The notes under the pieces were generated by a model that made no database searches, was not told the DNA's origin, and worked only from the letters and a program-made list of their open reading frames with translations. From a virus: a DNA stretch of 40,007 nucleotides. Shown in pieces: positions 1 to 40,007 of the stretch. The first letter of the stretch is position 1; every line of letters starts with the position of its first letter. The stretch is taken from IMG/VR virus record IMGVR_UViG_3300045988_181910; one strand, 5' to 3'. The translations under genes were made by a program, and so were the position numbers.

Positions 1-55
1 GATAAGTACCTTGTCGAATTTCTGTGGTTCCAAAAACGCCGAATGTACGAAAGTG
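1..55. repeat. 55-bp exact terminal direct repeat, identical to 39953-40007; consistent with assembly overlap of a circular molecule
   Basis: gataagtaccttgtcgaatttctgtggttccaaaaacgccgaatgtacgaaagtg occurs at both window ends. A minus-strand reading frame runs through the junction without a stop. Confidence 0.9.
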
Positions 56-381
56 CCGAGATCGAAATGCGCAGTATTGCGAGGCTTTACCTCACCGTTG
101 CGGGCGACAAGGTAATGGCGCGGGGACTTCAACACCTCTTTGAGCAGGGACGAACTCTCGCCCAGGTGTCCGAGGTATTTATCCATCCGGTCGTTCACCA
201 CCTTTCCGTTCACGCCCAGGCTCCGCACAGAAACCCGCGTCGGCTTGGACGGCAGATCATCGAGTCTGTGCACGAACTCCTCGAAAGGAGTATATTCCGA
301 CCGGTCGAACCGGAGCGGCGTGAGCTCTTCCGAGCAAATCGCCGCACCGGTTAAATCGGTCACATCGAAACCATAGTTCAT
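1..381 (-). CDS. 5' part (127 codons) of a RecE/YqaJ-like PD-(D/E)XK exonuclease gene; continues at 39952 down to 39206 across the circular junction
   Basis: ATG at 381..379. Manual translation: MNYGFDVTDLTGAAICSEEL...NTAHFDLGTFVHSAFLEPQKFDKVLI, open to base 1. It joins in frame to EPPANRG... of ORF 39206..39985. This ORF is absent from the ORF track because the window edge cuts it. Confidence 0.85.
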   Translation of the reverse strand, partial: MNYGFDVTDLTGAAICSEELTPLRFDRSEYTPFEEFVHRLDDLPSKPTRVSVRSLGVNGKVVNDRMDKYLGHLGESSSLLKEVLKSPRHYLVARNGEVKPRNTAHFDLGTFVHSAFLEPQKFDKVLI

Positions 382-383
382 GA

Positions 384-785
384 CTATTTAACGATCAGTC
401 GTTTCACACTCCAGTTGTCCGACTTGTAGCCGTTGTTCTTGTTCTTCTTTTTTCCGAGATAGGTTATCTCGAAAGCATCGCCCGGCTTGATGGACGACTG
501 AAACGCCTCGAACAGGCCGACAAGACGGCGGGAACCGTTGCGGACGGCACGCACTTCGCCGTTGATATTCTCAACGAACTGCGCGACCAGGAGATCACGG
601 GACTCACCGGATTCCATATCGACGACGGATTCGACGTTGAGTCCGACGAAGAACAGCCGGCGGGTCTCGCCCTCCTGCTCGGGCGTCCAGTATTCGCCCG
701 AAAGCTCTACCGGTTCGGGTTCGGCCTGCGTAAGGTCAGGCAGGTGATTGAAATCGACTTTGACAACAGCGTTTGTAGCTTCCAT
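384..785 (-). CDS. hypothetical early protein (133 aa)
   Basis: ORF 384..845. The internal ATG at 785 (MEATNAVVKV...) avoids overlap with the upstream gene. GC-rich third codon positions match the neighbouring genes. Confidence 0.65.
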   Translation of the reverse strand: MEATNAVVKVDFNHLPDLTQAEPEPVELSGEYWTPEQEGETRRLFFVGLNVESVVDMESGESRDLLVAQFVENINGEVRAVRNGSRRLVGLFEAFQSSIKPGDAFEITYLGKKKNKNNGYKSDNWSVKRLIVK

Positions 786-810
786 AATTGTGAGTTGTTG
801 GTTGTTGGTT

Positions 811-1257
811 TTATGACAAAATGATTTTCTTAAGCTCCTTTGCATCGAAGTCGCACGGGATCTTCTCGTTCAGGCTGTTGTAGGCCGTGACGGTCAGGTC
901 CAGATCCACGCGGCTGAGCACCTCCTCGGGACCCCATTCTTCCTGCACCTTGACATAGTGCAGCCACGCATCACCCGATACTACCAGCACGGCGTCGCTG
1001 GTCGCTGCGTTGCAGAAAGTGATCTCTTCCATGGCGCACCGGGCGCGATAATACGCCGGCGTCTCGGCCTCAACCTTTGCATAGTCGCGGATATAGCCCG
1101 CGATCTGCCGATACAGGTCGGACGTTACCCACATACGCTGCACGACCTCCTGGAACTTCACGTTCTCCTCTCGGTCGCACTCGGCGACACCTGCGGAGGC
1201 GCCCATCGGACGGAAGATTTCGCCGATAGACTCGTACAAATTCATCGTCTCATTCAT
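811..1257 (-). CDS. hypothetical early protein (148 aa)
   Basis: ORF 811..1308. The start MNETMNLYE at 1257 overlaps the stop of the upstream small ORF (ATGAATGA). Confidence 0.65.
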   Translation of the reverse strand: MNETMNLYESIGEIFRPMGASAGVAECDREENVKFQEVVQRMWVTSDLYRQIAGYIRDYAKVEAETPAYYRARCAMEEITFCNAATSDAVLVVSGDAWLHYVKVQEEWGPEEVLSRVDLDLTVTAYNSLNEKIPCDFDAKELKKIILS

Positions 1258-1390
1258 CGTTGCGGAGTTTAAGGACGTACGTGCGCCAGCGCCGGCGCAT
1301 CTCGGCATATTCCCGCCGCCAGTCGGCCGCGGCTTTCTTCTGCTCCTCGGTCAGTTCGACCTCGATGAGCTCGATATTCTCGTTTTTCAT
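1250..1390 (-). CDS. small hypothetical protein (46 aa, MKNENIELIEVELTEEQKKAAADWRREYAEMRRRWRTYVLKLRNDE)
   Basis: Manual translation; too short for the ORF track. It fills the gap between two genes, and its stop overlaps the next start. Confidence 0.45.
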   Translation of the reverse strand: MKNENIELIEVELTEEQKKAAADWRREYAEMRRRWRTYVLKLRNDE

Positions 1391-1391
1391 G

Positions 1392-1784
1392 TCAATTCAT
1401 TTTACGTTTCGATTGTTCGGAAATCAACCGGCCGGCCTCCTCGAGGCTCTCGTCGGCCGTCTTGACAGCGGAGGCTTCCTGCTCCACCCACTCGGCCAGG
1501 CGCCGGCGCGAGAAGGACAGCCGGCGGTTGCCCAGGCGTTCGTGCGGGATGGTCTTGTTGCAGGTGCGCTGATAGATCGCCTGCCGCGAGAGTGGGTAGC
1601 CGTGTTCGGCCAGGAACTCGATCGCCTGCTCGATACTCATGCGGTCGGGTTTCTCCTGCTTTTCGACGTTCAGAATGTAGTCGGCCAGCTTCGGGACGAC
1701 CCGGTCGATGGCCCGGTCCACGCCTGCGTCGATCATGCGTTGTAGCTGATCGGGGGTGACGGTGATGATCTGCTGACTTTCCAT
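1392..1784 (-). CDS. helix-turn-helix DNA-binding protein, excisionase/MerR-like (HTH_17-like)
   Basis: MSIEQAIEFLAEHGYPLSRQAIYQRTCNKTIPHERLGNRRLSFSRRRLAEWV resembles excisionase-type HTH domains. Confidence 0.7.
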   Translation of the reverse strand: MESQQIITVTPDQLQRMIDAGVDRAIDRVVPKLADYILNVEKQEKPDRMSIEQAIEFLAEHGYPLSRQAIYQRTCNKTIPHERLGNRRLSFSRRRLAEWVEQEASAVKTADESLEEAGRLISEQSKRKMN

Positions 1785-1787
1785 AGG

Positions 1788-1982
1788 TCATGCGTTTTTA
1801 CTCGTGTCGCTCGCGCTCGCGCCGGCGGCCGCCATCTCCTGCATCATATCCAGGCCGATGCGGATGCCGCCATTCACGATGTCGGTGAAGAGATAATCGT
1901 TGATCGCATCTACGGCCGCGGCACCGTAGCTGCCTCGAAGTGCTGCCTTGAGCTCCTCGATGCGTACCAGCTTCGACTTCAC
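1788..1982 (-). CDS. small hypothetical protein; start uncertain (GTG 1982 or TTG 1994, no ATG available)
   Basis: This is the GC-rich, codon-like 3' end of the 381-aa ORF 1788..2933 (..KSKLVRIEELKAALRGSYGAAAVDAINDYLFTDIVNGGIRIGLDMMQEMAAAG..). Composition changes sharply near 2000. Confidence 0.45.
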   Translation of the reverse strand: MKSKLVRIEELKAALRGSYGAAAVDAINDYLFTDIVNGGIRIGLDMMQEMAAAGASASDTSKNA

Positions 1983-2034
1983 GGCGTTATGCAATGAAGA
2001 GAGCGCGGTCCGCAGTCGGGAATAGGTAAGAGGA

Positions 2035-2299
2035 ATTTGAACCCGTTTCGTGGGTTGTACGTTGTAATCCGGGTAATAATTTGCCCGAATCACTTTTGTT
2101 AGCGTTTGCCATAGGTAACAAAAGGTGTTTGATAAGTAAATAAAAAGAGCGAGGCTCCCTTGTGTTTTGGCAAACGCACTGTACCAAAGAATGGAACAGC
2201 CCCAGGAACCCCGCTGTAATGCGGTTGAAGTATGTTTTGTGTACTTTGGACAGTACGTTTGCCAAAGACAAAGATACACAAAGTTTCTGAATCCGCAAG
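2035..2299 (-). ncRNA. structured-RNA module A (promoter, three complementary boxes, hairpins)
   Basis: Minus-strand promoter: cTTG (2296-2299) - N19 - TATCTTTG (2269-2276). Box 1 (2244-2263) is complementary to box 2 (2169-2189). A third same-sense copy lies at 2102-2112. A purine/pyrimidine hairpin plus U-tract lies at 2142-2161. The conserved 28-mer with an AACCC/GGGTT hairpin is at 2035-2062. Confidence 0.55.
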
Positions 2300-2322
2300 C
2301 GGTTCGTGAGAATAATTGATAG

Positions 2323-2595
2323 ATTTGAACCCGTTTCGTGGGTTGTACGTCGGATAATCGGCACCTTGTGCCGAACACCCAATTTTGACACCGTTTGCCA
2401 TTGTAGGTCAAAAATGGTATATAAAGAAAGGGCGCAGCCTCTCTGTTTTGGCAAACGGTCACGACTACACGGGGTAGAAGTGCTACGAGACTGCGCCCAA
2501 TTAACTTTGAGCAGCTTACTAATATGTCTTTGGTAGTCGTGTACCGACGACCGTTTGCCAACGACAAAGATACACAAAGATTCCGAATCCGCAAA
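2323..2595 (-). ncRNA. structured-RNA module B
   Basis: Minus-strand promoter: TTTG (2592-2595) - N19 - TATCTTTG (2565-2572). Box 1 (2533-2559) is complementary to box 2 (2450-2468). The third copy is at 2391-2399. The 28-mer at 2323-2350 is identical to that of module A. Confidence 0.55.
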
Positions 2596-2619
2596 TAGAT
2601 TTGCGAAATAGTTGGATGA

Positions 2620-2900
2620 ATTCGAGTGGACGCGTGTTCTGCGCGTGATGGGTGCGGAGCAGGTACTATTCTTCGCTGCTGCAACGCTTTCAGGGGACTT
2701 TGGCATAGGTCTGAAAGTTTATAAATAAATATGTAAAAAAGAGGCAGGCCCCTTTCGTAACTCGCCAAAGTCCCACATCTGCGTCTGCAAGATGTACTCG
2801 AAAGTAAGCCCGCCGTATAGCGGTATAAGTATCGTCTTATTAAAGACGAGACATGAGACTTTGGCACTTCAAATATACGCAAACCTTTTGAATTTGCAAA
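2620..2900 (-). ncRNA. structured-RNA module C (diverged paralogue)
   Basis: Minus-strand promoter: TTTG (2897-2900) - N19 - TATATTTG (2870-2877). Box 1 (2857-2865, GCCAAAGTC) is complementary to box 2 (2764-2774). The third copy is at 2694-2704. A hairpin plus U-tract lies near 2738-2758. The terminal hairpin is ACGCG/CGCGT with a 7-nt loop, at 2630-2646. Confidence 0.5.
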
Positions 2901-2955
2901 AAACTCAGCATCATATTTTGCAGCGACCGGCACGGTGATTCGGATTATTGCGGAT

Positions 2956-3717
2956 TCACTTTCCTAAGAACTTACTACGAATCAGTTCCGCGATCGTCTT
3001 GTATTCCATACGAAGATCACAGTCCGTGTACATATCTGCGATTTTAGCAATGAAATCATCGACACCGCCCGTGAAGTCGTTGTGATTTATTCTGGCTCCG
3101 ATATTGGTATCTCGAAAGGCGGTTGTACATAGACCTCTGGATCCGAATCCTGTAAAAGTTATGTAATCACCAGCTCTCGCAATTACCGCATTACCGGATA
3201 ATCGTGCATTACCAAAGACCTTTACATCGCCTGATATACATGAATCGCCTGATACTTGCGCGTCGTCCGAAACTTGTGCTTTTCCATACACACGTGCATT
3301 CTCAAATATCCGGGATTTGTCTGTTATATGAGCATGGCCGTACACCTGAGCGTGACCGAATATCTTGGCAAAGTAATCCACATGCGCGTTGCTGCAAACT
3401 TGAGCATAGCCCGCTACAGAAGCATAGTCTGTAACATACGAATTTCCAAATACCATTGCTTCCCCCGATATCTTAGCATTACCAAACACTTCCGCATTAT
3501 CAAACACCCGGGCATCATCCTGCACTTGTGCATTTCCCCATACTTTCGCATTTCCTGAAATCCACGCATCGCCGACTTGCGACAGGTTTTCTTCCGATTC
3601 GACAAAGCCACCCCGGGAGCCCTCCACCACGTTGCCAAAAGACCGAGTAGCGACAATCCGGTATAATGTGTGTCCATACCTCGAAATAGATTCAGAGGTC
3701 AATTTGTACTTTCCCAT
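2956..3717 (-). CDS. left-handed beta-helix (hexapeptide-repeat) protein, YdcK-like, paralogue 1
   Basis: About 18 consecutive [IVL]-x-G-x-A-x hexads (VFGNAKISGEAMVFGNSYV...). The N-terminus MGKYKLTSE..YRIVATRSFGNV..GGFVESEENLSQVGDAWI resembles E. coli YdcK. It shares a C-terminal domain (..DDFIAKI..EYKTIAELIRSKF) with the next two genes. Confidence 0.85.
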   Translation of the reverse strand: MGKYKLTSESISRYGHTLYRIVATRSFGNVVEGSRGGFVESEENLSQVGDAWISGNAKVWGNAQVQDDARVFDNAEVFGNAKISGEAMVFGNSYVTDYASVAGYAQVCSNAHVDYFAKIFGHAQVYGHAHITDKSRIFENARVYGKAQVSDDAQVSGDSCISGDVKVFGNARLSGNAVIARAGDYITFTGFGSRGLCTTAFRDTNIGARINHNDFTGGVDDFIAKIADMYTDCDLRMEYKTIAELIRSKFLGK

Positions 3718-4541
3718 ACTTGTTTGAGTATTGAAATATATTTGGGTTCGTATAAAAACTTATTACGAATAATCTGGACAATAGCCTTGTATTGAAGGCC
3801 CAACGGTCTGTTGCCGTAGGTCATTTCTACCATATTAAGGAATTCATCGACGGAACCGTTAAAACACCCCCATTTTATTCTGACACCGATATTGGAGTCG
3901 CGGAAAGCGATAATGCAGTTCCCATTGACATCGAATCCATTAAGCGTGACATAGTCACCCATAGCCCCGATCCGCGCATCGTGTGACAATTTCGCATCAC
4001 CAAAGACATCTGCCAAAAAACCCACGATCGCATTACCGTACACCTCCGCCTCTCCGTGCACCCGTGCATGACCGGAGATCTCGGCTAAGCCGTTTACCTT
4101 AGCGTACCCGAATACATAAGCATCATCCACCACCTTCGCATTGTCGCCGATCTCTGCATGTTGAAACACGTTCGCACGATCGCGTATTTTGGCATGACCC
4201 GATACCGATGCTTCTCCTCTCACAATCGCATTTCCCGAAACATGCGCGTATTCACACACCTCAGCCTTGCCGAAGACTCGCGCATTTTCCCAAATAATAG
4301 CATTGTCACTTACCATTGCACAACCGAATATCCGTGCATTTCCCTCGACCAATGCGTTGTCCAACACACAGGCATTACCCATCACCCACGCATCGCCGTC
4401 ATGGGACAGGTTTTCCTCTGACCTTACAAAGCCGCCCTTATCGCCTTCCTTGATGTTACTAAAAGACCGGACAGCGATAATTCGATACAATTTCTGGCCG
4501 CCCAATTCGCGACATTCGGAGGTCAATTCGTACTTCCCCAT
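3699..4541 (-). CDS. left-handed beta-helix (hexapeptide-repeat) protein, YdcK-like, paralogue 2
   Basis: Same architecture as 2956..3717. Its C-terminus reads through the duplicated about 50-nt leader (..FLYEPKYISILKQVWESTN) and overlaps the next start by 19 nt. Confidence 0.85.
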   Translation of the reverse strand: MGKYELTSECRELGGQKLYRIIAVRSFSNIKEGDKGGFVRSEENLSHDGDAWVMGNACVLDNALVEGNARIFGCAMVSDNAIIWENARVFGKAEVCEYAHVSGNAIVRGEASVSGHAKIRDRANVFQHAEIGDNAKVVDDAYVFGYAKVNGLAEISGHARVHGEAEVYGNAIVGFLADVFGDAKLSHDARIGAMGDYVTLNGFDVNGNCIIAFRDSNIGVRIKWGCFNGSVDEFLNMVEMTYGNRPLGLQYKAIVQIIRNKFLYEPKYISILKQVWESTN

Positions 4542-4581
4542 ATTTGTTTGGGTATTGAAAATATATTTGGGTTCGTATAAA

Positions 4582-4617
4582 ATTAACTAAGAAATTAACT
4601 AAGAAATTAACTAAGAA
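4582..4617. repeat. 3 x 12-nt perfect tandem repeat (attaactaagaa)
   Basis: Read directly. It spans the stop codon of gene 4611..5180 and the leader of gene 3699..4541. Confidence 0.9.
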
Positions 4618-5180
4618 AACTTATCCCTGATAAGCTCGGCGATGGCCTTATATTCCTGGCCAGCATGACTATCGCCGTGAGTTTCTTCTACTTTCGCGAT
4701 AAATTCGTCCAGCGTCCCCAAAAAACAACCACAGCGTACATATATTCCTGCTTCAAGATTGAAGAAATACGTTTTTGATCCCTGACGACTTCCTGCTCCG
4801 ATATAAGCAGCAAATGGATACCCGGCTTTCGCAACTCCGACGTTCTCAAAAAAGCACCTGTAGCCAAAGGAACAGCGCTCGCCAAAGGAGCACCACTCGC
4901 TGAAGGAACAGCGCTTGCCGAAGGAGCAGTATTCGCCAAAGGAGCAGAACTTGTCGAAGGAGCACCACTCGCCAAAGGAACAGCGCATGCCAAAGGAACA
5001 GCGCTCGCCAAAGGAGCACCACTCGCTGAAGGAGCAGTATTCGCCAAAGGAGCAGCGCTCGCTGAAGGAACAGCGCTCGCCAAAGAATTTTATTTCTGAA
5101 TAATCACCATTAGGACAATGTTTTATGCCTTTATTATCCCGAGGAATATCATTGAATTCGGCTTGTGTATAGATTTTCAT
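4611..5180 (-). CDS. Cys-rich hexapeptide-repeat protein ([GS]E[RYW]CSF x14) with the same C-terminal domain as the two YdcK-like paralogues
   Basis: GERCSFSERCSFGEYCSFSEWCSF... fits the beta-helix hexad pattern F-G-x-x-C-S. The C-terminus ..LDEFIAKVEETHG..EYKAIAELIRDKFS is shared with the paralogues. ATGA overlap with the upstream gene. Confidence 0.8.
   Translation of the reverse strand: MKIYTQAEFNDIPRDNKGIKHCPNGDYSEIKFFGERCSFSERCSFGEYCSFSEWCSFGERCSFGMRCSFGEWCSFDKFCSFGEYCSFGKRCSFSEWCSFGERCSFGYRCFFENVGVAKAGYPFAAYIGAGSRQGSKTYFFNLEAGIYVRCGCFLGTLDEFIAKVEETHGDSHAGQEYKAIAELIRDKFS
4830..5081. repeat. 14 tandem 18-nt coding repeats (hexapeptide array)
   Basis: The periodic unit ggagcagcgctcgccaaa and its variants create spurious open frames on both strands (ORFs 4688..5083 and 4915..5103). 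Confidence 0.9.
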
Positions 5181-5434
5181 AATTCACTCTTAGGGGTTTG
5201 CTGGTCTTTCTCGTGATTTAAACAGCTCGCTATTAGCCTTACGAAAAGCCACAGGAAGAGTAGCGGCGAGAGGATGAACAGAACGACACGCGCTGTGAAG
5301 GCAAACGCCCACCCATACATGCGGCCGAACACGCGGATCAGTAGATCGGCCTGCGTAACCAGGTTGTTGAACAACAAAAGAAGGGACAGGGTCGAGATCA
5401 ACATCACGGCGATCATTACAAGGGCTGTCGTCAT
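5177..5434 (-). CDS. small membrane protein (about 3 hydrophobic helices)
   Basis: MTTALVMIAVMLISTLSLLLLF.. and ..VVLFILSPLLFLWLFVRLIASCL are hydrophobic segments. Confidence 0.7.
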   Translation of the reverse strand: MTTALVMIAVMLISTLSLLLLFNNLVTQADLLIRVFGRMYGWAFAFTARVVLFILSPLLFLWLFVRLIASCLNHEKDQQTPKSEL

Positions 5435-5446
5435 ACGATATTTGGA

Positions 5447-5800
5447 TTAGAATTCCTCAACATACTCATATTCGTTCCTCCGGCCACGACGTATGCGTCT
5501 GACGGCCTGCGGATGGTCGGTGAACGTCGCCAAGAGAAACAACATCAGAAGGATGGTGGCACCGAAGCGGCGACGAACGGGCGAGAGGTCGGGTGAAATG
5601 TTGAAGCGCCGACAGAACCACCATACCGATAGTTCAGTCGCCTTCTGAATCCCTACTTTGCGAAAGATGCTGCGCGAAATGGTCAATACGGTGTTGGTCG
5701 CAATATTGAGCTGATCGGCAGCCTCTTTGCGCGAAGCACCCCATGCAAGGAGTTCGGCGACCTGGCTTTCGCGCCGGGTCAGATTGGCAAGCAAGTTCAT
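5447..5800 (-). CDS. LuxR/GerE-type HTH regulator with a C-terminal transmembrane anchor
   Basis: LTRRESQVAELLAWGASRKEAADQLNIATNTVLTISRSIFRKVGI is a GerE-like HTH. A hydrophobic segment FGATILLMLFLLATF follows. The start at 5800 gives an ATGA overlap with the upstream stop; 5824 is an alternative start. Confidence 0.75.
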   Translation of the reverse strand: MNLLANLTRRESQVAELLAWGASRKEAADQLNIATNTVLTISRSIFRKVGIQKATELSVWWFCRRFNISPDLSPVRRRFGATILLMLFLLATFTDHPQAVRRIRRGRRNEYEYVEEF

Positions 5801-6063
5801 AGCGTCCGGTGTCTTTTGACGCATGTATAGATCTGCTCTTCACCCCACACATCCGAGCTCGGGACGCCGTACTTGGCAAACACCTCCTCGATGCAGCGAC
5901 GTTCGGCCGGGCTGTAGTGGACGTATCCAGCGCGTCGTACGGAATAACTTACGACATTCTTCAAACCGAGCTGATGAATGATCTCATCCCGCACGGCTTC
6001 ATGGTGGATCGGAAGGACGCGGTTAAGTCCTTTGTTGAAGGAATCGTTCTCTTGCTTAATCAT
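5797..6063 (-). CDS. hypothetical protein (88 aa)
   Basis: ORF 5797..6171 trimmed to ATG 6063 (MIKQENDSF...), because 6077-6150 is occupied by a tRNA. Confidence 0.6.
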   Translation of the reverse strand: MIKQENDSFNKGLNRVLPIHHEAVRDEIIHQLGLKNVVSYSVRRAGYVHYSPAERRCIEEVFAKYGVPSSDVWGEEQIYTCVKRHRTL

Positions 6064-6076
6064 AATTGAAGGGATT

Positions 6077-6150
6077 TGGAGGGTGCAGGCGGAATCGAAC
6101 CGCCCTGCCAGGTTTTGCGGACCTGTGCCTAACCTCTCGGCCATGCACCC
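6077..6150 (-). tRNA. tRNA-Cys (anticodon GCA) with encoded CCA and an atypical C at position 33
   Basis: GGGTGCA TG GCCG AGAGGTT AGGC A CAGGT CCGCAAA ACCTG GCAG GGCGG TTCGATT CCGCC TGCACCC T CCA. All four arms pair. The variable loop is 4 nt and the discriminator is U, as expected for Cys. Confidence 0.8.
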
Positions 6151-6313
6151 GGGGACACCGTGGGCCGTCACGGATGACGGTGCCCGAACTAAACTACTAA
6201 CCCAAACTGTTTAACTAATGAGGCAGAATCCTCGCGGGATTGGGGGCCTCGAACCTCCCGACATGCGTGTGTATCATGCCTTCGCCTTTCGTCAATCCCT
6301 TCCGGCTCGATCT

Positions 6314-6595
6314 TCACATCCTGTCACTGCCGGCATCTTGGTTTGTCTTTTTCGCAAACCGACCTCTCGGGCCGCGCAGCGGCAACCGCTCGGCCATGCT
6401 ACGCCACTCTTCGGCTCGTTTGTTGGCAGCCGTGAGTTCCATTGTGAGCTGCCTTTGCTTCGCTTCGAGCTCCTCGATGCGTTTCGCTTGGCGGAAACAA
6501 AGCTCGGCGCCCTTACGTTTCTCCTCTTCCAGATCGGACACCGTCTGACGGTAGGCCTTTTTTGAGGTTAAGTCGAGCCAAAGAAATCTTTTCAT
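6314..6595 (-). CDS. small coiled-coil protein; first gene of the leftward operon
   Basis: MKRFLWLDLTSKKAYRQTVSDLEEEKRKGAELCFRQAKRIEELEAKQRQL... It starts directly at the AT-rich switch region. Confidence 0.6.
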   Translation of the reverse strand: MKRFLWLDLTSKKAYRQTVSDLEEEKRKGAELCFRQAKRIEELEAKQRQLTMELTAANKRAEEWRSMAERLPLRGPRGRFAKKTNQDAGSDRM

Positions 6596-6802
6596 ATCTT
6601 TTATTTGTTTGCGAAAGTTTCTTATGCTATATTTGTAGTATTTAAAACAAACAAATGTTTTAATATATTTGCAATATGAATTAATCGAATTATTTGTTTA
6701 TGCAAAGTAAATTAATTTTTGATTAATAACCAAAAATGCACTATACTATTATTTTATATTTTGTGAAATAATTATATACATTTTATATACAGGTGATGGC
6801 GC
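6596..6802. promoter_or_regulatory. divergent AT-rich switch region between the leftward early operon and the rightward repressor gene
   Basis: About 200 bp that is very AT-rich by eye. Plus-strand TTTG (6604-6607) - N20 - TATATTTG (6628-6635), and a second TATATTTG at 6664-6671. Genes diverge on either side. Confidence 0.65.
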
Positions 6803-7231
6803 ATGGATGAATTATTAGTAGAAAAAGCTGTTTTGCTATTAAAAACAGAGAACTACAGACCCTATTTACTGAGTAATGCCACGGGCATTTCTCAGAGTAG
6901 TATCTGCTCGTATCGAAAGGGGAAAGCGCCACGGCCCGAAAGAGCTAAATTAATTGTTGATTATTTTGAAAGGAAAGCGAATATCGAAAAGGCTACTATC
7001 CGCAGGGATATCAATCCGCCATCGCAATCTGAACCCGAGCAACCTCTAAGCCCTGATAATAATTTAAATGATTTGATTATGGAAAACAGGAAGTTGTTGC
7101 AAATGCTCGAGCGGCAACAGGCGCAGACTGAGGAGGCACTGAAACAGAACAGTCGTCTTATCGGGATTATCGAGAAATTACAAAGTAACGGCATCGATCG
7201 TACGGCCGAAAAAGGGGGAGTAGCCATTTAA
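6803..7231 (+). CDS. XRE/CI-like HTH repressor with a coiled-coil C-terminus
   Basis: YLLSNATGISQSSICSYRKGKAPRPERAKLIVDYF resembles an XRE-type HTH. Its position is divergent from the early operon. Confidence 0.7.
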   Translation: MDELLVEKAVLLLKTENYRPYLLSNATGISQSSICSYRKGKAPRPERAKLIVDYFERKANIEKATIRRDINPPSQSEPEQPLSPDNNLNDLIMENRKLLQMLERQQAQTEEALKQNSRLIGIIEKLQSNGIDRTAEKGGVAI

Positions 7232-7295
7232 CATCAAAAGAGACAATCATAGAAACGAAGATCATCCCGTTATACGAAAAACCTAATTCTGAAAA

Positions 7296-8126
7296 ATGAA
7301 GATGATACGATTAATAGCGTTGATACTGATTTGCACAACGCTTGGAAGCTGTTCGTTGATGTTATCCAAGACCGAAGTATTCCATACGAACTACACCCGG
7401 TTTATTAACTCCGGTTTCTGGGTATCCCCATCTGACTCCTATGCCGGATTTCAGTACACGCCCATAGCGACATTGACCGTTCGTCATGTTTGTGGTTACA
7501 AAAAAAATGGGCAGTACGATCTGATGTCCACGGACGATCTGCTTGATATTTTGGTCGAGCGCGCCAGGAAATTAGGCGCCAACGGTTTGATCGGAGTGAA
7601 ATTTGAGTATTACCCAAATACTCAGAACTCTATGCCTGTGTGGATTGCAAATGGCATTGCGGTTGATTTCATTGGGGATAATCCGGCTATTTCCCATAAA
7701 TTCAACATCGAGAAGGCGCGTCAGTTTTTGGCCGCAGGCCACAACCTGATTGTGGAGCGGGAAGGAATTACGCTATACTTCGATCCCTCCAACCTGGATT
7801 ACGTACCCGAAGATGAATTTGTTAAGAAATATAATAACCAAGGCCTGTTCCTCATTAAGCAGCTTGTGGTCAAAACAGATCCGGAAGATAATAGTGGCGT
7901 AGTAGAACTGAGCCGTGAGGGTCAGTACGATTTCACGAGAGCAGTCGCCATGGTTAAAGAATTGAATATTTCATTGATCGCAACGACAAAAGACAATAAG
8001 AACGTGGTTTATTTTGACCCAGCGATCAAAAAGTATTTGTTCCGCGAGCAATTCATCGAGAAATACGGCCGGGAAGCCTTTTACAAACTTTGTGACATCC
8101 ACAGCGAGCGAACGAGTGGGGACTGA
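7296..8126 (+). CDS. lipoprotein (moron) with a YbjQ/UPF0145-like domain followed by two internal repeats
   Basis: The signal peptide plus lipobox is MKMIRLIALILICTTLGSC. ..ARKLGANGLIGVKFEY.. is YbjQ-like. YFDPSNLDYVPEDEFVKKY and YFDPAIKKYLFREQFIEKY form the internal repeat. Confidence 0.8.
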   Translation: MKMIRLIALILICTTLGSCSLMLSKTEVFHTNYTRFINSGFWVSPSDSYAGFQYTPIATLTVRHVCGYKKNGQYDLMSTDDLLDILVERARKLGANGLIGVKFEYYPNTQNSMPVWIANGIAVDFIGDNPAISHKFNIEKARQFLAAGHNLIVEREGITLYFDPSNLDYVPEDEFVKKYNNQGLFLIKQLVVKTDPEDNSGVVELSREGQYDFTRAVAMVKELNISLIATTKDNKNVVYFDPAIKKYLFREQFIEKYGREAFYKLCDIHSERTSGD

Positions 8127-8147
8127 TTCAACATTTGCGATTAGCAT

Positions 8148-8185
8148 AAAACGACCATCCACAATCCGGGATGGTCGTTTTTTAT
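8148..8185 (+). terminator. intrinsic terminator, possibly bidirectional
   Basis: The 10-bp stem is ACGACCATCC/GGATGGTCGT, followed by TTTTTT and preceded by AAAA. It lies between convergent genes. Confidence 0.8.
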
Positions 8186-8253
8186 CAAGTCGTTTTTTAT
8201 CAAATGGTAAATCTATCCGTTACAGTTAAGTAGGTTATTTTAAGAAGATAGCT

Positions 8254-8775
8254 CTATGAAACCTTTATAATTTTTTGCAGCAAGACGATGCTGTCCCGGG
8301 CGGCTTTGAGAGCTGCGGTAAATGCTCGTGCGCCCGCCTCACCGTTCATATCTACCAAACGTGACTCTTGGGACTCCGCCAGTCTTATCACCTCTTCGAC
8401 AGCTGCGATCTGATCGTCATAAGCTACACCATCCCGATTAACAGCACAGTCCTCCCCATACAGATATGCTTTCATGGCCTTCTTCATCAATGGGCGTAAT
8501 CGGCTGATATGGGCCACGGGTTCATATAACATTTTAACGACCTCCAAAACTACGAATACGTCACCGACGACAGCGAAAACATAACGGTTATCGATGGCTT
8601 CTTCGGTAAGATTTCGGAGGCCAATTTCAAACTCCTCACGTCGGGATTTTGGCAATTTAAATACGCGGGCGATGAATCCGACCTCTTTGTCAGGGCACAC
8701 GACGAAATCGTCGCTGAAGCGCGAGGCTTCCAAACGGCGACTTCGGTCGATGATGAATGCAGGGTATTTTCTCAT
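8254..8775 (-). CDS. hypothetical protein (173 aa); second gene of the antisense two-gene moron
   Basis: A long ORF in the AT-rich island. ATGA overlap with the upstream ORF 8772..9470. Confidence 0.7.
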   Translation of the reverse strand: MRKYPAFIIDRSRRLEASRFSDDFVVCPDKEVGFIARVFKLPKSRREEFEIGLRNLTEEAIDNRYVFAVVGDVFVVLEVVKMLYEPVAHISRLRPLMKKAMKAYLYGEDCAVNRDGVAYDDQIAAVEEVIRLAESQESRLVDMNGEAGARAFTAALKAARDSIVLLQKIIKVS

Positions 8776-9470
8776 TTTTGAAAAATGATCGCGACCTCAT
8801 AAATAAACGAATCCTCCTCTAACTTCATGTACGTTGAATGATCCTCCTCCCCGGTGTGCGGGTTAATATTGTCGTTATACGAAATACCATCATCCGTGGG
8901 GCCGACAATTTCCCATTTCCACGCCGCTAAGCCAGAGCGTTGTCTGATAATGACGGGTTGCCTATCGAAAGTATCGAGTTGGAGCACGTCCGCAATACGC
9001 TCCGTGTCTTTCCATTTTGGAAAATCATGGAGAATAATGCTATCGTGCTTGTTAATGACTTTAAGCGTGATGCCGTCGATAAAAACTACATCTTTGCCGG
9101 CCTCGGCTTCCGCAATAATCTCCTTCTTGTAAGATTCTCTTTCTTCTACGGATTCGGCTTTGGATTCGGCTTTGGATTCGCCTTCGTATTCCTCTACCTG
9201 CTCCACGGTGATTTTCATAAGAGCGAAAGCGAGGCACCAGCGCTGTTTGTCGGACAGACGAATGTTGTCATTCTTGGCTCTTTTGCAAATATCTACGATG
9301 AATCCCGTCCCGAATTTTTCCAGAAGGTCAAAAATAACCTCTGCCTCATTGGAATATTCGATTTTGTTTTTTTCGACGAAAAAATAATCAAGTGCGTTGA
9401 AGATACTACGGACATCGTTCTTCTCAATGCAGGTCTTTACAAAATCGTAGCTGCTAATGAAATTTTTCAT
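8772..9470 (-). CDS. hypothetical protein (232 aa) with an acidic ESKAESKAES linker
   Basis: A long ORF opposite in direction to both flanking plus-strand genes. I recognise no family. Confidence 0.7.
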   Translation of the reverse strand: MKNFISSYDFVKTCIEKNDVRSIFNALDYFFVEKNKIEYSNEAEVIFDLLEKFGTGFIVDICKRAKNDNIRLSDKQRWCLAFALMKITVEQVEEYEGESKAESKAESVEERESYKKEIIAEAEAGKDVVFIDGITLKVINKHDSIILHDFPKWKDTERIADVLQLDTFDRQPVIIRQRSGLAAWKWEIVGPTDDGISYNDNINPHTGEEDHSTYMKLEEDSFIYEVAIIFQK

Positions 9471-9614
9471 ATTGCCGCTTAAAGCCCGTCGGCTGTTTAA
9501 ATGAAGATCGTCATGGGTGATCCTCTACTCCCTTTTTGCTTAACAAATATAGACATTTTTTTTGAATAAAAAAACATGTTTTTTTCTGAAAACCTACAAA
9601 AAAATGTAAATCGA

Positions 9615-9646
9615 TTTGCACAATGTGCCGAACGTTGAAATCTTTG
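9615..9646 (+). promoter_or_regulatory. candidate late promoter TTTG-N20-AATCTTTG
   Basis: TTTG is at 9615-9618 and AATCTTTG at 9639-9646. The same variant with the same spacing recurs at 22426-22457. Confidence 0.45.
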
Positions 9647-9704
9647 TCGTGCGATTAAAAATCAGCAGATTTACAAAGACATTCGTTGTTGTAGTTGTTG
9701 GAGA

Positions 9705-9739
9705 GGTCTGCTGGCTTAATTAGCTGGCAGACCATTTTT
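9705..9739 (+). terminator. leader hairpin plus T5 tract ending immediately before the terS start codon
   Basis: GGTCTGC (9705-9711) pairs with GCAGACC (9727-9733). TTTTT is at 9735-9739 and the ATG at 9740. Confidence 0.5.
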
Positions 9740-10261
9740 ATGCCCCAAAAAAAAGTCCATAAATCAACTGAAGCCCGTGCGTGGAAGCCCCGAAGCCACT
9801 CACCGGAATCACTTTATCAGACATTTTTGGATTATGTAAAATGGGCCGAGGATAATCCTCTGTGCGATGAAGTCGTATCCAAAGGGGAAGTATTGACCCT
9901 CTCCAAAGTGCGGCCCTTGAGCTTATCCGGCTTCTGCGTGTATGCTGACATTCATATGCAGACGTTTCGCAATTACGAGAGCCGGGAGGAATACACCGCT
10001 TATTTTGACGTCTGCGCGCGGGCCCGCGCGATAATCGAAGATCATCAATTGACAGGTGCCATGGTCGGCCGCTTCAATCCGTCCATCGCGGCGCGGGTGC
10101 TTTCTCTGGCCGACAAAACCGACATCACCTCGGACGGAAAAGCGATCACGTCGGGGTCGGGAGTAACGGTCAATGTGGATAAAGATGCACTGAGCATCAT
10201 CCGCAGCGTCGGCCGCATGAGCATCCCATCGTCGGGGGACGACATCAAAACCAAAGGATGA
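9740..10261 (+). CDS. terS: terminase small subunit
   Basis: ..LSLSGFCVYADIHMQTFRNYESREEY..AIIEDHQLTGAMVGRFNPSIAARVL.. is typical of terS. It lies immediately upstream of terL. Confidence 0.8.
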   Translation: MPQKKVHKSTEARAWKPRSHSPESLYQTFLDYVKWAEDNPLCDEVVSKGEVLTLSKVRPLSLSGFCVYADIHMQTFRNYESREEYTAYFDVCARARAIIEDHQLTGAMVGRFNPSIAARVLSLADKTDITSDGKAITSGSGVTVNVDKDALSIIRSVGRMSIPSSGDDIKTKG

Positions 10262-11481
10262 TGCTGGACCCGAGAACCTATCGCGGCAAGGTATATACGG
10301 TGCTAAGGTACCTTCTTTCGCTGTATATTTTGGTGGGAGTAGTCGTTCGCGTATTTAATGAGGGCGGCTCACGGTCAGGTAAAACCTTCTGCACATTTGA
10401 CTTCCTGGTTGATATATGCATGCAGGGAGATCGGGCATGGAATATCTATGTATTTCGCAGCACTTTGCAGGACTGCAAAGAGTATTCGCTTGCGGATTTT
10501 AAGAAAAAATTAATCCTGCGAGGCGATTACGACCCCGATTGTCTCACGGGTGAGAATGTCCGACCTGACTATCGTATCGGGAAATCGGTCATCCACTTTC
10601 GGGGTCTCGATAAAATGGATCGGAAGGAGGGATATGACTGCGATATTGTCTACTTCAACGAGATGCTCGACGATATTTCGCAGTCCCAATTCGAGAACAT
10701 CACCATGCGCTGCACTACCATGATTATCGGGGACTGGAATCCCAAATACACGCAGCATTGGGCCTTCGACATGGAAGGACAGCCGGACACGTTCTTTACT
10801 CACACTACCTATCGAGATAATCCGTTCTGCCCGCTGGCCGTGCGTCGGCGTATCGAAAGCTATGAGCCTACCCCCGATAACGATGCGGCAGGAACAAGTG
10901 ACCCGTACAGATGGAACGTGTATGGTCTGGGTATGCGAGCAGCACAGGAGGGATTGATCTATCCGAACATCAACTGGATTGATTCTTTCCCGGCCGACCT
11001 GGAGCATGTGATTCTCGGGCTGGACTTCGGCTTTACGAAAGACCCGACGGCGCTTGTCCGAACCGCAGTGCGAGGGAGTGACCTGTACGCGGAAAAGCTG
11101 CTCTACTCGCCAATCGACGATCCCGAAATCCTATATCAAGCTGTAAAACCCTTTTTTACAAAAAAAACATATTGCTTCGCGGACTCAGCCGACAAGTACG
11201 CATCGAATCCGGAGGGGATGATTAATTCTCTTGTCGCTCGCGGACTGCCCGTTATGAAAGTGAATAAATATCACGGCTCGCTCGTGGACGGAATCTATTT
11301 GGTCAAGAATTTCCGGTTGAATTTCGTCCGAAGCCGCGAGTTGCAGAACGAAGTCAACGCCTATGTATGGGATTCCGTGAATGGGATCCAGCTTCTCAAA
11401 CCGAAGGACGGCAACGATCACCTGCTCGATGCGATCAGATATGATGTGATGAGTGAGCATAAGAACTTTTTGACAACATGA
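10258..11481 (+). CDS. terL: terminase large subunit
   Basis: The Walker A-like motif is NEGGSRSGKTF, and the nuclease half follows. Length and synteny fit terL. Confidence 0.9.
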   Translation: MMLDPRTYRGKVYTVLRYLLSLYILVGVVVRVFNEGGSRSGKTFCTFDFLVDICMQGDRAWNIYVFRSTLQDCKEYSLADFKKKLILRGDYDPDCLTGENVRPDYRIGKSVIHFRGLDKMDRKEGYDCDIVYFNEMLDDISQSQFENITMRCTTMIIGDWNPKYTQHWAFDMEGQPDTFFTHTTYRDNPFCPLAVRRRIESYEPTPDNDAAGTSDPYRWNVYGLGMRAAQEGLIYPNINWIDSFPADLEHVILGLDFGFTKDPTALVRTAVRGSDLYAEKLLYSPIDDPEILYQAVKPFFTKKTYCFADSADKYASNPEGMINSLVARGLPVMKVNKYHGSLVDGIYLVKNFRLNFVRSRELQNEVNAYVWDSVNGIQLLKPKDGNDHLLDAIRYDVMSEHKNFLTT

Positions 11482-12716
11482 GTTTTTTCGGAATAAGCAT
11501 ACCTGCGCGAACCCGCAAAATAGAGAGTGAACCTGCAGTGGCCCCCCAAAGCTCGACACTCCACTTCACGCTTAACGAACTGCGGGATATTCTGGGCACT
11601 TCGTCTCGTAATATCAACTGTGCAACTGTAGAGGGACAGATCCAGGCCATGAAAGCCTGTCCGGTACTGTCGAGCGTCATCATTAAAAAGGTCTGCGCTA
11701 TCAAGAACGCGAAGTACTGGGCCGTTGGCAATGACGACAATCCGAAAGAGATTCCCTCCAACATGCGCCGCATACTTCATCCAAACCCCGGACAATATTT
11801 GGGGGACTTTGTGGGAATGGTTGAATTATACATGCAGATGCACGGTGTAGCCTACATCTACTGTGAGCGGCCGGCCGGTATTCGTAATGACTTCGACCTG
11901 TACGTCGTACCGAATCGAATGGTTGTTACCAACAGAGTTCTCAATGCCACGCCGTCGTTCAATCCTGATGCTGACGTGGAAAGCTATACCATCAACTTCG
12001 ACAGTGGAGCGACCTTGAAGGTGAGTCCACAGGATATGTACCTCGTTCGGGATGTTGCATCATCCATCGGCACCGGAACTTCACGCATGGTGCCTTTGCA
12101 GAAGCCGATAAATACCTTCATTGCCGCATACGAATCAGTGAATGAGCTGATGGTGAATCGCGGTATGCTGGGAATCATTTCGCTGACGTCCAATAATCCG
12201 ATTCTCAATATGCCCAATGTGCCGGTAACCCAGGAGGAGCGAGATAATATTCGGACCGCACTGCAGAATTACGGAACTATGTCGGATCAGATGAAGCATC
12301 TGATTACGAACTACAACGTTGGCTATACTGCTGTATCCTCGACTATAACAGACCTTGGGCTGGTAGATGTTCAGCAAAATTGTCGAAAAGATATTGCTGA
12401 CCAATACCAGGTGCCGAGTGTTTTGATCGATGTTGAAAAAAGCAAATATGCAAATGCTTCGGAATCCAAGAAGTTTCTATACAACGACGCGATCATTCCG
12501 GAGGCCAATCACATTCTCGATGTCCTCAACCGCATATACGGCTTCGAGGAAGTGCGGGTAGTGCCTATGTTCGATCACCTCGAAATCTTCCAGCAGGCGA
12601 ACCGGGAACAGATGGCTGCGTCGGCAAGTCTGGCAAATGCCCTCAACACGATGTTACAGAACGGGGCCCTCTCGCGTGAAGAGGTCAGGGATGAATGGAT
12701 GAAGTACACAGTATAA
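11478..12716 (+). CDS. portal protein
   Basis: A 412-aa ORF directly after terL and before the protease and capsid genes. Starts and stops overlap the neighbouring genes. Confidence 0.85.
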   Translation: MSFFGISIPARTRKIESEPAVAPQSSTLHFTLNELRDILGTSSRNINCATVEGQIQAMKACPVLSSVIIKKVCAIKNAKYWAVGNDDNPKEIPSNMRRILHPNPGQYLGDFVGMVELYMQMHGVAYIYCERPAGIRNDFDLYVVPNRMVVTNRVLNATPSFNPDADVESYTINFDSGATLKVSPQDMYLVRDVASSIGTGTSRMVPLQKPINTFIAAYESVNELMVNRGMLGIISLTSNNPILNMPNVPVTQEERDNIRTALQNYGTMSDQMKHLITNYNVGYTAVSSTITDLGLVDVQQNCRKDIADQYQVPSVLIDVEKSKYANASESKKFLYNDAIIPEANHILDVLNRIYGFEEVRVVPMFDHLEIFQQANREQMAASASLANALNTMLQNGALSREEVRDEWMKYTV

Positions 12717-13435
12717 ATCGTAGTTATATGAATGGATATAATATAAAATCTCTTGATGCTCACATTGAGAATATAAGGCCTGAAGGACTGGTGACCATCG
12801 CCATATCCGCCTTCGACGTTGAGGATCATGCGCACGATATCGTTCGGAAGGGGGCTTTTGCAGGAACGTTCGCCCGGGATTCGGCCAATATAAAGCATGT
12901 TGTCGATCACATTCACGATGTGGCTCATATTGTCGGGACGCCACAGCGCATGGAAGAGACCGACCGATATGCGATCATTGAAAGTAAGCTTATCCTTGAT
13001 AAATCCATCGGTCACGACCTCTTCGTAACCTACAAACATCTGCATGATGAGGGAAAAGCAATGGAGCACTCCTATGCTTACCGCACGTTGAGGCGCAACG
13101 AGAATAAGCAAATCAAGGGAGAGGATATAGCCGAGCTCGAAATGCTCGAATACAGCACCGTCTTTCGTGGTTGCAACCCGCTTACGCCTACGCTCGACGT
13201 GAAAGGACTCTACACCATCGATGACTGCGTGTCTTATATCGACGACCTGGAGCGCATGCTGCGCAAATGCGACTTTTCGGACAAAGGCGGCCGACGCATC
13301 GAGCAGGTTGTGTCACGTTTGGAGGGGGTATTAACTGATTTCAAGGGCAGATCGCTTCCTGCCGGGGAAGAAGAGCGCCGCAAGGCATTTAACGATGAGC
13401 TGCGAGCAGCTTTCAAGGATTCTCTATTTAACTAA
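12695..13435 (+). CDS. prohead (HK97-type) maturation protease; alternative start at 12728
   Basis: Its position is between portal and capsid. The N-terminal segment reads ..VTIAISAFDVEDHAHDIVRKGAFAGTF.. Confidence 0.75.
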   Translation: MDEVHSINRSYMNGYNIKSLDAHIENIRPEGLVTIAISAFDVEDHAHDIVRKGAFAGTFARDSANIKHVVDHIHDVAHIVGTPQRMEETDRYAIIESKLILDKSIGHDLFVTYKHLHDEGKAMEHSYAYRTLRRNENKQIKGEDIAELEMLEYSTVFRGCNPLTPTLDVKGLYTIDDCVSYIDDLERMLRKCDFSDKGGRRIEQVVSRLEGVLTDFKGRSLPAGEEERRKAFNDELRAAFKDSLFN

Positions 13436-13448
13436 TATTCTTAAATTT

Positions 13449-14648
13449 ATGGAACAAGAAATCAAAAAGGAGCTGAGCGAAATGCTCAACGAATTCAAAA
13501 AAGGGCTGGTAACGGATGCTGAAATGAAATCCTTCGTGGATGCTGCGGTGGCCCGTGCCGGCAATGCGGAGGAGATCGAGCAATTGAAGTCGGCCATCAA
13601 GGAACAGGGGATCGTCATTTCCCGCTTTGAAAAGTCGGGAGGCGTTCCTAAGAATGACTTTCAGGAGCAGATCAAGGCATTTGTCGAAAGCGAGGACAAC
13701 CGTCGAACGATCAAATCGAACGGAAAGGTCGAGATTTTCCTCAAAATGAAGGCCGACGCAGCTCCCATGTACACATCGACCACCGGGAAAATCCCCATCA
13801 ACGTATTCAATACGGAAGTCGTGCCCGGTATCGGGTCTGCGCCGCAGGAGCCCAACGCCATTTTCCCGCGCCTTTTCAAAGGCATGGCTACGTCTGAGAT
13901 CATCCGCTACGTGAATCGCGGAACGATCAGTGGGGGTGCGGCGTTCATCGCAGAGGGGCAAGTTAAGCCGCTGATGAGCTGGGATTACACTCAGGGCATG
14001 AGCACCGCTGCTAAGGTCGCCGTTAAAACTAAAATCTCGACGGAAATGCTCAATGACTTCCCCTACATCATTTCGGAAATCAATACGCTTATGCGTGATG
14101 ACCTGATGCAGGAGGTTGATAAGCAGCTTTTGATCGGCGACGGATCGAGCTACAAGCTGAAAGGTATCCTTACCGATGCCGGCGGGTATATCGGGAGTGA
14201 TCTGGACGGCTCTGTCGAGCGTGCAAACGAGGCTGATGCTGTGCGTGCTTCCATGCTTGCAATGAGGATGCTGAATTTCACGCCCAACACACTTTTTATT
14301 AATCCCACGGAAAAGGCAGGTATTGACCTCACTAAGGACGCGTCCGGCCGTTACATGAGCGACGAATTGCTCAAAATAATTGCGGGTGTGTCGATTGTCG
14401 AAACCACGCGTATCGATCCCGGCAAATTCCTCCTGATGGACACCAGCAAGTGGGTTGTCAAAGTACTGGAAAACCTGCGCCTCGAATCGGGATTAGTGAA
14501 CGATGACTTCGAGAAGAACATGGTGACCTATATCGCCGAGATGCGTCTGCATTCCTATCAGAATACTATCGACGCCGGATCGGTCATTTATGATTCGTTC
14601 GATACGGTCATTGCGGCCCTCAACAAGACGACGCAGGCTGCGGCGTAA
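13449..14648 (+). CDS. major capsid protein (HK97 fold) with an N-terminal delta/scaffold-like coiled coil
   Basis: Start MEQEIKKELSEMLNEFKKG... About 400 aa, located after the protease. Confidence 0.85.
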   Translation: MEQEIKKELSEMLNEFKKGLVTDAEMKSFVDAAVARAGNAEEIEQLKSAIKEQGIVISRFEKSGGVPKNDFQEQIKAFVESEDNRRTIKSNGKVEIFLKMKADAAPMYTSTTGKIPINVFNTEVVPGIGSAPQEPNAIFPRLFKGMATSEIIRYVNRGTISGGAAFIAEGQVKPLMSWDYTQGMSTAAKVAVKTKISTEMLNDFPYIISEINTLMRDDLMQEVDKQLLIGDGSSYKLKGILTDAGGYIGSDLDGSVERANEADAVRASMLAMRMLNFTPNTLFINPTEKAGIDLTKDASGRYMSDELLKIIAGVSIVETTRIDPGKFLLMDTSKWVVKVLENLRLESGLVNDDFEKNMVTYIAEMRLHSYQNTIDAGSVIYDSFDTVIAALNKTTQAAA

Positions 14649-14667
14649 CCATCAAATATCCGAAGAT

Positions 14668-14841
14668 ATGACAAAGAACATCGAAGGAAGAGAAGTACAA
14701 GAGGTTCGTTTCAGCGAACGTGTGTGGATCGTAGGCACTGGCCGCGATCCGCGAATGCCCAAAATGGCGGAATATTCCGTACATCCGCTCCTCGCCGAGA
14801 AGTTGGTGAAAAGCAATAAGGCGACTTTCAAGGGCAAGTGA
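14668..14841 (+). CDS. small hypothetical protein (57 aa), possibly a head decoration or connector accessory
   Basis: ORF 14590..14841 trimmed to ATG 14668, which lies after the capsid stop. Confidence 0.5.
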   Translation: MTKNIEGREVQEVRFSERVWIVGTGRDPRMPKMAEYSVHPLLAEKLVKSNKATFKGK

Positions 14842-14845
14842 CAAC

Positions 14846-14874
14846 ATGCGGGCAGGCCTTGCCCCTGCCCGCAT
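14846..14874 (+). terminator. 11-bp GC-rich stem-loop after the capsid block, without a U-tract
   Basis: ATGCGGGCAGG ccttgcc CCTGCCCGCAT. Confidence 0.4.
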
Positions 14875-14888
14875 TAATCCGCTAATCA

Positions 14889-15368
14889 ATGTTAATCGAC
14901 TATTCGTATTTCAGCAATCCAATGACTCGGATCGCGGGCATAGACCAGCGAAGCGACGGTCAAGCGTCTTCGCTGTCTAAAAAATTGCAGGATGAAATAG
15001 AAGCCTACATTAGATTCTATGAGCCCAAATTCCTCCGCATGATGCTGGGGAAGGAACTGGCTGAAAAAATTGACGAGCGTCCCGATATTGTGGCAATGCT
15101 GGTCAATCTGGCCGACCGGTCATCAGTGATTGCGAAATACGTCTATTTCTATTATCAAAGAGATCATGCAACCTTCAATACGATCGCCGGTGAGAAGCTC
15201 AAGATAACCGAGAGCAGCAAGCCGGTATCCGCACAAACACGACTGATATCTGTCTGGAATAACATGGTCGATGAGTGCCGACAGATTGCCGCCTTGATGG
15301 ATCCCTATGCTGCCGCGCCCGATTATGGTAGCGCGATCTTTGAAAAAATCAATATGTACGGACTATGA
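14889..15368 (+). CDS. virion protein, putative head-tail connector
   Basis: Called from position in the late operon and ATGA coupling to the next gene. Confidence 0.65.
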   Translation: MLIDYSYFSNPMTRIAGIDQRSDGQASSLSKKLQDEIEAYIRFYEPKFLRMMLGKELAEKIDERPDIVAMLVNLADRSSVIAKYVYFYYQRDHATFNTIAGEKLKITESSKPVSAQTRLISVWNNMVDECRQIAALMDPYAAAPDYGSAIFEKINMYGL

Positions 15369-15970
15369 CCATCACCCCGCGACATACCGTCAAAGAGATC
15401 TGCACCGGCAATGCGACTCTGTTCGCTATGGGCAATGAGAGGATTTTTGCCGAAATAAAAGCACTGCCGAAAGTGGAGGAGTTGAGGCTGCGGAGAGGGA
15501 GGCGTTATTCTAAAGATCAGGTTATTTCGGCAAGAAGTCTCTCGGGTATCACTATGCTCGAACTCGACATCTTGAATAAAACCGATGATAAGAGATACTT
15601 TTTCAAGCTTTTGAGCGTCATGCTCAACATTTCGGAGAATGAGGTAGGCAACCTGCGTTTTATCCGCGCTTATCGCTACTTCATCGAATGCATAGACCAA
15701 TTGGGAAAGATCGCCAAGAAGTGGGCCGAGCTCGAAATGCCCATGACAGCCGAAGAGCAGCAGACGCATGTGAAGCAGCCAAATCGTGGGATGGTTTCGG
15801 TATGCAGGCAGTATGCACAGTTGATGGAGGGATCGGTACGCTTCGATGATGTGTGGAATATGCCCTGGGGCATTGTCTATGAAGCTTTCGAGGCCGAGCG
15901 CTGCAAGAATCTCCAAATGCGCAAAATGCAGGCTTTGCAAAATGCCAAAATTAAAAGCGACCGCCGATGA
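15365..15970 (+). CDS. hypothetical virion-module protein
   Basis: A translationally coupled ORF in the late operon. Confidence 0.65.
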   Translation: MTITPRHTVKEICTGNATLFAMGNERIFAEIKALPKVEELRLRRGRRYSKDQVISARSLSGITMLELDILNKTDDKRYFFKLLSVMLNISENEVGNLRFIRAYRYFIECIDQLGKIAKKWAELEMPMTAEEQQTHVKQPNRGMVSVCRQYAQLMEGSVRFDDVWNMPWGIVYEAFEAERCKNLQMRKMQALQNAKIKSDRR

Positions 15971-16374
15971 ATCTAAACAATACCATAGCGAATTGCGCCA
16001 AAGAAAGCGGCCTGCACACGTATTTCTACGTACGTCGTGGAGAAGTGAACGTCCGACTGGATGACGCATATGACTATCCGGTACTGCTGCGCATGTTTGA
16101 GGAGCGTATCACACCTGGCCGGTTGAATAATCAGCGGCGCCGTACTACCACGCTTTTTTTCTGCGATTCGCTCGGCCTCGCAGAGCCGGATACGGCGACA
16201 GAGGTATTGCCGATCATTTCCAAGATGGAGGATCGTGCTTTCGGTTTCTTCGAGCGACTTCGCGCGGCCGGTGTCGAGGTAGATATTGCCTACCTGGAAC
16301 CTTTTGCCGAGAAATTCGACGTCCTCTGCGCGGGCGTTAGATGCGAGGTGACCATGACCTACAATCAATGCTGA
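15967..16374 (+). CDS. hypothetical virion-module protein (neck or tail-completion size class)
   Basis: A coupled ORF in the late operon. Confidence 0.65.
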   Translation: MNLNNTIANCAKESGLHTYFYVRRGEVNVRLDDAYDYPVLLRMFEERITPGRLNNQRRRTTTLFFCDSLGLAEPDTATEVLPIISKMEDRAFGFFERLRAAGVEVDIAYLEPFAEKFDVLCAGVRCEVTMTYNQC

Positions 16375-16375
16375 T

Positions 16376-16954
16376 ATGGACGGCATTGAGCAGATACAAT
16401 CCTTTTTCAGCCCGGAAAAGTTCGTCACCATATGCCGTGAAGAATTCGAGTCCGCGGCCGAGCATATTCGCGAAAATATCGCTACCAAGCGCACGAACAG
16501 CGGGCGCCCCGTGAACTCCCTTGGGCTGCCCGAACAAACGACGGGCGAGACAGCTGCCAGCATACGAGTACTTTTCGAGTCGGACGAAAAAGGGTTCTCG
16601 GCTTCGCTTGTCGGCCGGAAAGGAATTTGGGGTATTGATAAAGGGCGCTCGCCCTCCCAGGTTCAGGAACAATTTTCGAGTTTCACGGACTGTGTAGAGC
16701 AGATGCGACGATGGGCACGTGCGAAGGAATCCCGTTACGGATTACCGGCCGGCTCGGTCAATCCATATAGTGTGGCCACAGGCCTGTGGGAGCGCGGGAC
16801 CATACTTTACCGGGAAGGGGGTGGCACGGAGATTCTTTACGATACAATCCCTCCGGTTGTAGATAATATCAGCCGGCGACTGAGCGAGCTTATCGACCAG
16901 GGAGTTTTTCAATTATTGAATTTATCGATCGAAAATGAGGACATCGACTTTTAA
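16376..16954 (+). CDS. hypothetical virion-module protein
   Basis: A coupled ORF in the late operon. Confidence 0.65.
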   Translation: MDGIEQIQSFFSPEKFVTICREEFESAAEHIRENIATKRTNSGRPVNSLGLPEQTTGETAASIRVLFESDEKGFSASLVGRKGIWGIDKGRSPSQVQEQFSSFTDCVEQMRRWARAKESRYGLPAGSVNPYSVATGLWERGTILYREGGGTEILYDTIPPVVDNISRRLSELIDQGVFQLLNLSIENEDIDF

Positions 16955-17951
16955 TAGCCTTACATTTGTATATCCGAATGAAATCTGTTTTGCTCGCGGG
17001 AATAATTTTGTGAGCGTCTCGCAAAATAATGCGGTAGATACGACAGTTTCGCTCGAAGTTCTTGGCGAGGGGAAAAGGATTCGACTCATACGAACGATCC
17101 GCAAGGATATGACCCCTGCAAAGGTAGTCTTTCCTCTGGATTCAATTCTCGAAACGCTCGCCGGTCAAACCGTGACGATCGAAGTACTGATCGGGGACGA
17201 CGATTCCATTATGAGTAGCACCCTCGTCGTGCTTGACGGAGCATCTGAGCGCGAGGTACTCAATGCAGGGGAATCTAATGATCCCGAAGGTGTGCCCTTC
17301 CCTCAGCCGGCGTTATTCCCAATTTATCCCAACTTTCTACACGAAATTACGCTCTTCACCGGATTACTTGACCCGAACAACGACATGGAATATTTCATGC
17401 AATTTCCATGGACGCCAGAATGGCTGGAGCTCGCGAGCACTCCCGGCTATCCTTTTTTGAAAACCGAAACCTCCAACATTGATTTCGATTTCGCACCGGC
17501 CGCCACATCCCTCAATGTTGTAGTTTTTATCGGACCGACAGAAATTGCATTTTTCAGGTTCCCGGTATTTGTTGATAAATGTGAGGATGGCATGTTCGTT
17601 CGTTGGACGGATTCACGAGGCATTCCGTGCATGTATCGCTTTTCGGTAGAACTATCCACGGAAGAAACGACCATCGATTCAGAATATATCCGGCTTGATG
17701 ACGACCTGCGTCCTTACCGGTGGCTGACCAAGACCTCGCACACCCGCTACACCCTCCATTCCCGCAAGGTAGAGCCCCGAATGTATGCCTACTGTCGCTC
17801 GGTACTGACGGGCCGCAACGTCGAATATTTCGACAACACAACTAAGAAATGGCGTCGCTGCATCATCGATGAAGGTGAAGCGGAGGATACGGGGAAGCCC
17901 ATGCAGGACCTGGTCGTGGAGCTCGTCAAAGAAAATCTGATCCTGCCATGA
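16935..17951 (+). CDS. hypothetical virion structural protein (338 aa)
   Basis: A coupled ORF in the late operon. Confidence 0.7.
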   Translation: MRTSTFNSLTFVYPNEICFARGNNFVSVSQNNAVDTTVSLEVLGEGKRIRLIRTIRKDMTPAKVVFPLDSILETLAGQTVTIEVLIGDDDSIMSSTLVVLDGASEREVLNAGESNDPEGVPFPQPALFPIYPNFLHEITLFTGLLDPNNDMEYFMQFPWTPEWLELASTPGYPFLKTETSNIDFDFAPAATSLNVVVFIGPTEIAFFRFPVFVDKCEDGMFVRWTDSRGIPCMYRFSVELSTEETTIDSEYIRLDDDLRPYRWLTKTSHTRYTLHSRKVEPRMYAYCRSVLTGRNVEYFDNTTKKWRRCIIDEGEAEDTGKPMQDLVVELVKENLILP

Positions 17952-19891
17952 CACCCTACGAACTATACATCAACGACGAGCTTTGTACTTTAGACAAGGA
18001 AGAAGATGTTGCCCTTGTCTATCAAAGCCCGATCTTCTCTGGCCTCGATGCAATCCAATCCAACCGGTCCTACACGATCGACCTGCCTTTGGCGCTTAAC
18101 AGAAAAGTCATCGCCAATACCGAGCGTCCGGACGTGGAAAGTGACGTGCCTTATCGACGGCTGCCGGCCAAACTCTATCAGGGAGGCATCCCGCTCTTCC
18201 TACGTGGCTTCTCGACCATCACCGAAATATCGGACGTCATCTCGAATACCCTCACTTGGGGGAATGTGGAGAACTTCCAGCCGCTTTTCGACAACGATAT
18301 GTCGGCCCTGAGTGACATCCTCTACGATATGGGCCTGGGCAGCATTCCGTGGAACGAGGATAGCAAGCTGCTCAACATATCGACGCACGCGCGTCTGGGC
18401 TTCTTCGCAATTGACTATGGCCGCGGCTTGACGGAGATGCAATACATTCATCCCGCCATTCATATTAAGCCGGTCATTGAAGCCATCGAGCGGTTCAATG
18501 GCATTACGATCGCGGACAAAGAGCGTTTGTATGAACGTGCGGGACTTCCTACTGATGCCTATATTTTTCCTCTCGTTTCTAAAAATGGAAATCCGGAAAG
18601 TAATTATGCAGAAAGGATAACTGCACGGCCTGAAATCGAGAAGCAATCTTATGCTGGATTTGCACGAGTTAGATTTTCTGAAATTTTACACAATCCGGAT
18701 CTTAATGATAGACGAGATCTTGTTCAAAAAGGAGACTATAGTGATTATATCAATGTTGCTGATTATAATGAAACTAGGGTATTAATAAATAATTATGATA
18801 CTGCTCAAGATCACTTTGAATTAATTTTACCTAAAATCAATTCTACAATCCCTACCCCTGGATTTCCAGATAAATTATTCATCCGCGTTAAAGGCAGAAG
18901 AGAATCCGATAATGAAATAGTAACTTTATACATTACTTATAGTTATCAAAAGCTTGAGAGGACATATTCATTTGATAATGTAGATATCAAAATAGATACT
19001 ACCGATATTATTAATCTGTGGATTGAAATATCGAATGTGGACGATACTTATTTTCCTTCGGTTTCTCCGTTTTGGCCAGAATGGAAGGTGGAAATAGTTA
19101 TGCCGTGGGATGATATAATTTTTCCTACCATATTCCCTGTCGGCCCCAACCTTCCGGATATGTCACAGGGGGATTTTCTGTCGGCGCTACTGGTGATGAA
19201 CGGATTGTTTGCCTATGCTGACAAGGACAAGCCGGACACCATAGGACTTATATCGGCCGACGAGTTCTACGATAACATCACTTCGGGAAAATACCTTGAT
19301 TGGAGCGACAAAGTTGTGCTCAATCCGGGACAAGATGCCAGCCGGCCGGATGGATCCGAATTCACCGTCGAGGATTATGCCCAGAGAAATACGATCGATT
19401 ACGACAACGACGACGAAGTGCTTATCGATACTTCGGGTGAAATCTTGATCGAAAACAAGACTCTCGAAAGAGAGAACGACACGGATATTCCATTTTCGGC
19501 CTCGATCAACATTTCAAAGGATGGTTACAGCTACGCCAAAATCCCGATCTATTCCGACGACGAGAATGCCTCCTATTCCGAATGTACTCCCCGCATTGTT
19601 TCGTGGTACATCTTGCCCGCTTCCACAAAGCCCTATGTGTTCGGCCGGTTCGAGACGTGGCAGAAATTCGGCGGTGAGGATGGCATTATCGCAACGCGCT
19701 ACAAGGGCCTTCAACGAATCCTGCGACAGCTGCGCATCGTCTCGGTAAGATTGTGCCTCTCGCCTATGGACCTTGCGGACCTGGATTACCGTATCCCGGT
19801 TTATTTCCGTCACCTGGGCCGTTTTTTCGCAATTTATACTATTGAGACTCGCAATTCGGGAATTTGTGAGTGCAAATTTATTCGATTGTAG
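17948..19891 (+). CDS. large virion structural protein (647 aa) with an AT-rich in-frame central segment
   Basis: A long ORF. Composition drops sharply in 18560-19130, but the frame stays open. Confidence 0.75.
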   Translation: MTPYELYINDELCTLDKEEDVALVYQSPIFSGLDAIQSNRSYTIDLPLALNRKVIANTERPDVESDVPYRRLPAKLYQGGIPLFLRGFSTITEISDVISNTLTWGNVENFQPLFDNDMSALSDILYDMGLGSIPWNEDSKLLNISTHARLGFFAIDYGRGLTEMQYIHPAIHIKPVIEAIERFNGITIADKERLYERAGLPTDAYIFPLVSKNGNPESNYAERITARPEIEKQSYAGFARVRFSEILHNPDLNDRRDLVQKGDYSDYINVADYNETRVLINNYDTAQDHFELILPKINSTIPTPGFPDKLFIRVKGRRESDNEIVTLYITYSYQKLERTYSFDNVDIKIDTTDIINLWIEISNVDDTYFPSVSPFWPEWKVEIVMPWDDIIFPTIFPVGPNLPDMSQGDFLSALLVMNGLFAYADKDKPDTIGLISADEFYDNITSGKYLDWSDKVVLNPGQDASRPDGSEFTVEDYAQRNTIDYDNDDEVLIDTSGEILIENKTLERENDTDIPFSASINISKDGYSYAKIPIYSDDENASYSECTPRIVSWYILPASTKPYVFGRFETWQKFGGEDGIIATRYKGLQRILRQLRIVSVRLCLSPMDLADLDYRIPVYFRHLGRFFAIYTIETRNSGICECKFIRL

Positions 19892-19893
19892 TT

Positions 19894-22425
19894 ATGGCAA
19901 ATACAGATCAGATAGACAAGATTATCAATATTCGTTTCAACTACGACGAACTGGTTCATGGTTGGAAACAGGCTTCTACAGCTATTGCGGACAATAAGAA
20001 GAATTTAAAGGAGCTCCAAAACGAGTTCAAGGCCGGCCAAATGAGCGCCGACGAATATAAAACAGCCTTGCTCGAAATCAAGAGCACGAACAAAGCTTTG
20101 ACGGATCAGGTCCGCGCCTATGAAAAAGAGATCCAAAATAACATCAAAATAGAAACCAAGGCGTCAGGATCGATTGCCCAGCTCCAGGCGAATGTTTCGA
20201 AGTTAACTGTTCGCTACAAAGAACTGAGCGCGGCCGAAAGAGAAAGCCCATTTGGTCAAAATCTTGCTGCGGATATTAAATCCCAGCAGGAAGCTTTGAA
20301 TGAAGCCGAAGCATCGTTAGGTAATTATCGATCCCAAGTGGGCAGTTATGAGGGCGCAATCAAAAGAGCTTTAGGTGTAAACGGGCCTTTTGTGGAATCT
20401 TTGATTAGGGGCACAAACGGTGCCAATGGCTTCACAAGCGCGATAAAGACAACAGTCACAGCACTTAAGGTACTTGTCAAACAAGCATTGGCATTTATTG
20501 CTACGCCACTCGGCGCCGTACTTGCTGCCTTGGCGATCACGTTATCCGTCTTGCGTTCCAGATTCGAGGCTGTCAATTCCGTTATCGAGAAAAGCGAACG
20601 TGTGTCCGACAAATATCGGCTAGCTCAATCTTCCGTCAATGCTATATTAGCAGCCACAGATAACGCTTTGGAACGCCAAGCCGAGAAGCTCACGAAAGTG
20701 ACCAGTAAATGGGAGATGTTCAAAGCCGCACTCAAGGCTATTATGGATTTGGGCGTTATAGAGGGATTTAAAGCAGTGGCGGAAGGCCTCGAAAACGCTC
20801 CGGCTTTCGAGAAGTTGGAAGGAAAATACATCAAACTACGGGATTATAATAGAAGAATGCTCGTAGAAAATACACAAATTGAAGCCCAAATCTCTGACTT
20901 GCGCAACAAGGCGATGCAGAAAGAAGTCTATACTGCCGAACAAAGAAAAAAATTTATCGAAGAAGCTATTGCGCTCAATTACAAACTGTTCGATAATCAG
21001 AAGAAGGCTGTAGGTGCTCAGTTGAGATTGCTGAGAAAAGAACAAGAATTGTCCCCCACCGATACGGCTACTAATGATGCAATTGCAGAAATGCAGGCCC
21101 GACTCACTCAGTTAACTGCCCAAAGTAACTTGGCAGAGAAGGAGCTCCAATCACAAATTAATGCGACCACTTCTGATATTAAGCGGCAAAATAATGAGAT
21201 AGACAAAGCTATAGCAAACGCACAGAAAGCGGCAGATGAAGTTTATAACTTGATTCTGGATTTGCGAGATAAAACCAGGGATAACGAAATCTTAAATTTA
21301 CAGGAAGAATACGATCGAGAAGTTGCTGCTACACGTTCCAGATTGGAAGCTATCGCCAATCTTACTGATATGGTTTCTATCAGCGAACGAGAAAGTCTCG
21401 ATCAAAAGCTACTTCTTTTGCATGAAAAATTATTACGCGATACCGAAGAAGTCAATGACCGATACCGCAAAGAAGAACTTGACAAAGAAATAGCGGCATC
21501 GGAAGAACGTAATCGACAGATTTTGTTAAATCAGCAAATTAAAATAGGCGAGGCCCAAAGTCGTGTTCTCGATGTCAGACTGAATGGCGGAAGCGCTCTG
21601 GATGAAGCATCAGCTTTGATTAATGTCCGCCAAGCAGAACTGAATGCCGCTCTTGAAAATATTATGCTAATTGACATGGCAGAAGCGGATAGTTATACTT
21701 CGGAACAAGAACGTGATGCCGCGCGTTTGGCGGCTGTTAACAGGTTAAAAGAAGCTCAAATTGCTCTTGCGGATTCCGTACAACGAACTATTGACTTACA
21801 AAGACAAGAGGTAATCCAAACTGTACAGGCAGCCGTACAGATGTTTGGTAGTTTCTCGTCCATGTTTGAGGCACTGGGAGGGGAAGGTGAGAAATATGCC
21901 GCATTTGTGAAAGCATTTTCAGTAATGGAAGTAGTTTTAGCCCAAGCCGTGGCGATCGCAAATGCTTGGTCGGGAAATGCAAAATTGCCTTTTCCCGCCA
22001 ATATATTTGCAACTGCCTCCAGTATCGCAGCTATTATTGCAGCCATTGCCAATGCAACTCAGCAAGTTAATTCAACGAAAACTCCTAAATATGCTCAAGG
22101 CGGCCTTGTAACCGGCCCGGGCACGGGAACTTCTGACAGCATCCCGGCCATGCTCTCTAACGGGGAGGCCGTTATGACGGCACGAGCTGTGAGCGATTGG
22201 GGGCCGATCCTGTCAGCCATGAATGTATCGTCGGGCGGCAATGCCATCACCACGCGCAATTTGCCGGAACGTAACGATGGAATGCGAGGAATCGTGGAGG
22301 CATTAAAAGAAGCGGTTAGCGAACTTCCGGCCCCACAGGTAGCCGTAACCGACATCAATAACGGTCAGCGTCGGGTTAATGTGTCTACCAACCTCGCGCG
22401 TTTGGGTGGGAAAAGAGGCCGATGA
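19894..22425 (+). CDS. tail tape measure protein
   Basis: Long coiled-coil regions and hydrophobic segments. The C-terminal motif GGLVTGPGTGTSDSIPAMLSNGEAVMTARAV is typical of tape measure proteins. ATG 19894 follows the upstream stop. Confidence 0.85.
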   Translation: MANTDQIDKIINIRFNYDELVHGWKQASTAIADNKKNLKELQNEFKAGQMSADEYKTALLEIKSTNKALTDQVRAYEKEIQNNIKIETKASGSIAQLQANVSKLTVRYKELSAAERESPFGQNLAADIKSQQEALNEAEASLGNYRSQVGSYEGAIKRALGVNGPFVESLIRGTNGANGFTSAIKTTVTALKVLVKQALAFIATPLGAVLAALAITLSVLRSRFEAVNSVIEKSERVSDKYRLAQSSVNAILAATDNALERQAEKLTKVTSKWEMFKAALKAIMDLGVIEGFKAVAEGLENAPAFEKLEGKYIKLRDYNRRMLVENTQIEAQISDLRNKAMQKEVYTAEQRKKFIEEAIALNYKLFDNQKKAVGAQLRLLRKEQELSPTDTATNDAIAEMQARLTQLTAQSNLAEKELQSQINATTSDIKRQNNEIDKAIANAQKAADEVYNLILDLRDKTRDNEILNLQEEYDREVAATRSRLEAIANLTDMVSISERESLDQKLLLLHEKLLRDTEEVNDRYRKEELDKEIAASEERNRQILLNQQIKIGEAQSRVLDVRLNGGSALDEASALINVRQAELNAALENIMLIDMAEADSYTSEQERDAARLAAVNRLKEAQIALADSVQRTIDLQRQEVIQTVQAAVQMFGSFSSMFEALGGEGEKYAAFVKAFSVMEVVLAQAVAIANAWSGNAKLPFPANIFATASSIAAIIAAIANATQQVNSTKTPKYAQGGLVTGPGTGTSDSIPAMLSNGEAVMTARAVSDWGPILSAMNVSSGGNAITTRNLPERNDGMRGIVEALKEAVSELPAPQVAVTDINNGQRRVNVSTNLARLGGKRGR

Positions 22426-22457
22426 TTTGGATAATGCGCCGGACGTCAGAATCTTTG
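22426..22457 (+). promoter_or_regulatory. second copy of the TTTG-N20-AATCTTTG candidate late promoter
   Basis: TTTG is at 22426-22429 and AATCTTTG at 22450-22457, 28 nt before ATG 22486. Confidence 0.4.
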
Positions 22458-22485
22458 CGAATGATAACATCTAAACATTAATAAT

Positions 22486-23097
22486 ATGGCATTGAATTCA
22501 TGTATCTACACACTGGACCAGGACATTCTCAATGACTGCAACGTGCGTTACGGAAAGGGGGCAGAGAAAAGGGCATTCATCTTTAGCCGAAGTGCTATTG
22601 ACAACGATGCAACTGTGTTTGATGCGAGCACAGGAATTGTTACGAAATTGGTGCTCAAAAGCGGCAAGCGTGGCTTCAGGATGAACATGCCATCGACCAC
22701 TCCCTTTACGGGACTAACCAATGAGGATCAGAACGTGACGATCGGCATGTCGTTCAACAAGACTGTGCCGGTCATTCTGCTGCCGAACAGCCCGACCAGT
22801 TCGCAGATCATTCGTGCGCTCAAGTCGGACGACTATGTTATCGTTTGGGAGGCGCGCGTAAAAGGAGAAAAAGGCGAGCAGGCTTTTCCTGCTGTAGGAA
22901 TGGAAACGGGCTGCAAAGGATCGGACGCCACTTTTGAAGCCTACAACGACGATACGCAGGGCGGATGGTCGATAAATATGATTGAAGAGGGTGCGACTAT
23001 TCCTCAAGTTTTCGTAGCATATTCTGAGGGCTACAACGCTACATTGACAGCTCTCGAATCAATGACAGTTCCTATTGAAGATGGCGTTTCGCTCTGA
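22486..23097 (+). CDS. tail protein (tube or distal-tail candidate)
   Basis: A 203-aa beta-rich ORF directly after the tape measure gene. Confidence 0.6.
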   Translation: MALNSCIYTLDQDILNDCNVRYGKGAEKRAFIFSRSAIDNDATVFDASTGIVTKLVLKSGKRGFRMNMPSTTPFTGLTNEDQNVTIGMSFNKTVPVILLPNSPTSSQIIRALKSDDYVIVWEARVKGEKGEQAFPAVGMETGCKGSDATFEAYNDDTQGGWSINMIEEGATIPQVFVAYSEGYNATLTALESMTVPIEDGVSL

Positions 23098-23474
23098 TGA
23101 CCAGGGAGTGGTATGAAGAGAAGCTGCGCGAAGCTTTCCTGACCATATCCGACCAGGAGACAATAAGGGCCCAGTACCAAACCGTCACAGGAGAATCCTT
23201 CGAGGTTAGTTTCCGGCCAAATTGCCCCAATCGTTTCAGAGATGCCATAACATTAATATTAATCAAGATGAAACAGGAACAGAACACGAGTCGCGGAGGC
23301 TATCTGCTCAAACAGGGCGTTGTATTCAAATACAAAGGCAAGATTATCACCAACGTGAATCTCACTGCGGCTTCGGCCGAGTGGTATATCGCTCAGAATC
23401 TCGATCACCGCGACGACTTCGAGGAGTTGGGACGAGATTATGACAGCTTCGGGCAGACAGAAACGATGAAGTGA
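23097..23474 (+). CDS. hypothetical tail-module protein
   Basis: A coupled ORF. Confidence 0.6.
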   Translation: MTREWYEEKLREAFLTISDQETIRAQYQTVTGESFEVSFRPNCPNRFRDAITLILIKMKQEQNTSRGGYLLKQGVVFKYKGKIITNVNLTAASAEWYIAQNLDHRDDFEELGRDYDSFGQTETMK

Positions 23475-25069
23475 CAGTTATGGAATCCTCAATGCCGCAG
23501 ACGCCGGTGCGCCACATCAACAACCGGAGCGACTTCAACCTGATTGTGCATTTGCTGGATAAAGAGGGGATACCACAAGCTTTCCCGTCAGCACCCTTCA
23601 CGATGACCTTTCAGGCAGGTGGCCCGACGCGATACATTGTCCGAAGCGATGACGGTTTACGTGTAATCCGTCCCAGTAACGACGACAACACGTTGTTGGT
23701 GGTTTTCGACTTCAAGGACAGTCCCCGCCTTGGTGCCGGACAGTTGCGATGTTCATTGGACTTTGACGAGCCGAATGATCTTTTCCCGGACGGCACTTAC
23801 GATTTCACGGTGCCCGCTGTCCTGGATTACGAAATTTGGGATGGCCAGACAGACTTTGTCGGAGCAGTAAAATGCGACCTTGTGTTGCCTTATGTAAAAG
23901 GTGATCCGGGGAAACCTGGTGATCCCGGGCAACCGGGTGAACCCGGAGAACCCGGCAAATCAGCATATAGCTATGCGGTGGAGGCCGGTTACGACAAAAC
24001 CGAAGAGCAATTTGCTCACACGCTTGCTACTGCAATAAGTCGTGACGAGGTAGTAAATGTCGTCGAGGAAGATAATGACAATCCAGTTACCAGTAATGCC
24101 ACCTCGCAGGCGATAGATCATGCGAAAGCAGAGGTAACGGAACAGGGAGAGCAGTTTGTGCGTATTTACGCGCAGCCAAAGTACAAAGGAACGGCGCAGA
24201 CCGACCTCTATGTTGCGAGAGGGGCTGTATATAATGCAGACACAGGACTGTACGAGCTGAATGGGCTAACGGATATTACCGAGGATCAAATGCGCGAAAT
24301 CTATCTGTACACGGCATCGCGCATATACGACTTCAACATGAGTTATACATTCAGCGCGCTATACATCCGGACGAATTTTCCTGTAAATAAGAGATATATG
24401 GCGAACAGGGAGTTTACAGGAACCTTCTTCATATGTCGCGACATAGAAGTTATATATATTTCCGATAAAACGGGGATGGTTAATAGCTTCAATTCCCTAT
24501 TTTACCAGTGCCAGTCTCTCCGAGAAATCATGGGCGAGATAATCATTACACCTATCAAACAAGTATATTTCAATCCTTTTGCGGATTGTCGGGCACTTAC
24601 AACATTCAAATTAACCGGCGTATCGAATAATTTGTCCCTTTCAGCATCCCCGAAAATTGACCTTGCCTCAATGAAATGGATGATAGACAATGCGAACAAT
24701 ATATCCGCCATTACCATTACCGTTCATCCCGAACTGTATGCGAAATTAACCGATGAAACGGGTGCCCCCGAGTGGTACGCCCTGAATCAATTGGCAGCTT
24801 CCCGCAATATCGCCTTTGGTGTCGAAGCCTCTGCCAATATGCTTTTGATGAATGATGAGGAGGGCGGTATTCGTGTTGAACAACGGTGCGGCATGCCCGA
24901 AATCGTTGCTCCTTCGGGGATGTTTCTGACACAAGAAAAGCCGTTAGGCGATCCGGTATATGTCTCACGCAGAATCATGCTTCCCAATGAAAGTATAACG
25001 GATTGGCGTATTGCTTCTGCAATAGAGAAACACGAATACGAAAAGGCCACGCAGCCGATAATGGAATAA
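23471..25069 (+). CDS. tail fibre / receptor-binding protein with a collagen-like Gly-X-Y stretch and a BspA-type leucine-rich-repeat-like C-terminus
   Basis: GDPGKPGDPGQPGEPGEPGK is encoded at 23900-23959. LRR-like segments follow (..FNSLFYQCQSLREI..FADCRALTTFKL..). Confidence 0.75.
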   Translation: MTVMESSMPQTPVRHINNRSDFNLIVHLLDKEGIPQAFPSAPFTMTFQAGGPTRYIVRSDDGLRVIRPSNDDNTLLVVFDFKDSPRLGAGQLRCSLDFDEPNDLFPDGTYDFTVPAVLDYEIWDGQTDFVGAVKCDLVLPYVKGDPGKPGDPGQPGEPGEPGKSAYSYAVEAGYDKTEEQFAHTLATAISRDEVVNVVEEDNDNPVTSNATSQAIDHAKAEVTEQGEQFVRIYAQPKYKGTAQTDLYVARGAVYNADTGLYELNGLTDITEDQMREIYLYTASRIYDFNMSYTFSALYIRTNFPVNKRYMANREFTGTFFICRDIEVIYISDKTGMVNSFNSLFYQCQSLREIMGEIIITPIKQVYFNPFADCRALTTFKLTGVSNNLSLSASPKIDLASMKWMIDNANNISAITITVHPELYAKLTDETGAPEWYALNQLAASRNIAFGVEASANMLLMNDEEGGIRVEQRCGMPEIVAPSGMFLTQEKPLGDPVYVSRRIMLPNESITDWRIASAIEKHEYEKATQPIME

Positions 25070-25073
25070 TTGT

Positions 25074-25406
25074 ATGGACTGGGGAACAATTATTACAAGC
25101 ATCATATCCGCTATTGTAACAGGCGGTGGTATTTCGAGCATTATTTTCTTTCGCGAAAACAAAAGATCGAAATTCCTCTCAAACGAAGCGGCTGCTTCTG
25201 CACAGTGGAAGGATCTTTATGAAAAGAGTGAAGCCAAGGTCGATTCGCAGAGCCACAAAATCGATTCTTTATACAAAGAGAAAGATGTACTGCGCGATCA
25301 GATTAACGATCTGACCTCCCAAATAGCAGTCCTCGAGTTACTGAAATGCGAAACCATGGAATGCATTACACGCAAACCTCCTATGCAGACAAAGACCAAT
25401 AAATGA
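25074..25406 (+). CDS. holin/spanin-like membrane protein (N-terminal TM plus coiled coil)
   Basis: MDWGTIITSIISAIVTGGGISSIIFF is the TM segment. It lies directly upstream of the endolysin. Confidence 0.6.
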   Translation: MDWGTIITSIISAIVTGGGISSIIFFRENKRSKFLSNEAAASAQWKDLYEKSEAKVDSQSHKIDSLYKEKDVLRDQINDLTSQIAVLELLKCETMECITRKPPMQTKTNK

Positions 25407-25888
25407 AGCACTTCACGATGGCCGAGCTCACACGCTCGGCAACGGCCCAGCGGTTGGGCCTCGACAACACACCCTCGGCCGAACACCGCGCGAACATCGA
25501 GATGACCGTGCACGAACTGCTCGACCCGCTGCGTGAAGCATGGGCCGTGAAATGCGCCAACAATTCCGGTTGGGGTACCCCTGCGCTCCGCGTATCGTCC
25601 GGATACCGCGGCTTCCGGCTCAACCGGGCCGTCGGCGGGTCGGAAACCTCGGCACATTGCGTGGGCTTTGCGTTCGACCTGGTGCCTCTGAACGGCCGGC
25701 TGAAGGAGTTTCGCGACTGCTGTGTGGAGTTCCTGCGGGGACGCGATTTCGATCAGTTGATTTCCGAAGACGAGGATGCAGCGGGCGTGCCTGCCTGGAT
25801 TCACGTCGGATATAAGAACCAGAAGGGCGGCCAGCGCCGGCAACTTCTCTCGATGCGGGCCGGACGCTATACACCCATGACTGCATGA
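25403..25888 (+). CDS. endolysin, peptidase M15 (L-Ala-D-Glu / D-Ala-D-Ala peptidase-like)
   Basis: FTMAELTRSATAQRLGLDNTP..VSSGYRGFRLNRAVGGSETSAHCVGFAFD is characteristic of the M15 family. Confidence 0.85.
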   Translation: MKHFTMAELTRSATAQRLGLDNTPSAEHRANIEMTVHELLDPLREAWAVKCANNSGWGTPALRVSSGYRGFRLNRAVGGSETSAHCVGFAFDLVPLNGRLKEFRDCCVEFLRGRDFDQLISEDEDAAGVPAWIHVGYKNQKGGQRRQLLSMRAGRYTPMTA

Positions 25889-26424
25889 AGACCATTCGAG
25901 ACATACTGATTATCGCGCTGATCGGAGCAGCTCTCGCCGGTGCCTACTGGATGGGCCGCCGGTCCGTGGCGGTCGAAACGGTCGAGACGGTACGAATCGA
26001 TACCGTGTTTTACGAGAAGCCGGCGCCCGTGACGGTCAGCAGGCGCTCAATAGCCATCAACGTGCCCCGCGTGCTCTTTGCGCCGGCCGCATCAACCGGA
26101 TCGGCCGGATCAACCGGATCGACCGAATCAACCGGATCGGCACCGGTGGCTCCTCAGAAGGACAGCGTGCGAATGGAGCTGGAATTTCAAACCGTGGAAT
26201 ACGCCGACAGCACCTACCGGGCGCAAGTCAGCGGACCGGCTATCGGCGAGTATGGCCCAAGGCTCGATTGGTGCGAGACTTACGACCGAACAACGCTGCG
26301 GCAGCAAATGCAAAAGGACCGAAAACGCTTCGCCCTGACCGTCGGAATAGGGGCGGCCTATACACCGAAAGGCATTAACCCCACTATAGGAATACAGTTG
26401 GGAATTGTTTTGTGGCGGTTTTAG
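25885..26424 (+). CDS. membrane-anchored lysis accessory (spanin-like) protein with an STGS repeat linker
   Basis: The N-terminal TM is ILIIALIGAALAGAYW, and the C-terminus is hydrophobic. It lies after the endolysin. Confidence 0.6.
   Translation: MKTIRDILIIALIGAALAGAYWMGRRSVAVETVETVRIDTVFYEKPAPVTVSRRSIAINVPRVLFAPAASTGSAGSTGSTESTGSAPVAPQKDSVRMELEFQTVEYADSTYRAQVSGPAIGEYGPRLDWCETYDRTTLRQQMQKDRKRFALTVGIGAAYTPKGINPTIGIQLGIVLWRF
26092..26145. repeat. 3 x 18-nt imperfect tandem coding repeat (tcaaccggatcgRccgRa)
   Basis: Read directly. It encodes STGSAGSTGSTESTGS. Confidence 0.85.
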
Positions 26425-27641
26425 TAATCAAGTAGAATTTGGGCATTTTTTTCGCGTTCCTCTCGTTCGAAAGACGCGAGGTAGTTTTCGGTCGTTTTCA
26501 TATCCTGATGGCCCAGGCTCTCGGATATGTAGGCTATGTTCGCCCCGGCACGTTTAAGCACCGTAGCGAATGAATGACGGGCAGTATAAGTGGTCACCCG
26601 TTCGATCCCCAATGCTTCGGCAATTTTTTTCATCCAACGATTGATAGCGCCGGCTGTCCTAATAGCCTTCTTCTTTACCTCAAGCTCGGTTTCTTTTCCG
26701 CTCAGAATTGGAAAAATATAATTATTGGGATCCGTAGGATTGCCCCATTTGTCAATTATTGCCTGCATTGGAGGCGTTATTGTTGCACAGATTTCTTTTT
26801 GTTCTCGAGCCGTAAAAGCAGTTTTTTGTCGAATAAAATATATTTCGTTGTCCTGTATATTACTGTATTTCAATTTAATAAAATCAGCTACGTTAATTCC
26901 ATTGCATAAATAGAGGAAAAACCAGTAGTCCCTGTATTTTGTCTGATCGTCGCTCGTCGTTTCATACCTCGCAATTTTTCCAATTTGCTCCACCGTAAGA
27001 GCCATTTTCCTACCTACACCACTTTGTATTTCATATTTTCCCCGACCAAAAGGATATTGAGATTCCTTCATTATCCCTGCTCTACGAGCGTCGTTGATTA
27101 TAGCTCTTAGATGCCTCAAGTGAATACTAATGGTTGTCTGACTCTTACCTTCCTTTCTCAAAAACTGTTCATAACGGTAAACCCAATCTTTGCTGATATC
27201 AACAAACTGTATATTTTTACCGGAAAAGCGCTCAAGACCTTTAAGCACAACGCCATATACCCACATTGTACCAATCTTATTCTTCGATTGCAAATCATCA
27301 ATCTTTTCCTTAAAAAGCGCATTGATTGTTTTCTTATTTGAAAACCGCAATATGCAATTTAAGTTGTGGAACGAAAAGTCCCCCTTAGAAGCAAGTTCTT
27401 CAACGTTTTTGCGAATCAATGAATAGCTGTTCTCAATATCCTTGCGAATCTCACTAAGATGCCTTATTTTTGTAGTAGCCAAAGATTCCCATTCTTCCTT
27501 AGATAGGCTCTTTCCGGTAGTGAAATATTGGCGTCTCCGATGAAATGTGACACGTATTCGCACAGGAAAAGAGCCGTCTTTCTTAGGATGGACAGTATCC
27601 AAAATAGGGGCAACAGTAATGCCGTCTTTAGCGTAATTCAT
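26421..27641 (-). CDS. int: tyrosine recombinase / integrase (Bacteroidota phage-integrase type with an N-terminal arm-binding domain)
   Basis: The catalytic C-terminus is ..YTARHSFATVLKRAGANIAYISESLGHQDMKTTENYLASF. The N-terminus is ..HPKKDGSFPVRIRVTFHRRRQYF.. Start at ATG 27641. Confidence 0.92.
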   Translation of the reverse strand: MNYAKDGITVAPILDTVHPKKDGSFPVRIRVTFHRRRQYFTTGKSLSKEEWESLATTKIRHLSEIRKDIENSYSLIRKNVEELASKGDFSFHNLNCILRFSNKKTINALFKEKIDDLQSKNKIGTMWVYGVVLKGLERFSGKNIQFVDISKDWVYRYEQFLRKEGKSQTTISIHLRHLRAIINDARRAGIMKESQYPFGRGKYEIQSGVGRKMALTVEQIGKIARYETTSDDQTKYRDYWFFLYLCNGINVADFIKLKYSNIQDNEIYFIRQKTAFTAREQKEICATITPPMQAIIDKWGNPTDPNNYIFPILSGKETELEVKKKAIRTAGAINRWMKKIAEALGIERVTTYTARHSFATVLKRAGANIAYISESLGHQDMKTTENYLASFEREEREKNAQILLDY

Positions 27642-27927
27642 ACACACATTTTATACACAAATATACAGATTTATTTTAATTACATCAAAACTGTAAAAGA
27701 TAATACTTGTGGCGCACCATGGATTATCAAATATTTATGAGTTTAATAAAAACTAATATAAGATATAACAAGTAAAATATTACGCTCGTTCGTCCTTGTT
27801 TAAATGGTTTTATTCTCAGCTATAAAACTCTAATATATAGTTATTTATATTGATGTAGATAGCTAATTGATTTTTATAAATGCACACAATTTATACACAT
27901 CACATCTTTTTCAATATTAAAGATCGT
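27642..27927. promoter_or_regulatory. AT-rich int-proximal spacer: candidate attP plus int promoter
   Basis: The 17-nt direct repeats CACACAWTTTATACACA lie at 27643-27659 and 27883-27899. A minus-strand TATATTTG box is at 27658-27665. A GC island TGTGGCGCACCA lies near 27708-27719. Confidence 0.45.
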
Positions 27928-28494
27928 TCAATCCAAATCGAGAATATCGTACAATCGCTCTTTCGTTTGCTCAAAAAGAGGTTGAGGCAATTCCTGCTCA
28001 AGGTCTTTGAGCAGCTCCTTGAGTTGATGCTCTCGTTTCAATTTTTTTGAGGTCGGACAATCATTTTTGACATCTATCATACATTCGCATTTTTGGTGGT
28101 TACAACAAATAAATTCATGTATTTCTTTCCATAGGCATGAATTTATGTCGCCAACCAAATAAGCCACATCTTCACCACCGATCGGGTATTGCATTGCGTC
28201 CAGAATATGATCGGTAAGATGTCGCAATTCGTGTTCAAAGGAATTGAGGAACTGCGCAGGGGAGGAGGTCAGTGCCACGACCATCACCGATTCGTGTGCT
28301 CGCTTGTTGGAATAGGTCACACCGGTGTTGAGCTCGCAGCGCTCCATCGCACGCCGGGCGCGGGCGACCGTTTCGGGCGGGCAGGCTATTTCGACCAGCG
28401 ACTTGCATATACGGTCGGTGTAGTAGCATGTAGAAGCCAAATAGTACTTCACATGCCACTTGCACCGTCCGATATACAGGTCTCCGACTTTCAT
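27928..28494 (-). CDS. putative zinc metallopeptidase-like protein (HExxH) with a Cys-rich C-terminus
   Basis: FEHELRHLTDH contains the HExxH motif. The Cys-rich stretch is ..CCNHQKCECMIDVKNDC.. Confidence 0.55.
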   Translation of the reverse strand: MKVGDLYIGRCKWHVKYYLASTCYYTDRICKSLVEIACPPETVARARRAMERCELNTGVTYSNKRAHESVMVVALTSSPAQFLNSFEHELRHLTDHILDAMQYPIGGEDVAYLVGDINSCLWKEIHEFICCNHQKCECMIDVKNDCPTSKKLKREHQLKELLKDLEQELPQPLFEQTKERLYDILDLD

Positions 28495-28688
28495 GCCTCC
28501 TCCTGCACGTTTCGGCGCTTACAACGCGCCCAATTTTGCGACAACCTGCGCCGGGCGGCCCGATTGACCTTCTTGTTCATCAGCGCGTCCTCAATGTATG
28601 CGTCCAGTTTGTCGTACTCCTCGTCCGTGAGCTGTCGAATGACGCTTTTATTCGTTCGCAATCGTCTCATTTTCATCGTTTGTCTCAA
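28491..28688 (-). CDS. small basic hypothetical protein; start ambiguous (28688, 28676 or 28670)
   Basis: ATGA overlap with the downstream gene. Confidence 0.5.
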   Translation of the reverse strand: MRQTMKMRRLRTNKSVIRQLTDEEYDKLDAYIEDALMNKKVNRAARRRLSQNWARCKRRNVQEEA

Positions 28689-28839
28689 AACCGTCTCCGG
28701 AAATTAATAAACAGAGAAACGCAAATATCCACACACTGTTATCGACTTGTATCGTGTTCGCACGCCCGATATCCTGCGGTGTTTCGGCTTCATGCGCCCA
28801 CATCGCATAGCGCTTCTCCATGTTCTCAACAGATGTCAT
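28648..28839 (-). CDS. small hypothetical protein (63 aa); overlaps the next ORF by about 40 nt
   Basis: Supported by the ORF track only. The overlap lowers confidence. Confidence 0.35.
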   Translation of the reverse strand: MTSVENMEKRYAMWAHEAETPQDIGRANTIQVDNSVWIFAFLCLLISGDGFETNDENETIANE

Positions 28840-29083
28840 GCTCTGCCGCGATATGGGGTTTAGTCTCAGACGAATTGGATAAAACGCGCGACATGAGTTC
28901 CGCGGGATCGACAGACTTTACGTATTCAGGCAGCAAAACATCCCCTTTGAGGTAATCCACCACCTTACGGGTTCCTTCGATCAGTTCGTCCACTGAGAAA
29001 GTCTCGTTGCTCTTTGCCAGAGCAAAACCCACCTGTTGAATTGCGAATTGGCGCAAATCGAATAATGATTTGATTTCAAGCAT
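28826..29083 (-). CDS. small hypothetical protein
   Basis: ORF 28826..29119 trimmed to ATG 29083. Confidence 0.5.
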   Translation of the reverse strand: MLEIKSLFDLRQFAIQQVGFALAKSNETFSVDELIEGTRKVVDYLKGDVLLPEYVKSVDPAELMSRVLSNSSETKPHIAAEHDIC

Positions 29084-29100
29084 AATAGTTTTTTTTAAAG

Positions 29101-29508
29101 TTACATCATATCTTCCCATATAATCGGCAAGCCCAATGCCTCCGTGTCGGCATAATATCGCGTGAACGGCAGACCCTTGTATCCGTCTGGATCGTCAAGG
29201 TAGTCTTTGACAAAGAGGGCTACATGCTGCTCGTCCTGCACGGAGGAGCCCAGGTAATCCGACTTGCACATATTCGCCGCGAAACAGGCGTCGTAGGCGT
29301 AGTCGTTCTTGAGTTCGATGCCGTATGTCTTGAGCAATTGATCGGTTTGCTCTTTCGTATAAGGCTCAATCTTCTGCTTCTTGCCGTCCTTTGTCTTATA
29401 CATTCTCGATACGGCGAACTCGCACATCTTTTTGGAAAAATGCCACTGGTAATGGCTCAAATACTTATCCATGCCCGGTGGCAGCTTTTCATAAACGTCC
29501 ATTCTCAT
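29101..29508 (-). CDS. hypothetical protein (135 aa)
   Basis: A clean ORF with good coding appearance. Confidence 0.7.
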   Translation of the reverse strand: MRMDVYEKLPPGMDKYLSHYQWHFSKKMCEFAVSRMYKTKDGKKQKIEPYTKEQTDQLLKTYGIELKNDYAYDACFAANMCKSDYLGSSVQDEQHVALFVKDYLDDPDGYKGLPFTRYYADTEALGLPIIWEDMM

Positions 29509-29514
29509 AATTTG

Positions 29515-29545
29515 AAAGTTTAAAAGAGAGGGGATTGCTCCCCTC
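29515..29545 (-). terminator. intrinsic terminator closing the GC-rich cassette
   Basis: The minus strand reads GAGGGGA gcaa TCCCCTC followed by TCTTTTAAACTTT. Confidence 0.7.
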
Positions 29546-29556
29546 CCTTCGGTTAC

Positions 29557-29871
29557 TTAACGTCTGCGACGATAATAGCGGGAATAGGGACCGGTGCCCT
29601 TCACGCCACGGCGTTCGCCGTATTCGTATTCCTCCTCCTCGTCGTCCATGTAGTACATGCCGTCCCGCTGTCCGTAGCTGCCGCCTCCGCGACCCGATCC
29701 CGAACCGGAACCGGAACCCGAGCCATAGCCGCCGCGCTCGCCGTAGCCGTAATGTTCCTCCATGCGCTCGCGCTCCTCGCGCCGCCCTTCACGATAGGCT
29801 TTCTCGAGCTCTCGCTCGAAATCCTCGTCGCCATACATGGCGCGTCCATTGATTATTGCTCTCAAACTCAT
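29557..29871 (-). CDS. low-complexity Gly/Tyr/Arg/Glu-rich protein (RGG / GS-repeat, probably disordered)
   Basis: ..GYGERGGYGSGSGSGSGSGRGGGSYGQRDGMYYMDDEEEEYEYGERRG..SRYYRRRR. Confidence 0.6.
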   Translation of the reverse strand: MSLRAIINGRAMYGDEDFERELEKAYREGRREERERMEEHYGYGERGGYGSGSGSGSGSGRGGGSYGQRDGMYYMDDEEEEYEYGERRGVKGTGPYSRYYRRRR

Positions 29872-29876
29872 ACTTT

Positions 29877-30413
29877 TTACTTGTTTTTTGTAGATGCCTG
29901 TTTCTCTGCCGCAAGGGGTTTCGATTCGTCTTTGGGGACGTTCGTGTCGATCTTCGAGGCAATAGCGCTCAGTTGCGAAGTGAGCCCTTTGACCATTTCG
30001 CTCAACCGCTGAATCTCGTTGTCGCGCTCTATTGCGGCAGCGTACACCGGATCGAACTCGCGCAGTATTTGCTCATACCGTTCGATATTCTTCTTGTGCT
30101 GCTCGTAGGAGTTCACGACCTGGATGCTGTCCTGCTTCGCGGCGTTGATCTGCGAAACAATATCCTCGCGCTCCATTGCGATAGTCAGCCCCTCTTTGGA
30201 TGCCCACTTCATGTTGTTGGGAACCTCCCACGTATCGTTATTCTCGGTCGTAATCCGAACAAATAACTGCGGGGGCATGAAGTTGGGCTGTGCCGGGTTG
30301 ATGGGTCGTGTAAAGGGCTGGGAAATATCTTTGACCACCGTTCTGTAACACCGTGGGGTTTCGCGCGTGTCGAGCACGAAAACCGATGATCCTTTTGTCA
30401 AATTTGCAAACAT
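29877..30413 (-). CDS. hypothetical protein with a C-terminal coiled coil
   Basis: A 178-aa ORF within the cassette. Confidence 0.7.
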   Translation of the reverse strand: MFANLTKGSSVFVLDTRETPRCYRTVVKDISQPFTRPINPAQPNFMPPQLFVRITTENNDTWEVPNNMKWASKEGLTIAMEREDIVSQINAAKQDSIQVVNSYEQHKKNIERYEQILREFDPVYAAAIERDNEIQRLSEMVKGLTSQLSAIASKIDTNVPKDESKPLAAEKQASTKNK

Positions 30414-30473
30414 CTGTTGTGATTTTTTTGAAAGGCCGGGAAGAAGGTGCGTCCTCCTTCCCGCCCTTCTGTT

Positions 30474-31061
30474 TTACTTTAATTTCACTGCCTGAGCTTC
30501 CGTATTGCCTGCGGGCGTGCTGGCTGCACGCGCCGGACTGTTCTGAGCCGTTACCCCCATCAGGCGGAAGATACCCGCCGACTTATTGATATAGACCCAA
30601 TGTTCGGTGGTGTAGCCTACCTGCTGCTGGTCGCCGCTCGAACCGCTGCCCGTAGGAACGGTTACGTCATGGCCCTGCACCTGCGTGCCCTTGTTGTCGA
30701 TGACGGCCATCTTAGCGCCATTGGTGGTGCCTGCGATGGTCGAATCCGACGCTCCGACGGGAACGACTATCGTGACCGGAAGGCCGGCGCCGTTCTGAGA
30801 GACCGGCTGACGGACTTTCCACACCACTACGCACTCGCACGGCAGGGCGTTCCATGCCCGCCTGCTCACGCCATAATCGGCCGTAGATTCCGTCTCCAGG
30901 TTCTCTACCAAGCCCGTAGTACAGAGCTCGTAGATTCCGCGCTGGTCGAGGGTTCGCACATTGCGCCGACGTACCGGGAAGGGTCTGAGAGGCACAAAGG
31001 GACCGGCCACGGGGAAGCCGAGGAAATCATACCTGCTTAAATTGCCAAAAAAAGGTTCCAT
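30474..31061 (-). CDS. hypothetical beta-rich protein
   Basis: ATG 31061 is preceded by AAAGGAGGTGACT, a strong SD-like site that is unusual in this genome. The upstream stop is at 31076-31078. Confidence 0.7.
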   Translation of the reverse strand: MEPFFGNLSRYDFLGFPVAGPFVPLRPFPVRRRNVRTLDQRGIYELCTTGLVENLETESTADYGVSRRAWNALPCECVVVWKVRQPVSQNGAGLPVTIVVPVGASDSTIAGTTNGAKMAVIDNKGTQVQGHDVTVPTGSGSSGDQQQVGYTTEHWVYINKSAGIFRLMGVTAQNSPARAASTPAGNTEAQAVKLK

Positions 31062-31075
31062 AGTCACCTCCTTTG

Positions 31076-32029
31076 TTAGCATCCGCAGTTTGCATAAGGA
31101 CCTCCCTCAGCCGCATAGGTACCGGCGGCAGCCCCGAAAGCGGCGGCGCGGTAGCACTCAGGATTGAACACTGAGAGCTGCGGATAAGGTACCGAGACGG
31201 TGTTCGGCAACTTGCACTTGATGCCGTCCACGTCGCCCTGCAGTGAATTCAGGCGGCTTACAATGGGCGCGGTGGCCGCATTGATCGTGGCGTTGAAGTA
31301 GGCATTCTGGTGCTCCTGCGAAAGCTGACCCTTGAGGGCGTTGTTCTCGGCGAGCAGGTTGTTGAGCTTGTCCTGCTGGTAGCGGCTCTCGAAAGCGTCC
31401 ACCTTCGCCAAGATAGCCTGCGTGTTGGCAAGGTTGGCGTCACGAAGTTGCAGGGTGTTCCCGTTCATCGTGTTGGTGAGCATATTCATGTTCTGGCAGT
31501 TCTGGAGCCGGATGTCGGCGCCCTGACGCTCGATAGCCGTGCGCATGTCGCAGCAGCATTGTGCGATCTGGTTGCCGATCTGACAGCCCATAGACTGAAT
31601 GGCGTTGATCGTCTGCTGACCGGTAAGACCGAGTTGGCTCTGAATGTTGCACAGCGTCGATTGGAGCTGCTGTGTCGAGCATCCGATAGACGAGGCGAGC
31701 TGGTTGATCGCCGTGCCGTTGCCCTGAATGGCGTTCATCAGCAGTTCGCGTCCTGCGTCGCCGTTAAGCTGTGCCGGAAGGCCACCGCCGACGCCGTTGT
31801 TGCCGAAGCCGAAGCCGTTGCCGCCCCAGCAGAAGAACAGCAGGATAATCCAAATCCACCAGCAGCCGTCGCCGCCCCACGAGCCGCGATTATTGTTGCC
31901 GTTCATCAGGGCCGCGATAAGGTTGGGGTCCATGCCTTTGTTGCCCATCATCGAAGAGACGAGGGCCGCAATGTCGAGACCTCCGCCCGATGTGGCGCCG
32001 TCGAAAATATAAGTTTTGTCTGCACCCAT
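31076..32029 (-). CDS. membrane protein: Gly/Asn-rich N-terminus, Trp/Cys-rich TM (CWWIWIILLFFCWGG), Gln/Asn/Cys-rich coiled coil
   Basis: ORF 31076..32116 trimmed to ATG 32029 (MGADKTYIFDG...). I recognise no family. Confidence 0.7.
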   Translation of the reverse strand: MGADKTYIFDGATSGGGLDIAALVSSMMGNKGMDPNLIAALMNGNNNRGSWGGDGCWWIWIILLFFCWGGNGFGFGNNGVGGGLPAQLNGDAGRELLMNAIQGNGTAINQLASSIGCSTQQLQSTLCNIQSQLGLTGQQTINAIQSMGCQIGNQIAQCCCDMRTAIERQGADIRLQNCQNMNMLTNTMNGNTLQLRDANLANTQAILAKVDAFESRYQQDKLNNLLAENNALKGQLSQEHQNAYFNATINAATAPIVSRLNSLQGDVDGIKCKLPNTVSVPYPQLSVFNPECYRAAAFGAAAGTYAAEGGPYANCGC

Positions 32030-32053
32030 AATTAGAGTTGATTTACATTGTAT

Positions 32054-32074
32054 CCCCTCGCTTGCGGGGAGGGG
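32054..32074 (-). promoter_or_regulatory. leader hairpin of the cassette (CCCCTC / GAGGGG arms)
   Basis: On the plus strand CCCCTC (32054-32059) pairs with GAGGGG (32069-32074). The same arm sequence is used by the terminator at 29528-29545. Confidence 0.5.
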
Positions 32075-32091
32075 GATTCCGGTACGTACAG

Positions 32092-32130
32092 GTGCAAAAC
32101 TAAAAGGCCGCGGCACAGGGTGCCACGACC
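32092..32130 (-). terminator. strong intrinsic terminator upstream of the cassette
   Basis: The minus strand reads GGTCGTGGCAC cct GTGCCGCGGCC (11 bp including G-U pairs), then TTTTAGTTTTG. The tract also resembles a -7 box (TAGTTTTG), but there is no -33 element. Confidence 0.75.
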
Positions 32131-32183
32131 TTACATAATAAAGTAAATCAATTGATATACTTTATTTTATGGAATAAATAATA

Positions 32184-32429
32184 TTACACTTCTTTATTTT
32201 TGATTCGCTGCACATCCGACCATCGTATCATCTTGCGGCTCCGTGTCGGCTGGATCCTCGATCGATGTATCTTTACGCACAAAGCCTCTTTTGACTTGCC
32301 GCATTCGGCCGCAGCTTGGTCATAATCCATAAGGGGATCGCATAATGCTATCAGTATCCGCTGCATACGTTGCAGATCTTCTAAGGAGATATTATTAAAT
32401 GCTGATGTTATATGTTCTTCTTCGCTCAT
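32184..32429 (-). CDS. small HTH-like protein (81 aa)
   Basis: The trimmed start is MSEEEHITS. ..DYDQAAAECGKSKEALCVKIHRSRI.. resembles an HTH. Confidence 0.5.
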   Translation of the reverse strand: MSEEEHITSAFNNISLEDLQRMQRILIALCDPLMDYDQAAAECGKSKEALCVKIHRSRIQPTRSRKMIRWSDVQRIKNKEV

Positions 32430-32484
32430 GAAAGAATAGTTGTTTTGCAAAATACCGATCGGCCGGCACAATATCCAAATGAAA

Positions 32485-32736
32485 TTAGAAAAGAGGCAAC
32501 TCCGAATTATTTATATCCGCCCGTTTTCGGGAGCGACGTCTCCATACCGGTGGTATCACTTCTGTTATCGTTTTGGTCATCGGCCGTGCAACTCGAACAT
32601 ATGCGGACCTTCTTGCGTATTTAACACCAAGCCATCTGTTCATGGCTTTGAATAAAGCTGCCAACTGTTTGCGGTCAAAATCTACATAAATAATAGACTC
32701 ATCCCTCACACCTCCCCTACGCTTATTCGTGGTCAT
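32485..32736 (-). CDS. small basic hypothetical protein
   Basis: ORF track only. Confidence 0.5.
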   Translation of the reverse strand: MTTNKRRGGVRDESIIYVDFDRKQLAALFKAMNRWLGVKYARRSAYVRVARPMTKTITEVIPPVWRRRSRKRADINNSELPLF

Positions 32737-32767
32737 TATTTTTAGATTTAAGCAAATGCCGAGGCTT

Positions 32768-32941
32768 CTATTCCTCTTCCTCCAACACTTCCCCGGTATG
32801 TTCCCGACAAAATCCTATGCTGCGGATGCAGGGGCCGGTGTCGTCCTCGAATACCACCACGGCTACATCATCCTCGGTTTTGCATCCCAAAAGTTTGCAG
32901 CCCAAAGGTATAACCAAGCGGATTTCATAATGTTTATTCAT
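32768..32941 (-). CDS. small hypothetical protein (57 aa)
   Basis: Trimmed to MNKHYEIRL, which overlaps the upstream stop. Confidence 0.45.
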   Translation of the reverse strand: MNKHYEIRLVIPLGCKLLGCKTEDDVAVVVFEDDTGPCIRSIGFCREHTGEVLEEEE

Positions 32942-33407
32942 CCCTATCATTTCTGAACGCGGCCACAGGCCGCACGGAGTACGTGCCATACTTGCTGCTG
33001 TTGCCCACGCTGCCCGTGAGGCCGCCGTAGATGAACGCGATGCTGGAATTGCACTCCGGGTCGTGGTCGGCTTCGCTCGTCCAGCGCCAGCCGTCGTTCA
33101 TAGGCTGACCGCCAATCTTTGCGAGGGCTTCGTCCAGTCCGCGGAACCGGGCGTCGTACATTTCGATTGCTTCGTGCCGGGTCGGGCAACGGAATCCCTC
33201 GCGGTAGTCGGCGGCGGCTTTCTGTGCCTCCTCGAAATTGAACTCGCCCGGCAGGTCGTCTTTGGCGATTTCGAGTGCTCCAAAGTCGGTTACCAGTACG
33301 ACGGTCTGTGCGATCGTCGGATCAGGCTGCTGCATCCATGCGTCGAGCCTGTGAAGCTCTCGGTTGCTGTCAAGGATGTAAATTCCGTTGTTGATGGTCG
33401 TTTTCAT
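32934..33407 (-). CDS. DUF1566-like (Lcl C-terminal-like) protein
   Basis: ..FRCPTRHEAIEMYDA..GWRWTSEADHD..SVRPVAAF pattern; recognition by eye only. Confidence 0.6.
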   Translation of the reverse strand: MKTTINNGIYILDSNRELHRLDAWMQQPDPTIAQTVVLVTDFGALEIAKDDLPGEFNFEEAQKAAADYREGFRCPTRHEAIEMYDARFRGLDEALAKIGGQPMNDGWRWTSEADHDPECNSSIAFIYGGLTGSVGNSSKYGTYSVRPVAAFRNDRDE

Positions 33408-33411
33408 AATC

Positions 33412-33936
33412 TCAGTATTTTATAGTAATTTTATACGGGTTTTCATTCAATTCGCTCACATCGATTGCAAGACCTTTCCCAATTAGGTCACGATAATCAA
33501 ACATCCATTCGGCAAGTTTGTCAAAAGCATACAAATTCATAATCAGGCTTTCAACTGATTGTGTTTCTTCGTCTATTCGGTCGTACCACACACCAAACGA
33601 TTGCGCCGCTTGATGCCATCCGAATGTGTAGCCCTGTGCATCATCGGCATAGTGGGTTTCAAAGCCATATTGGATTTCACCGTCGATTTCGTATTTTTTC
33701 AGGTTATCGAATCCGAGTAATTTACCTATTTCAACCATCGGCACGAATTTCTTACCCCTATGGATAATTTCTTTGGTAAGGTCAAACATCGGACGGAGGA
33801 CTGGTTTGTAATTACACAATTGCACCCCTTGCCGGGCTACAAATTGCATATCGATTCGGCAAATATGTCCTTCCTGATACCCAATAAGGCCGTATGGAAG
33901 ATAACCTACTATATCTTTTAGTTCAGTTGCTTTCAT
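33412..33936 (-). CDS. hypothetical protein
   Basis: ORF 33412..33981 trimmed to MKATELK. Confidence 0.65.
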   Translation of the reverse strand: MKATELKDIVGYLPYGLIGYQEGHICRIDMQFVARQGVQLCNYKPVLRPMFDLTKEIIHRGKKFVPMVEIGKLLGFDNLKKYEIDGEIQYGFETHYADDAQGYTFGWHQAAQSFGVWYDRIDEETQSVESLIMNLYAFDKLAEWMFDYRDLIGKGLAIDVSELNENPYKITIKY

Positions 33937-33943
33937 ATCATAT

Positions 33944-34237
33944 TTATTCGTTAATTTCCCGCCAGCCGATAACCTGCGCATTTACCGGTAGATTCCCGCC
34001 CCACCAATTACCATTGAAATACCCGACTGAATAGACGTCGTAATCGTCGTTAGTTTTCAGTAGCACATTCCTATCGTCCTCCGGCAAAGCCTCTTTCGGA
34101 TCAATCCACTGCGTCAGTTGCTTACGCATCCATTCAGCCCCAGCCTCAAAGTGCATTTCACACGCAAATTGCATATCTTTATTCGTGGGGTATGATGATA
34201 ACGAATATTCCCTCTCCGCTTCCTCAATTGTTTTCAT
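33944..34237 (-). CDS. hypothetical protein
   Basis: ORF track; ATGA-type coupling with the upstream gene. Confidence 0.6.
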   Translation of the reverse strand: MKTIEEAEREYSLSSYPTNKDMQFACEMHFEAGAEWMRKQLTQWIDPKEALPEDDRNVLLKTNDDYDVYSVGYFNGNWWGGNLPVNAQVIGWREINE

Positions 34238-34482
34238 TTCTCGTTTAGTTTTCGGATAAATTCATCGGCGATCTTTTGGGGCATGTCGCCCTTAAAAATG
34301 CCGTCCATCATTTCTTTGATAATATTATGTGCTTTCCGATATATCCGCTCCTCGGCCTCCTGCTCGGCGACCTCTGCGATTTCTTTGAATAATCGGCATA
34401 ACTCGTTAAGTTCGTCTTTATATTCTAAAGCCATTGTAATTCTGAATCGTTCTATCCCATCTTTTGCTTTTTCACTTTTCAT
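34234..34482 (-). CDS. small hypothetical coiled-coil protein
   Basis: Trimmed to MKSEKAKDG, whose ATG overlaps the stop of 34482..34964. Confidence 0.55.
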   Translation of the reverse strand: MKSEKAKDGIERFRITMALEYKDELNELCRLFKEIAEVAEQEAEERIYRKAHNIIKEMMDGIFKGDMPQKIADEFIRKLNEK

Positions 34483-34964
34483 CACTCTATCTGTTTTAAA
34501 AATTTCTCTTTCAGGTTCCAAACCCGCATACATCCGAGACGGGCCGCTGTAAGCTGTTCTTCGAGAAATAGTTTGCGGCCTCCACGATGAGAGACACCAC
34601 CGCCGTAGCGCCTGATACCTCCCGTTTCCGACACGCAAAGCACCGCCGGGCGGCCCGCGTCGTATTTTTCAGTTAGAAAGGCAACAACCCGATCGCAAAT
34701 CGATTCCGGCACGCAGTAGTAGAAATTATAGACGCGCGGATCGTTGTGTTCGTGGCTTTTCTTAAAATCAGCCTTGAAATCCTCCCACGACCGTTTGATC
34801 TCCACCTCGGTCATATACCCCGACTTGGTGATAATTACCAGATCGGCTTCATATTGAAGCAATCCCCACGAGAGGTTCGGAATGAATATATCCTGCCGTT
34901 TGTTCCAAATACCGCTATTGCGGAGCGCAATCTGGATTTCATCGACTGTCAGTTTCGTATCCAT
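34482..34964 (-). CDS. MmcB-like PD-(D/E)XK nuclease
   Basis: ..LQYEADLVIITKSGYMTEVEIKRS.. carries a D..E.K motif, and the size is right for the family. Confidence 0.65.
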   Translation of the reverse strand: MDTKLTVDEIQIALRNSGIWNKRQDIFIPNLSWGLLQYEADLVIITKSGYMTEVEIKRSWEDFKADFKKSHEHNDPRVYNFYYCVPESICDRVVAFLTEKYDAGRPAVLCVSETGGIRRYGGGVSHRGGRKLFLEEQLTAARLGCMRVWNLKEKFLKQIE

Positions 34965-35029
34965 ACCATTCGACTATTTATGATCCTCCGCCTGCGTCAG
35001 ACCGTAGCGGTCGTTGAAGTTTATTTTTT

Positions 35030-35281
35030 TCACTTTTTCACAGCATATTTTGCGAGAATACTTAATTTGCAGTAACCCTTTACTTTGAGCGTTACTTCCT
35101 TGCCATGTCGTCCGTAAGCATACACTTCACCCGATGATGTTGCATAATCCGAGTAGGTGGAACGAACCATTGTACCTATCGGAAAATCATTTTGTGCTTG
35201 CTCCAACTTCCTGGCATACTCTTGATCTTCGTATAATTGAACAACCGTTTTAGCGGCGTCGTACTGCTCTTTTGTTACCAT
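35030..35281 (-). CDS. small hypothetical protein
   Basis: ORF track. Confidence 0.55.
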   Translation of the reverse strand: MVTKEQYDAAKTVVQLYEDQEYARKLEQAQNDFPIGTMVRSTYSDYATSSGEVYAYGRHGKEVTLKVKGYCKLSILAKYAVKK

Positions 35282-35288
35282 AGCTGGG

Positions 35289-35729
35289 TTATTTTTTAAG
35301 ATAAATTTTGACGTACCTCCTAAGCGCGTATGACATCTTGTCCCTCGTTTTTATCGGGTTCGCCCTATCGCCGGTGAATACATATGCGCGACGATCATCA
35401 AACGGTTCCATCAGCCACACTTCCTCGTTGTGCATGAATTCTCTCCCTCCGATTTTGTAAAGCGCGGCGTTGATTTGATCGATGTTGTCGAATATTCTGA
35501 TCGCTTCGGATAGTTTCATTGCACGATAACTCTCCCATACCCCATGTTCATAGAAATTACAACAACGTCTAATGTGGAATGGCTCTATTATAATCGGATA
35601 AGAGCCTTTGTCGTTATAAACCAATACGCAAAGTTCAGAGTGCTGATCCTGCGGAACATCTTCTACCTTGAAAGCCTGCCAAGCGTAGTGTTCGTTCGTG
35701 GCTCGATTCAGAATGTGTACGGTTCCCAT
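35289..35729 (-). CDS. hypothetical protein
   Basis: ORF track. Confidence 0.65.
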   Translation of the reverse strand: MGTVHILNRATNEHYAWQAFKVEDVPQDQHSELCVLVYNDKGSYPIIIEPFHIRRCCNFYEHGVWESYRAMKLSEAIRIFDNIDQINAALYKIGGREFMHNEEVWLMEPFDDRRAYVFTGDRANPIKTRDKMSYALRRYVKIYLKK

Positions 35730-35731
35730 AA

Positions 35732-35965
35732 TTACATTTCACTATTTGTTTTCATTTTGAGGTATGATACGCCTTTAGTTGCTGGTAATTCCGTAATCAA
35801 TCCGCACTCTTTTATTCCTTCAAGGATATTCTTAATATCCTGCATCGCTGAAAGCATATTAGGGTCAAAGCCCTCAGTGGTGCAAGTCTTGATTACATTT
35901 TCTTGAAACCGTATTAGATAATCCAAGTCATATCCAATTATTTTTGTTATAATCTTTTCTGCCAT
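35732..35965 (-). CDS. small hypothetical protein
   Basis: Trimmed to MAEKIITKI. Confidence 0.5.
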   Translation of the reverse strand: MAEKIITKIIGYDLDYLIRFQENVIKTCTTEGFDPNMLSAMQDIKNILEGIKECGLITELPATKGVSYLKMKTNSEM

Positions 35966-35982
35966 AATTTGAGCTAAAAAAT

Positions 35983-36207
35983 TTATATGCGTTTTAACAA
36001 TTCCGCTGCGACCTCTTCTCCAGTCGCACACAATATTTCCGGATTTACAAGATGGCATCCGTCGAACAGTTTGTAGATGATCGCTGGCTCCTCTTTGTAA
36101 TCCACGGATAGATGAATTTCTATCTCCTTAATCGCGCTACAACAGATTCTATCGGAGCTCATGTAATAAACAACATCCCCGCGATTGAATTTGGTGTCGA
36201 TCTTCAT
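35983..36207 (-). CDS. small hypothetical protein
   Basis: ORF track. Confidence 0.55.
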   Translation of the reverse strand: MKIDTKFNRGDVVYYMSSDRICCSAIKEIEIHLSVDYKEEPAIIYKLFDGCHLVNPEILCATGEEVAAELLKRI

Positions 36208-36362
36208 CTTCTCTGTGCTTTTAGCTCCGCAACGCGGCGGAGGATGTGCATTCGTTCAAATTGCCTGCGACTATAATCCGGGTTGTTCATCCATACAAAA
36301 AAATAATCATCAGCGGCTTCGTCCGCTTCCCGCCGCAGCCGTTTGAGTAATTTAGTTTTCAT
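36204..36362 (-). CDS. small hypothetical protein (52 aa, MKTKLLKRLRREADEAADDYFFVWMNNPDYSRRQFERMHILRRVAELKAQRR)
   Basis: Manual translation. ATGA overlaps at both ends fill the gap between the flanking genes. Confidence 0.45.
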   Translation of the reverse strand: MKTKLLKRLRREADEAADDYFFVWMNNPDYSRRQFERMHILRRVAELKAQRR

Positions 36363-36619
36363 TTCTCAACCAATTTAGCATATTTATTCTCAATCTCGTA
36401 TTCGCGACCGCACTTTTTGCAGGTGATTATACCGTACTCGTATTCTGCATCTTCCAGTTTCCCGGCCTTTGCATCCTTTTCCCGGATGCGCATGTCGCGC
36501 TCGATTTTCTGCAAAAGCGCTATTTGCTCGGCGTTGCCTATTTCTATCGGCACTTCTACTTCGCCACGCATGAACGTCCCATTCTCAAGGCGCAGCGGTT
36601 GTTTGACTTCGTGTTTCAT
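36359..36619 (-). CDS. small hypothetical protein
   Basis: ORF track. Confidence 0.55.
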   Translation of the reverse strand: MKHEVKQPLRLENGTFMRGEVEVPIEIGNAEQIALLQKIERDMRIREKDAKAGKLEDAEYEYGIITCKKCGREYEIENKYAKLVEK

Positions 36620-37035
36620 ACCTTCAACTTATATCCGTTCGACAAAAGCCATTCGATCGTTTCAACAAGGCGCTCTATCAGGCCGCTACCGTCTTTGCAT
36701 CTGAACTTCAGATTATATGTAACCTTTCCTTGATGGTTCACACTTCCATATTGATACGATATATGATACTTGCGACTAACCCCCTTCCCAATGTTTAGGA
36801 AATATTCTGTATGCGAGTTCCCTATTTGCTTCGGTAGCATTTCTATCAGGTCGCCGACCGTGAAGCCGGGAACGGGTTCAAGAGCTGCGACCTCGTAGCA
36901 AAATTCATCGTGCAGGCAGAGGCTATATTCGCCTTCATTGGGGTCTTTCACCCAACACATACTTGCCGCTTTCGCCGGAACGCCCAGCTCCAACAGGCGG
37001 CACGATTGTTCGATTGTTGTGGTTTGATCTTTCAT
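36616..37035 (-). CDS. hypothetical protein
   Basis: ORF track; coupled to the methyltransferase gene. Confidence 0.65.
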   Translation of the reverse strand: MKDQTTTIEQSCRLLELGVPAKAASMCWVKDPNEGEYSLCLHDEFCYEVAALEPVPGFTVGDLIEMLPKQIGNSHTEYFLNIGKGVSRKYHISYQYGSVNHQGKVTYNLKFRCKDGSGLIERLVETIEWLLSNGYKLKV

Positions 37036-37874
37036 GGTTTATATCGATTAAATTCATATTCATTTATCGTTTCAAATATCTGTAATGCTACTTGCGGCAC
37101 GATGGCATTTCCGAACCCTTTGATAGATTGGATTCGCCAGCTTGGAAAGGTAATACCGTCCAATCCGTCGGGAACCCCATCATTTCGGCTACAAACAGGG
37201 GATTGAGTTGGGAAGTTCCACCAGTCCGGGATGATATGACGGTTCTCAAATCCTGCCCTCCGGTTCCGTGATTTCCAGGGGACTGGTAATCTCTGGCTTT
37301 CGGTGTCGGCAGCATCCCGATCGGCATAAACACCGTTTCCCCTCTCTTGCATTGCTTCAACCCCTGCGTTTGAACCGTAGGCAGCAGCATGGTGGGCGAC
37401 GAACCACACCCGGTATCGCTGGTGGGGAGCGCCGACACCGCAAGCTGGTATAACGAACGATTGCACCTCGTATCCTTCCGCTTCCAAGTCAGCACACACC
37501 TGCTCGAAGACCATTCCTTGCGACCAATTAACAATTCCGAGAACGTTCTCGCCCACGACCCAGCGGGGTCGAACAGTCCGAATAACCCGCAGCATTTCCG
37601 GCCAGAGGTAGCGGTCGTCCTCCGTGCCCCTGCGCTTGCCCGCGAGGCTGAACGGCTGGCAGGGGAAGCCGCCGGTAAGGACGTCGATGCGTCCCCGCCA
37701 AACGGTAAAGTCTGCTGTCTTGATGTCTCCGTATTGTTCCGCATGGGGAAAATGGTATTTGAGTATTCGTTGGCAAAACGGGTCTATCTCGCAGTTGAAA
37801 GCGTTCGTCCACCCGGCCCACTCCGCAGCGAGGTCGAAGCCGCCGATGCCACTGAATAAGGATGCGTGGGTCAT
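37032..37874 (-). CDS. DNA (cytosine-5)-methyltransferase; compact, with no cognate endonuclease visible
   Basis: Motif I is FSGIGG, motif IV GFPCQPFS, motif VI GENV, motif VIII HQRYRVWFV, and motif X GNAIVPQV. Confidence 0.9.
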   Translation of the reverse strand: MTHASLFSGIGGFDLAAEWAGWTNAFNCEIDPFCQRILKYHFPHAEQYGDIKTADFTVWRGRIDVLTGGFPCQPFSLAGKRRGTEDDRYLWPEMLRVIRTVRPRWVVGENVLGIVNWSQGMVFEQVCADLEAEGYEVQSFVIPACGVGAPHQRYRVWFVAHHAAAYGSNAGVEAMQERGNGVYADRDAADTESQRLPVPWKSRNRRAGFENRHIIPDWWNFPTQSPVCSRNDGVPDGLDGITFPSWRIQSIKGFGNAIVPQVALQIFETINEYEFNRYKP

Positions 37875-38012
37875 GTTGAAATAATTTCTGAGTTGTTGTG
37901 CATGTTAGTTGCTTTAATTCAACGTGCTATAGTAATCCAATCCATTGCATGAAGCCACTGGTAAAAATGACGTCTCGACATTTTCATACCGCTGATGCTT
38001 TGGCTCATCACC

Positions 38013-39053
38013 TCATTCTTCATTTCTCGGCACCCGATAAATGATTTTCTTGTCCGCACCGAACTTAGCAGCCAGAATTTCACGCATTGCGGAAACATGA
38101 TTCGGCTGTTCAAGCCATACGGGAAGCGATTTATCCGCCCCGATCAGCAGGATGTTCGGTCCTTCCTCTATCAATCCCAAAAAATGTTCGAGCATAATCG
38201 CACGGTCGTCTCCCGGCGCTGCCCGGCCGATGGCGTCGTACACTTTTCGCCACAACGTAACGGTGTCGGAGCGGCATTTGACTGCGTTTTTGTCCGGCGC
38301 CCAGGATTTGAGCGCCGCAAGACAATTGCGTACCGGATTGCCGTTAGCATCGAGCCACCCGGATTTTTCGTAATGGGCGACAAACCTGTCGAGTTCTTGC
38401 TGTGGCGACAGCAATTCTTTTTCAAAAAATAAAATTTCCAAAAATCTCTCTCTCTCTTTGACACTCTCGTCGCCGCTCGCGGCAGAGAGAGAGATTTCTT
38501 TTACTTTATTTTCCTTTACTTTACTTTTCTTTACTTTACTTTTGTCGGAATAAATGCCCTTTTCTTCGGAATAAATCGGCATTTCTTCGGAAGAAATGGG
38601 GGTTTCTTCGGAATAAATGGGATTTTCTTCGGAAGAAATTTCGGAAATCAACGAATACAACGGGTCAATATTCACCCTTCTTTTAAGAATTCGGATGGTA
38701 TCGAGGTATCTGAATTGTATTCCCCGCGAAGTCAAAATCCGATGTTTCTCCATCATAACCCGGCTAAACAAACCGATCGTATCGCTCATGCAGAAGTCCA
38801 ACATTTCGCGTACTTCGTCCTCACTGATGCGCATCTCGTCGGCGATATCGTAGATCGTATCGTCATCGAATGGCAGATAGTACCCCTTGTCCGAGTAAAT
38901 CGCGCAGAGGAGGTAGATGTAGAACTCCATGCCGCGGGCATACTTGCGCGTGAGACGACGAACTTTCTTATCATGGAGAATATTGACGTCCACCGTGAAA
39001 TACTGTAGCTCGATTTTGTTGTTTCTTCCCATATAAGCGACTTCATTATTCAT
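38013..39053 (-). CDS. DUF4373-type phage replication protein with an internal 7-aa repeat linker
   Basis: The N-terminus is ..YFTVDVNILHDKKVRRLTRKYARGMEFYIYLLCAIYSDKGYY.. (Lin1244/DUF4373-like). The linker is PIYSEE x5 plus KSKVK repeats. Confidence 0.8.
   Translation of the reverse strand: MNNEVAYMGRNNKIELQYFTVDVNILHDKKVRRLTRKYARGMEFYIYLLCAIYSDKGYYLPFDDDTIYDIADEMRISEDEVREMLDFCMSDTIGLFSRVMMEKHRILTSRGIQFRYLDTIRILKRRVNIDPLYSLISEISSEENPIYSEETPISSEEMPIYSEEKGIYSDKSKVKKSKVKENKVKEISLSAASGDESVKERERFLEILFFEKELLSPQQELDRFVAHYEKSGWLDANGNPVRNCLAALKSWAPDKNAVKCRSDTVTLWRKVYDAIGRAAPGDDRAIMLEHFLGLIEEGPNILLIGADKSLPVWLEQPNHVSAMREILAAKFGADKKIIYRVPRNEE
38442..38650. repeat. origin-like architecture inside the replication gene: 14-bp inverted repeat, AT-rich CTTTACTTTA tract, six 21-bp-phased iterons
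   Basis: AAATCTCTCTCTCT (38442-38455) pairs with AGAGAGAGAGATTT (38484-38497). TCGGAA[TG]AAAT starts at 38545, 38566, 38587, 38608 and 38629, with a partial copy at 38641. Confidence 0.6.
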
Positions 39054-39204
39054 TCTCGATCCTCTTGGCCTTGGCCAGCTTCTTACCCAGGAGCTTCATT
39101 CTTCGCAGCGCATCCTGCTCCCGTGTGGTCTGACCCTGGCACTTTGCGAGCGCCCGGAAGATGGACGTTATTTGCGCGTAGGTTTGATTGGAAATCTGGT
39201 ACAT
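39046..39204 (-). CDS. small hypothetical protein (52 aa)
   Basis: ORF 39046..39393 trimmed to MYQISNQ, just after the exonuclease stop. Confidence 0.5.
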   Translation of the reverse strand: MYQISNQTYAQITSIFRALAKCQGQTTREQDALRRMKLLGKKLAKAKRIENE

Positions 39205-39205
39205 G

Positions 39206-40007
39206 CTATTGAGGAATGTATTGGGGTTCCAATTCATACTTGATCCACTCCGGAAAGCGAATTTGCAGAATGCCGTGTGCACCCTCCTCCGCCATGCAGT
39301 CGAAGCCCGGCCACGAGTTGTTCGTTTTGCACTGATGCAAAATGTCGAGCGCTTGACGGTATTTGTACTTGCCAATCTGCAAATCCTCCGCATCGAGCCA
39401 TATCAGAGCTACTTGAAAGGGGATCGTCGTCTGTGCCACGATCATCAGCGTGCCCGAGAACCTCCGGCCGGTGACGTGGCTCGCAACTTCGAGGTACATC
39501 CCCTCGGACAGTTCATAGCGGTAGCGGGCCGCATCGCTCATGAAAGCCTTGGGGGAAGGCGCCGACGTAGTTTTGACCGACACGATGACATTGGCGCCGA
39601 CATGTTCCTCAAGCAGCATCGCGTCCGGCCGGATTTTCACTGCGAGGCCGGTCTGCGGATCGGTCGTGTACATGGAAGTTTCGGATCGCGCACAGCGCAG
39701 CAGGCGCGGTATGATACCTCCGCCGTATGTCCGGTATGCGGCGCGGAGCACTTTGATGATCGTGCTGGTCTGCGCATCCACGAACGAATACCCCGCATCC
39801 GCCGCTTCGGTCTCCAGCTCGGCCAGCTTCGCGCGCATGTCCTGCATCTTCATGGAAGAGAGGTCGGCATCCTGCGCTCGGCCCAGCAGCTCCCAATAGT
39901 ACCGGATCAGCGTGCATATCCCGCCGATCGTCCCCCGGTTAGCTGGCGGCTCGATAAGTACCTTGTCGAATTTCTGTGGTTCCAAAAACGCCGAATGTAC
40001 GAAAGTG
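39206..40007 (-). CDS. 3' part of the RecE/YqaJ-like PD-(D/E)XK exonuclease gene; the unique part ends at 39952, and 39953-40007 duplicates 1-55
   Basis: The frame stays open to the window end. The true start is ATG 381 on the other side of the junction. The combined product is about 375 aa. Confidence 0.85.
   Translation of the reverse strand, partial: TFVHSAFLEPQKFDKVLIEPPANRGTIGGICTLIRYYWELLGRAQDADLSSMKMQDMRAKLAELETEAADAGYSFVDAQTSTIIKVLRAAYRTYGGGIIPRLLRCARSETSMYTTDPQTGLAVKIRPDAMLLEEHVGANVIVSVKTTSAPSPKAFMSDAARYRYELSEGMYLEVASHVTGRRFSGTLMIVAQTTIPFQVALIWLDAEDLQIGKYKYRQALDILHQCKTNNSWPGFDCMAEEGAHGILQIRFPEWIKYELEPQYIPQ
39953..40007. repeat. second copy of the 55-bp terminal direct repeat
   Basis: Identical to 1-55. 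Confidence 0.9.

Follow-up and report, generated by a model that had tools for sequence, protein, structure and literature searches.

The window analyzed here is a 40,007-nucleotide stretch of viral DNA (IMG/VR record IMGVR_UViG_3300045988_181910) from a complete gut Bacteroidota phage of approximately 40 kb, which is also present as a prophage in GCA_046954255.1 (contig JBKULG010000001.1). Inspection of the sequence at positions 2035-2900 revealed three homologous modules of approximately 290 nt apiece, arranged head to tail on the minus strand, where all of the module features and open reading frames given below lie. By homologous alignment, module C occupies positions 2610-2935, module B 2318-2620, and module A 2030-2325, with a mean column identity of 68%, and the repeat families in the array recur at a spacing of 281-305 nt. 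The order within each module is a Bacteroidota-type promoter, box1, a hairpin of approximately 100 nt, box2, a terminator, and a same-sense box3. The array stands at the head of an HTH / exonuclease / replication-initiator / methylase operon, and the first conserved gene past it, which heads this operon, is a 64-aa gene with a GTG start (1788-1982). The six features that the original prediction had ascribed to the array were all found on this strand and where it had placed them. The sole tRNA found by ARAGORN and the Rfam tRNA model was a tRNA-Cys (6077-6150), and neither program detected a cloverleaf that would make the modules a tRNA or tmRNA. No relatives of the beta-solenoid protein were found in IMG/VR.

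The promoters were judged by the Bacteroidota sigmaA criterion, which is TTTG at approximately -33 and TAnnTTTG at -12 to -5, with approximately 19-21 nt between the two; the placement of the TAnnTTTG box at -12 to -5 follows published work (PMC9723704). Direct reading of the sequence showed that each module does open with a near-consensus promoter sequence of this kind, as had been predicted. In module C (2870-2900), TTTG (2897-2900) is separated by 19 nt from TATATTTG (2870-2877), a layout shared with relatives. Module B (2565-2595) has TTTG (2592-2595)-N19-TATCTTTG (2565-2572), which was also recognized as a repeat and in the relatives, and module A (2269-2298) has TTG (2296-2298)-N19-TATCTTTG (2269-2276), likewise recognized as a repeat. 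Sequence reading found the same layout in nearly all relatives.

Box1 lies 2-3 nt after the -7 box and consists of an NTG codon and three further codons, which copy the start region at box3. It reads GTG followed by CCAAAGTCTC in module C (2855-2867, approximately at the predicted transcription start; seen as an inverted repeat and in relatives), TTG followed by GCAAACGGT in module B (2550-2561; inverted repeat and box comparison), and TTG followed by GCAAACGT in module A (2255-2265; box comparison), where it shares the reading frame of the module's ATG. Among 27 modules, GTG or TTG is commoner than ATG at this codon, and TCG is found in four. Counting from a -7 box that occupies -12 to -5, transcription is predicted to begin on the T or the G of box1's NTG, and because of this the cassette's own transcripts may be without a complete box1 start codon. 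The open frame that follows box1 may instead serve ribosomes that enter from upstream.

An inverted-repeat search found box1/box2 arms of 22 nt with 86% complementarity in module A, 24 nt (79%) in module B, and 17 nt (82%) in module C. The stems that had been proposed are present in all three modules, and the stem in module C, with its 17-nt arms, exceeds the 9-10 bp originally allotted to it. Box2 is GGGACTTTGGC in module C (2764-2774; inverted repeats), antisense to both box1 and box3, ACCGTTTGCCA in module B (2449-2459; inverted repeat, box comparison, and consensus fold), and GCGTTTGCCA in module A (2168-2177; inverted repeats and box comparison). The minimum-energy folds of the RNAs from promoter to U-tract contain a long hairpin and a terminator hairpin in each case, with energies of -50.3, -51.0, and -52.9 kcal/mol and z-scores of -6.6, -4.4, and -6.3 for the three modules; none of 200 shuffles was equally stable. 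These z-scores and, decisively, the covariation in relatives support the claim that the modules are structured RNAs of the minus strand. In both the minimum-energy and the consensus folds, box2 is paired with box1 in a helix of 11-16 bp, and no toehold flanking the buried box2 was visible in the predicted RNA.

Between box2 and box3, the minimum-energy folds of all three modules contain the predicted terminator hairpin and U-tract. The hairpin is GAAAGGGG-CCTG-CCTC followed by T6 in module C (2735-2756), AGAGAGG-CTGCGC-CCTTTCT followed by a T-tract in module B (2423-2444), and AAGGGAGC-CTC-GCTCTTTT in module A (2142-2161). An intrinsic terminator, with a G+C-containing hairpin and a U-tract, is likewise part of the consensus fold, and a strict consensus scan returned only that of module A. 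What the original prediction had overlooked is a conserved antiterminator partner, evident from duplex energies and masked folds. This element, named X here, is the apical element of the long hairpin and pairs with the 5′ half of the terminator. In module C, X is GGCGGGCTTACTTTCG (2799-2814), which can pair with the loop and 5′ half of terminator C in a duplex of -24.3 kcal/mol (z = -3.0); in module B it is GGGCGCAGTCTC (2487-2498), which complements GAGGCTGCGCCC in terminator B (-27.0 kcal/mol, z = -4.6); and in module A it is AGCGGGGTTCCT (2204-2215), which complements GGGAGCCTCGCT in terminator A (-24.1 kcal/mol, z = -4.3).

The duplex between X and the terminator 5′ half is present in 17 of 17 modules at -21 to -29 kcal/mol (z = -2.5 to -7.7), and 13 of the 17 have 12 ungapped pairs out of 12. 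The modules are thus predicted to have a mutually exclusive alternative helix that uses part of the terminator. When the first 30-45 nt were masked in fold predictions, the X helix replaced the terminator in 7 of 7 modules, and in module C the X helix is itself the minimum-energy fold once the 5′ arm is masked. Masking of only the first 16 nt produced an 11-bp box2:box3 helix in 4 of 7 modules. The closed hairpin is predicted to be approximately 20 kcal/mol more stable than the alternative fold.

Box3 always opens with ATG and comprises this codon and codons 2-4 of a downstream ORF. The box layout first described is present with its three boxes, and it had been overlooked that box3 is a start region and box1 a 5′ copy that bears a start codon. 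The claim that a third, same-sense copy pairs with box2 is borne out by exact box2/box3 complements of 10 nt in module A and 11 nt in both B and C; across modules, box2 and box3 form 10-13 contiguous Watson-Crick pairs with zero G-U pairs. Three further hairpins, H1 to H3, were located from folds and repeats. H1 displays the start region in its loop. In module C (2687-2717; folds and inverted repeat) its stem is CTTTCAG/CTGAAAG, and its loop holds the ATG (2704-2706) and box3, GCCAAAGTCCC (2694-2704). In module B (2383-2413; inverted repeats and fold) the stem is TTTTGAC/GTCAAAA, with the ATG at 2399-2401 and box3, TGGCAAACGGT, at 2390-2400. In module A (2093-2124; inverted repeats and fold) the stem is CTTTTGTTA/TAACAAAAG, with the ATG at 2110-2112 and box3, TGGCAAACGC, at 2102-2111. 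H2 was found by folding at 2654-2687, 2350-2382, and 2064-2092 in C, B, and A, respectively. H3 is the predicted 5-bp stem with a 7-nt loop, which all three modules possess: ACGCG-CAGAACA-CGCGT in C (2630-2646; fold), and AACCC-ACGAAAC-GGGTT in both B (2328-2344) and A (2040-2056), where repeat and fold agree and the hairpin lies within an identical 28-mer.

These hairpins had been regarded as the end of the module. The loci of relatives show instead that they belong to the 5′ coding region of the box3 ORF, or to a truncated copy of it. A 41-codon ORF (1987-2112) begins at the module A box3 ATG, and its TAA precedes the next gene's GTG by 4 nt, an arrangement shared by module 3 of relative L011. 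An ORF opening at the ATG of module C (2706) shares this frame and stop. The box3 ATG of module B starts a 100-codon ORF (2099-2401) that passes through the promoter, hairpin, and terminator of module A and has its stop 8 nt past the module A ATG. In relatives, box3 opens real genes, such as a 66-aa ORF whose stop overlaps the next start as ATGA.

The search for copies in relatives located approximately 27 related modules in other phage contigs, in which pairing is kept with compensatory changes. Nine further assemblies of the same phage were 100% identical over 978 nt and showed no variation, so the covariation evidence comes from more distant relatives. In 17 distinct modules, box1:box2 is 98.9% paired, with compensatory changes at 8 of 11 pairs; slid controls were 29-42% paired, and 0 of 500 shuffles reached the observed value. 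The same figures, 98.9% and 8 of 11, were obtained for box2:box3. The compensatory variation that had been proposed from the three copies alone is thus genuine and is coordinated three ways. For example, orthologous B-type hairpins carry GGCAAACGG, GCGAAACGG, GCCAAACCG or GCGAACCAG simultaneously in all three boxes. Both box1:box2 and X:terminator include G-U pairs, which are mismatches on the other strand or in DNA.

Near-identical phages contain different or differently stacked cassettes at one site. The flanks of L013 and L019 are identical while their hairpins and boxes differ, and codons 2-3 of the ORF change along with the box (MRD.. vs MAN..). Ahead of one and the same gene, a single cassette is present in L034 and two in each of L040 and L019; L013 contains a natural deletion in which box2 and the terminator are lost. 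Sequence variability in the boxes exceeds that of the neighboring 3′ arm and terminator (p = 0.008) but not that of the entire module, which leaves diversifying selection on the boxes without support. Within one genome they are not fully orthogonal, as those of A and B share 9 nt, and a search of the 40-kb genome for further targets of the A, B, and C boxes gave chance-level near matches only. The cassette is also reused ahead of several early operons. The genes downstream of the relatives' cassettes had no functional annotation in PHROG or Pfam. A search of INPHARED phage records for distant matches to the array was negative, as was one for near matches to 17 kb of the genome; the 28-mer and the promoter consensus were absent in an exact-pattern search of IMG/VR, and the B-type core pattern was absent from GTDB species genomes. 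Two other matches were set aside: that of L001 to the pattern TTGGCAAACG..CGTTTGCCAA, which is an unrelated iteron-like cluster on one viral contig, and that of L031 (Algibacter), which is a chance match within a coding region.

A stop-free frame (1788-2933) spans the array in register with the 64-aa gene; two box1 NTG codons lie in it, GTG in module C (2865-2867) and TTG in module B (2559-2561). The array has 19 stops, compared to 39.6 +/- 4.3 expected from dinucleotide shuffles, and its longest open run is 324 codons, compared to 96. Stops in the box1 frame number 3 when 27 modules are counted together, compared to 72 and 54 in the remaining frames; 26 of the 27 have none in it through the hairpin to the end of the terminator. 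One divergent module, from a Bacteroides sp. MAG (L032), does have stops in its leader frame. These counts indicate that the box1 frame is under selection to stay open while its product is not conserved. Because the frame is selected to stay open, the mechanism probably involves translation through the modules. The original prediction had dismissed the 381-aa through-ORF, rightly in that it is not conserved as a protein, and had missed that the openness itself is selected. Variable sites fall 11/11/17 by codon position, which shows no third-codon bias, and no codon position varies in the 3′ half; the module spacings of 296 and 305 nt place A and B in different frames. Conservation is accordingly at the nucleotide level, as had been argued, and the amino-acid-level conservation with third-position variation of a protein-repeat gene was not seen in the 381-aa ORF. 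The module translations are rich in Cys, Trp, and Arg, match only other module translations, and have no family matches. Gene callers list hypothetical proteins of 214-381 aa over these regions, and the evidence is that they are not conserved protein genes.

On balance, we favor the interpretation that the modules are translation-dependent attenuator cassettes with an anti-start-codon switch, which would provide RNA-level control of early genes in a temperate Bacteroidota phage; this rests on comparative sequence analysis and modeled folds. The sigmaA-type promoter would start transcription at box1 or within 1-2 nt of it. By default, when the leader carries no ribosome, the hairpin would close with X held in its apex, the terminator would form, and a hairpin RNA of approximately 125-140 nt would be released. 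The direction of regulation that we infer is toward read-through upon translation: with a ribosome on the 5′ arm, X would pair with the 5′ half of the terminator as an antiterminator, and RNA polymerase would continue into the ORF that starts at box3. Box2 would act as an anti-start-codon sequence that masks either box1 or box3, with the leader and main starts closed alternately, and box3 would be displayed in the H1 loop. The main ORFs of C and B would be truncated 5′ remnants that read on through the following cassette(s), while cassette A would lead into the 41-codon ORF and from there, 4 nt past its stop, to the GTG with which the replication/recombination operon's first gene begins. A trans layer may be added to this, in which the terminated leader RNA, presumed abundant, or a processed form with free box2, would act on box1 and box3 of the same or an incoming genome, as P4 CI RNA acts on seqA/seqC. 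Such trans action would explain the swapped and stacked box specificities between near-identical phages. Attenuation by itself needs no match between box3 and box2, and the freeing of box2, in cis or in trans, is unaccounted for by the model.

The modules could instead be stand-alone genes for trans-acting small RNAs, such as immunity RNAs of the P4/P1 type or decoys, with the approximately 130-nt RNA as the only functional product. This RNA would repress box3 starts and the box1 of nascent leaders in trans, and the open frame and X would be incidental. The sense/antisense/sense arrangement around a terminator as in P4, the perfect 10-13-nt box2:box3 seed, the exchange and stacking of cassettes between near-identical phages, the intactness of upstream cassettes despite truncated ORFs, and the greater variability of the boxes than of the neighboring scaffold are what such genes would have. 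We nevertheless consider this unlikely, since in the predicted RNA box2 is buried in the 11-16-bp box1 helix with no visible toehold, the stop-free box1 frame and the conserved X:terminator alternative are left unexplained, and the boxes have no further targets elsewhere in the genome. If, on the other hand, the upstream modules were decaying by-products of duplication of a promoter and a gene 5′ end, the pairings would be inherited rather than selected, and general promoter function alone would matter. The truncated 5′ ORF remnants in B and C fit such a history, as do junctions that fall at a point where recombination recurs, with ...ESILNLSDREIA leading into the next promoter. It is very improbable in view of the perfect box2:box3 match, intact terminators, X, and H1-H3 that the truncated modules retain, the three-site compensatory changes that recur among relatives, and the depletion of stops well below the dinucleotide expectation.

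Another reading is that the 381-aa through-ORF, or ORFs started at box1, encode a functional protein and that the hairpins are incidental; the frame is open across the array here and in relatives, and gene callers annotate proteins of 214-381 aa there. The different frames of A and B, the variable sites without third-codon bias next to a 3′ half that is invariant at all codon positions, and Cys/Trp/Arg-rich translations that match only one another speak against a protein, and relatives differ in length in ways that move the frame yet preserve nucleotide pairing, which together make this reading extremely improbable. Equally improbable is a role of the boxes at the level of DNA, as operators or iterons for a DNA-binding protein or as a cruciform or origin structure. 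The boxes differ between the modules of one genome, so that one protein could not read them all, the helices depend on G-U pairs possible only in the RNA of this strand, and the element has a polarity, imposed by its promoter, U-tracts, and ATG; set against these are the near-palindromic nature of TTGGCAAA and the iteron-like GAGTCGTTTGCCAA repeat cluster on the unrelated viral contig L001.

A bolder reading, which we put forward tentatively and consider unlikely, is that the cassettes are sequence-programmable RNA immunity units, in which the terminated leader RNA would silence genomes with matching box1/box3 in trans. If so, phages would escape by swapping three boxes together, and a stacked prophage (C-B-A) would carry an array of different antisense specificities and thereby shut out several heteroimmune relatives; this would be a protein-free, P4-like immunity through start-codon mimicry in the gut Bacteroidota virome. 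Gene control in temperate gut Bacteroidota phages is, to our knowledge, almost unknown. The cassette is compact, has strong comparative support, and unites a promoter with a terminator/antiterminator that is predicted to respond to translation and with an antisense box for two start regions. Should the mechanism hold, it would be a new natural RNA-switch design in a phylum without Shine-Dalgarno-driven initiation and Hfq. The cassettes could also be an RNA-only immunity or heteroimmunity determinant beyond the enterobacterial P1/P4 examples, and could yield orthogonal, sequence-programmable parts for Bacteroides engineering.

The original prediction had recognized no named RNA family, and the Rfam search agrees: no family matched, and the C4/CI model gave no match in the window at the gathering threshold, none in positions 1700-3100 at E <= 10, and none at E <= 1 in the loci of four relatives. 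Weak matches to NPPA-AS1_3 and STnc50 (opposite strand), and in relatives to mir-1271 and plastid UTR families, were far under gathering scores and were taken as chance. Sequence reading also rejected attC-like integron sites (R'/R'' consensus absent), a retron msr/msd (no reverse transcriptase nearby), and a type III toxIN-like repeat array. No description of such modules was found in the literature on Bacteroides phages, and with neither an Rfam match nor a describing paper, the cassette type appears to be previously undescribed.

The resemblance to satellite phage P4 that had been suggested holds for the layout: in the P4 leader, the antisense seqB lies between same-strand seqA and seqC, pairing is coupled to termination, and the repressor RNA comes from the leader itself (PMC4825925). 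As in P4 CI RNA, the modules have a promoter-proximal leader with an antisense box between two complementary same-sense boxes, pairing would be coupled to premature termination ahead of replication genes, the repressor RNA would come from the leader, and the box sequence would set specificity. In contrast, the P4 antisense is exposed on a processed RNA of approximately 79 nt, whereas box2 is paired with box1 in the folds. Boxes 1 and 3 of the modules are start codons with codons 2-4, the modules have an explicit antiterminator and a stop-free leader frame, and the cassettes occur several per genome, in tandem, in phages of Bacteroidota. The C4 group (P1/P7 c4, P4 CI RNA, IsrK) is marked by a mature RNA of approximately 77-79 nt that is released by RNase P processing. 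Of the group's features, the modules share an antisense box that has complements on the same strand to either side of it, and they do not share its exposure on the mature RNA. Membership in the C4/CI RNA family therefore fails on the covariance model and on the exposed antisense box.

In P1/P7, complementary boxes are also found upstream of c4, and heteroimmunity rests on compensatory box differences. Bacteroidota make little use of Shine-Dalgarno sites. The c4 RNA of the immI operon is an antisense RNA encoded on the same strand as its target, upstream of it in one operon, and blocks icd/ant (PMC8201110). The modules are alike in strand, upstream position, and shared operon and, by the lack of an Rfam match, are not sequence or structure homologues; the c4 antisense boxes lie in loops and target a ribosome-binding site, whereas in the modules a start codon and the codons just after it would be targeted. 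Another parallel is IsrK, from the Gifsy-1 prophage of Salmonella, in which a single promoter gives a short terminated RNA and a read-through mRNA, the short form switches alternative helices of the long form, and translation of a short ORF is coupled to the next gene (PMC4825925). The short terminated and long read-through RNAs predicted for the modules would likewise share sequence, such that the short one could act on the long one. Unlike the modules, IsrK is a member of the C4-like structural group and acts by activating translation, and its direction of control, partners, and structures are established.

In enterobacterial attenuators of the trp and pyrBI types, the position of the ribosome picks the terminator or the antiterminator, and the pyrBI leader ORF spans the terminator. 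The modules resemble these attenuators in having an exclusive terminator/antiterminator, with the choice proposed to be made by a ribosome on an upstream segment, and they resemble pyrBI in a leader frame that crosses the terminator. They differ in having no evident regulatory codon run, in a leader start that lies at the 5′ end and would be masked by a downstream antisense box, in a regulated ORF headed by a second copy of the leader start region, and in box sequences that are hyper-diverse and exchangeable.

The array at 2030-2935 on the minus strand is composed of three homologous modules, A (2030-2325), B (2318-2620) and C (2610-2935), which align with a mean column identity of 68% and in which the repeat families are spaced by 281-305 nt. 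As read in the sequence of A, B and C, the 5′ end of each module carries a predicted Bacteroidota-type promoter (TTTG or TTG, 19 nt, and TATCTTTG or TATATTTG), followed by a long, imperfect inverted repeat formed by a sense box (box1) and an antisense box (box2), with arms of 22, 24 and 17 nt in A, B and C, and by a purine/pyrimidine hairpin with a T-tract. A third, same-sense box (box3) is an exact complement of box2 over 10-11 nt in all three, and a 5-bp stem with a 7-nt loop is also present in each module. All of these elements had been claimed in the original prediction and were borne out. The promoter-to-T-tract RNAs fold with energies of -50 to -53 kcal/mol (z = -4.4 to -6.6 compared to dinucleotide shuffles). 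An Rfam search of the array region found no family, in agreement with the first reading, which had recognised none.

The window phage recurs in hundreds of assemblies, with one copy integrated in a 2.6-Mb bacterial contig, and the array region was 100% identical in 9/9 copies fetched. Because copies of the same phage do not vary in this region, covariation had to come from distant relatives, which were collected by way of a homologue (61% identical) of the HTH protein encoded downstream, the 'proteins' annotated by gene callers over such arrays, and two DNA patterns. These routes gave about 27 distinct modules, a modest set in which several are close relatives of one another. Orthologous 'B-type' hairpins with nearly identical scaffolds differ in their box (GGCAAACGG, GCGAAACGG, GCCAAACCG or GCGAACCAG), and the change is always simultaneous in box1, box2 and box3. 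In a 17-module alignment, the box1:box2 and box2:box3 helices are each 98.9% paired, with changes on both sides in 8/11 pairs of both helices; only 29-42% were paired when the partners were slid by 1-3 columns, and 0/500 shuffles reached the observed covariation score. The compensatory box variation that had been proposed is thus found among the relatives as well. The box2:box3 helix always has 10-13 contiguous Watson-Crick pairs without G-U, while box1:box2 is at least as long but has up to three G-U pairs.

Just beyond the hairpin apex, every module contains an element (X) whose sequence is complementary to the terminator of the same module (5′ arm, loop and start of the 3′ arm), as in GGGCGCAGTCTC with GAGGCTGCGCCC, GACGTGTCCCC with GGGGGACACGTC, and AGCGGGGTTCCT with GGGAGCCTCGCT. 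The X:terminator duplexes have energies of -21 to -29 kcal/mol (z = -2.5 to -7.7), and ungapped pairing is 12/12 in 13/17 modules. When the first 30-45 nt were masked, the X helix displaced the terminator in the minimum-energy fold of 7/7 modules, and these calculated energies are suggestive of a switch between the two folds. The G-U pairs in box1:box2 and in the X helix fix the molecule as RNA and also fix its strand.

A feature beyond the original prediction is that box3, judged from its sequence, is a start codon region. It begins with ATG in all modules, and in relatives real genes start there, namely an ORF of 66 aa (MANVDKSG...ILNLSDREIAIRLQSLSLDDLEKLAPLLRVL...), the stop of which overlaps the start of the next gene as ATGA, and ORFs of 99 aa and 107 aa. 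Three small hairpins 3′ of the terminator (H1, H2 and H3) are located in the first ~30 codons of the box3 ORF. H1 closes a 9-17-nt loop that displays the ATG and box3, and the pairing of H2 is retained through synonymous compensatory changes (GGT..GCA to GGC..GCG between relatives L013 and L021). Upstream modules of arrays keep only the 5′ part of the ORF, up to ...ESILNLSDREIA, where the next promoter starts.

Box1 is an NTG copy of box3 (GTG, TTG or ATG, with TCG in four modules) and lies 2-3 nt downstream of the -7 box. Since the -7 box spans -12 to -5 in Bacteroidota (PMC9723704), box1 would be at the extreme 5′ end of the predicted transcript. Counted as far as the terminator end in 27 modules, the reading frame that box1 sets contains 3 stops and the two other frames 72 and 54; one divergent module (L032) accounts for all 3, so that 26/27 modules are stop-free, and this frame is kept open. 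The window array has 19 stops versus 39.6 +/- 4.3 in dinucleotide shuffles, and its longest open frame is 324 codons versus a shuffle mean of 96, with similar stop depletion and long open frames in five other arrays. The box1 codons of C and B fall in the 381-aa frame, which is that of the 64-aa gene, and in module A box1 and the ATG share one frame. The ORF from the ATG of C has 239 codons and the same stop as the ORF of A (TAA, 1987-1989, minus strand), which precedes the GTG at 1982 by 4 nt; the ORF that starts at the ATG of B crosses terminator A and stops 8 nt past the ATG of A. Variable sites in the leader frame are distributed 11/11/17 over the codon positions, none of which varies in the 3′ half of the hairpin. 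By these counts, the product of the leader frame is not conserved.

A relative (L002) continues from window position 1 directly to 40007 with a 55-nt overlap (window 4915-1, then 40007-37929), and the window is the complete genome of a temperate phage (~40 kb) in circularly permuted form, so that the exonuclease (DUF3799) gene spans both window ends. The terminase, portal, major head and tape-measure genes are at 9695-26424 on the plus strand, with the integrase gene at 26421-27647. On the minus strand, a long operon extends from ~6170 to position 1 and continues from 40007. It encodes a GerE-type regulator and three beta-solenoid paralogues 5′ to the array, and a 64-aa gene, the HTH protein, the exonuclease, a replication initiator and a methylase after it; the array is therefore directly ahead of replication/recombination genes. 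We infer the host solely from the promoter type, the integrated copy and one divergent module of a Bacteroides sp. MAG (L032, JAVBUC010000055.1; 6470-6740, minus orientation), a cassette with box CGCCAAAGA and H3 loop ACGAAAC that gives the sole direct indication of the host genus.

Several side observations were made around the array. Two of the paralogues just upstream (2956-3717, 3699-4541 and 4611-5180) are beta-solenoid genes (phrog_7964/5070, YdcK-type repeats), and the third shares only the C-terminal domain and has a Cys-rich CSFGE(R/W/Y)-type repeat; similar genes occur downstream of cassettes in relatives. The G+C content falls from 56-61% (1000-2000) to 44-46% (2000-4000) exactly at the boundary between the array and the 64-aa gene, which suggests a mosaic junction at ~2000. 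The sole tRNA found by ARAGORN in the window, a phage-borne tRNA-Cys (GCA) at 6077-6150 on the minus strand, heads the early operon, and a 124-aa ORF call overlaps it. In L019, a relative, a tRNA-model match just upstream of that phage's own array covers 161 nt (4399-4559), which implies a tRNA carrying an insertion of ~90 nt. TGAATCCGCAA (2948-2958), located where the beta-solenoid gene upstream has its stop codon, matches the promoter-spacer motif TTGCGGATTCA exactly in reverse complement, over 11 nt in A (2288-2298) and 10 nt in B (2585-2594), with a chance expectation of ~0.1.

In relatives, several short early operons are each headed by a single cassette. L038 (126-3833) has three paralogous units, in which a cassette is combined with two genes, one of 66-83 aa and one of ~175 aa, and the box specificity is different in each unit; the proteins (...ILNLS.(R/E)EI...LAP.LR.L and M(D/E)NLL.C.GR.F..., respectively) have no family annotation. 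Between L013 and L019, the upstream promoters are identical and the ORFs are identical from codon 4 on, whereas the hairpins are not related to each other and the boxes differ (TGCGAGACAGCG versus TGGCAAACAGCG), so that the proteins start with MRD.. versus MAN... One site holds one cassette in L034 and two in L040 and L019. Judging from these comparisons, cassettes are exchangeable between phages. In the second cassette of L013 (2150-2215), a natural deletion has taken out X, the 3′ arm, box2 and the terminator together with the 5′ arm of H1, so that the promoter and box1 are joined without a gap to the ATG of the gene for 66 aa; this variant may be an escape mutant with constitutive expression, or an artefact of assembly. 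An unrelated viral contig (L001, IMGVR_UViG_3300014059_000133) in which at least 8 copies of GAGTCGTTTGCCAA, pointing either way, lie within a single intergenic region (3950-4200) was rejected as a cassette relative, as the cluster is iteron- or operator-like and its core, TTGGCAAACG, is shared by chance.

The predicted folds and the alignments show a leader with two predicted states (hairpin and terminator versus X antiterminator), a frame without stops whose anchor is a 5′-terminal start-like codon, and one antisense box that matches two putative start regions. In the absence of a ribosome, the leader would close and terminate, and a hairpin RNA of ~125-140 nt would be released. With the 5′ arm occupied by a ribosome, either initiating at box1 or coming in frame from upstream, X would become free and transcription would therefore read through. 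The stop-free frames would let this ribosome traverse subsequent terminators and enter the next real gene in frame, or reach a point within a few nt of its start, and box2 may subsequently mask box1 or box3. This combination of attenuation and start masking, which we consider probable as a whole, accounts for the position of box1, the open frame and X. It fails on its own to explain the perfect box2:box3 complementarity and the swaps of whole specificities, which would fit a trans role of the terminated or processed leader, by analogy with phage antisense RNAs; a real trans (immunity) layer is possible, although we hold it only tentatively.

Modules that were purely trans-acting small-RNA genes are unlikely, as the open frame and X would be left unexplained and box2 is buried in a helix. 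That they are inert duplication relics is very improbable, since the pairings are intact in truncated modules and stop codons are depleted. We give hardly any credence to a real 381-aa protein, for which the coding signature is absent and the frame differs between modules, and equally little to boxes acting as DNA sites, because they are not alike within one genome and the helices require G-U pairs.

A literature search found no paper describing such modules. In its proposed working, attenuation coupled to translation with start masking, the cassette is similar to translation-coupled attenuators and to the same-strand antisense systems of P4 and P1. Trans action has precedents in P4 CI RNA, which acts on seqA and seqC, and in IsrK, which acts on its own read-through mRNA (PMC4825925). 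The cassette falls outside the C4/CI RNA family: the covariance model had no match in the window or in the loci of four relatives, and the antisense box is exposed in that family, whereas box2 of the cassette is paired in the predicted folds.
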